A DNA stretch of 64,000 nt from Rebecca billardiae RCC1528 (taxonomy: Eukaryota > Protista > Haptophyta), in contig OZ251248.1 in NCBI GenBank assembly GCA_965240325.2, positions 1-64,000 of the forward strand, written 5' to 3'. Below the pieces are notes generated by a model. The model was not told the origin of the DNA. It saw only the letters and a list, made by a program, of their open reading frames with translations, and did no database searches. Every line of letters starts with the position of its first letter. Positions within the stretch are counted from its first letter, which is position 1. Of the stretch, positions 1 through 64,000 are shown piece after piece. Both the position numbers and the translations under genes were made by a program.

Positions 1-82
1 CCTAACCCCTAACCCTAACCCCTAACCCTAACCCTAACCCTAACCCCTAACCCTAACCCTAACCCTAACCCTAACCCTAACC

Positions 83-123
<41 letters not shown>

Positions 124-214
124 CCCTAACCCTAACCCTAACCCTAACCCTAACCCTAACCCTAACCCTAACCCTAACCCCTAACCCTAACCCTAACCCT
201 AACCCTAACCCTAA

Positions 215-250
<36 letters not shown>

Positions 251-401
251 CTAAACCCTAACCCTAACCCTAACCCTAACCCTAACCCTAACCCTAACCC
301 TAACCCTAACCTAACCCTAACCCTAACCCTAACCCTAACCCTAACCCTAACCCCTAACCCTAACCCTAACCCTAACCCTAACCCTAACCCTAACCCTAAC
401 C

Positions 402-442
<41 letters not shown>

Positions 443-742
443 CCCTAACCCTAACCCTAACCCTAACCCTAACCCTAACCCTAACCCTAACCCTAACCCT
501 AACCCTAACCCTAACCCTAACCCTAACCCTAACCCTAACCCTAACCCTAACCCTAACCCCTAACCCTAACCCTAACCCTAACCCTAACCCTAACCCCTAA
601 CCCTAACCCTAACCCTAACCCTAACCCTAACCCTAACCCTAACCCTAACCCTAACCCTAACCCTAACCCTAACCCTAACCCTAACCCTAACCCCTAACCC
701 TAACCCTAACCCTAACCCCTAACCCCAACCCTAACCCTAACC

Positions 743-796
<54 letters not shown>

Positions 797-1060
797 CCCT
801 AACCCTAACCCTAACCCTAACCCCTAACCCTAACCCTAACCCTAACACCCTAACCCTAACCCTAACCCTAACCCTAACCCTAACCCTTAACCCTAACCCT
901 AACCCTAACCCTAACCCTAACCCTAACCCTAACCCTAACCCTAACCCTAACCCTAACCCTAACCCTACCCTAACCCTAACCCTAACCCTAACCCTAACCC
1001 TAACCCCTAACCTAACCCTAACCCCTAACCCTAACCCTAACCCTAACCCTAACCCTAACC

Positions 1061-1101
<41 letters not shown>

Positions 1102-1181
1102 CCCTAACCCTAACCCTAACCCTAACCCTAACCCTAACCCTAACCCTAACCCTAACCCTAACCCTAACCCTAACCCTAACC

Positions 1182-1213
<32 letters not shown>

Positions 1214-1432
1214 CTAACCCTAACCCTAACCCTAACCCTAACCCTAACCCTAACCCTAACCCTACTAACCCTAACCCTAACCCTAACCCTAACCCTAACC
1301 CTAACCCTAACCCTAACCCTAACCCTAACCCTAACCCTAACCCTAACCCTAACCCTAACCCTAACCCTAACCCTAACCCTAACCCTAACCCTAACCCTAA
1401 CCCTAACCCTAACCCTAACCCTAACCCTAACC

Positions 1433-1473
<41 letters not shown>

Positions 1474-2608
1474 CCCTAACCCTAACCCTAACCCTAACCC
1501 TAACCCTAACCCTAACCCTAACCCTAACCCTAACCCTAACCCTAACCCTAACCCTAACCCTAACCCTAACCCTAACCCTAACCCTAACCCTAACCCTAAC
1601 CCTAACCCTAACCCTAACCCTAACCCTAACCCTAACCCTAACCCTAATAACCCTAACCCTAACCCTAACCCTAACCCTAACCCTAACCCTAACCCTAACC
1701 CTAACCCTAACCCTAACCCTAACCCTAACCCTAACCCTAACCCTAACCCTAACCCTAACCCTAACCCTAACCCTAACCCTAACCCTAACCCTAACCCTAA
1801 CCCTAACCCTAACCCTAACCCTAACCCTAACCCTAACCCTAACCCTAACCCTAACCCTAACCCTAACCCTAACCCTAACCCTAACCCTAACCCTAACCCT
1901 AACCCTAACCCTAACCCTAACCCTAACCCTAACCCTAACCCTAACCCTAACCCTAACCCTAACCCTAACCCTAACCCTAACCCTAACCCTAACCCTAACC
2001 CTAACCCTAACCCTAACCCTAACCCTAACCCTAACCCTAACCCTAACCCTAACCCTAACCCTAACCCTAACCCTAACCCTAACCCTAACCCTAACCCTAA
2101 CCCTAACCCTAACCCTAACCCTAACCCTAACCCTAACCCTAACCCTAACCCTAACCCTAACCCTAACCCTAACCCTAACCCTAACCCTAACCCTAACCCT
2201 AACCCTAACCCTAACCCTAACCCTAACCCTAACCCTAACCCTAACCCTAACCCTAACCCTAACCCTAACCCTAACCCTAACCCTAACCCTAACCCTAACC
2301 CTAACCCTAACCCTAACCCTAACCCTAACCCTAACCCTAACCCTAACCCTAACCCTAACCCTAACCCTAACCCTAACCCTAACCCTAACCCTAACCCTAA
2401 CCCTAACCCTAACCCTAACCCTAACCCTAACCCTAACCCTAACCCTAACCCTAACCCTAACCCTAACCCTAACCCTAACCCTAACCCTAACCCTAACCCT
2501 AACCCTAACCCTAACCCTAACCCTAACCCTAACCCTAACCCTAACCCTAACCCTAACCCTAACCCTAACCCCTAACCCTAACCTAACCCTAACCCTAAAC
2601 CTAACCTA
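1..2608 (+). repeat. Telomere, (CCCTAA)n
   Basis: About 2.6 kb of tandem CCCTAA from base 1, the orientation expected at a left chromosome end. Scattered small indels mostly in the first ~1.65 kb. Confidence 0.99.
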
Positions 2609-2827
2609 GGGCGCAGGTAAGGGTTAGGGCGCAGGTAAGGGTTAGGGCGCAGGTAAGGGTTAGGGCGCAGGTAAGGGTTAGGGAAATGGTAAGGGTTAGG
2701 GAAATGGTAAGGGTTAGGGAAATGGTAAGGGTTAGGGAAATGGTTAGGGTTAGGGAAATGGTAAGGGTTAGGGAAATGGTAAGGGTTAGGGAAATGGTTA
2801 GGGTTAGGGTTAGGGAAATGGTTAGGG
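2609..2827 (+). repeat. Inverted telomere-variant array, 18-bp units
   Basis: 4 x GGGCGCAGGTAAGGGTTA (2609-2680), then ~8 x GGGAAATGGT(A/T)AGGGTTA. G-rich on the + strand, opposite to the adjacent telomere. Confidence 0.95.
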
Positions 2828-4140
2828 TCGCCGGTACTAAAATGAGAATTTCTCGAAATTGACCGAACCGATTTCAACGAGACTTGGGCTCTGCCATGGA
2901 AATGGGAAGGGCCAGGGGCCCTCCAATTTTGAGAGGATTCGGCTCGGTCAATCTCGAGAAAACATACTTCTAAACGCCCGGAGGGCTGCTGTCGTGCGCG
3001 TAGCGTGCGCGCGCACGCCGGCGCAGTGGTGCGCGAGGGGATCCACGCGCCGTCAAAGCACGCGCGCCTCGGCCAGCTTCGCCACGTCCCACGCGCGGCC
3101 ATCGCGGCGGCGCGAGCGCACTGCCCGGCCCTCGCCCGGCCCGCACGCAAATGCTGCCGGCTGCGCGCCGGCGGCCGAGCCAGTGCACCGCCGAGCGGTC
3201 GAGCGCGCGTGCCGGGAGGATGCATTCGCATCTCTATTACTCGCACGACGCCGCGCAGCGCGTGGTGCCCGTCAGCAACGCGTGAACAGCGCCGCCAAGT
3301 CTGCGCGCAGAGCTCGGCCGCGGCGTGCGCGGCCGTTCAACATAGAGACGGCGCTTCTGCTGCTCGCCACTGCCGACCCGCGCTGACCACGCTGGGGTGT
3401 GCTCGCCCCGATCGCCACGTGCACGCGTCCCTGCAAGGGGCGGCCGCGCCTTCGACGTGAGGCGCGTGCGCGACCAGCGGCATGCAGCAGCTGCGCGTAG
3501 GCGTCTCACTGCCGTGATGGCGCGCACTGGAGGCAGCTCGGACGAGGTGGAAGATGGGGGCGCGGGGGCGGGGGCAGCTGAGCTGGTGCGCGGCGCCAGC
3601 CACGGCCGCGGCGCGCTCCCGCCACGCGCCGCCGAGCAGCACGCGCTGCGGTCGCTCGGCTGGCTCGCTGCCCACCCCACGCGCTGCAGTCGTGTCCACG
3701 CGGGCGCGCGAGTGGAAAGCCCGCGACGGCAGCGCGCGCTGCCCCAGGCCCGGAGCATCGGCACGGCCGCGACAGCCCGAGCCTGGGGCGCGGGCAGCCC
3801 GTGCGGGCCCGCGCGGGCATATTCGCGGGGTGCCACGCCTCGACCTCGGCCGCGGCGCCGCGTGCTGCGCCGAGGCCAGACGAGCCCAGCCGAGCCGGGC
3901 GCGGGCGCGCCTGGCAGTGGCAGCGCGCGCCGCACCGCGCTTGGCGCAGCCAGCACAGCTCCGGACGCACTAGCCTGCTCGGCGCTGCTAGTGCAGCACC
4001 AAAGCGAGTTGAAGCGCCGGGCGGATCGGCCTCTAAGGGCAATAATAAGTTTCGATCGACCGAGCCGACTAACCCGAACCCCGTTGACGGTCAGCCACGC
4101 CGCTTGTCAGAGCGGACGCCGCCTCGCCGCGAACTTATAA
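2828..4140. repeat. Degenerate subtelomeric dispersed repeat (probable non-autonomous DNA element)
   Basis: About 2990-3600 is clearly similar to ~16365-16990 (shared CCAAGTCTGCGCGCAGAGCTCGGCCGCGGCG). A 23-bp inverted repeat lies at 2849-2871/2939-2961. No credible coding frame; boundaries approximate. Confidence 0.55.
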
Positions 4141-4260
4141 TGAGGCCTCACGCGCACCGGGCCGCGCGTTGGCGCAGCGCCCAACCACCGCCCGCGGGCC
4201 TCTGCTTGATGATGGCGGCAATCGAGGCCCGAGCGGCGCGAGCCCACGCGCTCCGCCGCA

Positions 4261-4370
4261 TCAGGGCTGCTGCGCCGCCGCGGCGGGCGGGCGCCCGCGG
4301 CGGCGCTTGGCGCGCCCCGCCGCGTCGGCGCCGCCACCGCCGGCCGCGCTCGGCGGCGCCGCTGGCTCGG

Positions 4371-4408
<38 letters not shown>

Positions 4409-6089
4409 GCACCGCCGAGCCACGCGGGCGGCGGCGCGGGCGGCGCGGCGGGCGGCACGCGCTCCCCGCCGCCCGCGAGCCCCGCGGGCGCGGCGAGCGG
4501 CGGCGCGGGCGGACGCTGCTGCTCCGGCGGCGGCGGCGGCGGCGCGCGCGCGCGCGGCGTGTGCGTGGGCGCGCACGGCACGCAGCACACGCCCGGCGCG
4601 GGCGCGCACGGCGCGCCGCCGCCCGCGTCGAAGCCGCACGCGCCGCGGCACGCGGCGCTGGCGCGGTGCAGCGCGTGCGGCAGCCCGACGCGCGCGCACG
4701 CCGCCTCGTCGCCCCACGCCTCGCGCGGCACCGCCTCCACCGCGCGCGAGACGAGCTCGGCGAGCGCGCCCACGTGCAGCGGCGGGTGGCGCGCCGCGCG
4801 GTGGCCCTCGAGCGCGCGCGTCGCGCGCGCGAGCGCGCGCCGCACGGCGTCGGCGCCCTCCGCCGTGCCGAGTGGCACGTCGTCCGCGCCGCGCGCCTCG
4901 CCCATCCGCACGTCCCCACCCTCCGCCTCCGCCGCCGCCGCCACCTCCGCCTCCGCCTCCGCCGCGTCGTCGTCCTCCTCCGCGTCGGCCGCGCCGCGCG
5001 CGGGCGCGCGCGTCGCCTGCAGCAGCGTGTGCTGCAGCGCGCACACGCGGCCGCGCAGGGCCTCGCACTCGGCGCACGCGTCGGCCGCGTGCAGCGCGGC
5101 GAGCGGGCCGTCGGGCGCGAGCACGAGCGCGCGCAGCGCGCGCGGCAGGTACGCCGCGCACGGCTTGGGCAGCAGCGCGAGCGCGCACGCGGCGGGCGCG
5201 AGCGGCGGCGCGGCGCGCGCGGCGCGCGCGCGCGCGCCACCGCGTCCGCGCACGCGAGCAGCTCGGGCGCGGCGGGCGGCGGCAGCCGCGCGTCCCACGC
5301 GCACGCCCAGTCGGCGGCGGCGGCGGGGTCGCACAGCTCCAGCGCCCAGAGCAGCTGCGCGCAGTACGCCTCCACCGCCGCCTCCGCCGCGCGCGGCGGC
5401 CGGTGCGCGGCGCGCGCGCCCGCGCGCCGCAGCGTGGCGCACAGGCCGGCGCCGTCCAGCGCGAGCGCGCCGTCGGGCGCGCGGCGCACAAGGGCGGGGC
5501 GGCCAAGCGCGGCGTGCGCGGCGCTCGCCGCCTTGTGCACGTACCCGCGCAGCTTGGGCAGGTAGTCGTTGCCGCACAGCACCGCGAGGCAGCACGCGTC
5601 GAGCGCGCAGCCCGCGCCGCCGCCCTCGCCCGCGCCGGGCGCGCCGCGCGGCGGCGCGAGCAGCGCGCGCGCCGCCTCGCACGAGAAGGCGCGCGCGCGC
5701 TGCGGCGCGCCGGGCGGCCCATCGGCGAGCACGAGCACGCGCCGCGCCGGGCACGCGAGCGCGAGCAGCAGCAGGTCCGCGTCGCCGCCGACGACGAGGT
5801 GCGTCTGAGCCTCGAGCGCGCCGCCCCCCATCGCGCGCAGGTGCGCAAACAGCTTGGCCTCGCCCTCGCCCGCGCACGAGGACGGGTCGACGAGCACGCG
5901 CACGCCGGCGCGGAGGCCGCCGGCCCCGCCGCCGCGCCCGCCGCCGCGCCCGCCGCCGCCGCGCCCGCCGTGCGCGTGCGGCGGCGGCTTGGCGAGCGCC
6001 TCCGCCGCCCACGCGCTCAGCGCCGCGTCGACCGCGGCCATGAAGGGCGTGCCCGGCGTGACCGCGACGGTGCTCGGGCGCGCGGGCGC
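4261..6089 (-). pseudogene. 5'-truncated XRN-family 5'-3' exoribonuclease
   Basis: XRN motifs VTPGTPFM, AGEGEAKL, GGDADLLLL, LCGNDYLP, AYCAQLLWAL and PLAPAACALALLP. The N-terminal DMN and DGVAPRAK motifs are absent because the satellite starts at ~6090. A frame change sits in a (GC)n run at ~5222-5237; stop at 4261-4263. Confidence 0.8.
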
Positions 6090-9000
6090 GGACGGATGAA
6101 TAATGCGCTGCCCTCTCGCGTGATATCGGCCCTGGGGGTGCCCTCGGCAGCGCGCGCGGGCGCAGGCCATTATTCATTCGTATTCAGCCGGCGCGCAGCA
6201 CCACTGCTGGTCGGCTGCGCCCAGCCTGGCGGTTAAAAATCCGAATTTCGAGCAGTGCGTCGCACCCGACGTGGACGGATGAATAACGCGCTGCCCTCTC
6301 GCGTGATATCAGCCCAGGGGGTGCCCTCGGCAGCGCGCGCGGGCGCAGGCCATTATTCATTAGTATTCAGCCGGCGCGCAGCACCACGGCTGGTCGGCGG
6401 CGCCCAGCCTGGCGGCGGTTAAAAGTCCGATTTTCGAGGTGGGCGTCGCACCCGGCGTGGACGGATGAATAATGCGCTGCCCTCTCGCGTGATATCAGCC
6501 CAGGGGGTGCCCTCGGCAGCGCGCGCGGGCGCAGGCCATTATTCATTCGCATTCAGCCGGCGCGCGCGCCGCACCGCGCCTGCGGCGGCCCGCCTGGCTG
6601 GCGGTTAAAAATCCGAGTTTCGAGGTGGGCGTCGCACCTGGCGTGGACGGATGAATAATGCGCTGCCCTCTCGCGTGATATCAGCCCAGGGGGTGCCCTC
6701 GGCAGCGCGCGCGGGCGCAGGCCATTATTCATTCGTATTCAGCCGGCGCGCAGCACCACGGCTGGTCGGCGGCGCCCAGCCTGGTGGTTGAATATCCGAT
6801 TTTCGAGCAGTGCGTCGCACCCGGCGTGGACGGATGAATAATGCGCTGCCCTCTCGCGTGATATCGGCCCTGGGGGTGCCCTTGGCAGCGCGCGCGGGCG
6901 CAGGCCATTATTCATTAGTATTCAGCCGGCGCGCGCGCCGCACCGCGCCTGCGGCGGCCCGCCTGGCGGTTAAAAATCCGATTTTCGAGCAGTGCGTCGC
7001 ACCCGACGTGGACGGATGAATAATGCGCTGCCCTCTCGCGTGATATCAGCCCGGGGGGTGCCCTCGGCAGCGCGCGCGGGCGCAGGCCATTATTCATTAG
7101 GATTCAGCCAGCGCGCGCGCAGCACCACGGCTGGTCGGCGGCGCCCAGCCTGGCTGTTAAAAGTCCGATTTTCGAGGTGGGCGTCGCACCTGGCGTGGAC
7201 GGATGAATAATGCGCTGCCCCCTCGCGTGATATCGGCCCAGTGGGTGCCCTCGGCGGCGCGCGCGGGCGCAGGCCATTATTCATTCGTATTCAGCCGGCG
7301 CGCGCGCCGCATCGCGCCTGCGGCGGCCAGCCTGGCAGTTAAACCTCCGATTTTCGAGGTGGGCGTCGCACCCGGCGTGGACGGATGAATAATGCGCTGC
7401 CCTCTCGCGTGATATCAGCCCTGGGGGTGCCCTCGGCGGCGCGCGCGGGCGCGAGCCATTATTCATTCGTATTCAGCGCCGACGCGCGCGCAGCACCACG
7501 CCTGCGGCGGCCAGCCTGGCAGTTAAAAATCCGATTTTCGAGGTGGGCGTCGCACCTAGCGTGGACGGATGAATAATGCGCTGCCCTCTCAAGTGCGATA
7601 AGCCCTGGGGGTGCCCTCTGAAGCGCGCGCGGGCGCAGGCCATTATTCATTCGCATTCAGCCAGCGCGCGCGCCGCACCGCGCCTGCGGCGGCCCGCCTG
7701 GCAGTTAAACCTCCGATTTTCGAGGTGGGCGTCGCACCTAGCGTGGACGGATGAATAATGCGCTGCCCTCTCGCGTGATGTCGGCCCAGGGGGTGCCCTC
7801 GGCAGCGCGCGCGGGCGCAGGCCATTATTCATTCGCATTCAGCCGGCGCGCGCGCCGCACCGCGCCTGCGGCGGCCCGCCTGCGGCGGTTAAAAATCCGA
7901 GTTTCGAGGTGGGCGTCGCACCTGGCGTGGACGGATGAATAATGCGCTGCACTCTCGCGTGATATCAGCCCTGGGGGTGCCCTCGGCGGCGCGCGTGGGC
8001 GCGAGCCATTATTCATTCGTATTCAGCCGGCGCGCGCGCCGCACCACGGCTGATCGGCGGCGCCCAGCCTGGCGGTTAAAAATCTGATTTTCGAGGTGGG
8101 CGTCGCACCCGGCGTGGACGGATGAATAATGCGCTGCCCTCTCGCGTGATATCAGCCCTGGGGGTGCTCTCGGCGGCGCGCGCGGGCGCGAGCCATTATT
8201 CATTCGTATTCAGCCGACGCGCGCGCAGCACCACGCCTGCGGCGGCCCGCCTGGCTGGCGGTTAAAAATCCGATTTTCGAGCAGTGCGTCGCACCCGGCG
8301 TGGACGGATGAATAATGCGCTGCCCCCTCGCGTGATGTCGGCCCAGGGGGTGTCCTCGGCAGCGCGCGCGGGCGCAGGCCATTATTCATTAGTATTCAGC
8401 CGGCGCGCAGCACCACGGCTGGTCGGCGGCGCCCAGCCTGGCGGTAAAAAATCCGATTTTCGAGGTGGGCGTCGCACCTAGCGTGGACGGATGAATAATG
8501 CGCTGCCCTCTCGCGTGCGATCAGCCCTGGGGGTGCCCTCTTAAGCGCGCGCGGGCGCAGGCCATTATTCATTCGCATTCAGCCAGCGCGCGCGCCGCAC
8601 CGCGCCTGCGGCGGCCCGCCTGGCAGTTAAACCTCCGATTTTCGAGGTGGGCGTCGCACCTAGCGTGGACGGATGAATAATGCGCTGCCCTCTCGCGTGA
8701 TATCGGCCCAGGGGGTGCCCTCGGCAGCGCGCGCGGGCGCAGGCCATTATTCATTCGCATTCAGCCGGCGCGCGCGCCGCACCGCGCCTGCGGCGGCCCG
8801 CCTGGCTGGCGGTTAAAAATCCGAGTTTCGAGGTGGGCGTCGCACCTGGCGTGGACGGATGAAAAATGCACTGCCCTCTCGCGTGATATCAGCCCAGGGG
8901 GTGCCCTCGGCAGCGCGCGCGGGCGCAGGCCATTATTCATTAGTATTCAGCCGGCGCGCAGCACCACGGCTCGTCGGCGGCGCCCAGCCTGGCGGCGGTT

Positions 9001-12000
9001 AAAAATCCGATTTTCGAGCAGTGCGTCGCACCCGGCGTGGACGGATGAATAATGCGCTGCCCTCTCGCGTGATATCAGCCCAGGCGGTGCCCTCGGCAGC
9101 GCGCGCGGGCGCAGGCCATTATTCATTCGTATTCAGCCGGCGCGCGCGCCGCACCGCGCCTGCGGCGGCCAGCCTGGCGGTTAAATATCCGATTTTCGAG
9201 GTTGGCGTCGCACCCGACGTGGACGGATGAATAATGCGCTGCCCTCTCGCGTGATGTCAGCCCAGGGGGTGCCCTCGGCAGCGCGCGCGGGCGCAGGCCA
9301 TTATTCATTCGCATTCAGCCGGCGCGCGCGCCTGCGGCGGCCCGCCTGGCTGGCGGTTAATAATCCGATTTTCGAGGGGGGCGTCGCACCTGGCGTGGAC
9401 GGATGAATAATGCGCTGCCCTCTCGCGTGATATCAGCCCAGGGGGTGCCCTCGGCAGCGCGCGCGGGCGCAGGCCATTATTCATTAGTATTCAGCCGGCG
9501 CGCAGCACCACGGCTGGTCGGCGGCGCCCAGCCTGGCGGCGGTTAAAAATCCGATTTTCGAGCAGTGCGTCGCACCCGGCGTGGACGGATGAATAATGCG
9601 CTGCCCTCTCGCGTGATATCAGCCCAGGCGGTGCCCTCGGCAGCGCGCGCGGGCGCAGGCCATTATTCATTCGTATTCAGCCGGCGCGCGCGCCGCACCG
9701 CGCCTGCGGCGGCCAGCCTGGCGGTGAAATATCCGTTTTTCGAGGTTGGCGTCGCACCCGACGTGGACGGATGAATAATGCGCTGCCCTCTCGCGTGATG
9801 TCAGCCCAGGGGGTGCCCTCGGCAGCGCGCGCGGGCGCAGGCCATTATTCATTCGCATTCAGCCGGCGCGCAGCACCACGGCTGGTCGGCGGCGCCCAGC
9901 CTGGCGGCGGTTAAAAATCCGATTTTCGAGCAGTGCGTCGCACCCGGCGTGGACGGATGAATAATGCGCTGCCCTCTCGCGTGATATCAGCCCAGGCGGT
10001 GCCCTCGGCAGCGCGCGCGGGCGCAGGCCATTATTCATTCGTATTCAGCCGGCGCGCGCGCCGCACCGCGCCTGCGGCGGCCAGCCTGGCGGTTAAATAT
10101 CCGATTTTCGAGGTTGGCGTCGCACCCGACGTGGACGGATGAATAATGCGCTGCCCTCTCGCGTGATGTCAGCCCAGGGGGTGCCCTCGGCAGCGCGCGC
10201 GGGCGCAGGCCATTATTCATTCGCATTCAGCCGGCGCGCGCGCCTGCGGCGGCCCGCCTGGCTGGCGGTTAAAAATCCGATTTTCGAGGTGGGCGTCGCA
10301 CCTGGCGTGGACGGATGAATAATGCGCTGCCCTCTCGCGTGATATCAGCCCAGGCGGTGCCTTCGGCAGCGCGCGCGGGCGCAGGCCATTATTCATTCGT
10401 ATTCAGCCGGCGCGCGCGCCGCACCGCGCCTGCGGCGGCCCGCCTGCGGCGGTTAAATATCCGAGTTTCGAGGTGGGCGTCGCACCTGGCGTGGACGGAT
10501 GAATAATGCGCTGCCCTCTCGCGTGATATCAGCCCTGGGGGTGCCCTCGGCGGCGCGCGCGGGCGCGAGCCATTATTCATTCGTATTCAGCCGGCGCGCG
10601 CGCCGCACCACGGCTGATCGGCGGCGCCCAGCCTGGCGGTTAAAAATCCGAGTTTCGAGGTGGGCGTCGCACCCGGCGTGGACGGATGAATAATGCGCTG
10701 CCCTCTCGCGTGATATCAGCCCTGGGGGTGCTCTCGGCGGCGCGCGCGGGCGCGAGCCATTATTCATTCGTATTCAGCCGACGCGCGCGCAGCACCACGC
10801 CTGCGGCGGCCCGCCTGGCTGGCGGTTAAAAATCCGATTTTCGAGCAGTGCGTCGCACCCGGCGTGGACGGATGAATAATGCGCTGCCCCCTCGCGTGAT
10901 GTCGGCCCAGGGGGTGTCCTCGGCAGCGCGCGCGGGCGCAGGCCATTATTCATTCGCATTCAGCCGGCGCGCGCGCCGCACCGCGCCTGCGGCGGCCCGC
11001 CTGGCTGGCGGTTAAAAATCCGAGTTTCGAGGTGGGCGTCGCACCCGGCGTGGACGGATGAATAATGCACTGCCCTCTCGCGTGATATCAGCCCAGGGGG
11101 TGCCCTCGGCAGCGCGCGCGGGCGCAGGCCATTATTCATTAGTATTCAGCCGGCGCGCAGCACCACGGCTGGTCGGCGGCGCCCAGCCTGGCGGCGGTTA
11201 AAAATCCGATTTTCGAGCAGTGCGTCGCACCCGGCGTGGACGGATGAATAATGCGCTGCCCTCTCGCGTGATATCAGCCCAGGCGGTGCCCTCGGCAGCG
11301 CGCGCGGGCGCAGGCCATTATTCATTCGTATTCAGCCGGCGCGCAGCACCACGGCTGGTCGGCGGCGCCCAGCCTGGCGGTTAAAAATCCGATTTTCGAG
11401 CAGTGCGTCGCACCCGGCGTGGACGGATGAATAATGCGCTGCCCTCTCGCGTGATATCAGCCCAGGCGGTGCCCTCGGCAGCGCGCGCGGGCGCAGGCCA
11501 TTATTCATTCGCATTCAGCCGGCGCGCGCGCCTGCGGCGGCCCGCCTGGCTGGCGGTTAAAAATCCGATTTTCGAGGTGGGCGTCGCACCTGGCGTGTAC
11601 GGATGAATAATGCGCTGCCCTCTCGCGTGATATCAGCCCAGGGGGTGCCCTCGGCAGCGCGCGCGGGCGCAGGCCATTATTCATTCGTATTCAGCCGGCG
11701 CGCAGCACCACGGCTGGTCGGCGGCGCCCAGCCTGGCGGTTAAAAATCCGATTTTCGAGCAGTGCGTCGCACCCGGCGTGGACGGATGAATAATGCGCTG
11801 CCCTCTCGCGTGATATCAGCCCAGGGGGTGCCCTCGGCAGCGCGCGCGCGCGCAGGCCATTATTCATTCGTATTCAGCCGGCGCGCAGCACCACGGCTGG
11901 TCGGCGGCGCCCAGCCTGGCGGTTAAAAATCCGATTTTCGAGCAGTGCGTCGCACCCGGCGTGGACGGATGAATAATGCGCTGCCCTCTCGCGTGATATC

Positions 12001-14310
12001 AGCCCAGGCGGTGCCTTCGGCAGTGCGCGCGGGCGCAGGCCATTATTCATTCGTATTCAGCCGGCGCGCGCGCCGCACCGCGCCTGCGGCGGCCAGCCTG
12101 GCGGTTAAATATCCGATTTTCGAGGTTGGCGTCGCACCCGACGTGGACGGATGAATAATGCGCTGCCCTCTCGCGTGATGTCAGCCCAGGGGGTGCCCTC
12201 GGCAGCGCGCGCGGGCGCAGGCCATTATTCATTCGCATTCAGCCGGCGCGCGCGCCGCACCGCGCCTGCGGCGGCCCGCCTGGCTGGCGGTTAAAAATCC
12301 GATTTTCGAGGTGGGCGTCGCACCTGGCGTGGACGGATGAATAATGCGCTGCCCTCTCGCGTGATATCAGCCCAGGGGGTGCCCTCGGCAGCGCGCGCGG
12401 GCGCAGGCCATTATTCATTCGTATTCAGCCGGCGCGCGCGCCGCACCGCGCCTGCGGCGGCCAGCCTGGCGGTTAAATATCCGATTTTCGAGGTTGGCGT
12501 CGCACCCGACGTGGACGGATGAATAATGCGCTGCCCTCTCGCGTGATGTCAGCCCAGGGGGTGCCCTCGGCAGCGCGCGCGGGCGCAGGCCATTATTCAT
12601 TCGCATTCAGCCGGCGCGCGCGCCGCACCGCGCCTGCGGCGGCCCGCCTGGCTGGCGGTTAAAAATCCGATTTTCGAGGTGGGCGTCGCACCTGGCGTGG
12701 ACGGATGAATAATGCGCTGCCCTCTCGCGTGATATCAGCCCAGGGGGTGCCCTCGGCAGCGCGCGCGGGCGCAGGCCATTATTCATTAGTATTCAGCCGG
12801 CGCGCAGCACCACGGCTGGTCGGCGGCGCCCAGCCTGGCGGTTAAAAATCCGATTTTCGAGCAGTGCGTCGCACCCGGCGTGGACGGATGAATAATGCGC
12901 TGCCCTCTCGCGTGATATCAGCCCAGGCGGTGCCCTCGGCAGCGCGCGCGGGCGCAGGCCATTATTCATTCGTATTCAGCCGGCGCGCGCGCCGCACCGC
13001 GCCTGCGGCGGCCAGCCTGGCGGTTAAATATCCGATTTTCGAGGTTGGCGTCGCACCCGACGTGGACGGATGAATAATGCGCTGCCCTCTCGCGTGATGT
13101 CAGCCCAGGGGGTGCCCTCGGCAGCGCGCGCGGGCGCAGGCCATTATTCATTCGCATTCAGCCGGCGCGCAGCACCACGGCTGGTCGGCGGCGCCCAGCC
13201 TGGCGGTTGAAAATCCGATTTTCGAGGTGGGCGTCGCACCCGACGTGGACGGATGAATAATGCGCTGCCCTCTTGCGTGATGTCGGCCCAGGGGGTGCCC
13301 TCGGCAGCGCGCGCGGGCGCAGGCCATTATTCATTCGTATTCAGCCGGCGCGCAGCACCACGGCTGGTCGGCGGCGCCCAGCCTGGCGGTTAAATATCCG
13401 ATTTTCGAGGTGGGCGTCGCACCCGACGTGGACGGATGAATAATGCGCTGCCCTCTCGCGTGATATCAGCCCAGGGGATGCCCTCGGCAGCGCGCGCGGG
13501 CGCAGGCCATTATTCATTAGTATTCAGCCGGCGCGCGCGCCGCACCGCGCCTGCGGCGGCCCGCCTGGTGGTTAAATATCCGATTTTCGAGGTGGGCGTC
13601 GCACCCGTCGTGGACGGATGAATAATGCGCTGCCCTCTCGCGTGATGTCGGCCCAGGGGGTGCCCTCGGCAGCGCGCGCGGGCGCAGGCCATTATTCATT
13701 CGCCTTCAGCCGGCGCGCGCGCCGCACCGCGCCGGCGGCGGCCCGCCTGGCGGTTAAAAGTCCGATTTTCGAGGTGGGCGTCGCACCCGGCGTGGACGGA
13801 TGAATAATCCGCTGCCCTCTCGCGTGATATCAGCCCAGGGGGTGCCCTCGGCAGCGCGCGCGGGCGCAGGCCATTATTCATTCGTATTCAGCCGGCGGCG
13901 CCCAGCCTGGCGGTTAAATATCCGATTTTCGAGGTGGGCGTCGCACCCGGCGTGGACGGATGAATAATGTGCTGCCCTCGCGCGTGATATCGGCCCAGGG
14001 GGTGCCCTCGGCAGCGCGCGCGGGCGCAGGCCATTATTCATTAGTATTCAGCCGGCGCGCGCGCCGCACCACGCCTGCGGCGGCCCGCCTGGCAGTTAAA
14101 AATCCGATCTTCGAGGTGGGCGTCGCACCCGTCGTGGACGGATGAATAATGCGCTGCCCCCTCGCGTGCGATCAGCCCATAGGGTGCCCTCGGCGGCGCG
14201 CGCGGGCGCGAGCCATTTTTCGCAGCAGTATGCAGCCGGCGCGCGCGCCGCGGCCGGTCGGCGGCGCCCAGCCTGGCAGTTAAAAATCCGATTTGTGAGC
14301 AGAGCGCCGC
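6090..14310. repeat. Subtelomeric satellite, 45 units of mostly 176-187 bp
   Basis: GGATGAATAATG-like anchor counted 45 times from 6094 to 14140. One 160-bp deleted unit at ~13798; the last unit is the most diverged. Confidence 0.98.
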
Positions 14311-14337
14311 GGTTAGGGTTAGAGGTTAGGGTTAGGG
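14311..14337 (+). repeat. Short interstitial telomeric tract (TTAGGG orientation)
   Basis: GGTTAGGGTTAGAGGTTAGGGTTAGGG exactly at the satellite/copia junction. Confidence 0.9.
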
Positions 14338-14640
14338 GTCTCGTCATAGTCCATGCCCTCGATGTGCGTGAAGCCCTTGCCCATGACGCGGGCCTAGAAC
14401 CGCCTGATGCTTGTCACGCTTGATGTTGAAGACGGGCGCTGCCTCGAGCGTGCGCATCCCCGGCTTGCGCGGCACTTCCACCCACGTGTTGCTGGCCAGG
14501 ATGGAGGCGTACTCGGCGTCGAGAGCGGCGGCGAAGCGCGTCGCGTGCGGGCCGTTGAGTGCTTGCACCGCCGTTGGCGTGTCCGAGTGTCAGATGGCGA
14601 GCAGGAGCGCGTAGATGCGCGGCAGCGTGGAGTAGGTACG
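14337..14640 (-). mobile_element. Ty1/copia reverse transcriptase fragment (degenerate)
   Basis: QALNGPHATRFAAALDAEYASILASNTWVEVPR...VFNIKRD, then after a frameshift/stop ARVMGKGFTHIEGMDYDET, the start of a copia RT domain. Truncated at the telomeric tract. Confidence 0.88.
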
Positions 14641-14699
14641 TGCGGCCAGCGCGCTCAGCCAGCCGCGCCCGAACGCCGCCGTCGGCTGCGCGCACGGCA

Positions 14700-17270
14700 C
14701 TTGACGAAACAAGATCGGCAAAGTTTGGCCAAGGCGTCGCGGGAGCACCCGCAACGAAGCTGACCAATAATGGTCGATCGCCAACGACGGGTGCGAACCG
14801 GCGCTGATCAATAGTACGCGTACCCCTCCAACTTTCCGAGGACCGAGGGTGTACCACTAACCAATCAGCGCGGCGGTAGGTTACTTTTATGCCACACCGA
14901 TTCGCGAGGCCGAGGAGGAACGGCGAAACACACGCGCGGACGCCACGTCGTTGCAGGGCGGCCGCGCTCAGCACCGCGCCGAAGCAGGCCGACGCGCTGC
15001 TCGAACCTAGGCGCCATGTGCACCACGCGGCGCCACGCGCTCGGCGGGCACCTCGAGCGTCCCGTCGCGCGGTGCGCAAGTAGCTTCTGCGCGGACGCGC
15101 GTGCGCGCGGACGGCGGCGCGCCGTCGGCAGCGGAGAGAGCTTGGCGCCGTGCACGGCGCTCGCGCGCACGGGCGCCAGGAGGAGCTGCGCCCGCTCTGC
15201 GCGGCGCGCGGGGCGCGGCGCTGCGCCTCCCGGCGCCTGTGCGCACGAGCGGCGCGCTAACCTAGCCCGGCGCTCGCTCGCACGCAGTCCGCGGGTCTGC
15301 ACGCGGCGGCTGATCGTACGTTCAGAATAATATTGGTCGGGCCGGTCGAAGCGCGAGGTTCGATCGCAGGAGCGGGCGCTCGTGGCCCGCCGGAGCCAGC
15401 ACAGCGGCGGCGCGCGGCCGTGGCCCGCAGCCCGTGGCCCCTGCTCGGCAGCTGGGCGCTGCAGCGGGCGCGCCCCACCCCGGCCTCGCGCGAGAGCAGC
15501 GGCGATGCGTTGGGGTGCGCGGCGGTGCGTTGCGCCGCGGAGTGGGCGCGCTGGCCGCTCCGGGCCCGCACCGGGCGCAGGCACCGGGCAAGCACTCGAA
15601 CGCACTCGAGCCGGCGCGAGCTTCGACGCGCGGCCGCAGCCGGCACATCACAGGGGGCCAGCGCACAAGTCCGGCGGCGCGGCTTGCGCGCGAGCAGCGC
15701 TGCATTCAGCAGTTGCCGCTCACCGGGGTCAGGTTGGACGAGGTGGAAGATGGGGGCCGGGGCGGGGCCAGCTTCAAACGGTGCGAGGCGCTCGGACGGC
15801 AGTGGGGTGCCATGCGCGCGTCGCCCCCGGCGCGCGGCCGCGCCGCCGTCCGACGCCCAACGCAGCCTCGGAGAGCCGCCACGCCGCGCAGCGGCATGCG
15901 CGTCGCAGAGCGTGCGTGCAGTCGCGGGCAAGAGGACAGTCCAAGCGCGCAGCACGCACCCCGCGCGAAACCGCAGTGCGCAGGCTGCTGCTCGTCGGCG
16001 CGAGCCTCGCCTGCCAGGCCGCTGCGGCCCGAGCCGCGACGCCCGGCGGTCGCGAGCCGCCACGCGGCGCGCAGCTACGCCTGCGCCGAGGCAGCGAGCG
16101 CGCACGCGCGCGTAGCGGACGAGGAGCACGCATACGCGCGTGCGCGCGTTGCTGACCCGCCGGCACCTCCCGCCGTTGCGCCCGTCTGCAGAGCGAGACC
16201 CACCCCGCGGAGAACTCGGGCTGCCATGCTGATTCGCGAACAAGCGACGGAATTCAGGAGCGCGAGGGAAAAAAAAATCCATAAAAAACAGCCCTCGGCA
16301 AGCATGGCGGCCCTCGTTCCGCCTCGGCGTGGGGTCAAGACTCAAGGGCTCAAGGCGGACGTCGTGCTGTCCGGCGCGCACGCACGCCGACTCAGCGCGA
16401 CTCAGCGGTGCGCGAGAGGGGCCACGCGCCGCCGAGCACCATGCGCTCGGTGCACCCCCTCCGGCTCGCACCGCCCCACCCGTGGCCCTTGCGACTGCGC
16501 CCCCGGCGCGAGCGCACTGCCCGCTCGCTCGGCCCGCGCTGAAAGCAAACGCTGCCGGCTGCGCGCGGCCGCGCGAGCGCACGGCCGAGCGCGCTTGCTG
16601 GGGGGATGCACTCGCGTCTCCGCCACTCGCACGCACGACGCCGCGCAGTGCGTGGTGCCCGCCAGCCACGCGTGAACAGCTGCCAAGTCTGCGCGCAGAG
16701 CTCGGCCGCGGCGCGCGCGCGGCTGTTGAAAATGAAGGCTGCGCGACTCCTGCTCGCCGACGCCGACCCGCGGTGATCATGGGCGCCGGAGTGTGCGCTC
16801 GTCTCGACCGCCACGCACCACGGCAAGGGACGGCCGCTCCCTCGAAGCGAGGCGCGTGTGCGAGCGTGCGCAGCGGGGCCGTGATGGCGCGCACCAGAGG
16901 CAGTTCGGCCGAGGTGGAGGATGGGGCGCGGGGGCGGGGGCGGGCTGGGCCGGTGCGTTGCGCCAGCCACGACAGCTGCTCGCCGCCGCGATGGTCGCGC
17001 TCGACAGTGCTTCGACAGTGCTTGTCTCGGCCGCCGCGGCAAGGCGAGCCCGCTCCTTCGACGTGAGGCGCGCGCGCGCCCGGCCGCACCGCAGTGGGAC
17101 GGCCGTGCGCAGATGAGCTGGCGCTCACGCACAATGAAGAGCGCCCTGATGCTTGCAGCTCACTACGCAGCACACCAGGCGCAGGCTTGACAACGGGTAA
17201 GATGGGGGGGCGGGGCGGGGGCAGCATCGACCGGTGCGAGGCGCTGGGCCGGCTGCGGCGCTCCACATCC
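14700..17270. repeat. Degenerate subtelomeric repeat block related to 2828-4140
   Basis: Recurring module GAGGTGGA(A/G)GATGGGG at ~3543, ~15739, ~16911 (variant ~17197). CTTCGACGTGAGGCGCG at ~3450 and ~17056. Boundaries approximate. Confidence 0.5.
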
Positions 17271-17280
17271 GCAGCGCCCG

Positions 17281-17690
17281 GCAGAGCCCGCTCGAGCGGT
17301 GGGGCGTGAGCCGAGCGCCGCGAGAGGCAGGGCCCGCTCGAGCGGTGGGGCGTGAGCCGCGCGCCGCGAGAGGCAGGGCCCGCTCGAGCGGTGGGGCGTG
17401 AGCCGCACGCCGCGAGAGGCAGAGCCCTTGAGCGGAGGGGCGTGAGCCGCGCGCCGCGAGAGGCAGAGCCCGCTCGAGCGGTGGGGCGTGCGCCGCGCGC
17501 CGGGAGAGGCAGGGCCCGCTCGAGCGGTGGGGCGTGAGCCGCGCGGGGCAGGGCCCGCTCGAGCGGTGGGGCGTGAGCTGCGCGCCGCGAGAGGCAGGGC
17601 CCGTTCGAGCGGTGGGGCGTGAGCCGCGCGCCGCGAGAGGCAGGTGAGCCGCGCGCCGTGAGGCAGGGCCCTCGAGTGATGGGCGTCACG
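17281..17690. repeat. 46-bp minisatellite, ~9 units
   Basis: Unit GCAGGGCCCGCTCGAGCGGTGGGGCGTGAGCCGCGCGCCGCGAGAG starting at 17281, 17327, 17373, 17419, 17463, 17509, 17548, 17594 and 17640 (partial). Confidence 0.93.
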
Positions 17691-17739
17691 GCCACGCCGA
17701 GGGTGAGCGGCACGCGGGTAGCAGGCTGTTGTCGAGCCA

Positions 17740-18860
17740 GCTAGCGGCGGCGTGCATGGAGCGTGCGGCGAGCACGGCCACGCCGAGTGCGAGCGGCATC
17801 GCCACCACGCGCCGCGGCGGCAGCAGCGGGCGGCGATGAATCGCGCGAGCAGCGCGGGCGCGCGGCGGCTCCTGGCCGGGCGAGCGGCGGCGGGCTGCCG
17901 TTGTGGCGTGTCCGGCGTGCAGCAGCGGCGTGCGGCGATCACGAGCACGACGAATGCGAGCGGCCCCGCCGTTGCGCCGCAGAGAGGCGGCTGCGAGGCG
18001 AGCCGTCAAGGTCGAGCACGCCGCCGAGCAGCAGTGGCGCGAGAGGCCGCGCCGCGCGAGTCGGCGGTGGCGCGAGCGGCCGGCGCCGCGCGAGTCCGAC
18101 TGCGGGCAGCGCGGGTGCGCCTCTGCTCCTGCGCGGGCGAGCGGCGGCGGGCTGTGGACGCCTCCGGCGTGCAGCAGCTGCGAGCGGCGGTCACGAGTAC
18201 AACGGGTGCGAGTAGCCCCGCCGTCGCGCCGCAGAGAAGCGGCTGCGAAGCGAGCGGTCGAGCACGCCGCCGAGCAGCAGTCGCGCGAGAGGCCGCGCCG
18301 CGCGAGTTCGGCCGCGGGCAGCGCCGGCGCGCGTGCCCGCTCCTGCGCGGGCGAGCGGCGGCGGGCGCGGGCATGTGCGGCGAGCACGACGAGTGCGAGC
18401 AGCCCCGCCGTCGCGCCGCAGACAGAGAGGCGGCTGCGAGGCGAGCCGTCGAGGTCGAGCACGCCGCCGAGCAGCAGTCGCGCGAGGCCGCGCCGCGCGA
18501 GTCCGGCCGCGGGCAGCACGTGCGCACGCCTGCTCCTGCGCGGGCGAGCGGCGGCGAGCGGTGGCGTGCGCGGCGTGCAGCAACGGCATGCAACGATCAC
18601 GAGCGCGACGAGTGCGAGCGGCCCCGCCGTCGCGCCGTAGCGAGGTGGCTGCGAGGCCACGAGCCGTCGAGGCAGAGCGCGCCGCAGGCGCACGGCGGTG
18701 GAAGCTGGGCGTGTCGCGCGCCGCAGGCCGACATGCAGCTGTGCGAGTGCGCGCTCGGGCGAGCGGCGGCGAGCAGCAGCGGCGTGCGTGACGCGGAGCA
18801 GCGGCGTGCGGCAATCACAAGGACGTCGAGTGCGAGCGGCTCCGCCGCGTGTGCGAGCTT
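17740..18860. repeat. Degenerate tandem repeat, ~5-6 units of ~170-250 bp
   Basis: Recurring GAGTGCGAGC(G/A)GCCCCGCCGTCGCGCCG and GGTCGAGCACGCCGCCGAGCAGCAGT blocks. Confidence 0.75.
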
Positions 18861-19459
18861 GCACTCACACATAAGGCACAGTTCCCATTTGCTCTGGTCG
18901 TGCCCAGTGTCGTGAGGTCGTCTCTGCATGGTCGAGCCTGCGCAGAGCGGTGAGCGTGCACGCCGACGTGGAGTAGGCTAAGCTGGCGCCCACCACCCGG
19001 CGGCCGGGAGGAGGTCCGCGTCGGGCGTCTCCCAAACAAAGCAGCTGCTGGTCGTTTGCTGCTGCGCTGCTGCGTGGTCACTGCGTGGTGCACTCGTGCG
19101 CATCCGAGGCGGACGACTTGCTGAGACGAGTTGATGGTGGGCATCCTGTGGTCGAAGGACGAGGCGAGAGGTACCTGGCGCGCTCAGGTTGTGCGCTGCC
19201 GATTCCCAGCTCGCTGCTCGAGAAGCGAGGCGGTGCTCGCGCCGATGACTTGCCGAACTGATGCCCGGGGGCAGCAGCAATCCAGCATGGCTGCGGTTCG
19301 TCCGCCAATCTGGCACTCGGGGCACTTTGCTCGTGCACCCGCGGCGTACCCGCAGAAGAGTCCTGAAGTTCTGCGAGGGCGGCTGCGACGAAACAGGTAA
19401 GTGGAGTGCAGAGGCCTCACAGCGAGCGCCCCTCCGTCATGATGCAGCTCGTACATCAC

Positions 19460-19490
19460 ACGACTCAGTTATATTGTACCAATAACACCA
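19460..19490 (-). mobile_element. Terminus of a third split-direct-repeat-family element, interrupted by the CACAGTG element
   Basis: Removing 19491-22128 reconstructs, on the minus strand, (TA)n-AGTGGTGTTATTGGTACAATATAACTGAGT. This matches the termini at 34567 and 40426. The body may extend left to ~18870 (uncertain). Confidence 0.7.
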
Positions 19491-22123
19491 CACAGTGCCG
19501 GATTGGAATTTTCCATGACCATTCGGACGGTCCGCTACTCCGTCAGCGAATCCCGTCTCGGCCGGACAGTGGAAGCTCGCCGCGGAAGCGGGCGACTTGC
19601 GGCGGACGGAGGGCAAACGAGCGGGCTGCCTCGCTCGCGGCGCGACCTACTCCGCGAAGACCGACGAGGCTGCTCGCGGACCCGACTATGCGTCGACGCT
19701 GGCTGGGGTCGTCTTCCGCGTGGCGCTGGGCAAGTTCCTCGCCGCCCTGACGGGTGCTCTCCTTTCGCCCTCACGGCGCGCGCGGTGCGAGCGCGGCGCG
19801 GCCCGCATGCGCCGCGCGCGGTTGCGCCCGAGCCTGATGCTTCAGTCGACACGGCAGGTGTGTCTTGTGGGGTGCAACTGTGTGCTGGTGCCGCTGGCGG
19901 CGCGTCTCACCCTCCTGAGTATCCGTGGGAGGCTGCTTGTATCCACGCGTACACCCCGCCACGCCCGCGGCCCGCCCGCGCAAACGCCGCGCCGCGCAGT
20001 TGTCTTTGACCTCGAGCGAGCCTGAGGCGTGGAGGCGACCGACGGCGGGGTGCGACTTGCCCACCGACCCGAGCCGCATCACCCAGCGCAGCCTCGCCCG
20101 CGACGACGCTTCGCCTGGCTGCCACTGCTCAGCCGCGTGCAAGGCGGGCTGGGCGACGTCTTTGCCGAGCGCGGCTGCAGCGCAGCACGCGAGAGGCTGG
20201 AGCGCCATGACGCGGATGGCGGAGCGGGCTTTGGGCTGGCTGGCATGAGCCGCCAGGCTGTACCGTCCGCGCAGATCGCGCTCGGCCCGGCCGCAGCCCT
20301 CCTGAGCGCGCGCCTCAGAGCTGAGACTGATCACGTGCACGCGCACAAGCCACACTGCCGTGGCTGTGTCGAGCAGCTGCGTGTGCTCGAGGCGCGGCGC
20401 TCGCACGGGCCACGCGGGCGCAGCGGGTGCGCGCAGCTGGCGCACGCAGTGCCACGTCCTGCCGCGCCAGTTTGGCGGCCGTCCGCCCCCCCGAGCTCGA
20501 GTTCTGCGCGCTTTGCGACGGCGCGGCCGGCCGCGCCCATCTTCATGCTTGGGCACGCCAGCATGGCCGCCGCCGGGCCTGCTGCGCGCGCCGAAGCTGG
20601 AGGGCGGAGGAGGGCGCTGGGCTGCTCCTACGGCGTGCTGCAGCTCGGGCAGGCTCTAGCGCGGCGCGGCGAGGCCGTCGCGCCTGCTCGCCGCCGTCGA
20701 GTCGCCCGTGCTGCGTGACCGTCGGCCGCACATGCTCGGCGGCACCGGCAGCAGGCGTCGCATACCAGTGTGCTCGAGCCGCTGCGCGCACCCAAGGCGA
20801 GCTGCTCGAGCGGGCTAGGTGGGCCCACGGAGTGCGCGCAGCTGGCGCACGCAGCCCCGCGTCATGGGGTGTCGGTTTGACGGTCGCCAGCCCCCGTGGG
20901 CTCGAGCGCTGTGCGCTTCACCGCGGAGGTGCCGGCGGCGCCCCGCTGCGCGCAACGGCTGGGCAGCATGGCCGCCGCCGGCGCCGCCGCACATGCCGCC
21001 GCTTACGGGCAGTCGAGAGCTTGGGGCAGCACCTACGGCATGCTGCAGCTCGGGCAGGCTCTTCCAGCCTGCTGTGGCGTGATCGCGCATCTGCCAGACC
21101 GTCGACTTGCCCGCGCTGCAGATTGTTTGCCGCGCGTGCTCGACGGCGCTGCTGCTGCCGCTACGGCCGCGCGTTGCTGCGTCGCGAGCGAGCCCGATGC
21201 GAGCTGAACGGCGGCGTGCTCATCGCTGCTGGGGCAGATGGGCGCGTCGTGGTGGCCACGCACGGTGCTGAGTGCTCGCGCGTGCCAGACGAGGCGCGTG
21301 CTCGCGCTGTGGCTCAATGTCCGGCAGTGCGCGTGGCAGGCCGCAGCTGCTCGCCAACAGAACCAGCGGGCAGTCATCGGGCTGCGCGCGCGCAGCTGAT
21401 GGCGGCGAACGAGCGAGCCCGCACCGCCGCGCAAGGGCTGGGCGACTGGCGCCGAGGTGGCGCGCATGTCGTCCGCTGCCGTTGGCATCGCGGCGGACGC
21501 TTCAAGCTCGTTCGGCCGGCGTCTTTGCTCTGACGCCCACCTGCGAGCGCTGCCGGCACCGTGCTCGGGCGTCAGTATCGGTGGGCTCGAGCACGCGTGG
21601 TGAGGCGCTCGGAGCGGTCGACGGCCATGATCGGGCAGCGCACGGTGGGCGCAGGCCACGCGCACGCCAGCGCCCCGCGTGGCGTGGCTTCACGAGGCGC
21701 AGCCGCCAGGAGACTGTGCTGCCGCGAGCTCGGGCGCGCTCGGGCGCCGTTGCTCTGCATTTTCCGAAAAAATCGGGGTTCGTGCCCTCGACCGGTGGCA
21801 TGCCGCCGGGGTGGCCGCAGCTGCACTCGGAGCAGCGCGCACGGGCACCGCCGTGCGCGCCCGCCCGCTTTCGCCGCCGCCGAGCTCGACCACAGCGCTG
21901 CGCGGGGCTGCGTAGTGCCAACGGCACATGATTTTGTGCCCGCGCCGAGCGCGCGTCGGCGCTCGCAGCGCGCTCAGGCGTGGCCTGCTACCAAGCTCTG
22001 TGCCACGATTCGACGCGCCTATGGTGCGCCGAATTTAGGCGCGCCGCTTCAGAACTTTTCGATGACTCGACTAGTGGTGCGGACAGCTAAATGGGACAAG
22101 TTGGGTCGTTTTCTTGCACTGTG
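19491..22123 (+). mobile_element. Non-autonomous DNA transposon with CACAGTG termini (Transib/RAG-like), copy 1
   Basis: Begins CACAGTGCCGGA, ends TCTTGCACTGTG; flanks CACCA/CATCA (5-bp TSD, one mismatch). 2633 bp with an internal ~405-bp degenerate duplication and no transposase ORF. Inverted copy at 37638-40270. Confidence 0.8.
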
Positions 22124-22531
22124 CATCACTTATATATATATATATATATATTATATAGCGTATATATATATATTAACGACGTGGTATGCAACGGGCAGGC
22201 GTCAGAGTCAGCAAGCTGTAGCAGCAGATCGAGCAGCAGAGACAAACACCAGGATCAGCGCTCCTCGCCGTCGTCCCCCTATATATATATATATATATAC
22301 GGACGCCCGCGTCCGATTCGTATTTCGTTGCCGCGGGACGTCGCTCGGATCCGCCGCGCCGCCAAAACCGCCATTCAACACGACCTGCGCTGAATAAATA
22401 TACGACTCTCGAGCCGCCGCCGCTGACTGACGCTGTGCGGCACGGGCGAGCTCTCCTCCGCCACTGCGGCTGCCTCTGCAGCTGCCCAGCCTCGCGCGCC
22501 GCTTCCCCGGGCGGGCGCGGCGGCCGGCGGC

Positions 22532-25151
22532 TCAGCGCTGCTCGAGCGCGCCCTCGCGCGCCGCGCGGTCGCCAAACTTGTCCTGCGCGCGGCGCGGCGC
22601 GGGGCGGGCGGCACGCCTCAGCCGTCAGCGGCGCGCGGCGGCGCGCGGCGGCGCGCGGCGGCGCGCGGCGGCGCGCACCGTCTGCGCGATGAAGAGGTCG
22701 GCGTACGGCGCGTCCTGCCGCAGCGAGATGAGCCCGTCGCTCGCGAGCACGAGCAGCTCCTGGAAGCACCCGGCGACCACGCGCTTCTTGCCCGCCGCGC
22801 CGCGCGCGCTCGTGTCGCTCGCGAGCGCCCGGTACGAGAGCGGCGCGCCGCCCGCGTGCTCAAACGTGCGCCGCAGCAGCCCGAACATCATGCGCGTGCG
22901 CTTGGACCAGCTGGCGGCGCGCGCGCCGCCGGGCGCGGCCTCCTCGTCCTCCGCGCCCTCCTCCGCGCCGTCGACGGTGGGCAGCGACACGCCGTACGAC
23001 GTGGCCTCCTGCGCGCGCGCGCGCGCAGCGGCCAGCGCTCAGCGCGCGGGCGCGCGCGCACGGACGCGCGCGCGCGCGCGCACGGACGCGCGCGCGCGCG
23101 CGCGCGCGCGCGCGCACCGGCCGCTCCGCCGCGTCGCCGTCGGGCGGCGGCGGCTCCGCCGCGTCGTCGGGCACGTACTCCTCGGCGGGGTCGTACGGCG
23201 GCGGCTCGTCCTGCGCCCCAAACTCGAGCGCGCCGCCCTCGGGCCCGTCGCGCAGCGGCGGCTCGTCCGGCCCGTCGGGCGCGGCGCCGCCCGGCGTGGG
23301 CGGCAGCAGCGCGCCCGAGCCCTCGCCGTCGGCGGAGACGCGGCGGCGCTTGGCGGAGGAGCGGCGCGCCGACTCGGCGAGCGCGTGGTACGGCCGCGCC
23401 GCGTACGCCGCGCGCAGCGCCTCCGCGTCGCCGCGCACGATGGGCTGCGCAAAGAGCGCGGCCGCGTCCGCGCCGTGCAGCGCGGCGAGCCGCGCGCGCA
23501 CGTACGCGCTCCCGCCGCCGCCCTCGGCCTCGTCGGCCTCGTCGGCGTCGGCGTCGGCGTCATCGGCGGCGTCGTCGTCGGCGGCGGCGCGGCGCACCGT
23601 CGCCGACGCGTCCTTGAGCCAGCGCGCCATCTCCTCCGTGCCGAGCTGCGTGTCCGCGTCGACGTGCAGAGAGCCGCGCGGCGCGACGCGCTTGCGGCCC
23701 TGCGCGCGCCGGCCCGCCGCGGCGGCGCCGCCGTCGACGCCGACGGTGGGCGTGGTCTGCGCGGCGAGCAGGTGGTCGGCGCCGAGCACGTCGTCCAGCC
23801 GCGCCTCCTCCTCCTCCTGCTGCTGCGGCTCGTCGCCGCCCATCGGCTCGAGCGGCGGCTCGGCCTCCGCCTCGGGCGGCGGGCCGTCGCCGTCCTCGGC
23901 GCCGTCGGGCGCGGGCAGCCCGAGGAGCTGGCCGCTGAGCGAGAGGCGGTACACGCCGTCCGCCTCCTCCGCGATCGGGATGTCAAACGTGCCTGCGCCG
24001 CCGCGGCGCGCGGCGCGCGTCAGCTCGGCGCGCGGCGCGGCGAGGCGGCGCGCGCCGCGCGCGCCGCACCGTCCGGGTCGAGGCCGCCGCGCGGCGCGGC
24101 GCTGTTGTCACGCAGCGTCTCGACCTCGGCGTCGGCAAAGTGCTCGTACGCGCCGTCGTCCCGCCCAAACTCGAACGCGTCCGCCTCCGCCCCGCCCTCC
24201 GCGCCGCGGCCGCCGTGGTGCGCGCCGAGGCCGAGGCCGAGCGCGCCGTCGTCGTCTGCGAGCGTCAGGTCGCGCGCGCGCGCGCCGTCGTCCGCCGCGT
24301 CGGCGCCCGCGGCGGAGCCGCGGCGCGCGGGGCGGGCGGCCGAGCCGGGCTCGCCGTCGCCGCGCGCGCCCAGCGCCGGCAGCTCGAGCGGCTCGAACGG
24401 CGCGTCGAGGAAGTCTGCGCGCCGCGCCGCGCCGCAGCCGTGAGCGGTGGCGCGGCGGCGCGGCGGCGCGGGGGCGCGCCGCGCCGCGCGCACCAAAGTC
24501 GAGGTCGAGCGCGCTGGCCGTCGGCGCGGCGGTCGGGTTGGTCACCTCGTCGAACCGCCGCGTCGCGTGCTCCGGCGCCAGGTCGACGGGCGCGGGCTTG
24601 AACGCGAGGCGCACCTTGACGACCGCCTCGCCCGCGTCCTCGAGCAGGTACTCGGCCTGGCGCGCGTGGATGCGCACGATGCCGAGGAGCAGGTGGCCCG
24701 AGACGCGCAGCGCGAGGCCCGACTCCTTCTTCACCATCATGCCCACCGAGTCCGCCACGTTCACGCGCATGATCTGCGCGCGCGCGCGCGAGAGAGAGCG
24801 AGGGAGCGAGCGGTGCTCGGCCGGCGGGCGCATGCGGCGGCGCGCGGCCGCGGCGGCGCGGCGGCGCGGCGGCGCGGGCGCGCGCGCGGCGGGCGCGCGC
24901 ACCTGCGTCTTGCCCAGCTTCTTCTCCATGTGCGCCGCGACCCAGACGTGCCCGAGCGCGCCCTTCTTCGCGATGATCGAGTTCTGCGCGCGCCCCGACC
25001 CGGCCGCGCGATCGCGCGCGCGCGGCGCAGCGCGGCGGCGGCGTGCGGCGGTGAGGCACGCGGCGGGCGCGCGGCGGCGCGCGCAACGCGGCGCGCGCCG
25101 CGGTGCGCCGCGCGCGGTGCGCACCGCGTAGGATGACTGCGACTGCGCCAT
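22532..25151 (-). CDS. RAD21: Cohesin alpha-kleisin (Rad21/Rec8 family), 7 exons
   Basis: N-domain IIAKKGALGHVWVAAH...LALRVSGHLLLGIVRIHARQAEYL; C-terminal winged helix KRVVAGCFQELLVLASDGLISLRQDAPYADLFI. Exons 25151-25125, 24983-24903, 24773-24494, 24414-24070, 23992-23118, 23008-22679, 22582-22532, all GT-AG. Rad21 versus Rec8 not resolved. Confidence 0.92.
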
Positions 25152-25364
25152 GGCCGCGCGCTGCCCTCCCCTCGCGCGCTGGCGGCGGGTTGCTCAGTGG
25201 TGTGTTGACCAGTGCGCCGGCCGCACCGCGCGAGTCGAGGCGCCAGCCCTCCACCGGAACGGCCGGGCCCAGCCGGACTCTTCATCCATTTCTTTTCCTT
25301 CTGGCTTTATTGTCTGTCTGAATTCCGCGCGCGGCGACGCGGCTCCGGGAATTCACTCACCGGG

Positions 25365-26705
25365 CTAGCGCCGCCGCGCGCGGCGCGAGAGCGGCAGCGG
25401 CGCCTCGGCCTGCTCGGGCGTGATGCCGACCTGCGTGACCGACCCCTTCGTCACCACCTTCGCGTTCGGCGACTTGCGGTAGCGGCACGGCCGCGCGGGG
25501 TCGGCCGAGTCGGCGGCGGCGGCGACGTCGGCAAACGCCCAGCTCGGCGGCACGGGCAGCCCGCCCTTGTGGCCCGTCGCGACGCCGGCGCCCCTGGAGG
25601 CGAGCGGGCGCGGCGGGCAGTGGCGCGCGGCGGCGAAGACGTGCGCGCGGCGCACGCGCGAGAAGTGCGCGTCCGCCGGCAGCCCCTTCGCCGCCTCGGC
25701 GGGCTCGAGCGGCGCGCCGTGGGCGGTGCGGCCGCTCTTGGACTTGTCGTGGAAGGCGAGCGTGTTCTGGTGCACCGCGCCCTGCGAGAACCAGTTGTCC
25801 ATGTGCAGCGGCTCGCGCCAGTTGAAGATGCGCAGCGGCACGTCCGCCAGCCACCGCCGCAGCGCGTACCCCACCCACACGTCCTCCGAGAGCAGGTTGC
25901 CGAACTTGGCCGCGATGCGCGGGTCGTTGACGCCGCGCGCCTTGGCGCGCTCCACAAACGCGCGCTTGTCGCACGCGGGCACGGAGGCGTTGGCCGCCTC
26001 GCGCGCGGCGGGCGAGGCGAGGAGCGCGCGGAGCACGGCGGGCGCGAACGCGACGAACGACGCGCCGGGGAACGGGAACGGCCCGTAGCACAGCGCGCTC
26101 GCCGCGCCCTTGCACGCGGCGGCGCGCGCGCCCTCCGCGCGGCTGCCCGTGAAGCCAAACCCGACGGGGCAGCCGACCTCGGGGAGCCAGGAGAACCACT
26201 GCCACAGGCCGAAGACGGCGTGGGCGGAGGCGTTGAACGGCGCGCTCGTCGCCATGCGCAGCAGCCCCGGCGGGTGCAGGAACACGTCGTCCTCGCACTT
26301 GGCGATGAAGCGCGCGCTCGGGTAGCGCCGCAGCGCCCACCCAAACCACACCCACTGCTTGGTGAAGGCGGCGCGCTGGCGGCCGCCCGTGTAGTTGAGC
26401 AGGAGCACGTCCGACGCGCCCTCCGCGAGCAGCAGCTCGCGCGCGCCGCGCGGCATGTCCACCAGGAAGCGCGCGTCCACCTGCGGCGGCACCGAGCCGC
26501 GCCCGAGCCACGTCTCGCGGATGTCGCGCCGCAGCGGCGCGTTGTCCGGGCCCGACACGATGCCGATGGCGAGCAGGACGGCGGGGAAGACGCGCGGCAG
26601 CGACGCCGACGCGAACACGTGCAGGTGCGCCGGCGTCGGCGCCGCCGGCCGCCGAGGCGGCGCGCGCGCCGCCGCGGTGGCGTTGGCGGCGGCGCTGCTG
26701 GCCAT
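25365..26705 (-). CDS. GT31-like beta-1,3-galactosyltransferase
   Basis: LAIGIVSGPDNAPLRRDIRETW, RFLV, FIAKCEDDVFL and SEDVWVG motifs; single exon. Start codon uncertain, no clear signal anchor. Confidence 0.82.
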   Translation of the reverse strand: MASSAAANATAAARAPPRRPAAPTPAHLHVFASASLPRVFPAVLLAIGIVSGPDNAPLRRDIRETWLGRGSVPPQVDARFLVDMPRGARELLLAEGASDVLLLNYTGGRQRAAFTKQWVWFGWALRRYPSARFIAKCEDDVFLHPPGLLRMATSAPFNASAHAVFGLWQWFSWLPEVGCPVGFGFTGSRAEGARAAACKGAASALCYGPFPFPGASFVAFAPAVLRALLASPAAREAANASVPACDKRAFVERAKARGVNDPRIAAKFGNLLSEDVWVGYALRRWLADVPLRIFNWREPLHMDNWFSQGAVHQNTLAFHDKSKSGRTAHGAPLEPAEAAKGLPADAHFSRVRRAHVFAAARHCPPRPLASRGAGVATGHKGGLPVPPSWAFADVAAAADSADPARPCRYRKSPNAKVVTKGSVTQVGITPEQAEAPLPLSRRARRR

Positions 26706-26775
26706 GCCGGATGGGTCTCGTCAAAAGTGCTCCTCCCTCGCTTGTACCTGGTACTGGTAGGTGCGGCGGTTAACG

Positions 26776-27433
26776 ATGGCGGCCGCGGCGCGCGAGGAGG
26801 ACATCGACGCGCTGCTCGCCGAGATCGAGGGCACGCTGGGCGCGGGCGAGGCGGCGCACGGGCCGGCGGGCGCGGCGGCGCTCCCGCCGCCCGCGCCGCC
26901 GCCGCCGCGCGCGTCCGCGTCCGCGTCCGCCGCGCCCGCGCCGAGCGGCGGCGGCGGCGGCGGCGCGGCGGCGCCGGAGGACGAGCTCGACGCGCTGCTC
27001 GGCGAGCTCGCGATGCAGGGCGGCGCGTCGCCGCCGGCCGCGCCGCCCGCGCTCGGCCGCTCCGCCGCGCCGGCCGACGCGCCCGCGCCCGCCGCGCGCC
27101 TGCGCGCCAAGGGCGGCTCGAGCTCGGCGCTCTCGCTCTCGGAGCCGCCGCCGCGCGTGGACGGGCTGGCGTACGGCCGCACGGCGATGCGCTGCACAAA
27201 GTGCGCGCCCCGCGCGCTCGGCCGCGCGCGCGGCGCGCGCCCCCCCGCGCCGCCCGACCGCGCGCCCCGCCTCCTCCGCCGCCTCGCAGGTGCGACTTCC
27301 GCGTGTACGTGTTCGACGCGCGCGCGTGGGCGCACGGGCCGGGCGGCGTGGACTACATGCTGCTGCGCAACTACATGCCCGACGCGAGCCGGCTGCTGCA
27401 CGCGCTCAGGCCCGCCGTGGGTGCGCGCGCGCG

Positions 27434-27464
<31 letters not shown>

Positions 27465-27623
27465 CGCTGAGCGCGTGCGCCGCGGCCCGCGCGCGCGCGC
27501 CGGCCCGCAGGCACGCAGGCGTACGCGTGCCAGTGCGCGTGGAGCACGGCGGACGAGTGGGAGCGGCCGAGCGTCGCGTCGTGGCGCACCATGCCCTCCC
27601 TCGTCGCCGACTCGCTCAGCTGA
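26776..27623 (+). CDS. CFAP418: Cilia- and flagella-associated protein 418 (C8orf37 family), 3 exons
   Basis: EDIDALLAEIE N-terminus; RCTKCDFRV...DYMLLRNYMPD...AYACQCAW. Exons 26776-27200, 27290-27420, 27511-27623. Confidence 0.9.
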
Positions 27624-28417
27624 TGGCGATGCCGCGGGGCCGCGCCGCCGCGCGGCGCTCGGCGCGGCCCTCGCCAATATCAGCAGCAGTACCATAGCCT
27701 AGCCGAAATTGACTTATTCTATGATTTATTAAAGACACAGGCACGAGGGCGCAGCTCTCCTGATTCGTCTGTCGAAGTACTGAATGGAGTTGATGGAGGA
27801 TGTCGGAGCGCGTTGGCCGCGGGTGAGGGAGTCGTCGAGTAACCGATGCTGATCACACGGTCACTGAGGTAGTAGGCGCCCGGGGATGCCGCTGTTTTGC
27901 AGTCGTCGTCGGCCTTGGTCATCATGTAGTTGCCCGCGTCGTCGTCGTCCGAGGCTGTTCAAGTTGATGCCGTAGTGCAGGTAGTGGGTGTGGTCGCCCG
28001 GGCCGGGCCCGGTGTGCGCGGCCTAGTGGCCTTGCCGAGTTCATAAGACGGGGAGTAGTCGCCCTTGCCGTTGAGGAAGTCGTCGTCCTGGCCGCTGAGG
28101 GTGCCTGCGCTGCCCAACCGGGCGCGTCTGGCGCGCCAGCGCCGCGCGCGGCTCTACGCCAGCGACGGCGGCACGGCGGCAGCCAGGTCACGGGGGGGGT
28201 CGCCGAGGGACGCGGTGCGAGCCTGCTTGGCCACTACGGCGATACGCGCAATCTTTTCATTTTCGTCCGCTTGCCCGGCTGCCCGTATTTTTCTCGCGCC
28301 ATGGGAAGTGGGAACGAATTCTTGGCTCGGCCGGGACGCGTCCACCCCGCCCCGCCCGACCGCGACCGCGACCGCGGCGCTCTCGAGCGGGTGGGTGGTG
28401 GCGGGGCCGCCGCCGCC

Positions 28418-29547
28418 ATGGACTTCACGCTGGCGCAGCTGCGCGAGGCGCTGGGCGACGACGGCGCGGGCGGCGCGGGCGCCGAGGCGGCGGCGCCGCC
28501 CGCCGGCGCGGGCGCCGCCGGCGTGCTCGCCGCCGCCGAGGCGCACGGCCTGCGCGCGTTTGGCGCGCTGCTCGCGCGCACGGGCTTTGACGCGGCGATC
28601 GAGCGCATGGCGCGCACGGCGGGCTGGGGCGTGACGGTGTTCGCGCCGACGGACGAGGCGCTGCGCGAGGCGATCGGCCACGTCCCGCCCCCGCCGCCCG
28701 GCGTGCCCGCCGGCGCCGCCGACGACGCCGCCGGCTGCGCGCTCGTCGAGCTGCTGCGCGCGCACGTCGCGGTCGGCTCGCTCAGCGCGGCGCAGCTGTG
28801 CGCGACGGGCTCGGTGCAGACGGACGGCGGGATGTGCCACTCGGTGCGCCGCGCGCCCGCCGCCGCCGCCGCCGCCGAGCTCGCCGCGGGCGCGGGCGAG
28901 GGGCTCCGCATCGGCGGCGAGGCCGTGGGCGCGGCCGACCTGCCGCTGCTGGGCGGCGCGGGTCTGCTGCACGTCGTGCGCGGCGTGCTGCCCGCGCTGC
29001 GGCTGACGCAGCACCCGCGGCGCGAGCAGGTGTGGAACAAGACGGTGCGGCCGCAGCCGCGCCTCGCCGTCGGCGGCTCCTTCCTCGCGCGCCACCCCGG
29101 CCGCTGCTGCGCCGTGCTGCGCGTCGAGCTGCGCGACGCGGCCGCGGACGCGCCGATCGAGCGGGGGCTGCGCGGCGGCCAGCTCACGCTGCGCGAGCCG
29201 GCGCACGCGGGGCACGGCGCGGAGGCGCCGCCGCACGCGAGCAGCTCGCGCGCGACGGCGGGCTCCGCCGCCGCCGCCGCCGCCCCCGGCGGCGCGTGCG
29301 GCGCGCGCGCGGCGTCCGCGTTCACGCGCCGGCAGTGGCGGTGCGCGTGGGGCGGCGAGGCGGCGTTCGCCGACGTGCTGATCGTGCAGAAGCCGCCCGA
29401 GCTGCCCAAGGCGAAGAAGCGGCAGCGCGGGGACGGGCACGCGGGGGGCGCGCGGTACCGGCTGGTGTACAGCGTGCGCCGCGTGCCCGCGTGCGCGCCC
29501 GCCGCGTCGGCGACCACGTCGGGCGCGACGGCGGCGGACGGCGCGGA

Positions 29548-29579
<32 letters not shown>

Positions 29580-29910
29580 GCGCGTGCGCGGAGGGGGAGG
29601 AGGTGCTGTCCGTGCTCGACGGCGGCGAGGAGCTCGTGCTGCGCAACTCGTTCCACATGCTCTCGGAGCACGAGAAGAACCTGCGCCGCACCGAGTACCG
29701 CCTCAACGGCGCGAGCGCGCACACGCAGCCGCACACGCCGCACGCGCCGCCGCCGCCGCCGCCGGCGGCGCCGCTGCCCGCGCCGCCGCTCTCGGCGCGC
29801 GCCGCCTCCTCCGAGTCCGTGCTGCTCGGCGGCGGCGCGCAGCTGCCGCCGGCCGCGCAGGCACGGCCGCCGCCGCCCGCGCACGCCGCGCACCGCCCGC
29901 CGCCCTACGA

Positions 29911-29942
<32 letters not shown>

Positions 29943-31017
29943 GCGCGGGTGCGGTGGGCGCCGAGCTGTGCTGCACGCTCGACGGCCTGTGCGCGCGGCT
30001 GGGCGCGAGCCTGGCGGCCGGGCTGGAGGGCGCGGGGCACGGGCTGGCGCTGAGCGGCGCCGAGGCGGACGCGGTGGTGCGGCTGTGGCGCGCCGCGCAG
30101 CGCGGCTTCCGCGCCGGCTCGCCGCAGCCGCAGCCGCCGCCGCTGCTCGGCGCCGCCGTCGCGTCGCCGACGCGCGCGCCGCGGCCGCTGCTGCGCGCGC
30201 GCACGCCGAGCGACGCAGCGCTCGGCGGCGCCGCCGCGGAGCACGACGCGACCGAGCTGCGCGCGCGCACGTCGGCGATGCTCGACGCGTTCATGGCGCA
30301 CCGGCCCACCCTGCCGCAGCTCCGCGCGCAGAACGTGCTGCGCGGCGACGACGACGAGCCCACCGCCGTGGCGGAGGTGGGCGCGCACATCGAGGCGCTG
30401 CTCGCGCACCGCCCCTCGCCCGCCGAGGTGGCCGCGTCGCCCGTGCTGCGCGGCGTGCTCGCCGACATGGCGGGGATCGCCGAGCGGCTGTCGGCGTTCC
30501 TGCAGACGCGGCCGAGCGTGGAGCAGCTGCGCGCGCAGCACGTGCTCGACGCGCTCGACGAGCCCGCCGCCGCCGACGGCGGCGGCGTCGGCGTGCAGAG
30601 GCCGCGGTGCGCGCCGCCGGCCGCGCGCCGCGCCGCGCCGCGCGCGCAGCTCCGCCGCGCGCCGCTCACCGCCGCGCCCGCCGGCGCGCGCCGCGCAGGA
30701 CGGCCTCGGCGGACCTCTCGTCCACCTCGCCGCTCGTCGTCGGGCCGGCGCCGCGCGAGCCGCCGCTCGCCGCCGCCGTCGGCGCCGTCGGCGGCGGCGA
30801 GGGCGAGGGCGTGCGCGAGCGCGGCGCCGGCCCTCCGCTGCTCGAGGCCTCGGGCTCGCTCGGCCGCGCGCTCGCGGACGCGCTGGGCGACGCCGACTTT
30901 GCGGCGCTGCTGCTCGAGGGCGCGGAGGACATGGTGCTCGCGTCGCCCACCGCGTCGGACGCGCGCGAGCCCACGCCGCCGCCGCACCCCGCGCTGCACG
31001 CCGCCGGCGACGGCTGA
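28418..31017 (+). CDS. FAS1-domain protein with a putative beta-sandwich DNA-binding domain and three RPEL motifs, 2 exons
   Basis: FAS1 motifs VTVFAPTDEAL and LLHVVRGVL. RPEL-like LDAFMAHRPTLPQLRAQNVL, IEALLAHRPSPAEVAASPVL and LSAFLQTRPSVEQLRAQHVL. Exons 28418-30606 and 30699-31017; GCCGCCATGG start context. Confidence 0.8.
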
Positions 31018-31524
31018 CGGCCGGCCGGTGGGCGACTCAGTCTCAGAGTCAGAGGCGGGCCTTGCGACGATCCGGATCATAATCTTATATCTAGTTGGCC
31101 GTGGCGTCAGGCAGATCCTCGCGCTCAGCTGATGAATTGATGCTGCTGTATATCCATAAATGTGGTTACGAGACAGGCGGACGGCGGACCCTCAATAACC
31201 ACGCAAGGCAAAATCATCTCAACCCCACGCGCCCAAAACCGTATTGATGCGGCATAATCATAAGGGCGAAGCAGCATCTGACCCCGCGGGTAGGCAAGCC
31301 GAATGAGGGCGCGGCCAATCACATTGAACATCGGGCGTTGATGGCTACTTTATGATCGTTGACCGTGAACGCTGATGAGTGATGATGAGGCCCACATGTA
31401 TTCGCCAATAGTTCGTGACGATTGCCACTACCTCCATACTCATTCACGAGTTGCCGCCCGTTCAGTCTGACCCAAACACCAGCCTGCCGCGCAGCCCAGC
31501 CCCGCGCAACTTGCTGCGCACACG

Positions 31525-34185
31525 ATGACCAGCTCCACCCCGCCACCCCGCGCCGAGCCGGGCGCGCCGCGCAACGGCTCGGCGGCCACCGTGCGCCCCA
31601 CAGCGTGCCACTCCTCGCCCGACCCCGCCTCGCCCGCGAGCGAGCGCCCCTCCGCCGCCGGCGCCGAGCACCGGCTGCTCGGCACGCCGCAGCACTCCGC
31701 CCACGGCGGCGGCGCGCAGCCGCAGGGCGAGCTCGAGCTCAGCCTCGACGTGCCGCCGCGCGCGCGCTGGTCGGGCGCGTTCGTCGACGGCGCGCTCGAG
31801 GCCGCGTACCGCGAGGAGCGCCTCCGCCCCTCGCTCCTCTCCGCGCTGCACCGGACGGGGTGCGCGCTGCTCGCGCTCGCGGCACTGACGCTCGGCTGGC
31901 GGCTCGGCGCGCAGCCGCGGCTCGACGCGCCCGCGGCGTACCTGCCCGCGGGCGTGGGCGGGCTTGCGCTGTGCACGCTGGCGGTCGCGCGCCTCGCCGC
32001 CCACCGCCGCTGGTCCTGGCGCGCGCTCGAGCGCGCGCTGCTGTGCGCGCTGCTGTGCGCGTGCGTGGGCGCGCAGGCGCCCGAGCCGCTCGGCTCCGCG
32101 CGCGCGCGGGAGCAGGAGGAGGCGGGCGCGCGCGAGCTCCTGCTCGACGACGGCGCGCTGAGCGCGATGCGCTTCGCGCTCGCCGTGCTCGCCGCGGGCC
32201 TCCTCACGCCGCTCCGCCCGCCGCTCTTTGCGCTCGTTGGCGCGGCCGCGTGCGCGGCCGCCGTGTGCGCGGCCGAGGGCGTCGTGCTGCGCGCCGACCA
32301 CGCCGCGCGGCCGCAGCGCGCGCGCGGCGCGCGCGCGGCGACGCACGCGCTGCTCGTGCTGCTCGTGTGCGCGGCGCGCGCCAAGGACCTCGCCGCCGAC
32401 CAGGCCCTGTGGTTCCTCCGCCGCACCGTCCGCCAGAAGCTCACCGGGCGCGAGAGGGCGCGGCTCAAGCGAGCGCGCGCGCAGGCGGCGCAGCGCGCGC
32501 GCTCGCACCTCCTCCGCGCCGTCATGCACGGTGCGCGCGCCGCCCGCCGACCACCCGCCCGCCCGCCCGCCGGCGACACCCTGCTCCTCAGCGTGCCCCC
32601 CCCCCCCCCCCCCCCTTACGCGCGCGCGCGCCGCCGCCGCGCGCAGACCTGCGCAGCCCGCTGGTCTCGGTGCACGCGCTGGCCACGCGCGTGGGGCACG
32701 CGCTGCCGCAGGGGCTGCAGCTCGGCAGCGCGCCCGTGCAGACGTGCGTGCGCGCGATCCGCGACGCGGCGCTGCGGATGGAGCGCACGATGGAGGCCAT
32801 GCTCGACTTTGAGCGCATCGAGGCGGGCGCGCTCGGCCTGCAGCTCGGCGCGGTGCGGCTGGACGCGCTCGTCGAGAAGGCCGTGGAGGAGTGCGCGGCC
32901 GAGGCGGCGGCGGCGGGCGTCGCGCTGAGCGCGACGCCCGCGCCCGCCGAGCTGCGCGGCGCGCGCTTCGAGGGCGACGCGCGCCGGCTGCAGCAGTGCG
33001 TGGCGATCGGTGCGCGCCGCGCGAGCCCGCGCGCCGCCGCGCGCGCCCGCCAAGCCGACCCGTGCCGACCCGTGCCGCCGCCGCCGCTGCCCCCGCTGCG
33101 GCTGCGCGCGCGCGCCCGCAGGGCTGAGCAACGCGCTGCGGCACTGCGGCGGCGCGGAGGAGGCGGGCGGCGCCGTCAGCGTCAGCCTCGCGCGCTGCGA
33201 GGGCGGGGCGGAGGCGGGGTGGGCGCGGGTGCGCGTGTGCGTGGGCGACAGCGGGCGCGGGCTGAGCGGCGCGGAGCTCGCCGCCCTCTCGCGGGCGGAG
33301 CTTTTCGCCACAGTGGGCCGCGGCCAGCTGGGCGGGCGCGGCGGCGCCGGGCTCGGCCTGCCTCTGGCCGCGCGCGTCCTCGCGCTGCACGGCGGCTCCG
33401 AGCTGCGGCTGCGCTCGCAGGGGCTGGGGCGCGGCGCCTCGTTCGAGCTGCTGCTCCGGCTGCGCGAGCTGCCGCGCGACGGCGGCGACGGCGGCGGCGC
33501 CGGCGGCGACGGCGCGCACCGGCCGCGCGCGCACGAGCCCGCGCCGCCGCGGTGGTCGTCGCGCGCGCCGCACGGCGCGCGCCCCGCGGCCGCGGTGCGC
33601 GCGCTGCACGTCGACGACGACGCGTTCGTCCGGCTCGCCGTGCCGCCCGTCACGCTCGGCGCGCTCGGCATCGCGCACGACGAGGCGGAGGACGGCGCGG
33701 CCGCGCTCGCGCTCGTGCGCCAGCGCGGGCTCGACGCGTACTGCGCCGTGCTGCTCGACAACCAGATGCCCAACATGACGGGCGCGCGCGCGGCGCGCGA
33801 GCTGCGCGCGCTCGGGTACGCGGGGCTGCTGATCGGGCTGACCGGCGATCCCGCGGGCTGCGAGGACCGGCGGGCGTTCGAGGCGGCGGGCGTGGACGCG
33901 GTGCTGGACAAGTCGTCGGACGGGCTGGCGGCCGTGAGCGCCGCGCTCCGCGCGCTGCTCGAGCACGGCGAGGATGCGGCGCGCGCGCTGCTGCGCGAGC
34001 TCGCGCCGCGCGCGCCGCAGCCGCCGTCGAGGCAGCACTCGCACTCGGCTGCGCGCGCAGACGCGGGCGCGGATGGGGCCGACGCGGACGCAGCCGGCGG
34101 CGGAGAGCCGGGCGGCGGCGGCGCGGCCGGCGGCGAGGCGCATCGCCGCGTCAGCGTCGACATCAGACGTGACGAGTGCGGCTGA
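31525..34185 (+). CDS. Membrane-bound hybrid histidine kinase (TM-HisKA-HATPase-REC), 3 exons
   Basis: H-box AVMHDLRSPL, N-box LSNALRH, G boxes DSGRGL and GAGLGL, receiver LHVDDD...LLDNQMPNMTG...LTGD...DK. Exons 31525-32530, 32647-33009, 33122-34185. Confidence 0.93.
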
Positions 34186-34566
34186 CCGGCTGACGCACGC
34201 CCGGCGCGCGCGCGCGCTGCTGTGTGCGCGGCGGCGGGAGGCCGCACGCAGCCGGGCGCGCATACCACGCGTGCGTTGAGCTAGCCGCCGCCTGCTCGCG
34301 GCCGGTCCGTAGTCCGCCGCGTTCGTGCCATGCGCCGATACAGGGCATCCGCCGCCGCGTCGCACCGCCGGGCGCCCATGCCGCCACGGCCCGGCGCGCG
34401 TTATACGCCGCCGCCACTAGCGCGCTACTGATGCTCATCACCGCCAGCCCGATCGGGCCCGATCCGTCGCCTCGCGGCTCAGCGGACTGGCGAACCGCGA
34501 GCGCGTCATCATCGTCCGTCGTGCGGCTTAACTCAGACTACTACGACTGGCTGCTGCTATATATAT

Positions 34567-36281
34567 GTGGCGTTATTGGCACAATAACTGAGTGTCTAAG
34601 AGCGACACCAAGATCCGGCTCGCTTGGCATCATCAACCAGCTGTCCGGCCGGGGCGCCCGCCGCCCAGCGCGCGCAGTCCTGGTCGGACCCCTTTTCGGC
34701 AGCCAATCCGGTCGGCACCGGGCACCGCCTGCAGGACTTGCTCGGCGATTCCTGTTCCATCCGCCGAGGCGACTCTTCTGGCCTCGGCGCGGCTCGGCCC
34801 AAGGTACGGGGGCGCCATGACACAAGGCGCCGAGCCGAGCAGGGGGCCCACGACACCGCACGCTACACTCTCCTCCGACCACTCTTGTGAGCTCGGCACA
34901 CAGGAGGTGTATACGCTGCTTTGGTAGTCCCCTCTGCTCGGTGAGGTTGCTGCTGTCAGCGCCTCCGCCCTGCAGCGCCGCACCGCAGCCGCGTCGTCGC
35001 TCGTCCGGCATCACATTCTCGTCCAGCAGCTCACGTGCTGCCGCGTCAGCTCCGCGGCGGCGGTTCACCGTTTGAGATATGCGCACGCCTCGCGCACGCG
35101 CGTCGCGCCATGTGCCGCACGCTCTCGCTCAACACGCGGCTGACACACCGCGCCACCGCGCGCGCGTGAACGCTACGCGCAGTCCCCAATCTTTCTCTTC
35201 TTTTTAACGGGATTCATCAACCACTACTTGGACGCCCGCTCTAACTTATAAACGGGACTCACGGGCGCCCTCTCGACCACGGGCAGCTGCGCCTCCGCAC
35301 TGCCCGCGCCCGTCGTTCGTTGGTAAAATCCCGACCTATGTAACATGATCGTGTCCCAATCATGATCATCATCGTGGACTGTCCCAAGACGCAGTTCACG
35401 CCACGACCATCCAGCTCTCGGTCGTGCTCGACGCTTCGAGCGAGCAGGGCATGGCGGAGTGGTTAGACGTGGCGTTATTGGCACAATAACTGAGTGTCTA
35501 AGAGCGACACCAAGATCCGGCTCGCTTGGCATCATCAACCAGCTGTCCGGCCGGGGCGCCAGCCGCCCAGCGCGCGCAGTCCTGGTCGGACCCCTTTTCG
35601 GCAGCCAATCCGGTCGGCACCGGGCACCGCCTGCAGGACTTGCTCGGCGATTCCTGTTCCATCCGCCGAGGCGACTCTTCTGGCCTCGGCGCGGCTCGGC
35701 CCAAGGTACGGGGGCGCCATGACACAAGGCGCCGAGCCGAGCAGGGGGCCCACGACACCGCACGCTACACTCTCCTCCGACCACTCTTGTGAGCTCGGCA
35801 CACAGGAGGTGTATACGCTGCTTTGGTAGTCCCCTCTGCTCGGTGAGGTTGCTGCTGTCAGCGCCTCCGCCCTGCAGCGCCGCACCGCAGCCGCGTCGTC
35901 GCTCGTCCGGCATCACATTCTCGTCCAGCAGCTCACGTGCTGCCGCGTCAGCTCCGCGGCGGCGGTTCACCGTTTGCCCACCCTCCCACCCTCTGTCTGG
36001 GATAACGGTGCTGTGCAACCCGTGCTGTCTGGTCAGCCAGATCGGCCGTCGACCTCCGTGACTGACGGACCTCACGGGCGCCCTCTCGACCACGGGCAGC
36101 TGCGCCTCCGCACTGCCCGCGCCCGTCGTTCGTTGGTAAAATCCCGACCTATGTAACATGATCGTGTCCCAATCATGATCATCATCGTGGACTGTCCCAA
36201 GACGCAGTTCACGCCACGACCATCCAGCTCTCGGTCGTGCTCGACGCTTCGAGCGAGCAGGGCATGGCGGAGTGGTTAGAC
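34567..36281 (+). mobile_element. Non-autonomous split-direct-repeat element 1 (A1-X-B1-A2-Y-B2; DIRS-order PAT/Ngaro-like)
   Basis: A1 34567-35074 matches A2 35469-35976 (508 bp, one mismatch seen). B1 35258-35468 matches B2 36071-36281 (211 bp). Flanked on both sides by TA repeats; no ORF. Confidence 0.75.
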
Positions 36282-37637
36282 ATATATATAATTATATATA
36301 CGGGACCGGGCCCCACTAGTCACTCGGACGGCCCCGGAGCGTACCGTTGCTCAGGCCGCTGATGCTATATATGAAAATATAATATTCATCCGGCTGCGCA
36401 GTAAATATAACTATATATATATATATATATATATATTCGATTATTAGTACGGTTCAGCGCGTCAGGCAATCGGACCGTGTGATCAGCCTGCCGATGAGGC
36501 TGACGCGTCGGACGTCACTATAGCGCAGCTACGTACCTCGGGCGGGCTCGGACTCGTGCGCGGTCTGAGCCAGGTCCCTATACCCCCGCCCAACCGTGCG
36601 TCGGACACTCGAACCCGCCGCCTCAGATCTAGTGCGGGGCCCGCGCTGGCCGCGCGGGCCCGTAGCGGCTCCCGCGGAGTAGTCCCGCGCCGGCGGTCCG
36701 CGCGGACGCGGTACTCTACGGTATAGCCGCGTTCGACTCCGTGCCGCCGGCGCGGCATTCAGTAGCACGGACATCAGCAGTAGTCGTCCGCAGAGTGCCA
36801 GCAGAGTGCCACTCGGAACGCCCGGCGCGGCCCGGGCCATCCGCGCAAAATATATATATTTCAAAAAGAGCTTTGATTCCTACTGTGCGGGGGGGAGCGA
36901 CCCTGCTCTTCAGCCGGCATGCCGCCTTCAAGCCTCCCTCCCCAAGATAGGTGCCAGCCCCCTCCTTCGAAGCGCGACGCAAACACGTGCGCTTGGGTGG
37001 GCACGCGCACAGATGCGCCGGCGCAAGGCGCAACCCCGCGCCCGTCCACTCTCCGCGCCGGGGGCGCGGCGCAGGAGGCGCGCCCGGCCGCAAGACTTCG
37101 CCGCAGGACGAAATGGCTGCCACTCGGTGCGGCGACCGTCGATAGGTTGCCTCTGCCCGCTGCTCGGGGGCCGCACCCGGCCACGGTCCTCGTGCGGCGT
37201 GTGATCCTCGTGTGTCGCACGAGCCTCTGCCTTCGTGGGCTCCGCGTTTGGTCCCGGCTCCGCCTGTCCTCTCCCTTCTGCACTGGCGCGCGCGCGCGCG
37301 CGCGGCGGCGATGACTGATCGTACTTCACACTCTTCCTGTCGCGCGACCGTGTACCTCTGCATCATACGTATTGCCCGTACGGCTGCATCCAAGTACGTT
37401 TGTACGTCCTGGATGTTCCATTTGCCAGCTACCTCTCTCCGAGGCCTCACGCGTTCGGCTGCCTACTGGGCCCTTGGCTGCCAGCTACGATCCGAATGGT
37501 GTCTCTCCTTGCGCGCGCGCGCGACGCGCGCGGCGCCGCCAACTCTGGTGAGAGCCTCCGCCTGGATCCTGCCTTACTGTCGGCCTCTACCGGCCGTCAA
37601 TGGCCATGTTGCCAAGGGCCGCCGACGGTTGGCCCGA

Positions 37638-40270
37638 CACAGTGCCGGAAAACTGCTCAGGGTGACGTTTTAAGTTGTCCGCACCACTAGTCGAATCATC
37701 GGACAATTCTGAAGCGGTGCGCCTAAATTCGGCGCACCATAGGCGCGTCGAATCGTGGCACAGACCTTGGTAGCAGGCCACACCTGAGCGCGCTGCGCGC
37801 GCCGACGCGCGCTCGGCGCGGGCAAAAAATCATGCGCCGTTGGCATTACGCAGCCCCGCGCAGCGCTGTGCTCGAGCTCGGCGGCGGCGAAAGCGGGCGG
37901 GCGCACACGGCGGTGCCCGTGCGCGCTGCTCCGAGCGCAGCTGCGGCCACCCCGGCGGCATAACGCCGGTCGAGGGCACGAAAACCGATTTTTCGGGAAA
38001 ATGCAGAGCAGCGGCGCCCGAGCGCGCCCGAGCTCGTCGCAGCACAGTCTCCTGGTGGCTGCGCCCCGTGAAGCCACGCCACGCGGGGCGCTGGCGTGCG
38101 CGTGGCCTGCGCCCACCGTGCGCTGCCCGATCATGGCCGTCGACCGCTCCGAGCGCCTCACCACGCGTGCTCGAGCCCACCGATACTGACGCCCGAGCAC
38201 GGTGCCGGCAGCGCTCGCAGGTGGGCGTCGGAGAAAACACGCCGGCCGAACGAGCTTGAAGCGTCCGCCGCGATGCCAACGGCAGCGGACGACGTGCGCG
38301 CCACCTCGGCGCCAGTCGCCCAGCCCTTGCGCGGCGGTGCGGGCTCGCTCGTTCGCCGCCATCAGCTGCGCGCGCGCAGCCCGATCACTGCCCGCTGGTT
38401 CTGTTGTCGAGCAGCTGCGGCCTGCCACGCGCACTGCCGGACATTGAGCCACAGCGCGAGCACGCGCCTCGTCTGGCACGCGCGAGCACTCAGCATCGTG
38501 CGTGGCCACCATGACGCGCCCATCTGCGCCAGCAGCGATGAGCACGCCGCCGTTCAGCTCGCATCGGGCTCGCTCGCGACGCAGCAACGCGCGGCCGTAG
38601 CGGCAGCAGCGGCGCCGTCGAGCACGCGCAGCAAACAAATATGCAGCGCGGGCGAGTCGACGGTCTGGAAAATGCGCGATCACGCCACAGCAGGCTGGCA
38701 GAGCCCGCCCGAGCTGCAGCATGCCGTAGGTGCTGCCCCAAGCTCTCGACTGCCCGTAAGCGGCGGCATGTGCGGCGGCGCCGGCGGCGGCCATGCTGCC
38801 ACGCCGTTGCGCGCAGCGGGGCGCCGTCGGCACCTCCGTGGTGAAGCGCACAGAGCTCGAGCCCACGGGGGCTGGCGACCGTCAAACCGACACCCCATGA
38901 CGCGGGGCTGCGTGCGCCAGCTGCGCGCACTCCGTGGGCCCACCTAGCCCGCTCGAGCAGCTCGCCTTGGGTGCGCGCAGCGGCTCGAGCACACTGGTAT
39001 GGGACGCCTGCCTGCGGTGCCGCCGAGCACATGCGGCCGACGGTCACTCAGCACGGGCGACTCGACGGCGGCGAGCAGGCGCGACGGCCTCGCCGCGCCG
39101 CGGAAAAGCCTGCCCGGGCTGCAGCACGCCGTAGGAGCAGCCCAGCGCCCTCCTCCGCCCTCCAGCTTCGGCGCGCGCAGCAGGCCCGGCGGCGGCCATG
39201 CTGGCGTGCCCAAGCATGAAGATGGGCGCGGCCGGCCGCGCCGTCGCAAAGCGCGCAGAACTCGAGCTCGGGGGGGCGGACGGCCGCCAAACTGGCGCGG
39301 CAGGACGTGGCACTGCGTGCGCCAGCTGCGCGCACCCGCTGCGCCCGCGTGGCCCGTGCGAGCGCCGCGCCTCGAGCACACGCAGCTGCTCGACACAGCC
39401 ACGGCAGTGTGGCTTGTGCGCGTGCACGTGATCAGTCTCAGCTCTGAGGCGCGCGCTCAGGAGGGCTGCGGCCGGGCCGAGCGCGATCTGCGCGGACGGT
39501 ACAGCCTGGCGGCTCATGCCAGCCAGCCCAAAGCCCGCTCCGCCATCCGCGTCATGGCGCTCCAGCCTCTCGCGTGCTGCGCTGCAGCCGCGCTCGGCAA
39601 AGACGTCGCCCAGCCCGCCTTGCACGCGGCTGAGCAGTGGCAGCCAGGCGAAGCGTCGTCGCGGGCGAGGCTGCGCTGGGTGATGCGGCTCGGGTCGGTG
39701 GGCAAGTCGCACCCCGCCGTCGGTCGCCTCCACGCCTCAGGCTCGCTCGAGGTCAAAGACAACTGCGCGGCGCGGCGTTTGCGCGGGCGGGCCGCGGGCG
39801 TGGCGGGGTGTACGCGTGCAATGTCACAGCCTCCCACACAATTTCAGGAGGGTGAGACGCACCGCCAGCGGCACCCGCACACAATCCCACCCTGCGCGAG
39901 CCACCTGCCGTGTCGACTGAAGCATCAGGCTCGGGCGCAACCGCGGGCGGCGCATGCAAGAAGCTCGCGAAACGCACCGCGCGCGCCGTGAGGGCGAAAG
40001 GAGAGCACCCGTCAGGGCGGCGAGGAACTTGCCCAGCGCCACGCGGAAGACGACCCCAGCCCGCGTCGACGCATAGTCGGGCCCGCGAGCAGCCTCGTCG
40101 GTCTTCGCCGAGTAGATCGCGCCGCGAGCCGAGGCACCGCTCGTTTGAGGCTCCGTCCGCCGCGAAGTCGCGGCTTCCACCCGAGTTCCACTGCCCGGCC
40201 GAGACCGGATTCGCTGACTCGAGCTGCGGACCGTCCGAAGCGTCACGGAAAATTCCAATCCTGCACTGTG
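37638..40270 (-). mobile_element. Non-autonomous CACAGTG-terminated DNA transposon, copy 2 (inverted)
   Basis: CACAGTGCCGGA at 37638 and TCCTGCACTGTG ending at 40270. 2633 bp, colinear reverse complement of copy 1. Flanks CCCGA/GACTA do not form a TSD. Confidence 0.8.
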
Positions 40271-40308
40271 GACTAAAGTTCTCGTTAGACACTGTGGTCT
40301 GCTAAGAG

Positions 40309-42169
<1,861 letters not shown>

Positions 42170-42492
42170 ATATATATATATGTATGCATGCTGGCGCAGC
42201 GCTATATGTGATATATGTCTATGACGCTGTCCCGGAGTACTCGGTCGGACGCCGGCCATCCCCGGACGACTGCCGGAGCCGTGGGCTGCAGGCGCCGCGT
42301 TTGTTGGGTTCGTTCGGCAGCATGCTTGCCGACGACCAGGGCGGACAACGCCACCAGGGTCGTCTGCGCGCCAGCTGCCGCTCTACTGCGCAGCTCAGGC
42401 AGCCCTTTCACGAGACAGCCGCCGAATAACAGCAGTGCAGCGACGGCCCTGCGCAGCTGCTGCCACCGTCACCGCGCGCACCCGCCTCACAG

Positions 42493-45400
42493 TCACTGCG
42501 CCGGCGGCGGCACGTACGCGCGCACGCGCCTGAGCAGCTCGGCGTGCTCGACCACGCCGCCGCCCTGCGCCGCCTGCCCCGCGCTCAGGCAGAGGACCGC
42601 GTACTGGCCGGTGCCGCCAAAGATGAGGTCGTGGCTCAGCGCGTGCGTGCTGGTGCTGCCGCCGCCGGGCGCGGCGCCCTCGGCGCCGGGCGGCGCGCGG
42701 AGCGTCACCTCGGCGCGCGCGGTGAACATGCCCCACGCGCTCAGCAGCAGCTCGAACGGCGGCTGCGTCTGCTCCACCGCCTTGCGCCGCATGCTCGGGT
42801 GCAGCCGCCACACGACGCGCTCGATGCGCGCCAGCGTGGCCGCGGCGCGCGCGCCGCCCGCCTCGCCGCCCGCGTCGTGCGGCCGCACAAAGAGCGCGAC
42901 GGCGTGGCGCAGCTTGTACCCCGGCCGCGAGAAGGAGGGCGCGAGCGGGCGGCGCGCGGCCTCGTGCCCGTTGCCCAGCTCGAGCCCGACCAGGTCGGCG
43001 CCGCGCGCGTCCGCGCCCTCGAGCCCGGCGCGCACGCGCGACAGGTCGGCGCCGAGCCCGCCGCGCGCGTCGGCGTCGGCGTCGGCGTCGTCGTCGTCGT
43101 CGTCGTCGGCGGCGCCGGGCTCGAGCGCGACGGCGGTGCACAGCGCGCGCGCCGCGATTCGGCTCGCCCGCGCGCCCTCCTCCTCCGCCGGCGCCGCCGC
43201 CCACGCCGCGCCCTCCGCGAGCGCGGCGCGCGCGTCTCGCTCGTTGGCCGCCGCCTCGACCGCCAGCGAGTGCGCGCCGCCGAGCGCGGCGCTCAGGTCG
43301 GCGTGCGCGCGCGCGTGCGCGTCGGCGGCGTCGGCGTGGCGGCCCTGCGCCTCGAGGGCGAGGCCGAGCCACGTGCGCGCCGCCGCGGCGCGCGGGTGCG
43401 CCGGCCACAGCGCGCCCTCGAGCTGCGCCACGCCGCGCGCCAGCTCCGCCTCCGCCTCGGGCGCGCGGCCGAGCGCGAGCGCGCAGAAGCCGCGCTCGCA
43501 CAGCGCGCCGCACAGCGCCGCCGCCGCGCCCGCGTCGCGCGCGTCGGCGTCGGCGGCGGCGCGCTCGAGCAGCGAGACCGCCTGCGTGAGCAGGCCGTGC
43601 GCGCGCGCGTGCTCGTGCCGCGCGCGCAGGTTCGCCGCGAGCGCGACGAGCACGTCGGCGAGCGCGCTCGCGCTCGGCGGCGGCTCGGCGGCGCCGCCCG
43701 GCGGCGCGCCGCCCGCCGCCGGCCGCGCCGTCGCGGCGGCGTGCAGCGCCCGGGCGGCGCGCTGCAGCGTGGCCATCTCGAGGCCGAGGTCGCCCTCGCC
43801 CGAGCACGCGCGGCCGAGCTCGCGCAGGCACGCGCCCAGCCCGCCGCTCGGCGGCTCGGCGCGCGCGCGCGGCGGCAGCAGCAGCAGCGCGGCCGCGCAC
43901 GCGACGCGCACGGCCGCGCCCGCCTCCGCGCCGTCGGACAGCAGAGACGCGCACGCGCACAGCCGCGCGCCCGCTTGGCGCGGCTCGTCCCACCCGCCGT
44001 CGGCGGCGAGCTCGGCGCGGATGCGCGCGGCCGGCGGCGGCGGCGCCTCGCCCTCGCCCGCGCCGCCGCCCTCGCCCAGCGCGGCGCGCAGCCGCTCGAT
44101 CGCCGCGGCCGCGTCGTCGCCGAGCGCCGCGACGCGCGCCGCCTGCGCCGCCTCCTCCGCCTCGAGTGCTGAGAGCTGCGCGCGCGCGGGCTCGAGGCCG
44201 CGCTCGGCGTCGGCGCGGCGCACGAGCGCGGCCGCCCACTCGACGAGCGCCGCCGCGCCCGCGCTCACCTTCGCCACCTCCGCCGCCGCCATCTCGGGCC
44301 GCGCGAGCAGCGCGCGCAGCGCGTCGAGCTGCGCGCCGCTCAGCTGCGCCGAGTCCAGCGCAGCCAGCCGCTCCGCAAGCGCGCCGTCCGCCAGCAGCTT
44401 CCTCGAGCCGGACCAGTCCGGCCGCTCGGGCTTCTCGAGCTTGCGCGAGGCCGACGCGCCGGGCGGCGCGAGCGGGCGCACGCCGAGCGCGGTCGCCACC
44501 GCCTGCGCCGCGAGCTCCACCTGCGGCGGCGGCTTGGCGAGCCCCTTGAGCTCGGAGAGGCGCGTCTTGGAGAGCGAGCCGAGCGCGCGCTCGGCGGCGG
44601 CGGCCGCGTCCGCCGCGGCCTCGAGCGCGGGCGCGGCCTCGGAGACGAGGGCGGCGTGGCGCGCGGCGCGCGCGGACGTCTCCGCCGCCGCGGCCGAGCG
44701 CTGCGCCGCGAGCGACGCGGCGAGCTCCTTCGCCGCCGCCGACGCCTCGGCCGCGCCCTCGACGGCCGCGCCGCCGCCATCGCCGCCCGCCGCCGCCGCC
44801 GCCTCGGCGGGCGCGCCCGCGGCCGCGCCGAGCGGCGCGTCGGCGGGGTCGGCGGGGTCGGCGCCGTGCGCGGCGGGCGGTGGTGCGGCGTCGAGCGCGT
44901 CGTCGACGAGCCGGAGCAGCGCGCGCACGCACTCGGCGCTGCTCTCGTCGCCGCGCGCGCGCTGCGCCGCGCCGCCGCCGCCGCCCGCGGCCGCGGCCGC
45001 GGCGGCGCGCAGCGCGCGCAGCACGAGTCGCAGCGCGTCGGCGCGCGAGCCGCCGCCGCCGCCCTCGCCCTCCGCCGCCGCCTCCGGCCGGGGCTCGCGC
45101 TCGGCCTCGGGCGGCGGCGGGGCGGGCTGCTCCGCGCGCTCGGCGGCGGGCGCGCCGCCCGCCGCCTCCGCCTGCCCGCCGAGCGCCGCGGCCACCACCT
45201 CCGCGCCCAGCGCCGCGAGGGCGCGCGCCATCGCGCCGTAGCCGCCCGCGCCGGCCGCGCGCCAGTGGCCGAGGAGCGTCAGCCGACGCCCGCCGCCGAG
45301 CGCGTGCCGCGCGGTGCGCCACTGCAGCAGCGTCGCGCCGAGCTCGGCGCGCTCCCCCGCCGCCGCGAGCTGCGCCGGCAGCACGCGCGCGCGCCGCTCG

Positions 45401-47877
45401 GCGTCCGCGCGCGCCGGCGGCGCCGCGGCGGCGCCGCCGCCGCTTCCGAGGTTTGCGCCGAGCAGCCGCGCCAGCCGGCGGTGCGCGGCCGCGCGCTCGG
45501 CGGGCGCGCGCAGCCAGAGGGCGGCGGTGGCGGCGGCGGCGGCGCGGTGGTGGAAGGTGAGCAGGCCGCCGCTCGGCGGCCCCGCGGGGCGGAGGAAGGG
45601 GCGCAGCGCGAGGCACACGCGCGCCCAGCGCGCCGCGCTCAACGGCTCCGCGCCCTCCGCCTCCGCCGCGCCCTCCGCCGCGCCCTCCGCCGCGCCGCCG
45701 CCGCGGCCGGTGTCGGCCGGCTGCGGCACCCCGCCCACGCCCGCGTGCACGTCGGTGGAGGCGAGCGCGTCCCTGAGCTCAACCTCGAGCAGCCCCGCCT
45801 CCCCCGCCGCGTGCAGCAGGCACAGCGTGTCGCGCACCAGGCCACCGCTCCGCGGCTGCGGCTGCGGCTGCGGCTGCGGCTGCGGCTGCGGCTGCGGCTG
45901 CGGCTGCGGCGGGGCGGCGCCGGCCTGGTGGGCGGCGTCCGCCTCGTCGTCCTCGAGGGCGATGCGGCGCAGCGCGGCCATCGTCGCGTTCTCCAGCCCG
46001 TCGGGCAGCGCGCGCACCGCCGCGCCCAGCGACTCGAAGCTGCCGTGCAGCCGCAGCTCCTCGCAGCACACCGCCAGCCACAGCGGCACGCCCGCGGACG
46101 CGCGCCCGAGCAGCGCGGCCATGTGCTCCGCGTCCAGCGCCTTGTTGTACCGGCCGAGGTACGCGCGCACGAGCTCGGCGCGCGCCTCCGCGCCGAGCTG
46201 CGCGAGCGAGAGCTCCGACGCGCCGCCCTCCGCGCCGCCGCCGCCGGCGCGCGCGCGCTCGGCCCACGCGCCGTGCGCGCCGCTGCGCTCGAGCGCAGAC
46301 GCGAGCACGACCAGCCCCGGAGGGGGCGGCATCGGCACCCACGCGGCCAGCAGCTGCGCGGGCGCGCCGTCCGCGTCGAGCTGGTCGAGCGCGTCCACGA
46401 AGAGGACCAGCGCGCCGCCGCCGCCCGCCGCGCGCGCCACCGCCGCCGCCTCGAGCGCCGAGCGCGCCGCGGCGGCAATCTGCTCGAGCGGCGCGCCGCC
46501 CAGCTCGGCGCGCAGCGCGGCGCCGCCGGGCAGCGCGGCGCGCAGCGGCGGCGCGCGCAGCAGCCGGAGCAGCAGCGCGCGCGCCGAGGCCGAGCGCCCG
46601 CCGCCCGCGCCGCAGAAGTGCGCGAACGCGCGGCCGCGCCGCTCGGCGGGCGCGTCCGCCGCGCACCACTCGCGCGCCACCGCCGCCAGCACGCTCGACT
46701 TGCCCAGCCCCACGCTGCCCGTCAGCAGCAGCGCGCGCCCGCTGCCCGCGGCGGCGGCGCGCACAACGCCGAGCTCGCGCGCGCGGCCGAGCACCGACGC
46801 GCCGCGCGCCGCCATGAACGCCTCGTGCGCCGCGCCCTCCTCCGCCTCCTCCGCCTCCTCCTCCGCGCCCCCGCCGTCTGCTCCCGCCGCCTCCGCCTCC
46901 GCGCCCTCCGCCTCCGCGCCCTCCGCCTCCTCGGCGTGCGTGGGGAAGTGCTTAGGGCTAGGGCTAGGGTTAGGGTTAGGGCTGGGGTTAGGGTTAGGGT
47001 TGCCCTCCGCCTCCTCGGCGTGCGTGGGGAACTGCGCGGCGATGCGCTCCTGCAGCCACGCCTGCACGCGCGCGCCCAGGCTGCCCGCGCCGCCCTCCAG
47101 CCCCGCGAGGCGCAGCTTGCCGCTGCGCGCGTCCACGCCCGCCGGCGTCGGCTCGTACGCCAGCACGCGGCCGAGCGGCCCGAAGCGGCTGCGCACGCGC
47201 GCGCGCAGCTCCGCGATGTGCGCGGCCGCGAGCGGCGCGCGCTCGACCCAGCCGGGCGGCAGCGCGGCCTCGTCCTCCGCGCGGAAGCGGCGGAGCGCGA
47301 AGAAGGCGTTCGGCCCGCCCGCGCGGTACGCGCCGTGCAGCACCTCCATCGCCGTCACCGAGAAGCCGTCCACCCAGCCGTACGCCGCCGCCGCCTCTGC
47401 GGGCACGTCCGCAGCCGCGGGTGCCCAGCCGTACCGGCTGCCGAGCAGGTTGAGAAAAAACGGCTCGCCGTTGGCCTCGCGGCAGCGGTCGAGCTCGCCG
47501 AGGCACGCGGCGAGCGTCTGCGCCGTGCTCGCGTCGCGCTGCACCCCCCAGCGCAGGTCGCACTCGAGCACGTGCACGCGCCGCCCCTCCGCCCACGCGC
47601 GCACCGCGGGCAGCACGCGCTTGACCAGCAGCTCGCGCTCGGCGTGGAAGTCCACAAACGTCGAGGAGACGAACACGCGCACCACGCGCCAGCCGCGGCC
47701 GCGGAGCGGGACGGGGGGCGGCGGCGGGGGCGGCGTGGGCGGCACGCTCGCCTCCGCCACCGCCCACGCCGCCGCCACCGCCGCCGCCGCCGCCTCCGCG
47801 CTCAGCGGCGAAGCGGGCGGCGGCAAAGCGCCGCCGCCGTGCGACGGCGCGGGCGGCGCGCCGTGCGCCGCGCCGCC

Positions 47878-47908
<31 letters not shown>

Positions 47909-48421
47909 CCGTCGCCGCCGTGCGCGCCGCCACCGTCGCCGCCGTGCGCGCCACCGCCGCCACCGCCGCGCGGCGAGGGCGCGCGCCGCGCCTTGGCATC
48001 GCCCCCGCCGCCCGACGCGCGCCGCGAGCCGCCACCGCCGCCGCCGCCGCCGCCGCCGGCCGAGGGCGATGCCGCGCGCGCGCCCGCGCCGCGGCCCGCG
48101 CTGCCGGCGCGCGCGGGCGAGGCCGCGCGCGCGGGCGAGGCCGCGCGCGCGGGCGAGGCCGCCCGCGCGGGCGAGGCCGCCCGCGCGGGCGAGGCCCCGC
48201 GCGCGGGCGAGCCGCTGCGGCGGTGCGGCCGGCCGCCGCCCTCGGCCGCGTCTGCCGGCGCGCGGCCGATCGCTCGCGTCGCGCGCAGCGGCGCGCCGGC
48301 GCCGCCGCCGGCGCCGTCGGCGCCGGGCGGCGCGGGGAGCTTGGCCGCGGCGCGGCGCTGCGCCCCCGCCGCGCCCGCGTTCGCGCTCGCGCGCGGCGGC
48401 CGGTTCGGGCTGGGCGAGCGC

Positions 48422-48453
<32 letters not shown>

Positions 48454-48807
48454 CCCGGGCGGCGAGGGCACCGCGCGCGACGCGCCGTGCCCGCTCTGCC
48501 GCGCGGGCGGCAGCGAGACGCTCACGCCGCCGCCGCGGTGGTAGGCGTGCAGCGCCTCCACGCGCGCGCTCAGCTGCGGGCGCACCTCGCGCAGCGCCTG
48601 CTGGCCCGGCGTGGGCCGCGAGCGGCCGGGCAGGAAGGCTCGGTGCGTGCCGTCGCGCGCCGCGCGCGCCTGCGCGCCGCTGCGCGGCGGCGAGCGCGGC
48701 GGCGCGGGCGGCGAGCTGCGCCGGCGGGCGGGCGACGCGCTCCGCCAGCGCGCGGGCGAGCCCGCCTGCTCGCCGCTCGCGCGCCGACGCCTGGCCGGGC
48801 TCGACAT
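42493..48807 (-). CDS. STAND NTPase: DUF4062-NACHT-dynein microtubule-binding stalk-TPR-YEATS (TEP1/NPHP3-like core), 2104 aa
   Basis: VRVFVSSTFVDFHAERELL...DLRWGV (DUF4062); Walker A GSVGLGKS; Walker B LFVDALDQLD. MTBD-like at ~44160-44640; TPR-like helices (LWPAHPRAA, LGGAHSLA); YEATS-like at ~42600-42910. One continuous ORF. Confidence 0.88.
46952..47001 (+). repeat. Telomeric-repeat insertion inside the NACHT CDS
   Basis: 8 x (T/C)TAGGG-like units plus TT (50 bp), between 34-bp direct repeats 46918-46951 and 47002-47035. Confidence 0.92.
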
Positions 48808-49075
48808 GGTGGGGCGCGCGGCCGGGCTGGGCTTCTTCGTTCGGGCGCTGAACCGGATGGAAATGACGAAGCCGACGACGGAAACGACGGCCGTCGGGTC
48901 ATCACAGTACGTTCAATGTCGAGAGCATGCAACGGTCGTCATACGCGCTACAGTAGGCCGGCGCGGACGGACGCGTGGGCGAGAGGCCAGCCAGTGCGAG
49001 ACGGCGGCGCGCACACGGCCAGGTCGCAGCCACAGGCAGCGCCCGGACACTCGCGGCTGCACTCACTCGGCCTGA

Positions 49076-49288
49076 TCAGAACTGGTCGTCGGAGCCGAGG
49101 TCGTCGCCGTCGTCGTCCTCGTCGTCGTCGTCGTCCTCCTCCTCCTCGTCCTCGTCGTCGTCGATCAGCTCGTCCTCCTCCAGCTGCTGCTGCCGGCCGG
49201 CGCCGCCGCCGATCCCCATGCCGCCGCGCGCCGCGCCGCCGCCGCCGCCGCCGCCGCCGCCCATCGCGGGCCCGCGCTCGATCTCCGG

Positions 49289-49327
<39 letters not shown>

Positions 49328-51208
49328 CTCGTCGGTCTCGTCCTCCTCCTCCCCGCTGTCCGACTCCGCCGGGTTCATCGAGCCGTGCACCACGCCCGAG
49401 TCGACGCCGTCGTCGTACCCGCCCGCGTCGCCGCGCGGCCGGCGCAGGCCCGCGCCGCCCGGCCGCTTGGTCGGGCGCGCGCGCCCGCTGGAGGAGACGC
49501 GCGAGCCGCCGCCGCCGTCGGCGCTCTCGCCGCCCGCGCCGTGCACGCCGCCGCCGTCGTGCTGCGCGTCGTTCATCAGCGCGTCGTCGATCGCCTGCTC
49601 GTCGATCTGCGCGCGGCGGCGGGCGGCGGGCGGGCGTCGGTTTGGCGAGCGGCGGTGAGCGGCGGTGAGGGCGCGGCGGTGAGGGCGGGGCGGGCGCGCT
49701 CGCGGCGGCGGCGGCGTGGCGGCGCGCACCTGCGCCTGCCCGCGCAGCACGCGCAGCTCCTCCTCGCGCAGCCGCTTCTGCATCGCCTTGAGCTGCCTGT
49801 CGTGCTCCTCCAGCCGCTCCTGCTCGGCGCCGTGCACCTTGTCCAGCTCGGCCTCGAGGAACTGCAGGTTGCGCCAGTTGCCGAGGTACAGCTCGTACTG
49901 CTTGGAGAGCGAGGCCTCGAGGCGCTCGTACTCCTCCATGAACGCGGGGCGCACGGCCTGCAGCGAGGAGAGCCGCTTCTGGTGCCGCTCCAGCTCGTTC
50001 TTCCGCTTCTCGATCTGCGCGGCGCGCGCGGCCGCGAGCGCGCGCGCGCGAGCCGCGGGCGGCGCGCGTGGGCCGGCGCCACCCGCCCGGCGCGGCCGCG
50101 CCGTGCGCGCGCTCGCTCGTTGGTGTGCGCACCTTGTTGTTGAGCGAGGCCTCGTCCTTGGAGACGTTGGCGACCATCTTCTCCATCTCCTCGAGCTGCG
50201 CGCCCATGCTCTCCGCCTGCTGCCCCAGCCGGCGCTGCACGTCGCCGATCTCGAGCGAGCGCGAGAGTGCGCGCTGGTGCGCCTCGCGCGCCTCCGGGTG
50301 CAGCTCGAGCAGCTCGTACAGCTTGGCGCTGGCGGGCGGGGCACAGCGCACGCGGCGTGGGAGGAGCGCGCCTCAGCCCGCGCGGGGCGGGCCGCGCGGC
50401 GGGCGCGTCGGCGGGGCCGCGCCCGGACTCACCCGGACTTGACAATGTCTGCGGCGAGCGCGCGCGTCGTCTTGAGGTCGGAGAACTTGGCGCCGCCCGC
50501 CGTGTCCGGGATGAGCGCCTCGTCCTCGCCGCCGCCGCCGCCCGAGACCGCCGCGGCCTCGGCCTGCTTGAACGCGTCGTACAGCACCGTCGCGATCTTG
50601 AGCAGCTCCTTCACCGCGTACCTGCGCGCACCGGCGGCGGCGGCGCGGGGCGGCGGCGCGCGGCGGCGGCGGCGGGCGGCGGGCGGCGCGCGGCGGCACG
50701 GCGTTCGCGCGCGGTCAGTGCGGCCAGCGAGCCCGCGCGCGCCCACCCAGCCGCGCCCACCCCCCACGCCCGCCCAGCGCACCGCCCGCCGCGCGCGGCG
50801 CACCCGTTCGCGGAGTAGAGGTTCTTGATGTTGAGCTTGATGCGCCCCTTGAGCAGCATCGCCTGCGCGGTCGACTTGAGGAAGTGCACGCGGTCCGACT
50901 CGGTCTCGATGTTGTCGTCGATGTCGATGGACGAGTCGTACCGGACGACGAGCCAGCCTGCACGCCGCGCGCGCCGCGCGCACCCGCACGCCGCGCGCCG
51001 CCGCCGCGCGTGAGCCACGCGCCGCCGCGCGGCCGTGCGGTGCGCACGGCGCGGCGCGCCTGCCGTGCGCCTGCGCCTGCGCGCGCGCACCGAGCAGGTC
51101 GGCGACGAGCTCAAAGTTGGGCGAGCGGAAGGACTGCACCGAGACGAGGTGCGGGTACCCGAGGGCCCGCATGATCTCGGTGAAGTTGCGCAGCTCGCGG
51201 TACGACAT
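49076..51208 (-). CDS. CLUAP1: Clusterin-associated protein 1 / IFT38, 6 exons
   Basis: [19 protein letters not shown]...[42 protein letters not shown] and an acidic tail. Exons 51208-51091, 50957-50804, 50621-50433, 50328-50133, 50014-49730, 49606-49076. Confidence 0.96.
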
Positions 51209-51372
51209 GGCGTCGCGGCGCGGCGGGGCCGGGCTGCGCCCCGCTGGCAGGTTGGGCGACCGCCACCGCTGCTCCAAGTTTCAACGTCTCGTCCGGCGCT
51301 CCGGTCGAGAGCCCGGACTCCCCCCGGCCCCCGGCCGCTGGGCTGCGCGGATTCCAGCGTGTTCACTGCGCG
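51209..51372. promoter_or_regulatory. Putative bidirectional promoter (CLUAP1 / desaturase-like gene)
   Basis: Only 164 bp between divergent start codons; inferred from geometry. Confidence 0.5.
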
Positions 51373-53307
51373 ATGGTGGCGCCTCCCCCGCCCAGCGCGG
51401 GCGCCAATGGCGCGCCGGCGGACGTGCCGGAGAAGTACCGACGAGCGGTGCGCGCGCGCGCGCGCGCCGACGGCCCCCGCCCCGCCGCGCCCCGCCCACC
51501 CGCCGCCCCTCGCCCGCCCGCGCCCCGCCGCCGCGCCGCGCCGCAGGTCGAGCTGGCGCGGCGCGACCAGACGGGCGTGCGCTGGGAGTACTTCTTCAAC
51601 CCGCTCCCGCGCTCCGCGACGAAGTGGCTCGAGTCGTGCCTCTGCGACGCGCGCGACCTGCCGATGGTCCTCCTCATCTCCAACATCTGCACCACCGTCG
51701 TGCTCGCCGCGGCCGCGCAGTACCTGCTCCTCGAGCCGGGCTCGAAATGGGGCCACGTCGTCGGCGCCGTCTACCTCGTCGCCACGACGGTGCGGCCGCG
51801 CGCCCGCCGCCCGCCGCGCGGGGTCGCTCGCCGCAGCCGGGCGCGCGCGCGGGTCTGACGCGCACGCCCACGCCGTGGCGCGCGCGGGCGGCGCACGCAG
51901 GCGCTCTTCGACGCGCGCTTCATCCTCTGCCTGCACTACGCGCAGCACCTCAAGCTCTTCAACCCGGCGGCGATCGGCCGGCTGCCGGCCGCGCTGCTCA
52001 ACGAGGTGAGAGCGGCGGCCGCGGGGCGGGGGCGGGGCGGAGGCGACAGGGGCGGAGGCGGACGCACGGGCGGAAGGGTGCGGGCGGAGGGCTGGCTGCA
52101 GCCCGAGCGCTTTGCTGGGGCTGACCCGGCGCGCGCCGCGCGGCGCTCGGTGCGCGCAGGTGCTGCCCACGGTGCTCGCGCCCCTCTTCGGCATCCCCTC
52201 CGGTGCGCGCGCGCCGCGCGCGCGCTGGTGCAGGGATGCACTTTTTGCACCCCTGCACCCTAACCCTAACCCCCCTAACCCTAACCGCGCGTTGGTGCTG
52301 GTGCAGGGATGTACTTCTTGCACCACGTGGCGATGCACCACGTGGAGGACAACCTCTTCCCGCACGACCTCTCCTCCACCATGCCGTACCAGCGCGACTC
52401 CTTCCTCGACTTCCTCAAGTACTGGGCCACGTGAGTACTCGTTACCCACGCAGTACCCATGTGCCAGTACCCACGCGCACCCGTCCATTCCCCTTGCGCG
52501 CACACGGCGCACGCGCGCGTGCTGACGGCGTGCCCGCCCCCCCCCCCCGCCCGCCCCGCAGCTACGTGAGCGGCACCGCCGTGTACCTGCCGCTCTACGC
52601 GCTCTCCAAGGGCAGGCCCCGGCTGGCCGCGTACTCGGCGCTGCTGCTCGGGAGCTGGGGCGCGCTCGTGTGCGGGGCGCGCGCGCTGCACCCGACCGCG
52701 GCGCTGTGGACGCTGGTGATCCCGGTGCTCAAGTCCTCGCTCACGCTCATGTTCGGCAACTTCTCGCAGCACATCTTCGTCGACCCCGCCGCGCCCGAGT
52801 GCGACTACACCTCGACGTACAACTGCATGGCGGTGCTGGACAACCGCTTCACGTTCAACGACGGGTACCACATCGTGCACCACCTGAACGCGCGCAAGCA
52901 CTGGAGCGAGATGCCGCAGGCGTTCGTGGACAACCTGCCCAAGTACGAGGCGCACGAGGCGCTGCTCTTCGAGAACCTCTTCTTCTTCGACATCGGCATC
53001 CTCGGTGCGCGCGGCGCGCGCGAAGCGAAGCGCGCGCACGGCGTGCGCGCGCGAGCGCGTCGCCGCGCGGCGTGCGCCGCGCCCGGCTCTCGCGCGCGTG
53101 ACGTGCGCGGCGATGGCGGCGTGTGCGCCGCCCGCGGCGCGCGGCGCAGTGATGACGGGCCAGTGGTCCAAGCTCGCGCGGCACGTCGTGCAGCTGAGCG
53201 ACACCCCCAAGTCCGAGGCGGAGATCATCCGGCTGCTCAAGCGGCGCGTGCAGCGCATCCCCTGGGCGCCCACGCCCGACGGCAAGCCGAAGAAGGCGCT
53301 GGCGTGA
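51373..53307 (+). CDS. Membrane fatty-acid-desaturase-superfamily protein, 7 exons
   Basis: His boxes HYAQH, HHVAMHH and HIVHH, plus FGNFSQH and FNDGY. Exons 51373-51447, 51547-51789, 51901-52005, 52160-52202, 52307-52430, 52562-53004, 53150-53307. Confidence 0.88.
52257..52286 (+). repeat. Telomeric-repeat insertion in intron 4 of the desaturase-like gene
   Basis: ACCCTAACCCTAACCCCCCTAACCCTAACC between 28-bp direct repeats 52224-52251 and 52297-52324. Confidence 0.9.
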
Positions 53308-53741
53308 GCGCTGGCGTGAGCGCTGGCGTGAGCGGGCCGCGCGGCGGGGGGCGGCGGGCCGAGCACGCGCCCGCGCTGGCTTGGCTACGCGCGCGGATCG
53401 CCGATCGCTGCCGGCCGCAGCCGCCGTGCTCAGTCCGACGAAGGCGCGGCCGAGTGATGATGAGAACGACGATGGTACCGAGTCATCCTGGTCGTCCTGA
53501 TCCGCGTGTGTTGAGATGAAATCAGAAAATCACCGCGCATCATCAAATAATGCCGCAACAAAATAACGCGGCCGAGCGCAAATAACGCGGCAAAATGAGG
53601 ATGAGATTCGTGAAGCCGCGCCGCAACAAAATAACGCGGCGGCGCGATCTGCTTTTTCGCGCCATCAAGCGCTGGCCGCAGCGCGCGAAGAAGCGGCCGC
53701 CAAGCAAGGGCGCGCGCTCGGCCCGAGCCGCACCCGGCGCG

Positions 53742-55273
53742 ATGCCCGCGCGCGGCGCGTCCGCGGAGGACGCGCCGCCGGTCGACCCCGCCTCGGCGCC
53801 CGCCGTCAAGGCCGCGCTGCGCGCCCAGCTCCAGGCGCTCGTCGGCGACGACTCGAGCGTGACCAAGCGCAAGGGCGCGCTGCGCGCGCTCGCCGAGCTC
53901 GTGGGCGCGCCCGGCGGCTGCGCGCCCGCGCTGCTCGACGAGGGCGGGCCGTCGCGGATCCGGTGGCGGCACGTGCTCATCCGCGTCGTCGCATTCCTCG
54001 CCGCCGAGGCCGAGCGCCCCAAGGGCGGCGTGAAGCGCGCGGAGGCGGAGCGGCTGCGCGCGCTGCTCACCGCCGCCGCCGAGCGGCCCGGGCTGCAGCT
54101 GCGCAAGGTGGCGCGCGAGCTGCTCGCGCACGTGGTCGGCGTGCTCGTCGGCGCCGTCTCGCGCGACGGCGTCGTCGACGAGCCGCACTACGAGTGCGCG
54201 CGCGACCGCGACTCGGCGTACCTGCGCGCGCGCGCGCGCGCTCGCGGCCGCGCGCGCGCGCATGCGCGCGCGCCGCGCGCTCAGCCGCGACCGCGCGCGC
54301 GCGCGCGCGCGCAGGTACGCCGAGTCGCTGCGGCTGCTCCTCTCGTTCCCGCCGTACGCGGCGCGGCTGGGCGACGACGACGTCCTCGACGTGCTCAAGG
54401 CGTGCGGCCTGTGGCTCGCGCGGCCGCCGCGACTGTCCGCGCCCGCCGGCCGCGGCGCGCGCGACGCGCCGCCCGAGCTGCTGGCGTGCCACGCGCAGGT
54501 GCTCGCCGAGCTGTTCGGCGCGCGCGACCTGGCGCTGGCGCCCAAGGCGGTCGGTGCATTTGCCAAGCGCGCCGTCGCCGCCGCCGAGGCGGCGCTCGGT
54601 GGCGGCAGCGCGCGCGGCGAGTGCGGCGGCGCGGCCGACGGCGGCGGCGCGGCGCACGCGCCGGGCGGCGGCGGCGCCAAGCGCGCGCGCGAGGGCGGCG
54701 CGGAGCTCGCGGCGCTGCGCGCGGGCGCGACGATGGGCTCGGCGCAGCTCCGCCGGCTCACCTCGCTGCTCGGCGTGTGCAACGCGCTGTGGCACGCGCA
54801 CGCACCCGACCACCTGCGCGCGTGCGCCGGTGCGCGCGCGCGGCGCCCGCCCGCGCGCGCGAGCGCGCCGCGCGCGCCGCGCCGCGCCGCGCGCGCGCCC
54901 GCGCCCGCGCTCACGCGCACGCCCTCCGCGCGCGCGCGCGCGCAGAGTTTGGCGCGAACGAGCACGTGCGCGCCGCCGCGCTCGCGCTCTGGCGCCAGCG
55001 CCACGGCTGCGAGGAGGCGTGCGCGGCCGCGCGGCTGCACCTCGCCGCGTGCCGGCTGGCGGGCGCGGCGGCGGAGGAGGCGGCGGCGGCGCGCGCGTGG
55101 CGCCCGCTGGTGCTGAGCGCGCACGCGAGCGCGCACGCGCGCGCGCTGCTGCGCGACCTGCCCGTGCTGCTGCGCGCCGCGCCCGTCGGCGGCACCGGCG
55201 CCTTTGTCGCCGCCGCCGCCGCCGCGGAGGCGGCCGCGGCCGCGGCGGGCGGCGCGGCCGCGAGCGGCGGCGC

Positions 55274-55333
<60 letters not shown>

Positions 55334-56503
55334 TGGCGGTGGCGGCGCGCAGTACGGCGGCCTCGACGTGCCGCGCGCGCTCGTGCTCCTCGAGATGTCC
55401 GTCGACGTGCTCGCCGCGTGCGCGCGTGCCGAGCCCGCGGCCGCGCCGGGCGACGGCGGCGGCGCGCCGCAGCCCAAGGCGGCGCGGCGCGGCGGCGGCG
55501 GCGGCGGCGGCGGCGCCGCCGAGCGCGGCGCGGCGCGCGCGGGCGGCGAGGCGGCGGGCGAGGGCGAGGCGGCGGTGCTGGACGAGCTGCTCGCGCTGCT
55601 CGCGCCGCGCGCGCCCCGCGCGCCCCCCGCCTCCGACCACGCCTCGCTCACCCGCGCCGCGTGGGCGCTGTGCCTGCTGGGCGCGCTCGCGCAGCGCTGG
55701 CCGCGCTGGCTGGGCGCGCGCGGCCACGCGCGCGCGCTGGCAGCGCTGGCGAGGCACCTGGGCGGCGCTGCGCCGCCGCCGCCGACGCCGCCGACGAGCA
55801 CGGCGACGGCGGGTGCCGACGCGCCGCCGCCGCGCGTGCCCTACGCCGAGCGCCCCGCCCTCTCGGGCACGCTGCTGCCGGCGCTGTACGCGGCAGCGCA
55901 CTCGCTGCGCGCGCTCGGCGCCGCCGCACCGCCGCTGGGCGGCGGCCGGCGCGGCGGCGGGCAGGGCGGCGGCGGGTGGTCGACGCTGTGGGGCGAGGCG
56001 GCCGAGGGCTGGGCGGACGCGCTGTGCGCCGAGCTCGCCGCGCTGCTCGCGCGCATGCCGGCGGACGGCGGCGCCGCGCCCGCGGGCGGCGCGGGCGCGC
56101 GCGCGCTGCAGGGCGGCGGCGGCGCGGGCGCGGCGGTGGGCTCGGCGGCGGGCGCGGGCGCGGCGCGCGCGGCGGCGGCGGACCTGTGCCTGGGCACGCT
56201 GCGCGCGCTGGTCGAGTGGCGCCTCGTCGCGCCCGCCGCGCTCGGCGCCGCGTGCGCCCACCTCTGGGCCGCGCCGCTGCTGCGGCCGCCGCCCGCGCGG
56301 CACGCGCTCGGCGGCGGCGCGGGCGGCGCGAGCGGCGCGGGCGGCGCGGGCGGCGCGGGCGGCGCGGGCGGCGCGGGCGGCGCGGCGCCAGGCGGCGGCG
56401 CGGCGCGCGGCGCGCCGCCCGTGCGGCTGGCGGCGCTGCAGTGCGCGGCGAGCGTGCTCGCCGCGGCGGTGGAGGACGATGCGCGCGCGCTCGCGCCGGG
56501 CGG

Positions 56504-56586
<83 letters not shown>

Positions 56587-57263
56587 AGGGCGGCGGCGAG
56601 CGCGGCGCGGGCGCGCTCGCGCGCGCGGTGCGCGCGCACGCGGCGCTGCCGACGGCGCGCTGGCTCGTGGGCGTGCGCGCGAGGGCGTGCGAGGCGCCGC
56701 TCGAGCGCGACTCGGCGGCGAGCGCGCTCGACCTGCCCGGCCTGCTCTGCTCGCCCGCCGCCGCCGCGGCCGACGCGCCGGCGCGCGCGGCGGGCGCGCG
56801 CGCCGTCGCGGGCGCGGGCGCGGGCGGCGGCGGCGCGCCGCCGCCGCCCGCCGACGCGCGCGCGGAGCCGACGCTGGCGCGCGCGACGGACGGCGGCGCG
56901 CTCGGCGCGAGCGCGCCGCGGCTCGCGGCGCTCTCGCTCCGGCTGCTCAGCTGCGTGCACGCGCGCGCGCCCGGCGCCGCGCGCGCCGCGCGCGCCGAGC
57001 TCGCGCGCGGTGGGCTCGGGCCCGCCGCGGCCGCGGCGCGCGCGGCCGCGCGCGCGCCGCGCCGCGCGTGGGCGCCGTGCGCCGCGCTGCCGCCGCGCGC
57101 GCGGCTGCCGCCGCTCGAGCCGCCGCTCGCCGCGCACGCGGAGCTCGCCTCGCGCGCGGGCGGCTGGGCGTGCGCGCTGGGCGCGTGCGCGTGGCTCGAG
57201 GCGGAGCTGGCGCAGCCCGAGCGCACGCGGCAGTGGCACACGCCCAGCGAGGGAGGCGAGGGA

Positions 57264-57298
<35 letters not shown>

Positions 57299-57462
57299 AG
57301 GCGACGAGAGCGGTGGGGAGGGCGGTGGTGAGGGCGAGGAGGCGGAGGAGGCGGAGAGCGAGGGCGAGGGCGACGACGAGGCGGACGACGACGACCTGGC
57401 GCTCGGCGCTGCGGACGACGCCCTGCCCGCGCCCGGCGTGCTGGGCGGCGACGACGGCGACG

Positions 57463-57501
<39 letters not shown>

Positions 57502-60500
57502 CGGACGGCGGCGGCGGCGGCGGCGCGCGGCTGCTGGGCGAGTGGGCGCGCGACGCGGAGGCGGAGTCGGCGTGGGTGCACTCGGACCGGCCGCTGCGCG
57601 CCGCCGTGCTCGCCGCGCCGCTCGGCGCCGACGCCGACGCGGCCGACGCGGACGGCGCGCCCGCGGCCGCTGCGTGCGCGCGCGCAGACGCGGCGCGCGG
57701 CGTGCGCGCCGCGGCCGCGCACGCGCGCACGTGCCGCCTGCTCGTCGCGTGCGCGTGGCAGTGGCGCGCGGAGGCGGCGGCGTCCGGGCTCGACGGCGGC
57801 GCCGCGGGCGCCGCCGACGCCGACCCCGCCGGCGCGCACGCCGCCGACGCCGCCGCTGCTGCCGGCGGCGGCGGCGGCGCGTGGGCGGCGCGCGCGGCGC
57901 GCGCGCTGTGCGCGCTGCGCGCCGACCTGACCGCGGCGCTCGGCACGGGCGTGGAGCGGCTCGACGCGCTCGCCGCGGCGGCGGCGGGCGGTGGCGGCGG
58001 TGCGGGGGGCGGCGGCGCGGCGTGCGCGGAGGGCGGCGCGGAGCTCGGCGCCGCGCTGTGCGCGCTGGCGGACGCGCTGAGTGCGCTGCTGCACGAGGCG
58101 CTGCAGCAGGCGCAGCAGCCGCAGCCGCAGCAGCCGCAGCCGCCGCAGCCGCAGCAGCCGCAGCAGCCGCAGCAGCCGCAGCAGCCGCAGCAGCAGCCGC
58201 AGCAGGCGGCACCGCCGCACGCGCACGCAGCGCACGCGGCCGCAGCGGGCAGCGCCGCCGCCGACGGCGCCGCCGCCGACGGCGGCGGCGGCGCGTGGCG
58301 CGCGGTGGGCGCGGCGGAGGGCGCGCACGCGGGCGGCGCGCTCCGCAGCTGTGTCGTCGGCTCGGCGCTCGCGCAGCTCGCGCGCGCCGCGCTGCGGCTG
58401 TGCGCGCGGCTGCTCACCTCGACGGCCGCGCACTGGCCGCGCTGCGCGGCCGCGGCCGCAGCGGGCGTGCAGCAGACGCACGCGGGCGCGCCGCGCCAGG
58501 GCGGCGGGTTTGGCGGCGGGCTCGGCGGCGCGGCGCGCGCCGGCGCGGACGGGGGCGCCCTGGACGACGACGACGCGTTCAGCCTGCGCGCGGCGGACGC
58601 GCCGCCGCCGGCGGGCGGCGAGGGCGCGCCCGGCGCGGCGGCGGCGGGCGCGGCCGCGGGCGGCGGCGAGGCGGCGGGCGGCGGCGGCGGCGGCGGCGGC
58701 TCGGCGCACGCGTGGCGGTGCGCGCGCGCGCGCGCCGGGCGCGCCCTCCGCGCCGCGCCGCACTGCGCGCGCGCCCGACGCTGCCACGCCGCCTCTTCTC
58801 ACACGCCGCCCGCGGCCGTGCGGCGCGCGCGCGCGCGCAGCTGCGCGCACGCGCTGTATGGGTGCGCGCGCGCGGCCGTGTGCGCGCTGCTGCTCACGGC
58901 GCGCGCGCGCGGCAGCCCCGCGCTGGCGCAGCCGCCGCCCGCCGAGCCGTGCGCCGCGGCTGCGTGCGCGCTGAGCGCGGACGTGCTGCGCGAGGTCGAG
59001 CGCATCGTGCACGCGCGCTGCGCCGCGGAGACCGAGGACGGGCGGGTGCGCGCGCGCGCCTGCGCCACCACGCGGCGCGCGCGCGCGGCGGCACCGCGCA
59101 AGCGCCGCTGCCTCCGCGCCGCGCCGCGCGGCTGCGCGCGCTCTGAGCGCGGCGCGCGCCCGCCGCCGCCCCCGCGCGCGCACCGCGCCGCGCGCTCGCG
59201 CGCACGCGCGCGCGCGCCGCCGCAGCTGCTGCTGCTGCAGCTTGCGCTGGACGCGCGGCACGCGCCCGCCACCGCGGCGGCGCTCTCCGCGATCGGCGCG
59301 CCCTGGGTGGCGACGCTGCAGCGCGCCGCCGCGCCCGACGCCACCGAGGCGGAGTGCGCGTTCACCGAGTGGGCGGCGCCGCAGCAGGCGCTCGCGCTGT
59401 GGCGCACCGCGCGCGTGCTGGGCGCGCACGCGCCGCCGCACGCGCGCGGCGCCACCGCCGGCGCGGGCGGGCACACGGCGGCAGCGCTGGCGCCGTACGA
59501 CCGCTGGGTGGGCGCGTGGGCGGCGGCGCTGCGCTCGCAGCTCGGCGAGGGCGACGGCGAGGCCGCGCCCGGCGGCGGGAGCGGCGGCGGCGGCGGCGGC
59601 GTTGGCGGCGCTCCCGAAGAGGCGGGGGGCTGGGCGGCGCGCGCGCACACGCGCGGCACGCGCGCGCTGCTCGCGCGCGCGATCGGTGCCCACCTGCGCG
59701 TGCCGCGCGCGCGCGACGACGACGGCGGCGACGACGCGCCGCCGCCCTCCGCCGGGGCGGCCGCTGGGGCCGCCGGGGCCGGCGCGGCGGGCGCGGGCTC
59801 GACGCAGCGGCTCGGCCCCGCGACGCAGCATCCTTTGCTCGCGCCGGGCGCGGCGGGCGGCACCCAGCGCATCGGCAGCGACGACGACGACGACGACGAC
59901 GACGCGCCCGGCGCGGCGCGGCCGCGCGCCGCCGCCGCGCCGCCGCGCCCGTCCGAGCGCGCCGCGCCCGCGCTCGCCGCCGCGGAGAGCTGGCTTGAGC
60001 GGCGGCTGGTGCGCTGCCTGACCGACCGGAGCGCGCGCGTGCGCGCGGCCGCGCTCGAGGAGGCGCCCTCGCTGCTGCGCCTCTACCCCGACGGGGTGGG
60101 CGCGCTGTTTGCGCAGCTCACGGGCGCGCTGGGCGCGCGCGCGTGGCCGGAGCCGCCCGCCCGCGGCCGGCCGCGCCCGCGGCCGCAGCCGGCGTGGGCG
60201 GCGTGCGCGGCCGGCGCCGCGTGGCGGCTCGGCGGCGCGGCGCACGCGCCGACCGCGCTGCCGGCGGCCGCGTGGTGCGTGCGCCGCGCGCAGGCGCTGC
60301 GATCGGCGCCGCGCGCCGATGACGCGGACGCGGACGCGGACGACGCGGACGCGGGTGGCGCCGCGCGCGCGGCGCCGCCGCCCGCCGACGCCTCGGCCGA
60401 GCCGTGCGAGCGCGCGCTGCGCGGCGCGTACACGCACCTCGCGGCCGCGCGCGGCTTGGGCAGCGCGGCCGCGCTCACGCGCGCGCTCGCGCCGAGGCTG

Positions 60501-61512
60501 CTCGCGGCGCGCTGCGGCGGCGACGGTGGCGGCGCGGACGAGGCGGGCGCGGGCGCGGGCGGCGGCGGCGCGCTGCGCGCGGCGCCCTCGCCCGCCGCCC
60601 TGCTCGACCTGCCCTACTCGCTCTGCGGCTACCGCAGCCTGCGCGCCATGCTGCGCGCCGTGCGCGCAGAACTCACGCAGCTGCTGCTGCGGCGGTGTGC
60701 GCGCGCAAAAGCGCACGCCGCGCGCCGCCCACGCCCGGCGCCGCGCCGCGCCGCGCCGCGCGCCGCGGTGCCGCGCTGACCGCCGCGCCGCGTGCGCGCG
60801 CGCCACGCGCGCGGCCGCGCGTGCGCAGGGGCGACACGGCCGCGCTGCGCACGCTCGCCGCCGCGCTTCACCCGGCGGGCGGCGGCGCGGCCGCGCTGCT
60901 GCGCTCGGCGTTTGCGCCTTGCTACGCCGCGGCGCTGCGCGCGGCCGCGGCGGGCGGCGGCGAGGCGTGCGCGGCCGCGCTGCGCGAGTGCGTCGGGGGC
61001 GAGGCCGCGCTGCGCGCGTTGGCGGCGGCGCGCGAGGAGGCGGTGCTCGCGCACGTGCTCGGTATCGGCGTGCCGCGCCGCGCCGCCGCCGCCGCCGACG
61101 CCGACGCCGAGTCTGGCGGCGGCGGCGCGGCCGCGGACGCGCCGGCCGCGGGCGGCGCCGCCGCCGACGCCGAGGCGCGCGGCGCGCTCGAGGCGCTCGC
61201 GGCGGCGCGCGGCGTGCAGGTGGGCGCGCTCGTGTGCGGCGCGCGCGGCGTGCGCCTCGTCGGCCTGCTCTGCGCGGCGCGGCGCGCGATGCGCGCGCGC
61301 GCCGCCGAGCCGCGCGCGGCCGGCGTGCGCGCGGCGCGCGCGCTCGCAGCCATCGCCGCCGCGCGGCCCGCGGCGGCGGCCGCGGCGACGGGCGCGCTCG
61401 CCGCCGCGCTCGCGGACGCGACGGCGGTGGCGGCGGGGCTGGGCGCGGTCGACGACACGTGCGCGTGCGCCGCGCTGCTCGGTGCGCTCCTCGCGCCGCC
61501 CTCCGACCAACG

Positions 61513-61593
<81 letters not shown>

Positions 61594-63020
61594 CGACGGC
61601 GGCGGGCGCGCGGGCGCGGGCGCGGGCGGCGCGCGCGCGCGGCAGCTGCTGCCGGCGGCGAGCGCCGTGCTCTCGCTGCTCGCGCAGCCGCAGCCGCAGC
61701 CGCCGCCGCAGCAGCCGCGCCCGCCACTGCACGCGCGCGCGGCGCTCGCGCTTGGCGAGGCGCTCGCGCGCATGCTCGGCGCGGCGACGGCGGGCGCGGC
61801 GGCGGGCGCGGAGGCGGCGGCGGCGCGCGCCGCGCTGTGCCTGCTGCCGCCGCTGCCGTCCGACGGCGCGCGCGTGGGCGCGGCGTGCGCGGCCCTCGCC
61901 GGCGCGCAGGCCACCGCCCTGCACGCCGCGCGCGCGCACGCCCGCCCGGGCGCGCACCCGCCGCCGCCCGCCGCTGCGCTCGAGCTCGCGCTCCGACGGC
62001 TCGTGGGCGGGCTGCGCGCGCACGCGCCGCGCGGCTGCGGCGCGCGCGGCGCGGCGCGCGCCGCCGCGGCGTGCGCGCGCGAGCCGGCGGCGTGCGCGCT
62101 CGCGGCGCACGCGCTCGCGGCGGGCGCGGCGCTCGCGCGCGCCGACGCGGCCGCGCGCGTGCGCGTCGCGCGCGCCGCGCCCGCGCTGGTCGCCGAGGCG
62201 GCGGGCGGGCTGCTCGCGCTGGCGAGCGCGCTCGGCGAGGGCGGCGGCGGCGAGGGCGGCGGGCGCGCGCCGGGCGCGCCGCCGCCGCTGCCGCCGCTGC
62301 TCCGCCGCGCGCTCGCGCGCGCGCTGCCCGCGCTCGGCGGCGCGCTCGGCGCGCTCGGCGCGGCCGCGTGCGCGGAGGCCGTGCCGGGCGCGCGCGCGCT
62401 GCTGCCGCCGCCGCCCGCCGCGCCCGCCGCCGCGCCCGCCGCCGCGCCGCCGCCGGCGGCGCAGCTCGACGGCCTGGGCGGCAGCGTGCTCGCGCTGTGC
62501 GCGCGGCTGTGCGCGCTCCTCGGCTCGCCGTGCGCCCACGCCGCCGCGCGCGCGCACGGCGCGCTGCTCGCGCTGCGCGCGGACGGCTACGCGCGCGCCG
62601 CGCTCGGCGCGGCGGCCGCGGCGGAGGCGGCGGCGGAGGCGGCGGCGGCGGCGGACGGCGGCGGCGACGCGGCGGGCGAGGAGGGCGGCGGGCCGGCGGA
62701 GGCGGACTCGGAGTGGCTCGCCGCCGAGTGCGCCGCCGGGCCGTGGCTCGGCGCCGGGCTGGGCACGGCGGCCGGCGCCGCGCTCGGCGCCGCGCGCGCC
62801 GCCGCGGCGCGCGCGCGCGCCGACGAGGCGGCCGCGGCCGCGCGCGCCGCGTCCGCGCGCGCGCTCGCGGCCGCGCTCGCGCCGTACGCGCAGCGCGAGC
62901 CGGCGGAGGGCGGCGAGCCGCCGGCGGGCGCGCCGCGCGCGCGCGACGCGCCCGCGCCGCCCGAGGCGTGGGCGGCCGCGGTGCGCGCCGCGCTCGGCCT
63001 CGGCGGCGGCGCCTCGCGGC

Positions 63021-63056
<36 letters not shown>

Positions 63057-63946
63057 TGCTCGGCTGCACGAGTCTTGCGCCGCTGGCGGCGGCGCTGTGC
63101 GAGCTGGGCGCGGGCGCGGAGCTGCCGCTCGTGCGCGCGTGCGCCGCGCCGCGCGGCGCGTGCGAGCTCTCGCCGCCGCTCGCCGACGCGGCCGTGCTCG
63201 TCCTTGCCCACGCCGCGCTGCGCCGCGCCGACAGCGCGCGCGCGCTCGGCGGCGCGCTCGGCGGCGCGCTCGAGCGAGCGGCGCGCGCGCCGCCGAGCCG
63301 TGGGCTCGCGCGGCTGCTCGGCGTGCTCGCGCAGCTGCGCGGCCACGAGCCACCCGCCCGCGCCGACGGCGCCGCCGCGCCGCTCGAGCCGCCGCAGCCG
63401 CAGCCGCAGCCGCAGCCGCAGCCGCAGCCGCAGCCGCCGCAGCCGCCGCAGCCGCAGCCGCAGCCGCCGCAGCCGCAGCCGCAGCCGCCGCAGCCGCAGC
63501 CGCAGCCGCCGCCGCACCCGGGCGGCGCGCGCGCGCGCGCCGAGTTCTGGGGGGCGGTGCCGCGGCTGGCGGCGGCGGCGTGCGCGGCGCGGTGCGGCCG
63601 CCCGGCGCTCGCCGCGGCGTGGCTGGACGAGGCGCGCCTCGCGCGCGGCGGCGGCGCGCCGTGCGCCGCCGAGCGCGCGCTGCGCCGCGGGCTGCTGTGC
63701 GCCGAGGCGGCGCGCGCCGGCGTGCCCGCCGACGACGCGGCGCGCGCCGACGCCGACGACGCCGACGCCGAGGCGGAGGCGGAGTCGGAGTCGGAGGCGG
63801 AGGGCGGCGGCGGTGCGTGGGCGCGCGGCGGCGTGTCGGATCGCCCGGGGGCCGGCGCCGCCGAGGCCGTGCCGGGCGGCGCGTGGCTCGCGGCGCCCGT
63901 GGCGGCGCTGCGCACGCGCGACGCGGCGTGCCAGGCCGCGGCGCTC

Positions 63947-63990
<44 letters not shown>

Positions 63991-64000
63991 GTGCGCGCCC
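53742..64000 (+). CDS. ATM: ATM/Tel1-like PIKK, 5' portion (runs off the window; kinase domain not seen)
   Basis: TAN-like start (LVGDDSSVTKRKGAL...WRHVLIRVVAFLAAE...RELLAHVVGVL...YAESLRLLL). Later ATM-like blocks LLDLPYSLCGY, ACELSPPLA and FWGAVPRLAAAACAARC (FAT-entry-like). Introns 54194-54314, 54830-54945 and 60695-60828, plus probable ones near 58718-58840 and 59046-59225. Confidence 0.68.

Follow-up and report, generated by a model that had tools for sequence, protein, structure and literature searches.

Autonomous members of the Transib superfamily encode a transposase of about 700 amino acids that is homologous to the core of RAG1. Transib is the only eukaryotic superfamily with a 5-bp target site duplication, and its 38-bp termini consist of a CAC-initiated heptamer, a spacer of 23 bp (or 12 bp) and an A-rich nonamer (PMC1131882). 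A true RAG-like transposon has already been published from an alga. This element, AanRAGL from Aureococcus anophagefferens, contains RAG1L and RAG2L genes, makes 5-bp duplications, and carries ends composed of CACACCCAAACCT and a 10-bp element at an asymmetric 4/13-bp spacing (PMC9435367). Transib itself is part of the CACTA/EnSpm-Mirage-Chapaev-Transib (CMCT) clade, which is characterized by 5'-CA..TG-3' termini and target duplications of 2–5 bp (PMC12730594). This CAC-ended clade already holds lineages that combine 2-bp duplications with RAG1-like enzymes: ESTA elements (EnSpm-like, from fungi) duplicate the dinucleotide TA, and their transposases resemble RAG1 by HHpred (PMC12730594).

Here, we examine a 64,000-nucleotide stretch of DNA with a G+C content of 75% (the window), which contains two copies of a 2,633-bp element bounded by the heptamer CACAGTG; all copy statistics reported below are based on these two copies (n = 2). 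A first-pass annotation had assigned the element to the Transib/RAG-like transposons with 5-bp duplications. Our analysis retains from this assignment a heptamer-ended transposon with CAC...GTG terminal inverted repeats. In contrast, the 5-bp duplication turned out to be inconsistent between the copies, and both the nonamer and the 12/23 asymmetry are absent. We conclude that the element is most likely not of the Transib/RAG type. It is probably a non-autonomous member of the CMCT clade that generates 2-bp duplications and is moved in trans.

Two copies of a non-coding element

The homology between the two copies begins exactly at CACAGTG and stops exactly at CACTGTG (Table 1). The first-pass annotation had described the same pair of 2,633-bp copies with the heptamers as their limits, and we found no homology that passes these boundaries. 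Apart from (TA)n of low complexity and a single short motif, the sequences outside the copies are unrelated. The copies share 95.4% identity over 2,612 bp by BLAST and 94.2% identity in a global alignment. Both contain an internal direct duplication, the two units of which (20365-20743 and 20769-21147) are 73% identical; this duplication is old. An extra CACTGTG at 40290-40296 was considered as an element end and rejected, as it apparently lies where units of the neighbouring repeat family join. The left end of the element, scanned as an exact pattern, gave no match in contigs of metagenomes, viruses or prokaryote genomes, and neither did the right end in metagenome contigs.

Table 1. Coordinates of the element copies and of associated features in the window, and identity between the copies along the element.
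Feature	Position	Strand	Sequence or remark
Copy 1, 2,633-bp non-autonomous element	19491..22123	+	homology to copy 2 begins and stops exactly at these coordinates
Copy 2, same 2,633-bp element	37638..40270	-	inverted relative to copy 1, 15,514 bp away
Copy 1, left terminal block	19491..19502	+	CACAGTGCCGGA
Copy 1, right terminal block	22112..22123	-	CACAGTGCAAGA (read inward)
Copy 1, second conserved block	19530..19535	+	GTCCGC, positions 40-45 from the left end
Copy 1, candidate 2-bp target duplication	left 19489..19490, right 22124-22125		CA
Copy 1, 5-bp alternative	19486-19490 and 22124-22128		CACCA vs CATCA
Copy 2, candidate 2-bp target duplication	left 37636..37637, right 40271-40272		GA
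Relic (~27-30 bp) of another repeat family, 3' end	19465..19491	+	ends ...TTGTACCAATAAC-N-CCAC
Internal direct duplication, ~380 bp, two units	20365..21147	+	present in both copies
701-bp identical tract	19944..20644	+	equals 39118-39818 of copy 2
Identity, element positions 1-200			79%
Identity, element positions 201-300			98%
Identity, element positions 301-500			83%
Identity, element positions 501-1100			100%
Identity, element positions 1101-2200			97%
Identity, element positions 2201-2633			91%

A Pfam search with the eight longest open reading frames (ORFs) of the element returned no family above noise (single match: E = 0.094). The longest of these ORFs (368 aa) has no protein relative by word search, and an Rfam search of the element gave no match either. 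The third-position G+C content of the element ORFs ranges from 0.62 to 0.79, as compared to 0.93–0.98 for the host genes in the window. The 149 substitutions between the two copies are distributed 46/59/44 over the three codon positions and show no codon periodicity. The element is therefore non-coding and non-autonomous. Its inverted termini, its presence in several copies whose flanks are unrelated, and its zero coding capacity are the features of a non-autonomous TIR DNA transposon. Since it encodes nothing, the element would have to be moved in trans; within the window, Pfam identified no transposase in 15 flanking ORFs.

The divergence between the copies is a mosaic. The 701-bp identical tract, which includes the fully identical element positions 501-1100, lies between parts that are only 79–83% identical. 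This pattern is inconsistent with a uniform rate and likely reflects gene conversion, either between the two inverted copies or among members of the family. Given such exchange, the overall identity would underestimate the age of the insertions. In addition, the 15.5-kb segment that separates the inverted copies could itself invert.

Next to both copies are (TA)n tracts as well as ends of another small repeat family, and the copies are located in gene-poor islands of lower GC content. Between them are a galactosyltransferase-like gene and a histidine-kinase/receiver gene, as identified by Pfam. Pure (AT)n/(TA)n microsatellites at 40312-40428, 22131-22173 and 22280-22299 form isolated AT islands in this 75% GC genome, and both transposon families in the window are found at or beside such microsatellites. 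The window starts with a 12-bp minisatellite array (1-3000, GC 50%), followed by a long satellite with units of ~183-186 bp at ~6.0-12.5 kb; this stretch, which also holds copy 1, is rich in repeats and poor in genes. A short TTAGGG-type telomere-like tract (14310-14338) inside the chromosome arm is bordered by the satellite and by a degenerate region that lacks codon bias of the host type. The window also contains GT-type splice-site motifs and a Cluap1/IFT38-type intraflagellar transport gene (49079-50428, minus strand; Pfam PF10234, E = 4.8e-23), the best database relative of which comes from the haptophyte Diacronema lutheri with only 47% identity. From the presence of this gene we conclude that the organism is flagellated. 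A search with a 2104-aa host ORF gave no recorded protein.

Element ends and flanking duplications

Read inward, all four element ends follow the consensus CACAGTGC(C/A)(G/A)GA, with the individual sequences CACAGTGCCGGA, CACAGTGCAAGA, CACAGTGCAGGA and CACAGTGCCGGA. This consensus, obtained by realignment, is the same as that given in the first-pass annotation, which was also accurate in describing the ends as asymmetric beyond ~12 bp and as devoid of a ACAAAAACC-like nonamer at 12/23 spacing (four ends inspected). The conserved inner blocks had not been remarked before. In the four-end alignment the invariant columns are 1-8, 11-12, T26, G27 and C29, followed by GTCCGC at 40-45, GTC at 52-54 and ATC at 60-62. 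The block GTCCGC occurs at equal distance in 4/4 ends, with the other three examples at 22079-22084, 37677-37682 and 40226-40231. The left and right ends are thus in register (T26 G27 C29; 40-45; 52-54) and form an imperfect inverted repeat of ~60 bp that is built of small blocks. At the right end, positions 17-38 differ strongly between the copies, and the blocks that border this stretch are conserved.

An A-rich nonamer is absent from positions 20-28 and 31-39 in 4/4 ends, and there is no 12/23-type asymmetry, as the spacing of the blocks is equal at left and right ends. Beyond the heptamer, the RSS/Transib architecture (heptamer, 12/23 spacer, nonamer) is not reproduced. We also looked for subterminal repeat arrays of the CACTA style and found no enrichment of any short motif within the subterminal 300 bp.

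The chance rates of flank matches come from positions in this window that are likewise 2,633 bp apart. The 2-bp flanks are perfect repeats at both copies, CA/CA at copy 1 and GA/GA at copy 2. A 2-bp match occurs by chance at 11% of the window positions, which corresponds to a probability of 0.012 for both copies. Repeats of 3 or 4 bp fail at both copies. At a length of 5 bp, copy 1 matches in 4/5 positions (CACCA/CATCA), as the first-pass annotation had reported, and copy 2 matches in 2/5 positions (CCCGA/GACTA). A match of at least 4/5 arises by chance at 4.8% of the window positions. Neither the mismatch at copy 2 nor the perfect 2-bp repeats at both copies had been recorded earlier. Other copies with 2- to 4-bp duplications had been named as the observation that would speak against a Transib/RAG-like element, and the GA/GA repeat of copy 2 is such a case.

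Copy 1 is inserted into or beside the relic of a repeat family (Table 1) that has four paralogous ends in the window (34572, 35474, 40431 and 41448). All four read ...TTGT(A/G)CCAATAAC-N-CCAC (AATAAC-N-CCAC) and continue directly with (AT)n or with the next unit. Removal of the element plus 5 bp from copy 1 affords an empty site that reads ...AATAACACCAC followed by TTATAT without a gap. This reconstruction fits a 5-bp duplication better, because removal of the element plus 2 bp leaves three extra bases. A paralogous empty site for copy 2 was not found in the window. The repeat family itself occupies 34560-35520 and 40425-41745, and its units end with ...CTCTTAGACA(A/C)TCAGTTATTGT(A/G)CCAATAAC-N-CCAC. 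The units adjoin (AT)n or run head-to-tail, in which case the next unit starts with GTCTA(A/G)CC. The unit spacing is 902 bp (34572/35474) or 1,017 bp (40431/41448). The segments 40425-40725 and 41443-41742 share 100% identity.

How these flanks are read determines whether the element could be a genuine non-autonomous member of the Transib- or RAG-like transposons. Such an element with 5-bp duplications would account for the near-match and the gapless empty site at copy 1 with a single substitution. The heptamer matches the RSS consensus exactly and has CAC in common with the CACAATG of Transib (PMC1131882), a RAG-like transposon with 5-bp duplications is known from the alga Aureococcus (PMC9435367), and the insertions, with a divergence of 17–21% in their unconverted parts, may have had time for some decay. 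However, this explanation requires that copy 2 has lost its duplication by mutation or rearrangement of the flanks, and has gained the perfect GA/GA repeat by chance. It also has to accommodate a 4/5 match of a kind that chance produces at 4.8% of the window positions, and ends with equal block spacing and without an A-rich nonamer at 12 or 23 bp. A 2-bp duplication in turn requires that the CA-N-CA symmetry at copy 1 is due to chance or to a small indel, and the relic beside copy 1 already has a 2-bp indel relative to its paralogues. A rough likelihood comparison favors 2 bp over 5 bp by about 4- to 10-fold, which for two copies only is not decisive. We consider a Transib- or RAG-like origin unlikely, and favor the reading of the flanks of both copies as target duplications of 2 bp (CA and GA).

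Classification and mobilization of the family

The Transib/RAG assignment is not supported by the features examined at this locus. CAC...GTG ends are common to the whole CMCT clade, in which the duplications range from 2 to 5 bp. The heptamer CACAGTG at 4/4 ends conforms to the 5'-CA(C)...(G)TG-3' termini of this clade, and the CA/CA and GA/GA repeats fall within its range of duplication lengths. The combination of 2-bp duplications with CAC...GTG termini suggests that the element belongs to the CMCT clade but not to Transib proper, with Mirage-like and ESTA-like lineages as the closest in features. This placement is drawn from ends and flanks.

The probable history of the locus starts with a non-coding cut-and-paste DNA transposon of 2,633 bp that inserted twice independently, with the two copies in inverted orientation relative to each other. 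The terminal block CACAGTGC(C/A)(G/A)GA would carry the cleavage site. Judging from the alignment of the ends, the inner blocks (around 26-29, GTCCGC at 40-45 and GTC at 52-54) are likely binding sites for the transposase. This enzyme would be supplied by an autonomous relative elsewhere in the genome and would recognize the same ends. After insertion, the inverted copies probably exchanged sequence by gene conversion, which would have produced the 701-bp identical tract.

A more tentative extension of this model concerns the type of enzyme. It is possible, if somewhat doubtful, that the family is mobilized by a transposase with a RAG1/Transib fold that acts on the exact RSS heptamer and inner blocks at fixed spacing, and makes a staggered cut of 2 bp. 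If this were true, the family would define an algal lineage intermediate between CMC elements and Transib/RAG. The CACAGTG cleavage signal would then be older than the 5-bp stagger and the 12/23 rule, and separable from both.

The 2-bp flank repeats at both copies could also have been produced by a different superfamily, such as relatives of ISL2EU/PHIS, with CAC...GTG ends that arose by convergence. PHIS relatives can make 0-, 2- or 3-bp duplications (PMC12730594). However, CAC...GTG termini are characteristic of the CMCT clade and no PHIS-specific feature was seen in either copy, which makes this origin very improbable. The inverted arrangement of the copies and the Polinton-like size of their span (19491-40270, 20.8 kb) could suggest a segmental duplication in inverted orientation, or a single 20.8-kb Polinton-like element with the copies as its long terminal repeats, rather than separate insertions; we reject both, as each arm has its own inverted termini at which homology stops exactly, the outer flanks have no common duplication (CACCA vs GACTA), and the host-type genes in the interior (GC3 0.92–0.98), including those for the galactosyltransferase and the histidine-kinase/receiver protein, rule out a single mobile unit.

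The element described here is best classified as non-autonomous and as a new addition to a known clade. A real Transib/RAG-type element would trace the ancestry of the V(D)J recombination machinery into one more algal lineage, and the evidence at this locus does not support this. The remaining value is modest: the family is well bounded and can serve for the annotation of a very GC-rich alga, and the two copies, with their heptamer and inner blocks, provide a clean substrate pair for testing a partner transposase.

Comparison with known systems

The element is similar to Transib in that its ends start with CAC, with a heptamer that is only one base different from CACAATG, and in the near-perfect 5-bp flank match at one copy. 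Unlike Transib, the element encodes no transposase, copy 2 is not flanked by a 5-bp duplication, and the heptamer is combined with GTCCGC at positions 40-45 as the second block instead of a nonamer after a 23-bp spacer. The RAGL/ProtoRAG elements are distinguished by linked RAG1-like and RAG2-like genes and asymmetric bipartite repeats, neither of which characterizes the element, and by 5-bp duplications, which are not consistent between its two copies. AanRAGL is similar in its CAC-initiated, bipartite-looking ends and in its occurrence in a GC-rich unicellular alga, but its CACACCCAAACCT ends, 4/13-bp spacing and RAG1L/RAG2L genes have no counterpart in the element, and its 5-bp duplications none that holds at both copies.

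The similarities are closer among the lineages with shorter duplications. ESTA shares the length of 2 bp, but duplicates specifically TA rather than CA and GA, and resides in fungi rather than in an alga-like protist. CACTA-like lineages, compared by their ends only, differ from the element with its CACAGTG heptamer and its ends free of subterminal repeat arrays. Mirage makes 2-bp duplications (Repbase), and it is with Mirage and other 2-bp lineages of the CMC/CMCT group that the element shares CAC...GTG termini, inverted repeats that are short and imperfect, and, at both copies, a flank duplication of 2 bp.

Follow-up and report, generated by a model that had tools for sequence, protein, structure and literature searches.

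We analysed a window of 64,000 nt from the haptophyte Rebecca billardiae RCC1528 (contig OZ251248.1), in which a 6.3-kb ORF with an unbroken frame lies on the reverse strand. The adjacent gene upstream, on the same strand and separated by a gap of 270 nt, is IFT38/Cluap1, as the sequence-only reading had stated. That reading had placed the gene at 42493-47700; its end holds, whereas 47700 is the onset of DUF4062 (aa 372) and the ORF begins at 48807. All the motifs it had quoted are present in the ORF translation. The features follow one another from the N to the C terminus in one continuous coding frame:

42493..48807, (-) strand: whole ORF of 2104 codons and a stop, taken to be a single uninterrupted coding exon (codon-position GC)
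47695..48807, (-) strand: N-terminal low-complexity region, aa 1-371 (nothing recognisable in the domain search)
47194..47694, (-) strand: DUF4062, TIR-like NADase-type domain, aa 372-538 (Pfam and PDB alignment)
46918..47031, (-) strand: frame-preserving insertion within the linker from DUF4062 to NACHT, aa 593-630 (read off the sequence)
46156..46791, (-) strand: STAND P-loop NTPase (NACHT-type), aa 673-884 (AAA_16, motifs, alignment with P0157)
45763..46155, (-) strand: helical/winged-helix region past the P-loop, aa 885-1015 (BLASTP alignment with P0157)
44065..44772, (-) strand: dynein-type antiparallel coiled-coil stalk with the microtubule-binding domain (MTBD) at its tip, aa 1346-1581 (Pfam, PDB, AF2, Foldseek, Atlas)
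44188..44574, (-) strand: MTBD core, aa 1412-1540 (column conservation, alignment A1)
43018..44055, (-) strand: helical, probably TPR-like region, aa 1585-1930 (TPR_12, Atlas, relatives)
42583..43005, (-) strand: YEATS-family domain, about aa 1935-2075 (Pfam, PDB, Atlas)
42682-42828, (-) strand: Pfam core of the YEATS domain, aa 1994-2042 (Pfam)

An ORF of this length is by itself no proof of a gene, because the GC content of the locus is 80-87% and long ORFs consequently occur in every frame, those of >1000 codons being present in several of the others. From 48807 down to 42508, almost all 150-nt windows had a GC3 of 0.96-1.00 and a GC2 of about 0.5-0.7, with the phase unchanged throughout; across the N-terminal aa 1-371, in-frame GC3 was 0.90-1.00. 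The periodicity collapsed to 0.74 just past the ORF stop, was absent from the gap toward IFT38 (48808-49107), and jumped phase in the multi-exon IFT38 gene; nearby introns and intergenic DNA were without the pattern of high GC3 and GC2 of ~0.6. No Met occurs between M1 and M487 in the ORF translation, so that translation must begin either at 48807 or within an exon farther upstream. The N-terminal region is rich in Arg, Ser, Pro, Gly and Ala, with SPARAA repeats and one poly-Gly run. The protein as a whole is 27% Ala and 13% Gly and large stretches of it are of low complexity, which counts against the reading that we favor below.

DUF4062 was recognized on the whole protein above the Pfam cut-off (E = 2.3e-8, 34.6 bits; cut-off 24.7) and is followed by a STAND P-loop, as had been claimed. 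It aligned by sequence with the TIR-like domain of human TEP1 (PDB 11gz_A, E = 1.1e-22), one of four human proteins, with NWD1, NWD2, and NPHP3, that have this TIR-like NADase domain in common (bioRxiv 10.64898/2026.05.01.722283, also our source for the roles of TEP1 residues). In this alignment E488, the candidate catalytic Glu, falls on TEP1 E1008, and R458 matches the conserved TEP1 R976. Two changes count against a NADase: the BB-loop Arg is not kept, and V385 occupies the position of TEP1 R908, whose change to Ala lowers activity (bioRxiv 10.64898/2026.05.01.722283). Oligomerization makes the isolated TEP1 domain more active, and full-length NWD1, NWD2, and NPHP3 are inactive in vitro as NADases (bioRxiv 10.64898/2026.05.01.722283). 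A NADase-type DUF4062 is likely the output of the protein, a role that the sequence-only reading had overlooked.

In the linker between DUF4062 and the P-loop, 54 nt of telomere-like AACCCT repeats are flanked by two copies of a 30-nt duplication; this insertion is missing in the relative P0157 (BLASTP alignment). The P-loop module retains an intact Walker A (GLGK703S) and Walker B (the LFVDALDQLD stretch, aa 802-811) and matched AAA_16 above its cut-off (E = 3.3e-9, 37.9 bits; cut-off 32.6). The STAND P-loop that had been proposed is thus present, but the label NACHT was slightly overstated, the Pfam NACHT model remaining below threshold (E = 1.3e-3, 19 bits vs. a cut-off of 26.7), which counts against it. 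The region past the P-loop contains a (PQ)n run as an insertion but can still be aligned with DUF4062-NACHT-TPR relatives; P0157 shares 32% identity over DUF4062, NACHT, and the helical region, up to about aa 1015 (BLASTP, E = 1e-47).

The stalk, with arms of about 65 residues each, had been described as closely following the dynein heavy-chain pattern, and the searches bear this out. Pfam MT matched the whole protein over profile positions 84-245 of 344 (E = 4.7e-7, 29.6 bits; cut-off 24), and all 64 matches of the MTBD piece among PDB sequences were dynein heavy chains, the best being the stalk/MTBD of DNAH1 (E = 9.5e-14, bias 0.0) and the top matches being the single-headed inner-arm dyneins DNAH1, DHC9, DNAH3, and DNAH6. 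The predicted AF2 structure (pLDDT 87.3, pTM 0.75) was dynein-like in Foldseek (5ayh, TM 0.63/0.64; also 8i3j, 3err, and 6rzb) and reached TM 0.78 to MT clusters in the Atlas fold search; because its input alignment of 45 sequences was dynein-rich, the model is not independent of sequence homology. In alignment A1, 36 of the 60 conserved columns are kept, most of the ≥90% columns among them. The retained core residues are K1414, E1419, K1421, P1426, P1427, V1430, W1465, S1515, W1524, and P1540, including the hallmark two stalk-base Pro and both Trp, and five consensus basic positions are retained (K1421, K1425, R1469, K1470, and K1513). A 20-residue insert aligns with the flap region of DNAH1, at the inner-arm dynein flap position, and coincides with low pLDDT at aa 1445-1464. 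Departures from the consensus count on the other side (Tyr to R1531, Phe to M1506, and YDKDNI to LDSAQL). By this strong and specific homology, the stalk and MTBD are a true dynein homolog.

TPR-like repeats, also proposed earlier, are suggested at a lower level. The best TPR_12 match (aa 1768-1836, 43300-43506; E = 3.6e-4) is under the cut-off, which counts against them; the Atlas feature search returned mostly TPR clusters at 0.95, recognition being slightly under threshold, and DUF4062-NACHT relatives carry TPR_12/TPR_MalT in the same place. The C-terminal domain belongs by sequence to the YEATS family, with three kinds of search in agreement. On the whole protein, pYEATS scored 28.2 bits (cut-off 26.9) and YEATS 25.0 bits (cut-off 22), so that significant profile matches were obtained for YEATS as well as for MT; with the C-terminal piece alone, E was 3.6e-7 for pYEATS and 3.1e-6 for YEATS. 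Among PDB sequences, 27 of 28 matches were YEATS chains (best YEATS2, E = 3.5e-3), and 28 of 30 matches in the Atlas feature search were YEATS clusters (score 0.94). Since eukaryotic YEATS clusters in the Atlas match both models, these matches do not decide between a eukaryotic and a prokaryotic type. The putative pocket comprises H2003, S2005, M2006, W2025, G2026, and F2028. In the alignment with YEATS2, HPSM lies over HPSY and AWGMF over GWGEF, in agreement with the earlier claim that one cage aromatic is replaced by Met. This replacement counts against a working pocket, and the single-sequence AF2 model of the domain (pLDDT 36), also on the negative side, leaves the fold unconfirmed. pYEATS has been described as the C-terminal ligand-binding sensor of NTPase-based immune systems (bioRxiv 10.64898/2026.10.19.760177).

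The earlier observation is confirmed as a whole, and its interpretation is supported in the anatomy that was tested, apart from the overstated NACHT label; docking on microtubules with reading of acylated lysines, perhaps on tubulin, or an integrated decoy, are plausible from sequence. We consider it somewhat better than even (probability about 0.55) that the locus is a single gene whose product, an NLR-like STAND NTPase belonging with the DUF4062-NACHT-TPR proteins and having an MTBD stalk and a YEATS domain built in, acts as a microtubule-docked switch that senses through TPR/YEATS and has NADase activity as its output. Binding to microtubules, NADase activity, the ligand, and any part played in immunity or cilia are our inferences from this architecture. 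The stalk follows the nucleotide-binding module and precedes the TPR-like array, with YEATS at the C terminus. The MTBD hairpin would keep the resting protein on cytoplasmic or flagellar microtubules, and the sensing end would consist of the TPR-like array together with the YEATS pocket, a possible reader of acylated lysine or another small ligand. Ligand would free the P-loop module for nucleotide exchange and oligomerization, and the oligomer would gather the N-terminal DUF4062 TIR-like domains to hydrolyze NAD(P)+, leading to local signaling or cell death. Since one arm of the stalk leads to the nucleotide module and the second to the sensor, one may speculate that a dynein-like registry shift couples microtubule binding to the switch.

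Two other functional readings were considered. The MTBD and YEATS domains could be baits copied from a flagellar dynein and a chromatin reader in an integrated-decoy immune receptor, where a virus or parasite effector, on attacking the bait, would set off both the STAND switch and the NADase. We regard this as unlikely, although a TIR-like effector ahead of a STAND module is an architecture typical of immune receptors and the absence of an ortholog of the same layout is expected for a fast-evolving, lineage-specific receptor. The MTBD retains the residues of a working MTBD, basic positions included, which a bait need not do, though their retention is still compatible with a bait; the PADLOC search matched no model. 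We know of no effector that targets a dynein MTBD, which also counts against a decoy. DUF4062 proteins do serve in bacterial antiphage defense (bioRxiv 10.64898/2026.05.01.722283). Slightly less probable still is a flagellar or ciliary structural or signaling STAND protein, analogous to NPHP3 and with little or no role as a NADase or in cell death, which an MTBD of the inner-arm-dynein type would anchor on axonemal doublets. Human NPHP3 has DUF4062 next to NACHT and is NADase-inactive in vitro (bioRxiv 10.64898/2026.05.01.722283). The MTBD is nearest to inner-arm axonemal dyneins and has the flap-position insert, P0157 shows a faint NPHP3_hel match, and IFT38 lies 270 nt upstream on the same strand, but adjacency is weak evidence for common function in eukaryotes. 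Against this reading, neither NPHP3_N nor NPHP3_hel matched the protein at E up to 1, and the NADase fold retains its catalytic Glu. NPHP3 uses myristoylation of Gly2; the present protein begins MSS and so has no Gly2.

An annotation artefact or a decaying gene is very improbable. As stop codons are rare at such GC, two neighboring genes, or a gene and a captured dynein fragment, could be joined in frame by chance, or the locus could be silent; the 80-87% GC, the >1000-codon ORFs in other frames, the telomere-like repeat insertion within the ORF, and the long low-complexity linkers would fit. Against it, GC3 near 1.0 and GC2 near 0.6 run through every linker without a change of phase and end exactly at the stop, nearby noncoding DNA being without them, and five homology-supported modules with their catalytic and structural key residues stand in canonical N-to-C order in one frame.

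The combination of DUF4062, NACHT, MTBD, and YEATS was found nowhere else in the databases and literature searched, which agrees with the claim that it is undescribed; that these searches found no ortholog of the same architecture counts against the switch we propose. None of the eight DUF4062-NACHT relatives found has an MTBD or YEATS (NACHT is in the precomputed Pfam lists of four), and none of the 150 best MTBD proteins has the STAND module. The N-terminal half resembles TEP1, NWD1, NWD2, NPHP3, and bacterial DUF4062-NACHT-TPR proteins (P0157), in which DUF4062 likewise directly precedes a STAND P-loop, a helical module, and then repeats. The C-terminal repeats are probably of TPR type, a feature shared with NPHP3 and the bacterial relatives; the TROVE/vWA/WD40 parts of TEP1 and NWD and the NPHP3_N/NPHP3_hel matches of NPHP3 are lacking. 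Unlike these relatives, the protein has a 371-residue low-complexity N terminus and repeat insertions.

With dynein heavy chains (closest DNAH1/IAD-d, DHC9, DNAH3, and DNAH6) it shares the antiparallel coiled-coil hairpin, the six-helix MTBD, the hallmark Pro, Trp, and Lys, and the flap-position insert. Pfam profiles of the dynein-specific AAA+ ring, linker, and C-terminal domain gave no match; the stalk has roughly two thirds of the length seen in dynein and would be driven, if at all, by the STAND P-loop instead of an AAA ring. A free dynein MTBD on short coiled-coil arms occurs outside motors in tandem-MTBD proteins (P0001, P0002, P0003, P0013, and P0018), in ankyrin+MTBD proteins (P0075 and P0099), and in an oomycete Atlas cluster, a minority of whose members carry Impact_N and MT, so there is precedent for the MTBD as a docking module in non-dynein proteins. 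The free-MTBD proteins, which differ in lacking STAND, DUF4062, and YEATS, are per domain as similar to our MTBD as true dyneins are; in the tree it is loosely placed and not inside their clade, its nearest rows being dyneins of about 4000-4150 aa. The YEATS domain, which matches both Pfam models, is closest to the acyl-lysine readers YEATS2, AF9, Taf14, and GAS41 and to the pYEATS ligand-binding domain of prokaryotic conflict systems. It shares the HPS and WG-F pocket motifs with YEATS2, where the aromatic after HPS is Tyr (the cage Phe of the sequence-only reading) and here Met. Its partners in the fusion are a STAND NTPase and an MTBD instead of chromatin machinery.

The GC content around the STAND ORF is 80–87% (window composition), and therefore ORFs of more than 1000 codons are present in several frames on both strands (window ORF scan), so that the presence of an ORF does not by itself argue for a gene. 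The features concerned are as follows.

48807 (ATG) to 42493 (stop), minus strand: STAND ORF, 2104 codons
47695–48807, minus strand: low-complexity N-terminal extension, aa 1–371, rich in Arg, Ser, Pro, Gly, and Ala
46918–47031, minus strand: telomere-like insertion, aa 593–630, in frame, in the DUF4062-NACHT linker
49076–51277, minus strand: IFT38/Cluap1, multi-exon (Pfam Cluap1 E = 4e-17 and 4e-23 on two ORF pieces)

In 50-codon windows, GC3 is 0.96–1.00 and GC2 about 0.5–0.7 from approximately aa 350 to the C-terminus; GC3 is at least 0.90 (0.90–1.00) in frame over the N-terminal low-complexity part. We also scanned codon phase in 150-nt windows over the full minus-strand stretch between 51507 and 42007. 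The coding phase was constant across all windows of the STAND ORF, immediately past the stop the value fell to 0.74 with no periodicity, coding periodicity was missing from the gap at 48808–49107, and the upstream multi-exon gene returned jumps in phase with flat stretches between them. From these two composition tests, we read the ORF as one coding exon of 6.3 kb without interruption. After M1 the next Met is M487, which already falls within the first domain (DUF4062); translation therefore starts at 48807 or in an upstream exon. The sequence-only reading had observed a DUF4062-NACHT block, a dynein stalk, TPR-like repeats, and a YEATS domain combined in one product. The domain matches, all in one frame, and the composition tests confirm that observation, and very probably the architecture is that of one protein.

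The N-terminal extension (aa 1–371) includes six repeats of the SPARAA type as well as a poly-Gly stretch, and it matched no family in a profile search; it is probably translated because its GC3 is 0.90–1.00 in frame. DUF4062 follows at aa 372–538 (Pfam 34.6 bits, cut-off 24.7), giving the protein the DUF4062-type (TIR-like) N-terminal effector domain of STAND/NLR-like NTPases. Its sole match among solved structures is 11gz_A, the TIR-like domain of human TEP1 (E = 1.1e-22, bias 0). DUF4062 is a TIR-like NADase that adjoins the NACHT ATPase in human TEP1, NWD1, NWD2, and NPHP3; the catalytic residue of TEP1 is E1008, and R908 and R976 contribute to its activity (bioRxiv 10.64898/2026.05.01.722283). 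An offset of 893 between the 11gz_A chain and TEP1 protein numbering brings each of the four TEP1 residues concerned onto the expected letter. The catalytic Glu is retained as E488 (within SVTAMEV) and the equivalent of R976 as R458 (within GSRYG), Val (V385) stands in place of R908, and the BB-loop R954 is not retained. Three of four human DUF4062-NACHT proteins were inactive for NAD(P)+ hydrolysis in vitro, and the specific activity of isolated TEP1 DUF4062 rises with concentration, which fits oligomerization-driven activation (bioRxiv 10.64898/2026.05.01.722283). The linker between DUF4062 and the P-loop region is an acidic stretch that holds the telomere-like insertion: 54 nt of AACCCT repeats (46948–47001) flanked by two exact 30-nt copies (47002–47031 and 46918–46947). 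This insertion is missing from the database protein P0157, a DUF4062-NACHT-TPR relative, in alignment.

The P-loop at aa 673–884 scored 37.9 bits with AAA_16, above cut-off, and 19 bits with NACHT, below the cut-off of 26.7; relatives of the DUF4062-P-loop block carry NACHT. Walker A reads GLGK703S, and LFVDALDQLD contains Walker B. P0157 (1637 aa) can be aligned over the entire DUF4062-P-loop-helical block, to approximately aa 1015, with 32% identity (E = 1e-47). A PDB sequence search with the NACHT region returned nothing beyond a chance P-loop match; no PADLOC model matched, and the NCBIfam profiles returned nothing meaningful. Within the helical module after the P-loop is a (Pro-Gln)n run (aa 967–984, approximately 45850–45920, minus strand), another simple-repeat expansion within coding sequence, which falls in a gap in P0157.

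The dynein microtubule-binding domain (MTBD) was matched by the Pfam model MT, which covers stalk and MTBD, at aa 1395–1567 (E = 4.7e-7, profile positions 84–245 of 344), a span that comprises the MTBD and the inner parts of both coiled-coil arms. All 64 matches in a PDB chain search with aa 1380–1600 were dynein heavy chains or dynein MTBD constructs. Human DNAH1 stalk/MTBD ranked first (8i3j, E = 9.5e-14, bias 0.0), followed by the other single-headed inner-arm dyneins DHC9, DNAH3, and DNAH6, with cytoplasmic and outer-arm dyneins lower. In a 45-sequence MTBD alignment, 60 columns are conserved at ≥60%, and the protein retains 36 of them, among which are K1414, E1419, K1421, P1426, P1427, V1430, W1465, S1515, W1524, and P1540 and each of the five consensus basic positions; these basic positions are indirect support for the predicted binding of microtubules. 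AF2 with this alignment gave a confident hairpin (pLDDT 87.3, pTM 0.75), in which a helix of 65 residues leads into a helical bundle and one of 66 residues returns, poorly defined solely in a 20-residue insert (aa 1445–1464) that aligns with the DNAH1 flap region. Foldseek placed the model on dynein stalks, namely 5ayh (TM 0.63/0.64, rmsd 2.8, 202 columns), 8i3j, 3err, and 6rzb, and a fold search of the Atlas, a resource of protein clusters, gave TM 0.78 to MT clusters. The hairpin corroborates homology but is not independent of it because the alignment is dynein-rich. Pfam, PDB, AF2, Foldseek, Atlas, and column conservation are in agreement on a dynein-type coiled-coil stalk that ends in an MTBD.

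We considered whether the protein is itself a dynein and rejected this: it lacks the AAA+ ring, linker, and C-terminal domain, with no Pfam match to the dynein-specific AAA_6/7/8/9, DHC_N, or Dynein_C, whereas true dynein fragments do show them. Judged from these matches, the protein carries a part of dynein and is no dynein. Its per-domain scores are alike against non-dynein MTBD modules and against true dyneins. A tree of 166 MTBD modules has no well-supported clade that holds the protein, and the nearest modules by path are those of dyneins of about 4000–4150 aa; an inner-arm-dynein origin of the MTBD is only suggested, and the tree does not support an origin from the tandem-MTBD family described below.

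The region at aa 1585–1930 is helical and has a weak TPR_12 match below cut-off (E = 3.6e-4, 21.1 bits, cut-off 30.1); its language-model neighbors in the Atlas feature search are mostly TPR clusters, at a recognition score slightly short of the threshold of that search, and relatives have TPR at the matching position. The C-terminal segment (approximately aa 1935–2075) scored above cut-off with both pYEATS (30.4 bits) and YEATS (27.5 bits), each scored on the C-terminal piece. YEATS domains accounted for 27 of 28 PDB matches (best YEATS2, E = 3.5e-3) and YEATS clusters for 28 of 30 Atlas feature neighbors (score 0.94), so that Pfam, PDB, and Atlas all place the segment in the YEATS/pYEATS families by sequence. 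In the YEATS2 alignment, H2003-P-S2005-M2006 falls on HPSY and W2025-G-M-F2028 on WGEF: the cage His, Ser, Trp, and last Phe are kept, and the aromatic residue after HPS, Tyr in YEATS2, is M2006. This bears out the earlier proposal that one cage aromatic is replaced by Met. Single-sequence AF2 of the piece returned a pLDDT of 36. The protein is a YEATS family member at the level of sequence, with an incomplete aromatic cage and a putative immunoglobulin-like beta-sandwich fold. The pYEATS match is no proof of prokaryotic origin, because eukaryotic YEATS clusters in the Atlas commonly match both Pfam models.

In precomputed Pfam lists, DUF4062 accompanied by AAA/NACHT and/or TPR is present in each of the eight relatives of the DUF4062-P-loop block, and MT or YEATS in none. 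The closest DUF4062-STAND-TPR relatives retrieved were the database proteins P0159, P0160, and P0163, and their neighborhoods hold bacterial-type genes (e.g., MscL, MFS, and ribosomal L12). One relative contig has two adjacent DUF4062 STAND genes, one with WD40 and one without. Horizontal transfer from bacteria was considered, since the closest DUF4062-NACHT matches sit in bacterial neighborhoods, but is not claimed because the word-based prefilter favors GC-rich, Ala-rich bacterial proteins.

An exhaustive HMMER search with the MTBD piece against 1.84 billion representatives returned 285 matches at E ≤ 1e-3, and among the best 150 of these none resembled the DUF4062, P-loop, TPR, or YEATS parts. 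A word-indexed search with the MTBD region over lengths of 1157–3682 aa gave no match, an uninformative result probably swamped by Ala-rich words. The YEATS piece alone had no match in the word-indexed database, and a back-translated pattern scan of metagenome contigs with it yielded 349 pattern matches, none confirmed. The literature searched contained neither a dynein MTBD outside dyneins nor such an architecture. Within these limits the architecture is unique in the searches made, and there is accordingly no sign yet of its conservation. The predicted STAND/NLR-type switch with two integrated modules would thus be a combination new in the literature searched, as would an MTBD outside dyneins.

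The top MTBD matches among the representatives are non-dyneins. P0001 (1207 aa), P0002, P0003, P0012, P0013, P0018, and others are built of two to six MT modules in tandem, dynein-type and with short coiled-coil arms, and Pfam marks no further domain in them; no description of this tandem-MTBD family was found in the literature searched. Nine clusters, mostly tandem-MTBD, were looked up and come from JGI and Logan contigs of about 1.6–4 kb, MMETSP, and EukProt, one of the nine (P0033) being a dynein fragment from an NCBI genome. Two further database proteins, P0075 (2020 aa) and P0099 (1019 aa), join ankyrin repeats to a single MTBD, and one oomycete Atlas cluster has Impact_N in 33% of its members and MT in 14%. 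Across several protist lineages, therefore, the dynein MTBD seems to travel as a free docking module, so that finding it in a STAND protein becomes less of an isolated case and more credible.

In STAND proteins, C-terminal repeats hold the molecule inactive until a ligand causes opening, nucleotide exchange, and oligomerization, by which the N-terminal effectors are brought together. Applied here, the MTBD hairpin would position the switch on microtubules, the TPR and YEATS regions would sense ligand, the P-loop module would then assemble, and DUF4062 would hydrolyze NAD(P)+. The stalk arms would join the nucleotide module and the sensor, and for this reason a shift in registry could tie activation to lattice binding; this coupling is the most interesting and least supported part of the model. 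A flagellar site is only weakly hinted at by the inner-arm type of the MTBD and by the neighboring IFT38, whose stop at 49076 precedes the STAND ATG by only some 270 nt, both genes lying on one strand. Taken alone, this working model, with function drawn from the established behavior of each family, is tentative and stands slightly under an even chance.

Overall, we regard a microtubule-docked STAND switch with NADase output as the best explanation (probability approximately 0.55). The interpretation offered by the sequence-only reading, docking on microtubules with possible reading of acylated lysines or else an integrated decoy, is partly supported: profile, PDB, and Atlas evidence upholds the domain anatomy, and the functions stay conditional. 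An integrated-decoy receptor, in which the MTBD and YEATS modules would be present as integrated decoys, is doubtful; the MTBD keeps its five consensus basic positions, which a decoy would not have to do. A broader reading is quite unlikely as a whole. It would make the stalk-MTBD an allosteric element of the STAND ATPase, with nucleotide state coupled to microtubule binding through coiled-coil registry, YEATS a reader of tubulin or microtubule-associated lysine acylation, the protein a guard of microtubules or the flagellar cytoskeleton firing its TIR-like NADase upon disturbance of the lattice or its modifications, and the MTBD a so far unrecognized mobile docking module in several protist families.

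An NPHP3-like flagellar scaffold without NADase output is unlikely. Orthology to NPHP3 was considered for the shared layout and the IFT38 neighbor and was rejected: NPHP3_N and NPHP3_hel have no Pfam match in the protein at E up to 1, and the N-terminal Gly2 of NPHP3 is a myristoylation site, whereas the protein begins MSS, without Gly2. The general layout is common to the two, and nothing more. An artifact or dead gene is very improbable; the GC content produces long ORFs in several frames, and the coding phase of this one is constant to its stop.

The dynein MTBD is usually regarded as peculiar to the dynein motor. Here it sits inside an immune-receptor-type ATP switch with a TIR-like NADase domain and YEATS; the evidence for the domains is strong, and their combination is surprising. 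If the MTBD binds microtubules in non-motor settings, a new class of protist microtubule-associated proteins would follow. The protein also offers a natural test of whether stalk registry-shift allostery works with a different ATPase, and a way to ask whether modifications beyond chromatin are recognized by YEATS domains. With its NACHT and TPR Pfam scores below the cut-offs, it is alike in layout and proposed working to the DUF4062-NACHT-repeat STAND proteins. No earlier STAND/NLR-type switch is known to connect directly with the microtubule lattice, and this protein would be the first if its MTBD binds microtubules.

What the first reader, a model, noticed from the sequence alone, without database searches (positions are those of the whole stretch)
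46918..47035. Telomeric repeats written into a coding exon between 34-bp target duplications, removable as a perfect GC-AG intron
Seen: a 50-bp telomeric tract sits between two 34-bp direct repeats (one mismatch) of host coding sequence. The net gain is 84 bp and in frame (FPTHAEEAEG-NPNPNPSPNPNPSPSPKH-FPTHAEEAEG). The duplicated segment contains AG|GC on the sense strand, so splicing from the first AG|GC to the second would restore the ancestral mRNA exactly. Known: telomerase can insert repeats at repaired double-strand breaks, and duplication of AGGY can create introns. Inference: a recurrent 'duplicate plus telomeric fill' repair or insertion process operates inside genes here and may seed new introns or NP-repeat linkers. 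A second case lies 5 kb away.
Basis: partly seen in the sequence, partly recalled or inferred. Interest (0 to 1): 0.85.

Follow-up and report, generated by a model that had tools for sequence, protein, structure and literature searches.

The report
Telomere repeats inserted in a gene
A short piece of the organism's own telomere repeat, flanked by a 34-base copy of the host sequence, sits in frame inside a large sensor-type gene; it looks like the scar of a repaired DNA break that is now read as a floppy 28-residue protein loop, not a newborn intron.

Summary
Two 34-bp direct repeats (46918-46951 and 47002-47035, 33/34 identical) flank a 50-bp degenerate TTAGGG tract (46952-47001). The window starts with a true (CCCTAA)n telomere. 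The 84 bp lie in frame in a 2104-codon minus-strand ORF (DUF4062, NACHT, dynein-stalk-like, YEATS).

The repair-scar reading holds:
- Such repeats are about 0.1 per 49.5 kb by chance.
- A second telomeric fill with a 28-40-bp duplication lies at 52224-52324.
- All 30 aligned homologues lack the 28 residues.
- Four AT-to-GC changes show the insert is not brand new.

The "perfect GC-AG intron" claim is not supported:
- The donor scores -6.6 bits and the acceptor -3.5 bits. Local introns (G|GTGCGCGC...GCGCAG|G) mostly score +7 to +13.
- 24% of 34-nt windows in this ORF contain AGGY.
- An AlphaFold2 model places the insert in the only disordered loop.

The insert is most likely translated. No RNA or DNA reads could be obtained, so this is inferred.

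It is a new member of a known kind: telomeric insertion at a staggered break with target duplication, described in mammals. It is unusual in being exonic with a long duplication.

Other readers of this scan noted more such sites on other DNA of this genome; I did not check those. Interest is moderate.

The parts
46918..46951 (-). Target-site duplication, copy 1 (second copy in mRNA order). It encodes (K)HFPTHAEEAEG and carries the one mismatch (G instead of C at 46948).
   Evidence: 33/34 identical to 47002-47035
46952..47001 (-). 50-bp degenerate telomeric tract. The G-strand (TTAGGG) is on the + strand, so the C-strand is in the sense strand. It is read in frame as NPNPNPSPNPNPSPSPK. It has 4 AT-to-GC changes from perfect repeats.
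   Evidence: The terminal telomere has 420 CCCTAA units and no CCCTAG or CCCCAG.
47002..47035 (-). Target-site duplication, copy 2 (first copy in mRNA order). It encodes QFPTHAEEAEG. Its QFP aligns with the conserved Q-[YF]-P motif of homologues.
42493..48807 (-). Host gene: an uninterrupted 2104-codon ORF for a STAND-type protein. Domains are DUF4062 (aa 377-462), AAA_16/NACHT (aa 673-884), a dynein-stalk-like coiled coil and a C-terminal YEATS domain. The insert lies at about aa 603-630, in the linker between DUF4062 and NACHT.
   Evidence: (constant codon-position GC phase on both sides)
46942..47025 (-). Its splice signals are weak and it is probably not used.
52224..52324 (+). Second event of the same kind. 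A C-strand tract (52254-52284) lies between 28-bp direct repeats (2 mismatches; about 38-40 bp if one indel is allowed). It sits inside intron 52203-52306 of a desaturase-like gene and duplicates the acceptor plus 18 nt of exon.
1..2568 (+). Terminal telomere (CCCTAA)n. It shows that the inserted unit is this organism's own telomere repeat.

Best explanation
This is a lineage-specific 84-bp insertion left by error-prone repair of a staggered double-strand break (or paired nicks 34 bp apart) inside the coding sequence of a DUF4062-NACHT gene.

Proposed steps (inferred):
- The 34 bases between the two nicks ended up on both ends, giving the target-site duplication.
- Before the ends were rejoined, about eight telomere repeats were added to the 3' end of the antisense (+) strand. 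Telomerase most likely added them; capture of telomeric DNA is less likely.

The total is 28 codons and the C-strand frame is CCT-AAC, so the reading frame survived. The segment is now most likely translated as a 28-residue disordered loop (NPNPNPSPNPNPSPSPKH plus a second FPTHAEEAEG). The loop lies in the variable linker between the N-terminal domain and the NTPase. It is probably not spliced out.

Shown: the anatomy, the non-chance duplication, the species' own telomere unit, absence from homologues, the weak splice signals, and the location in a disordered loop.

Inferred: the break geometry, telomerase as the source, and translation rather than splicing.
For: - Anatomy and identity of the copies.
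- Chance expectation is about 0.1 per 49.5 kb, and two of the three interstitial telomeric tracts in the window are flanked by such repeats.
- The window's own telomere has the same unit.
- The G-strand abuts the 3' end of one duplication copy directly, while the far junction is ragged. At this site it ends in a partial unit TT. At the second site it has a 6-nt filler TGCAGG that repeats the adjacent GGTGCA. This is as expected for 3'-end extension followed by end joining.
- Two of the three tracts follow a host GG that is in register with the repeat.
- Four of 26 A/T sites in the tract are changed to G/C and none of 24 G/C sites are changed. The terminal telomere has none of these variants. 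So the insert is a real, aged genomic feature.
- All 30 aligned homologues (26-33% identical over the aligned 526-residue stretch by BLASTP) lack the 28 residues, and the first copy aligns to the conserved Q-[YF]-P motif.
- In the AlphaFold2 model (mean pLDDT 84.9) the only stretch below 50 is residues 228-269, which is the insert plus the adjoining acidic run.
- The splice signals of the formal GC-AG unit are no better than background.
- Telomeric insertion at breaks with target duplication is a documented class: 4.6% of rodent loci, 16% of primate loci and 4.5% of horse loci (PMC2246262; PMC7215372).
Against: - No RNA or DNA reads could be laid on the site (one search listed no run), so translation versus splicing and the assembly itself are untested by independent data.
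- No orthologous DNA with an empty site was found. Absence in homologues is at the protein level and from distant relatives only.
- At this site the break end (...GTGC) has no base in register with TTAGGG, unlike about 75% of mammalian cases.
- A 34-bp stagger in 76% GC DNA is long for a spontaneous staggered break.
- In frame and stop-free has a chance probability of about 0.22, and 3n stop-free introns exist in this genome, so the frame argument is weak.
- The intron training set is small (18-19 introns) and was partly chosen by eye.
Confidence: 0.68

Rival explanations
1. Nascent intron. The 84 nt are removed from the mRNA as a GC-AG intron that runs from the AG|GC in the first copy to the AG|GC in the second copy, restoring the ancestral message.
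For: - The GC...AG unit exists and is exactly 84 nt.
- Its length falls within the local intron range of 77-161 nt.
- The tract offers CTAAC branch-like motifs.
- New introns elsewhere often have weak sites and arise at repaired staggered breaks with direct repeats (Daphnia, PMC4202315).
- In the neighbouring desaturase-like gene a telomeric tract does lie inside a working intron.
Against: - The donor GCGGAG scores -6.6 bits. It has C at +2 and A at +5, against a local GTGCGC consensus with G at +5.
- The acceptor GGAG|G scores -3.5 bits. It has G at -3, against the local CAG.
- Both scores are near the median of random GY and AG sites in the ORF.
- GC content is 64%, against 83-94% for most local introns.
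- All 19 training introns use GT donors.
- AGGY in a 34-nt window is a 24% coincidence.
- In frame and stop-free is not needed for an intron.
Confidence: 0.1
2. Retroelement-like insertion. Telomerase, or a related reverse transcriptase such as that of a Penelope-like element, primed at a single nick and copied its RNA template. A second-strand nick some tens of bases away then produced the long, variable target duplication. This would be target-primed reverse transcription, not repair of a pre-existing double-strand break.
For: - The geometry matches. The G-strand continues the 3' end of one duplication copy.
- The duplication lengths are long and variable: 34 bp here and 28-40 bp at 52224, with 8-34 bp reported in unchecked scan notes. 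This is typical of target-primed reverse transcription and unlike a transposase.
- All three tracts begin in the TTAGGG register.
Against: - Nothing but telomere repeats is inserted. There is no element body, poly(A) or template-flanking sequence.
- The far junction at the second site carries a templated filler typical of end joining.
- The two models give the same product and cannot be told apart from the sequence.
Confidence: 0.12
3. Assembly or sequencing artefact, for example a chimeric long read that carried telomeric sequence into the gene.
For: No independent reads could be examined. The window is subtelomeric, and its terminal array shows single-base irregularities typical of long-read data.
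Against: - Chimeric reads do not create a precise 34-bp target duplication.
- The tract carries four AT-to-GC substitutions that are absent from 420 terminal repeat units.
- The insert keeps the frame.
- A second, differently built example lies 5 kb away.
- Short-read contigs of two public runs match another part of this window at 100%, so the assembly is sound there.
Confidence: 0.03
4. In-situ origin without a break. A tandem duplication of the 34 bp arose by slippage, and a CCCTAA-like microsatellite later expanded between the copies.
For: The surrounding coding sequence is rich in short tandem repeats with 15-bp periodicity.
Against: - The filler is the exact telomere unit of this organism.
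- It is out of phase with the local 3- and 15-bp repeats.
- The same 'duplication plus telomeric fill' recurs at an unrelated site.
- No seed for CCCTAA exists in the single-copy sequence.
Confidence: 0.03

Closest known systems
Short interstitial telomeric sequences inserted at repaired double-strand breaks in mammals, 'duplication' subclass (Nergadze et al. 2004/2007, PMC2246262; Santagostino et al. 2020, PMC7215372)
   Same: [quoted passage not shown] This is attributed to a staggered break. Older copies accumulate mismatches.
   Different: - Here the host is a very GC-rich protist-type genome.
- The duplication is long (34 bp).
- The insert lies in a coding exon, in frame. PMC7215372 reports no human ITS in exons.
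- At this site there is no microhomology in register at the break end.
- By the scan's unchecked notes, the duplication class may be the common one here rather than a 5-16% minority.
Intron gain by repair of staggered breaks with filler DNA and flanking direct repeats (Daphnia neointrons, PMC4202315), and the AGGT tandem-duplication model of intron origin
   Same: Filler DNA lies between direct repeats of exon sequence. A duplicated AG|GY could in principle give both splice sites.
   Different: - The Daphnia repeats are 4-12 bp and the inserts are shown to be spliced.
- Here the splice signals are background-level and splicing is unshown.
- The filler is telomeric, which that paper does not mention (0 occurrences of 'telomer').
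Target-primed reverse transcription by non-LTR and Penelope-like retroelements
   Same: A 3' end is extended by a reverse transcriptase from an RNA template, and target duplications are variable, often tens of bases. I recall this from the literature; it was not checked here.
   Different: There is no element body. The only 'cargo' is the telomerase template repeat.

Membership tests
Interstitial telomeric sequence inserted at a repaired break (with target duplication) | The tract consists of the species' own telomere repeat. | tested here: met
   The terminal array at 1-2568 is (CCCTAA)n. The tract is 8.3 TTAGGG units with 4 substitutions.
Interstitial telomeric sequence inserted at a repaired break (with target duplication) | Direct duplication of the target flanks the tract, beyond chance. 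| tested here: met
   33/34 identity. Expectation is about 0.1 such repeats per 49.5 kb.
Interstitial telomeric sequence inserted at a repaired break (with target duplication) | An empty site exists in an orthologous locus. | tested here: inconclusive
   No orthologous DNA was found. All 30 distant protein homologues lack the 28 residues.
Interstitial telomeric sequence inserted at a repaired break (with target duplication) | Bases at the break end are in register with the repeat (signature of telomerase priming). | tested here: not met
   The break end is ...GTGC|TTAGGG, with 0 bases in register. The other two tracts in the window follow GG. About a quarter of mammalian cases also lack it (PMC2246262), so this does not exclude membership.
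Interstitial telomeric sequence inserted at a repaired break (with target duplication) | Telomerase, rather than captured telomeric DNA, made the tract. | not testable with these tools
   The telomerase RNA of this organism is unknown here. No template-flanking bases could be recognised.
Spliceosomal intron (GC-AG), newly born | GY...AG boundaries exist whose removal restores the frame. | tested here: met
   An 84-nt unit GCGGAG...GAGGAG is present. AGGY occurs in 24% of 34-nt windows of this ORF.
Spliceosomal intron (GC-AG), newly born | The splice signals resemble those of the genome's working introns. | tested here: not met
   The donor scores -6.6 bits and the acceptor -3.5 bits, against mostly +7 to +13 for 19 local introns. 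The candidate lies at the 44th and 69th percentiles of background sites. Its GC content is 64%, against 83-94%.
Spliceosomal intron (GC-AG), newly born | Removal from mRNA. | not testable with these tools
   The look-up of sequencing runs listed no run. No transcript-derived protein fragment was found.
Transposable element or introner insertion | An element body (terminal repeats, ORF, conserved multi-copy sequence) with a fixed-length target duplication. | tested here: not met
   The insert is telomere repeats only. The duplication lengths differ between the two sites: 34 bp versus 28-40 bp.

The most novel reading that the evidence does not exclude
The site is one product of a frequent, genome-wide process in this lineage. 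In it, telomerase acts like a retroelement at nicks or staggered breaks inside transcribed genes, always extending the transcribed (antisense) strand, and leaves 8-40-bp target duplications. This would make telomerase a regular source of new protein linkers (NP/SP repeats), of intron extension and branch sites, and occasionally of new introns. That would be a gene-shaping role for telomerase not described in any organism.
Probability: 0.2. Interest if true: 0.8.

Novelty: new member of a known kind. Interest (0 to 1): 0.42.

Why it matters
The site shows that telomere-repeat addition during break repair, known from non-coding mammalian DNA, can also hit a coding exon and survive as extra protein sequence. 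It is a clean, datable example of how a disordered linker can grow in one step.

The scan's other, unchecked notes describe similar sites. If they hold, this genome would be a good place to measure how often telomerase takes part in internal break repair. It would also show what break geometry it prefers (long staggered ends) and whether the strand bias relative to transcription is mechanistic or selective. For this site the evidence gives no support to the intron-birth claim.

Tried and rejected
**Reads.** The look-up of sequencing runs on 46600-52500 listed no run, and its cap is one call, so read laying could not be used. Two runs, ERR14847148 and ERR14847151, were later found through the look-up of encoding contigs. 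They hold 100%-identical, genome-colinear short contigs of another gene in this window. I did not pass them to read laying, because that tool asks for ids from the look-up of sequencing runs.

**Orthologues and empty site.**
- A word-indexed protein search with residues 375-900 found only distant relatives, at most about 50% identity over short stretches.
- A 311-residue piece around the insert found nothing.
- The exhaustive representative search gave at most 56% identity.
- Proteins of 545-1156 residues were not covered by the two word-indexed searches.

**Metagenome scan.** A scan with a 24-mer beside the insert gave one hit, a chance match in an unrelated bacterial-looking contig.

**Organism.**
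- Diacronema lutheri has 73% GC (PMC8379373) and was my guess.
- The nearest named homologues of the host protein are TEP1-like, NWD or NPHP3-like proteins of Trichoplax, Hydra, Ptychodera and Pelomyxa. They say nothing about taxonomy.

**Literature.** I found no report of exonic, in-frame telomeric insertions or of telomeric filler in new introns.

**Rejected readings.**
- A better cryptic intron around the tract: none brackets it.
- CTAAC as the local branch consensus: only 7 of 18 local introns have any CTRAY motif.
- Strand bias as evidence: only two host-gene cases in the window, p = 0.25, and the third tract abuts a dead Copia-like fragment.

Full report
**What is there.** The window has 75% GC and starts with about 2.5 kb of (CCCTAA)n, a true chromosome end. 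At 46918-47035 two 34-bp direct repeats, identical at 33 positions, enclose 50 bp of degenerate TTAGGG repeats. The boundaries are unambiguous, because the bases outside the copies differ. The G-strand is on the + strand and begins directly after the last base of the left copy (...GAAGTGC|TTAGGG). The tract ends in a partial unit (...TTAGGGTT|GCCCTCC).

**Is it more than chance?** The neighbourhood is rich in GCC-type coding repeats, but the duplicated unit contains complex sequence. I scanned 14.5-64 kb for isolated direct repeats of at least 22 bp (at most 2 mismatches) within 200 bp, outside tandem arrays. There are four:
- this one;
- one at 52224-52251, which also has telomeric fill;
- one at 53550, with AT-rich non-telomeric fill;
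- a doubtful one at 58955.

First-order Markov simulations gave two hits in 20 runs in total. Only three interstitial telomeric tracts exist beyond the subtelomere, and two of them are flanked in this way.

**The host gene.** The tract lies in a 2104-codon ORF on the minus strand (42493-48807). Long ORFs are cheap in 75% GC DNA, but this one has other support:
- It has Pfam matches on both sides of the insert, in the same frame: DUF4062 at aa 377-462 and AAA_16/NACHT at aa 673-884. It also has a dynein-stalk-like segment and a YEATS domain.
- It keeps a constant codon-position GC phase across the site.
- An exhaustive search found 8505 relatives. The named ones among the best are TEP1-like, NWD or NPHP3-like STAND proteins of animals and amoebae.

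The insert is read as NPNPNPSPNPNPSPSPKH followed by a second FPTHAEEAEG.

**Is it lineage-specific, and where in the protein?** I aligned the query with 30 homologues over the 526-residue stretch from DUF4062 to NACHT. The first copy (AAQFPTHAEEAEG) lines up with a conserved Q-[YF]-P motif. The next 28 residues fall in a gap in all 30 sequences, as does an adjoining acidic run of the query. One homologue has an unrelated insert nearby. An AlphaFold2 model built on 25 of these homologues is confident (mean pLDDT 84.9). Its single stretch below pLDDT 50 is residues 228-269, which is the insert plus the acidic run, lying between two well-predicted helices. A 28-residue addition there should be harmless.

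**Age.** The tract differs from perfect repeats at four positions. All are A/T to G/C changes (4 of 26 A/T sites, 0 of 24 G/C sites). The 420 perfect units of the terminal telomere include no CCCTAG or CCCCAG. The variants are therefore most simply later substitutions under this genome's GC pressure. With the one mismatch between the copies, this makes the insert a real and not brand-new feature, and it argues against an assembly chimera.

**Intron or protein?** I built a simple codon-usage Viterbi model that required only GT/GC...AG. From its output I took 19 introns of the window. They share a sharp dialect: G|GTGCGCGC (sometimes GTGAG) at the donor, GCGCAG|G at the acceptor, lengths of 77-161 nt and mostly 83-94% GC.

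The only splice pair that the duplication can phase is GAG|GCGGAGGGC...CGCCGAGGAG|GCG.
- Its donor scores -6.6 bits and its acceptor -3.5 bits. Leave-one-out scores of the real sites are mostly +7 to +13.
- 44% of all GY sites and 69% of all AG sites in the same ORF do as well or better.
- The donor lacks both the T at +2 and the G at +5. The acceptor has G at -3.
- No stronger donor/acceptor pair brackets the tract.
- The segment has 64% GC.
- The presence of AG|GY in the duplicated unit is a 24% coincidence in this ORF.

The frame argument is weak in either direction. In frame and stop-free has a chance probability of about 1/3 x 2/3 = 0.22, and 3n stop-free introns occur here.

Taken together, I read the segment as translated. 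No RNA data were available, and the intron set is small and partly hand-picked, so I put this at about three in four.

**How it arose.** The product is the one expected when a break with a 34-base stagger is repaired after telomere repeats have been added to one 3' end. Two geometries give it:
- 5' overhangs are filled in first, then the blunt end is extended.
- A 3' overhang is extended directly and the gap is filled across. This is formally the same as target-primed reverse transcription at a nick, followed by a second-strand nick.

Several details fit 3'-end extension followed by end joining better than capture of a double-stranded telomere fragment:
- The clean proximal junction and the ragged distal one.
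- At the second site, a 6-nt distal filler (TGCAGG) that repeats the adjacent GGTGCA.
- The fact that all three tracts start in the TTAGGG register, two of them after a host GG.

These are three loci only, and at this site the break end has no base in register. What makes two nicks 28-40 bp apart in 76% GC DNA is unknown.

**Comparison with what is known.** Short interstitial telomeric sequences inserted at breaks are well documented in primates, rodents and horse. A 'duplication of the target' subclass, attributed to staggered breaks, makes up 4.6%, 16% and 4.5% of those loci (PMC2246262; PMC7215372). The latter paper notes that no human ITS lies in an exon. Intron gain at staggered breaks with filler and 4-12-bp direct repeats is documented in Daphnia, without telomeric filler (PMC4202315). 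I found no report of an exonic, in-frame telomeric insertion or of this pattern in algae or protists. This locus is therefore a new member of a known kind, unusual in its coding position and its long duplication.

**Context from the scan.** Other readers' notes on other parts of the same genome list more telomeric fills with duplications of 8, 14, 26 and 32 bp, several of them 'in frame'. Follow-up agents concluded that tracts in genes almost always have the C-strand in the transcript. I could not check these. Of the other readers' notes I tested only the second site, the GTGCG intron dialect and the host-gene domain architecture, all in my own window. Both host-gene cases here have the C-strand in sense, which is not significant on its own. 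The third tract, at 14313, joins the 182-bp subtelomeric satellite to a truncated Copia-like fragment.

**Limits.**
- No reads of any kind were obtained, and no empty site at the DNA level.
- Telomerase involvement and the break geometry are inferences.
- The recurrent-process claim rests on two loci that I verified plus unchecked notes.

Noticed in passing
window 52203-52306: Intron 3 of a desaturase-like gene holds the second telomeric fill. The duplication copies the acceptor GGTGCAG|GG plus 18 nt of exon. The upstream copy is a decoy acceptor whose use would shift the frame, because the spacing is 73 nt. Removing the event leaves an intron of only about 31 nt, far below the local 77-161 nt. 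So either sequence was also lost in the event or the ancestral intron was unusually short.
   Followed up: partly
window 14313-14338: A third interstitial tract (TTAGGGTTAGAGGTTAGGGTTAGGGG) lies exactly at the junction between the 182-bp satellite array and a truncated, frameshifted Copia-like reverse-transcriptase fragment (...KGFTHIEGMDYDET). No flanking duplication is seen. It looks like a rearrangement joint filled with telomere repeats.
   Followed up: partly
window 2616-2827: Directly inside the terminal telomere lie about 12 copies of an 18-bp unit (GGTAAGGGTTAGGGAAAT, or ...CGCAGG in the first copies). Their telomere-like part is in the opposite orientation to the terminal array.
   Followed up: no
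window 6085-14294: A subtelomeric satellite of about 43 copies of a 182-bp unit (also periodic at 368 bp), about 89% matched between copies.
   Followed up: no
window, 19 introns listed: The introns share a sharp dialect: G|GTGCGCGC (sometimes GTGAG) donors, GCGCAG|G acceptors, 77-161 nt, mostly 83-94% GC with (GC)n bodies. Only 7 of 18 contain any CTRAY branch-like motif.
   Followed up: partly
window 53550-53646: A 29-bp direct repeat (ATGCCGCAACAAAATAACGCGGCCGAGCG) with a 39-bp AT-rich, non-telomeric fill that partly repeats the unit. This may be another 'duplicate plus fill' repair scar. It lies between the desaturase-like gene and the next gene.
   Followed up: no
window 42493-48807 (minus): The host protein has an unusual architecture: DUF4062, NACHT, a segment matching the dynein microtubule-binding stalk, and a C-terminal YEATS domain. 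The first 370 or so residues are low-complexity and may not all be coding.
   Followed up: no
L002, L003 (= window 24866-26965): Logan short-read contigs of runs ERR14847148 and ERR14847151 are 100% identical and colinear with the window, introns included. Public DNA runs of this very organism therefore exist, although look-up of sequencing runs listed none for my stretch.
   Followed up: partly
window 17280-17644: A 46-bp GC-rich minisatellite of about 8 copies.
   Followed up: no

Follow-up and report, generated by a model that had tools for sequence, protein, structure and literature searches.

In chromosome healing, telomerase adds a telomere de novo at a site of G/T-rich microhomology. 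In primates and rodents, telomerase inserts short interstitial telomeric sequences (ITSs) at double-strand breaks; in-register microhomology between flank and repeat is an argument for telomerase at these loci, only 4.6% (rodent) to 16% (primate) of which carry duplications (Nergadze et al., Genome Biol 2007, PMC2246262). Staggered double-strand breaks, once repaired, have been described as a source of intron gain and growth (Farlow et al. 2011, PMC3020277), and the neointrons of Daphnia are accompanied by 4-12-bp repeats from staggered breaks, around inserted DNA of unknown origin and with telomeric sequence unmentioned (PMC4202315). In introners, the target-site duplication supplies a splice site and the insert is spliced out (PMC9860276). 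We found no literature, haptophytes included, linking interstitial telomeric repeats with branch points or with the building or remodelling of introns.

The locus described here lies in a desaturase gene of the haptophyte Rebecca billardiae RCC1528, within a 64,000-nucleotide stretch of contig OZ251248.1 that was analysed as a whole (the window). Like mammalian ITSs, it holds a few hexamers of the organism's own telomere at an internal site, and the class of tracts to which it belongs displays in-register microhomology between flank and repeat. Target-site duplications, filler bases or deletions at some mammalian loci are a further likeness to the scars of this genome. It departs from the mammalian ITSs in that about 31% of the tracts of this genome carry a duplication, and a long one (10-34 nt), in that the tracts nearly always have their C-rich strand on the sense strand of genes and are clustered near chromosome ends and on small chromosomes, and in that the duplication at the desaturase locus carries a splice acceptor while the tract supplies the predicted branch sites. 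As in the repair of the Daphnia and Farlow type, where secondary staggered breaks lengthen introns, the terminal bases of the adjacent exon are directly repeated across the insert; unlike in the Daphnia neointrons, the repeat is 28 nt long, includes a complete acceptor and encloses telomeric filler. The resemblance to chromosome healing is that a non-telomeric 3' end (G, GG or GGGT) would have been extended in register with the telomere repeat, but here synthesis would have stopped after 3-12 units and the end would have been rejoined, with no arm lost. As in introners, the duplication at the target would supply the splice site and the insert would be spliced out, as judged here from sequence; in contrast to introners, the loci show neither a multi-copy element nor terminal inverted repeats, and duplication length varies among them.

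The features on which the argument draws are the following.

51373-53307, plus strand: host gene, fatty-acid desaturase-like, seven exons (PF00487 on exon 6; orthologue alignment)
51373-51447, 51547-51789 and 51901-52005, plus strand: exons 1 to 3 (alignment with orthologues)
52160-52202, plus strand: exon 4, 43 nt, encoding VLPTVLAPLFGIPS plus the G of a split Gly codon (translation; matches ILPTAIAPLFGIPSG of the orthologues)
52203-52306, plus strand: intron 4, 104 nt, GTGCGC...GCAG, phase 1, the sole GT..AG pair restoring GIPSG/MYFLHH
52203-52223, plus strand: residual 5' part of intron 4, a (GC)n-like run with no adenine (the earliest A inside the intron is at 52232)
52224-52251, plus strand: copy 1 of the duplication, intronic and decaying, with a dead CAG ending at 52233, the Tyr codon changed from TAC to CAC, and Phe as TTT
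52252-52257, plus strand: 6-nt junction filler cctgca, which repeats the adjoining TGCACC motif (direct sequence reading)
52258-52286, plus strand: interstitial telomeric tract with the C-rich strand on sense (two CCCTAA, CCC, two CCCTAA, CC)
52287-52296, plus strand: 10-nt segment between tract and copy 2, filler or else the outer, diverged portion of a 37-39-nt duplication
52297-52324, plus strand: copy 2 of the duplication, functional, with the last 10 nt of the intron, the acceptor CAG (end 52306) and the opening 18 nt of exon 5
52307-52430, plus strand: exon 5, GMYFLHHVAMHHVEDN..., with the first His box (ORF translation, orthologue alignment)
52562-53004 and 53150-53307, plus strand: exons 6 and 7 (alignment with orthologues)
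46918-47035, minus strand: sister event, a 34-nt duplication (1 mismatch) with a 50-nt telomeric tract, 84 nt in total, C-rich strand on sense
7-2598, plus strand: terminal telomere array (CCCTAA)n, about 2.6 kb, which marks the chromosome end and defines the organism's repeat unit

The exon model was built by aligning two proteins, P0002 of Diacronema lutheri and the MMETSP protein P0004, with tblastn and reading the boundaries from the sequence. The nearest proteins are P0002 itself, a hypothetical desaturase with 68% identity, and MMETSP/JGI transcripts with 66-71%, matches that point to a pavlovophyte-like haptophyte distinct from D. lutheri. The same protein search yielded no transcript of the alga itself. 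The exons were searched singly, and exon 6 matched Pfam PF00487 (FA_desaturase) with 60.6 bits (cut-off 29.7, E=2.6e-16). This domain above its gathering score, together with the His boxes HHVAMHH on exon 5 and HIVHH on exon 6, identifies the product as a desaturase. The host genome is very GC-rich, and the GC3 of all desaturase exons is 0.98-1.0, which suggests a working gene. The gene is single-copy in its own genome, so no paralogue there carries the same intron.

At the boundary of intron 4 and exon 5, a 28-nt direct repeat (52224-52251 and 52297-52324) recurs with a start-to-start spacing of 73 nt and 26/28 identical positions, the mismatches being two transitions, C/T and T/C. The repeat search extends it to 37 nt at the same spacing (52215-52251 and 52288-52324, 84% identical). 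Each 28-nt copy consists of 10 nt of the 3' end of the intron, including the CAG acceptor, followed by 18 nt of exon 5; the acceptors end at 52233 in copy 1 and at 52306 in copy 2, and copy 2 alone continues to HHVAMHHVEDN (ORF 52309-52434). The insert is thus bracketed by a direct repeat of exon-boundary bases, which is the signature of the Daphnia-type events. Because the window opens with a true telomere, the (CCCTAA)n array at 7-2598, the tract at 52258-52286 can be assigned to the organism's own telomere unit, and comparison with that array shows that it is built of the same hexamer. All of this bears out the first-pass annotation of the window, which had described a 28-bp duplication 73 bp apart with CCCTAA repeats between, both C/T and T/C mismatches included, had placed it over the intron-4 CAG and the first codons of exon 5, and had noted that only the downstream copy runs into the His box. 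The feature in the desaturase intron is real.

The orthologues all read ...LFGIPSGMYFLHHVAMHHVEDN... / GIPSGMYFLHH without interruption. Since they are contiguous over GIPSG/MYFLHH, intron 4 is expected to end at the AG at 52306. Direct reading of the sequence shows no other AG between 52234 and 52304, and splicing to the AG at 52233 would lengthen the message by 73 nt and throw it out of frame, 73 being no multiple of 3. Unreadable as protein on account of this length and frameshift, the scar would have to be spliced out, and the whole 73-nt insert is predicted to be removed within the 104-nt intron. In the exon model, the six introns of the gene measure 99, 111, 154, 104, 131 and 145 nt. Intron 4 was also called by a first GC3-phase finder, a crude tool that gave many false short introns, mis-called intron 5 and was later discarded.

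Subtraction of the 73-nt insert from intron 4 leaves 31 nt. With a stricter finder, which allowed lengths down to 15 nt and was used only for the lower length bound, the 40 high-confidence inferred introns of this genome span 88-546 nt, and none is shorter. The size argument already advanced for this intron, namely that a remnant of about 31 nt is far shorter than the other introns of the window, therefore holds, with none of the 40 inferred introns below 88 nt and with a remnant that lacks adenine.

Adenine is scarce in the short introns of this genome (only 1-3% A). Intron 4 has none in the segment 52203-52231, and the 31-nt remnant after subtraction of the insert contains zero. All 13 internal adenines of the intron lie within copy 1, the filler or the telomeric tract. 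As every one of them is in inserted or duplicated material, we infer that the branch point sits there as well. The upstream AG at 52233 would be unusable because no adenine precedes it to act as a branch point and because it shifts the frame. Four CTAAC motifs lie on the tract, with their A at 52263, 52269, 52278 and 52284, i.e. 43, 37, 28 and 22 nt ahead of the acceptor AG at 52306. Each of the five remaining introns of the gene has its last CTGAC-like A 35-48 nt before its own AG. The likeliest branch point is most probably one of these four telomeric CUAAC motifs, and intron 4 would now depend on the insert for its branch site. A set of 18 candidate introns contains sense-strand tracts; in 8 of them, against an expected 3.1, the final CTAAC is 10-45 nt from the acceptor (P=0.004), with the expectation computed from uniform placement and the introns modelled from periodicity and not from annotation. 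An earlier and cruder test of a bias of tracts to the intron 3' end was not significant (9/16).

Scars of this repair type number in the dozens in this genome, the one in the desaturase gene among them. The assembly (72 Mb, 41 contigs) was scanned with two edge patterns for telomeric tracts, which gave 46 + 75 = 121 matches compared to 0 for the reversed-pattern controls. The census sample comprises 86 retrieved loci with 90 internal tracts of 24-129 nt. A flanking non-telomeric direct repeat scoring at least 10 was found at 28/90 tracts vs 21/360 decoys of the same geometry (31% and 6%; Fisher p=8e-10), and the excess persists at scores of at least 18 (12/90 vs 6/360) and of at least 20 (10/90 telomeric tracts vs 5/360). 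The 28-mer of the desaturase locus is not low-complexity, and since scores of at least 20 are rare among the decoys, its repetition is not due to chance. The duplications in the census are 10-34 nt long, and the inserts, of 16-77 nt, are made up of telomeric units and 0-22 nt of filler. The tracts are concentrated on small contigs and near chromosome ends. The sister event at 46918, which lies in frame inside a 2104-aa minus-strand ORF, shares the layout of duplication, short telomeric tract and duplication (34 nt there, 28 nt here). This common layout and the genome-wide class support the earlier proposal that one mechanism produced both scars of the window.

The junctions of the class point to the origin of the inserts. 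With the G-rich strand on top, in-register microhomology of at least 2 nt occurs on the primer side, at the 3' end of copy 1, in 9/24 loci (3.4 expected by permutation, p=2e-4) and at the distal junction in 6/24 loci (2.1 expected, p=4e-4), with maxima of 5 nt and 3 nt, respectively. The first base of the duplication is G in 20/24 loci. At the desaturase locus, the primer-side microhomology is 0 nt with the 28-nt duplication and reaches 2 nt (GG) only with a longer, indel-containing one. Because the junctions of this locus are unclean (10 nt and 6 nt of filler), the telomerase step would draw mainly on the genome-wide signature. A TERT RNA-binding domain (PF12009, Telomerase_RBD) scores above its cut-off at C24:1295489-1296196, and this domain and the canonical telomeres at contig ends indicate that telomerase is present in the organism.

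We read the locus as a DNA-repair scar, likely telomerase-extended, whose acceptor-bearing duplication would have saved the gene and whose intron would now depend on the insert; we put the probability of this explanation as a whole at roughly 0.6. It would begin with a break or nick at the boundary of intron 4 and exon 5 of the desaturase gene. Telomerase, most likely, would lengthen a 3' end on the antisense strand by about five TTAGGG units, and the extended end would re-anneal 28-37 nt back via G-rich microhomology. Fill-in would then copy this 28-37-nt stretch a second time, giving the order duplication, telomeric tract, duplication. The same sequence outcome is expected whether the nicks were staggered and left 3' overhangs or a nascent strand dissociated and primed anew. 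As the duplicated stretch would have spanned the 3' splice site, an intact acceptor and exon start would have come to lie downstream of the 73-nt insert. The original branch-site segment would have been lost during or after the event, leaving the branch point within the insert. Overall, we hold this assignment of mechanism with moderate confidence.

The same junctions may also be read without telomerase. In a proposal that we consider possible but rather improbable, end joining took up a pre-existing double-stranded telomeric fragment, e.g. debris of telomere trimming, at a staggered break, and fill-in of the overhangs made the duplication; such capture is named as the alternative to telomerase in PMC2246262. 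The microhomology found at both junctions, and not on the primer side alone, fits microhomology-mediated end joining, as does the filler at both junctions of the desaturase locus. Two observations point the other way. The tracts are uniformly short (16-77 nt) although the telomeres reach at least 2.5 kb, and the primer-side junction shows microhomology more often and over a greater length than the distal junction (up to 5 nt vs up to 3 nt). Capture of a fragment and synthesis by telomerase appear inseparable by sequence alone.

The orientation of the tracts relative to genes is strongly biased. The coding strand was read from the GC3 phase, a procedure validated on the desaturase exons (plus strand) and on the 2104-aa minus-strand ORF. 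Where two or more coding windows agreed, the C-rich strand of the tract is on the sense strand in 27 cases and the G-rich strand in 2 (p=1.6e-6), the gene models of the census being derived from GC3 periodicity and not from annotation. Both tracts of the window, in the desaturase gene and at 46918, have the C-rich strand on sense. The bias could result from selection, as transcripts of the G-rich strand offer repeated GGTTAG-like donors and TTAG/G acceptors, or it could stem from a transcription-coupled origin.

The sole genomic orthologue, that of D. lutheri, is distant (68% identical) and has no intron where introns 2, 3 and 4 lie. A single D. lutheri exon covers residues 19-187 and runs uninterrupted through the intron 4 site, where the tract is absent; because this site lacks the whole intron, it does not display the state immediately before the insertion. 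The metagenome scan found an interruption at the intron 4 position in 0/24 homologues, all of at most 45% identity. A comparison of intron presence and length in orthologues, suggested in the first-pass annotation, showed that D. lutheri and the 24 metagenome homologues are uninterrupted here. Intron 4 may be lineage-specific and fairly young.

These comparisons also speak for a more radical history, in which the insertion built intron 4 outright, the 104 nt arising in an uninterrupted ancestral exon like that of D. lutheri through a single complex repair or several in close succession. An intron is absent here from every homologue with genomic sequence (D. lutheri, 24 metagenome loci), the non-inserted remainder is 31 nt, A-free and (GC)n-like, and about 70% of the intron together with all branch-site candidates derive from the insert. 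The duplication itself speaks against it. Because the last 10 intronic nt, CAG included, stand before the exon bases in both copies, acceptor-bearing sequence must have existed before the duplication. In addition, no source can be seen for the donor and the 21 nt that follow it, which are not part of the duplication, and a donor-less, frameshifting 73-nt insert would have killed the gene. De novo birth of intron 4 in this single event is unlikely, and we give the wider history of outright building only a small chance. The first-pass annotation had proposed that the event may have "rescued or built" the intron, which is only partly borne out: building is unlikely, as the acceptor predates the event, and the A-free 31-nt remnant points to an intron that would now depend on its insert, which may or may not amount to a rescue. 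Simple subtraction yields a non-viable intron, from which we infer the loss of the original branch-site segment, either in the event itself or later. A slippage deletion via the flanking (GC)n runs, removing the old branch-site segment, is plausible.

The two differences between the copies bear on the age of the scar. At the empty site, D. lutheri has TAC (Tyr, like copy 2) and TTT (Phe, like copy 1). This fits a history in which each copy acquired a single substitution after the event, the exon changing from TTT to TTC and the dead copy from TAC to CAC. With one change per copy, the scar would be old and long tolerated. The change from TTT to TTC in exon 5 follows the direction of the GC3 pressure of the genome.

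A source other than telomerase or telomere debris was weighed for the repeat units, namely a retroelement reverse transcriptase (LINE- or Penelope-like) that copied telomeric-repeat RNA at a nick. Target-primed reverse transcription typically leaves variable duplications, such as 10-34 nt, a range that the variable duplications of the census match, and RVT_1-bearing loci with long open frames number at least 55 in the genome. These loci are mostly on large contigs, whereas the tracts are mostly on small contigs or near chromosome ends. No retroelement sequence, poly(A) or conserved tail was found beside any tract, and the insert at the desaturase locus contains neither element-derived sequence nor a poly(A) or element tail of the non-LTR or Penelope kind. 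Telomerase is also the simpler source of an exact repeat, and we regard a retroelement origin as slightly less probable still than outright building of the intron.

A transposon or introner family was rejected as a candidate: when 52100-52450 was searched against the genome, only the telomeric part recurred. As the telomere unit is the only content common to the loci, a transposon family is excluded. Nor do the loci share the multi-copy element, conserved core and fixed-length target duplication of an introner, the duplications ranging over 10-34 nt.

An artefact or coincidence, be it an error of assembly or of long reads, or a tandem duplication of unrelated origin in which a telomere-like microsatellite arose afterwards, is very improbable, since the copies have diverged by two transitions with one keeping the D. 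lutheri codon state, the same architecture occurs at about 28 loci, and a 27:2 strand bias relative to genes is not expected of errors.

What is new at the desaturase locus, compared to telomerase-type internal insertion as it is known in mammals, where it is a neutral curiosity, would be the combination of an unreadable insert, a complete duplicated acceptor and a branch site that depends on the insert. The survival of the gene would be credited to the spare acceptor within the duplication and to the telomeric C-strand, which reads as CUAAC in the transcript. The scar of telomerase-type repair preferred here predicts that the branch point of intron 4 maps into the telomeric tract.

A broader and distinctly speculative extension is that CCCTAA cassettes written by telomerase act as portable branch-point modules, kept preferentially 10-45 nt before acceptors, which together with splice-site-copying duplications would replace, relocate or even seed introns, the strand bias perhaps being transcription-coupled in origin, not due to selection alone, and tied to a patch of about 30 nt. 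The premise is an adenine-starved genome whose introns contain 1-3% A, often with a single usable branch adenine. In the transcription-coupled variant, the 3' end of the transcribed strand would be extended and the repair patch of about 30 nt would set the size of the duplication. If this extension were true, genes would survive breaks at exon-intron boundaries. The scar at the desaturase locus joins three fields, namely telomerase activity away from telomeres, intron gain and growth through break repair, and the economy of splice signals in a GC-rich genome. With its dozens of scars, their strand bias and their clustering near chromosome ends, this alga may offer a natural system for the study of how break repair shapes introns.

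Internal telomeric tracts are spread very unevenly over the contigs of the 72-Mb assembly. In a pattern search, contigs C1-C24 (~55 Mb) yielded about 18 loci (0.33 per Mb), 11 of them no more than about 300 kb from a contig end. C25-C39, which are small contigs totalling ~17 Mb, yielded about 62 (3.6 per Mb), a contrast that may be inflated by the GC-rich flanks that the search patterns demanded. Representative regions, individual tracts and related features are as follows.

C31:318787-1122279 and C39:67071-457334, example regions of small-contig telomeric loci
C18:1811820-1812820 (L051:457-486 and 526-555), two telomeric tracts alternating with near-identical host segments of 46-51 nt
C31:619800-620800 (L027:388-415), variant-hexamer tract, GGTTCG/GGGTTC rather than TTAGGG, with a 23-nt perfect flanking duplication
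C25:162620-163620 (L002/L095), degenerate 129-nt telomeric array mixing CCCTAA with CCCTCA, CCCAAC and CCCTAT units
Window 14313-14337, third internal telomeric tract of the window, TTAGGG-type, ~25 nt
Window 2624-2827, subtelomeric satellite with a unit of ~19-20 nt, immediately inside the terminal C-strand array
C24:1295489-1296196 (L121), putative TERT gene, with two exon-level matches to Telomerase_RBD above cut-off
Window 52443-52478, three copies of a 14-nt unit (CAGTACCCA...) within desaturase intron 5
Window 51448-51546 and 54218-54314, and L003:448-535, example adenine-poor introns

The double tract on C18 looks like either two successive rounds of insertion plus duplication at one site or a single scar that was tandemly duplicated. 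The off-template repeat on C31 matches the duplication-flanked telomeric tracts in architecture and differs from them in its hexamer. No flanking duplication was detectable at window tract 14313-14337, which borders a stretch of lower GC content (6-14 kb, ~67% GC). The degenerate array on C25 lies directly 5' of a sirtuin-like exon (DIVFFGESLP...), with 25 nt separating the array's final CTAAC from the inferred acceptor. The satellite carries GGTTAGGG in the opposite orientation, with units ending in ...cgcag or ...aaatg, and the putative TERT gene is located inside an open frame of 1553 aa.

When the 90 tracts of the census loci (L010-L095) and the window are compared with coding strands called from GC3 phase, the C-rich strand falls on the sense strand of the genes by 27 to 2, a bias common to intronic and exonic in-frame inserts.

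Adenine is very scarce in the short introns (1-5 per ~90-110 nt; 1-3%), and the sequence by itself nearly reveals which adenine is the branch site: the likely candidate usually belongs to a CTGAC-like motif, at a distance of 30-48 nt from the AG.

Comparing the desaturase gene (window 51373-53307, plus strand) with its Diacronema lutheri orthologue (L009:3001-4742), introns 2, 3 and 4 are absent from the latter, whose middle intron contains a 21-nt tandem repeat. This middle intron (DFAK|YW) is placed about four codons upstream of the position of window intron 5 (YWAT|Y), an offset that suggests intron sliding or independent gain.
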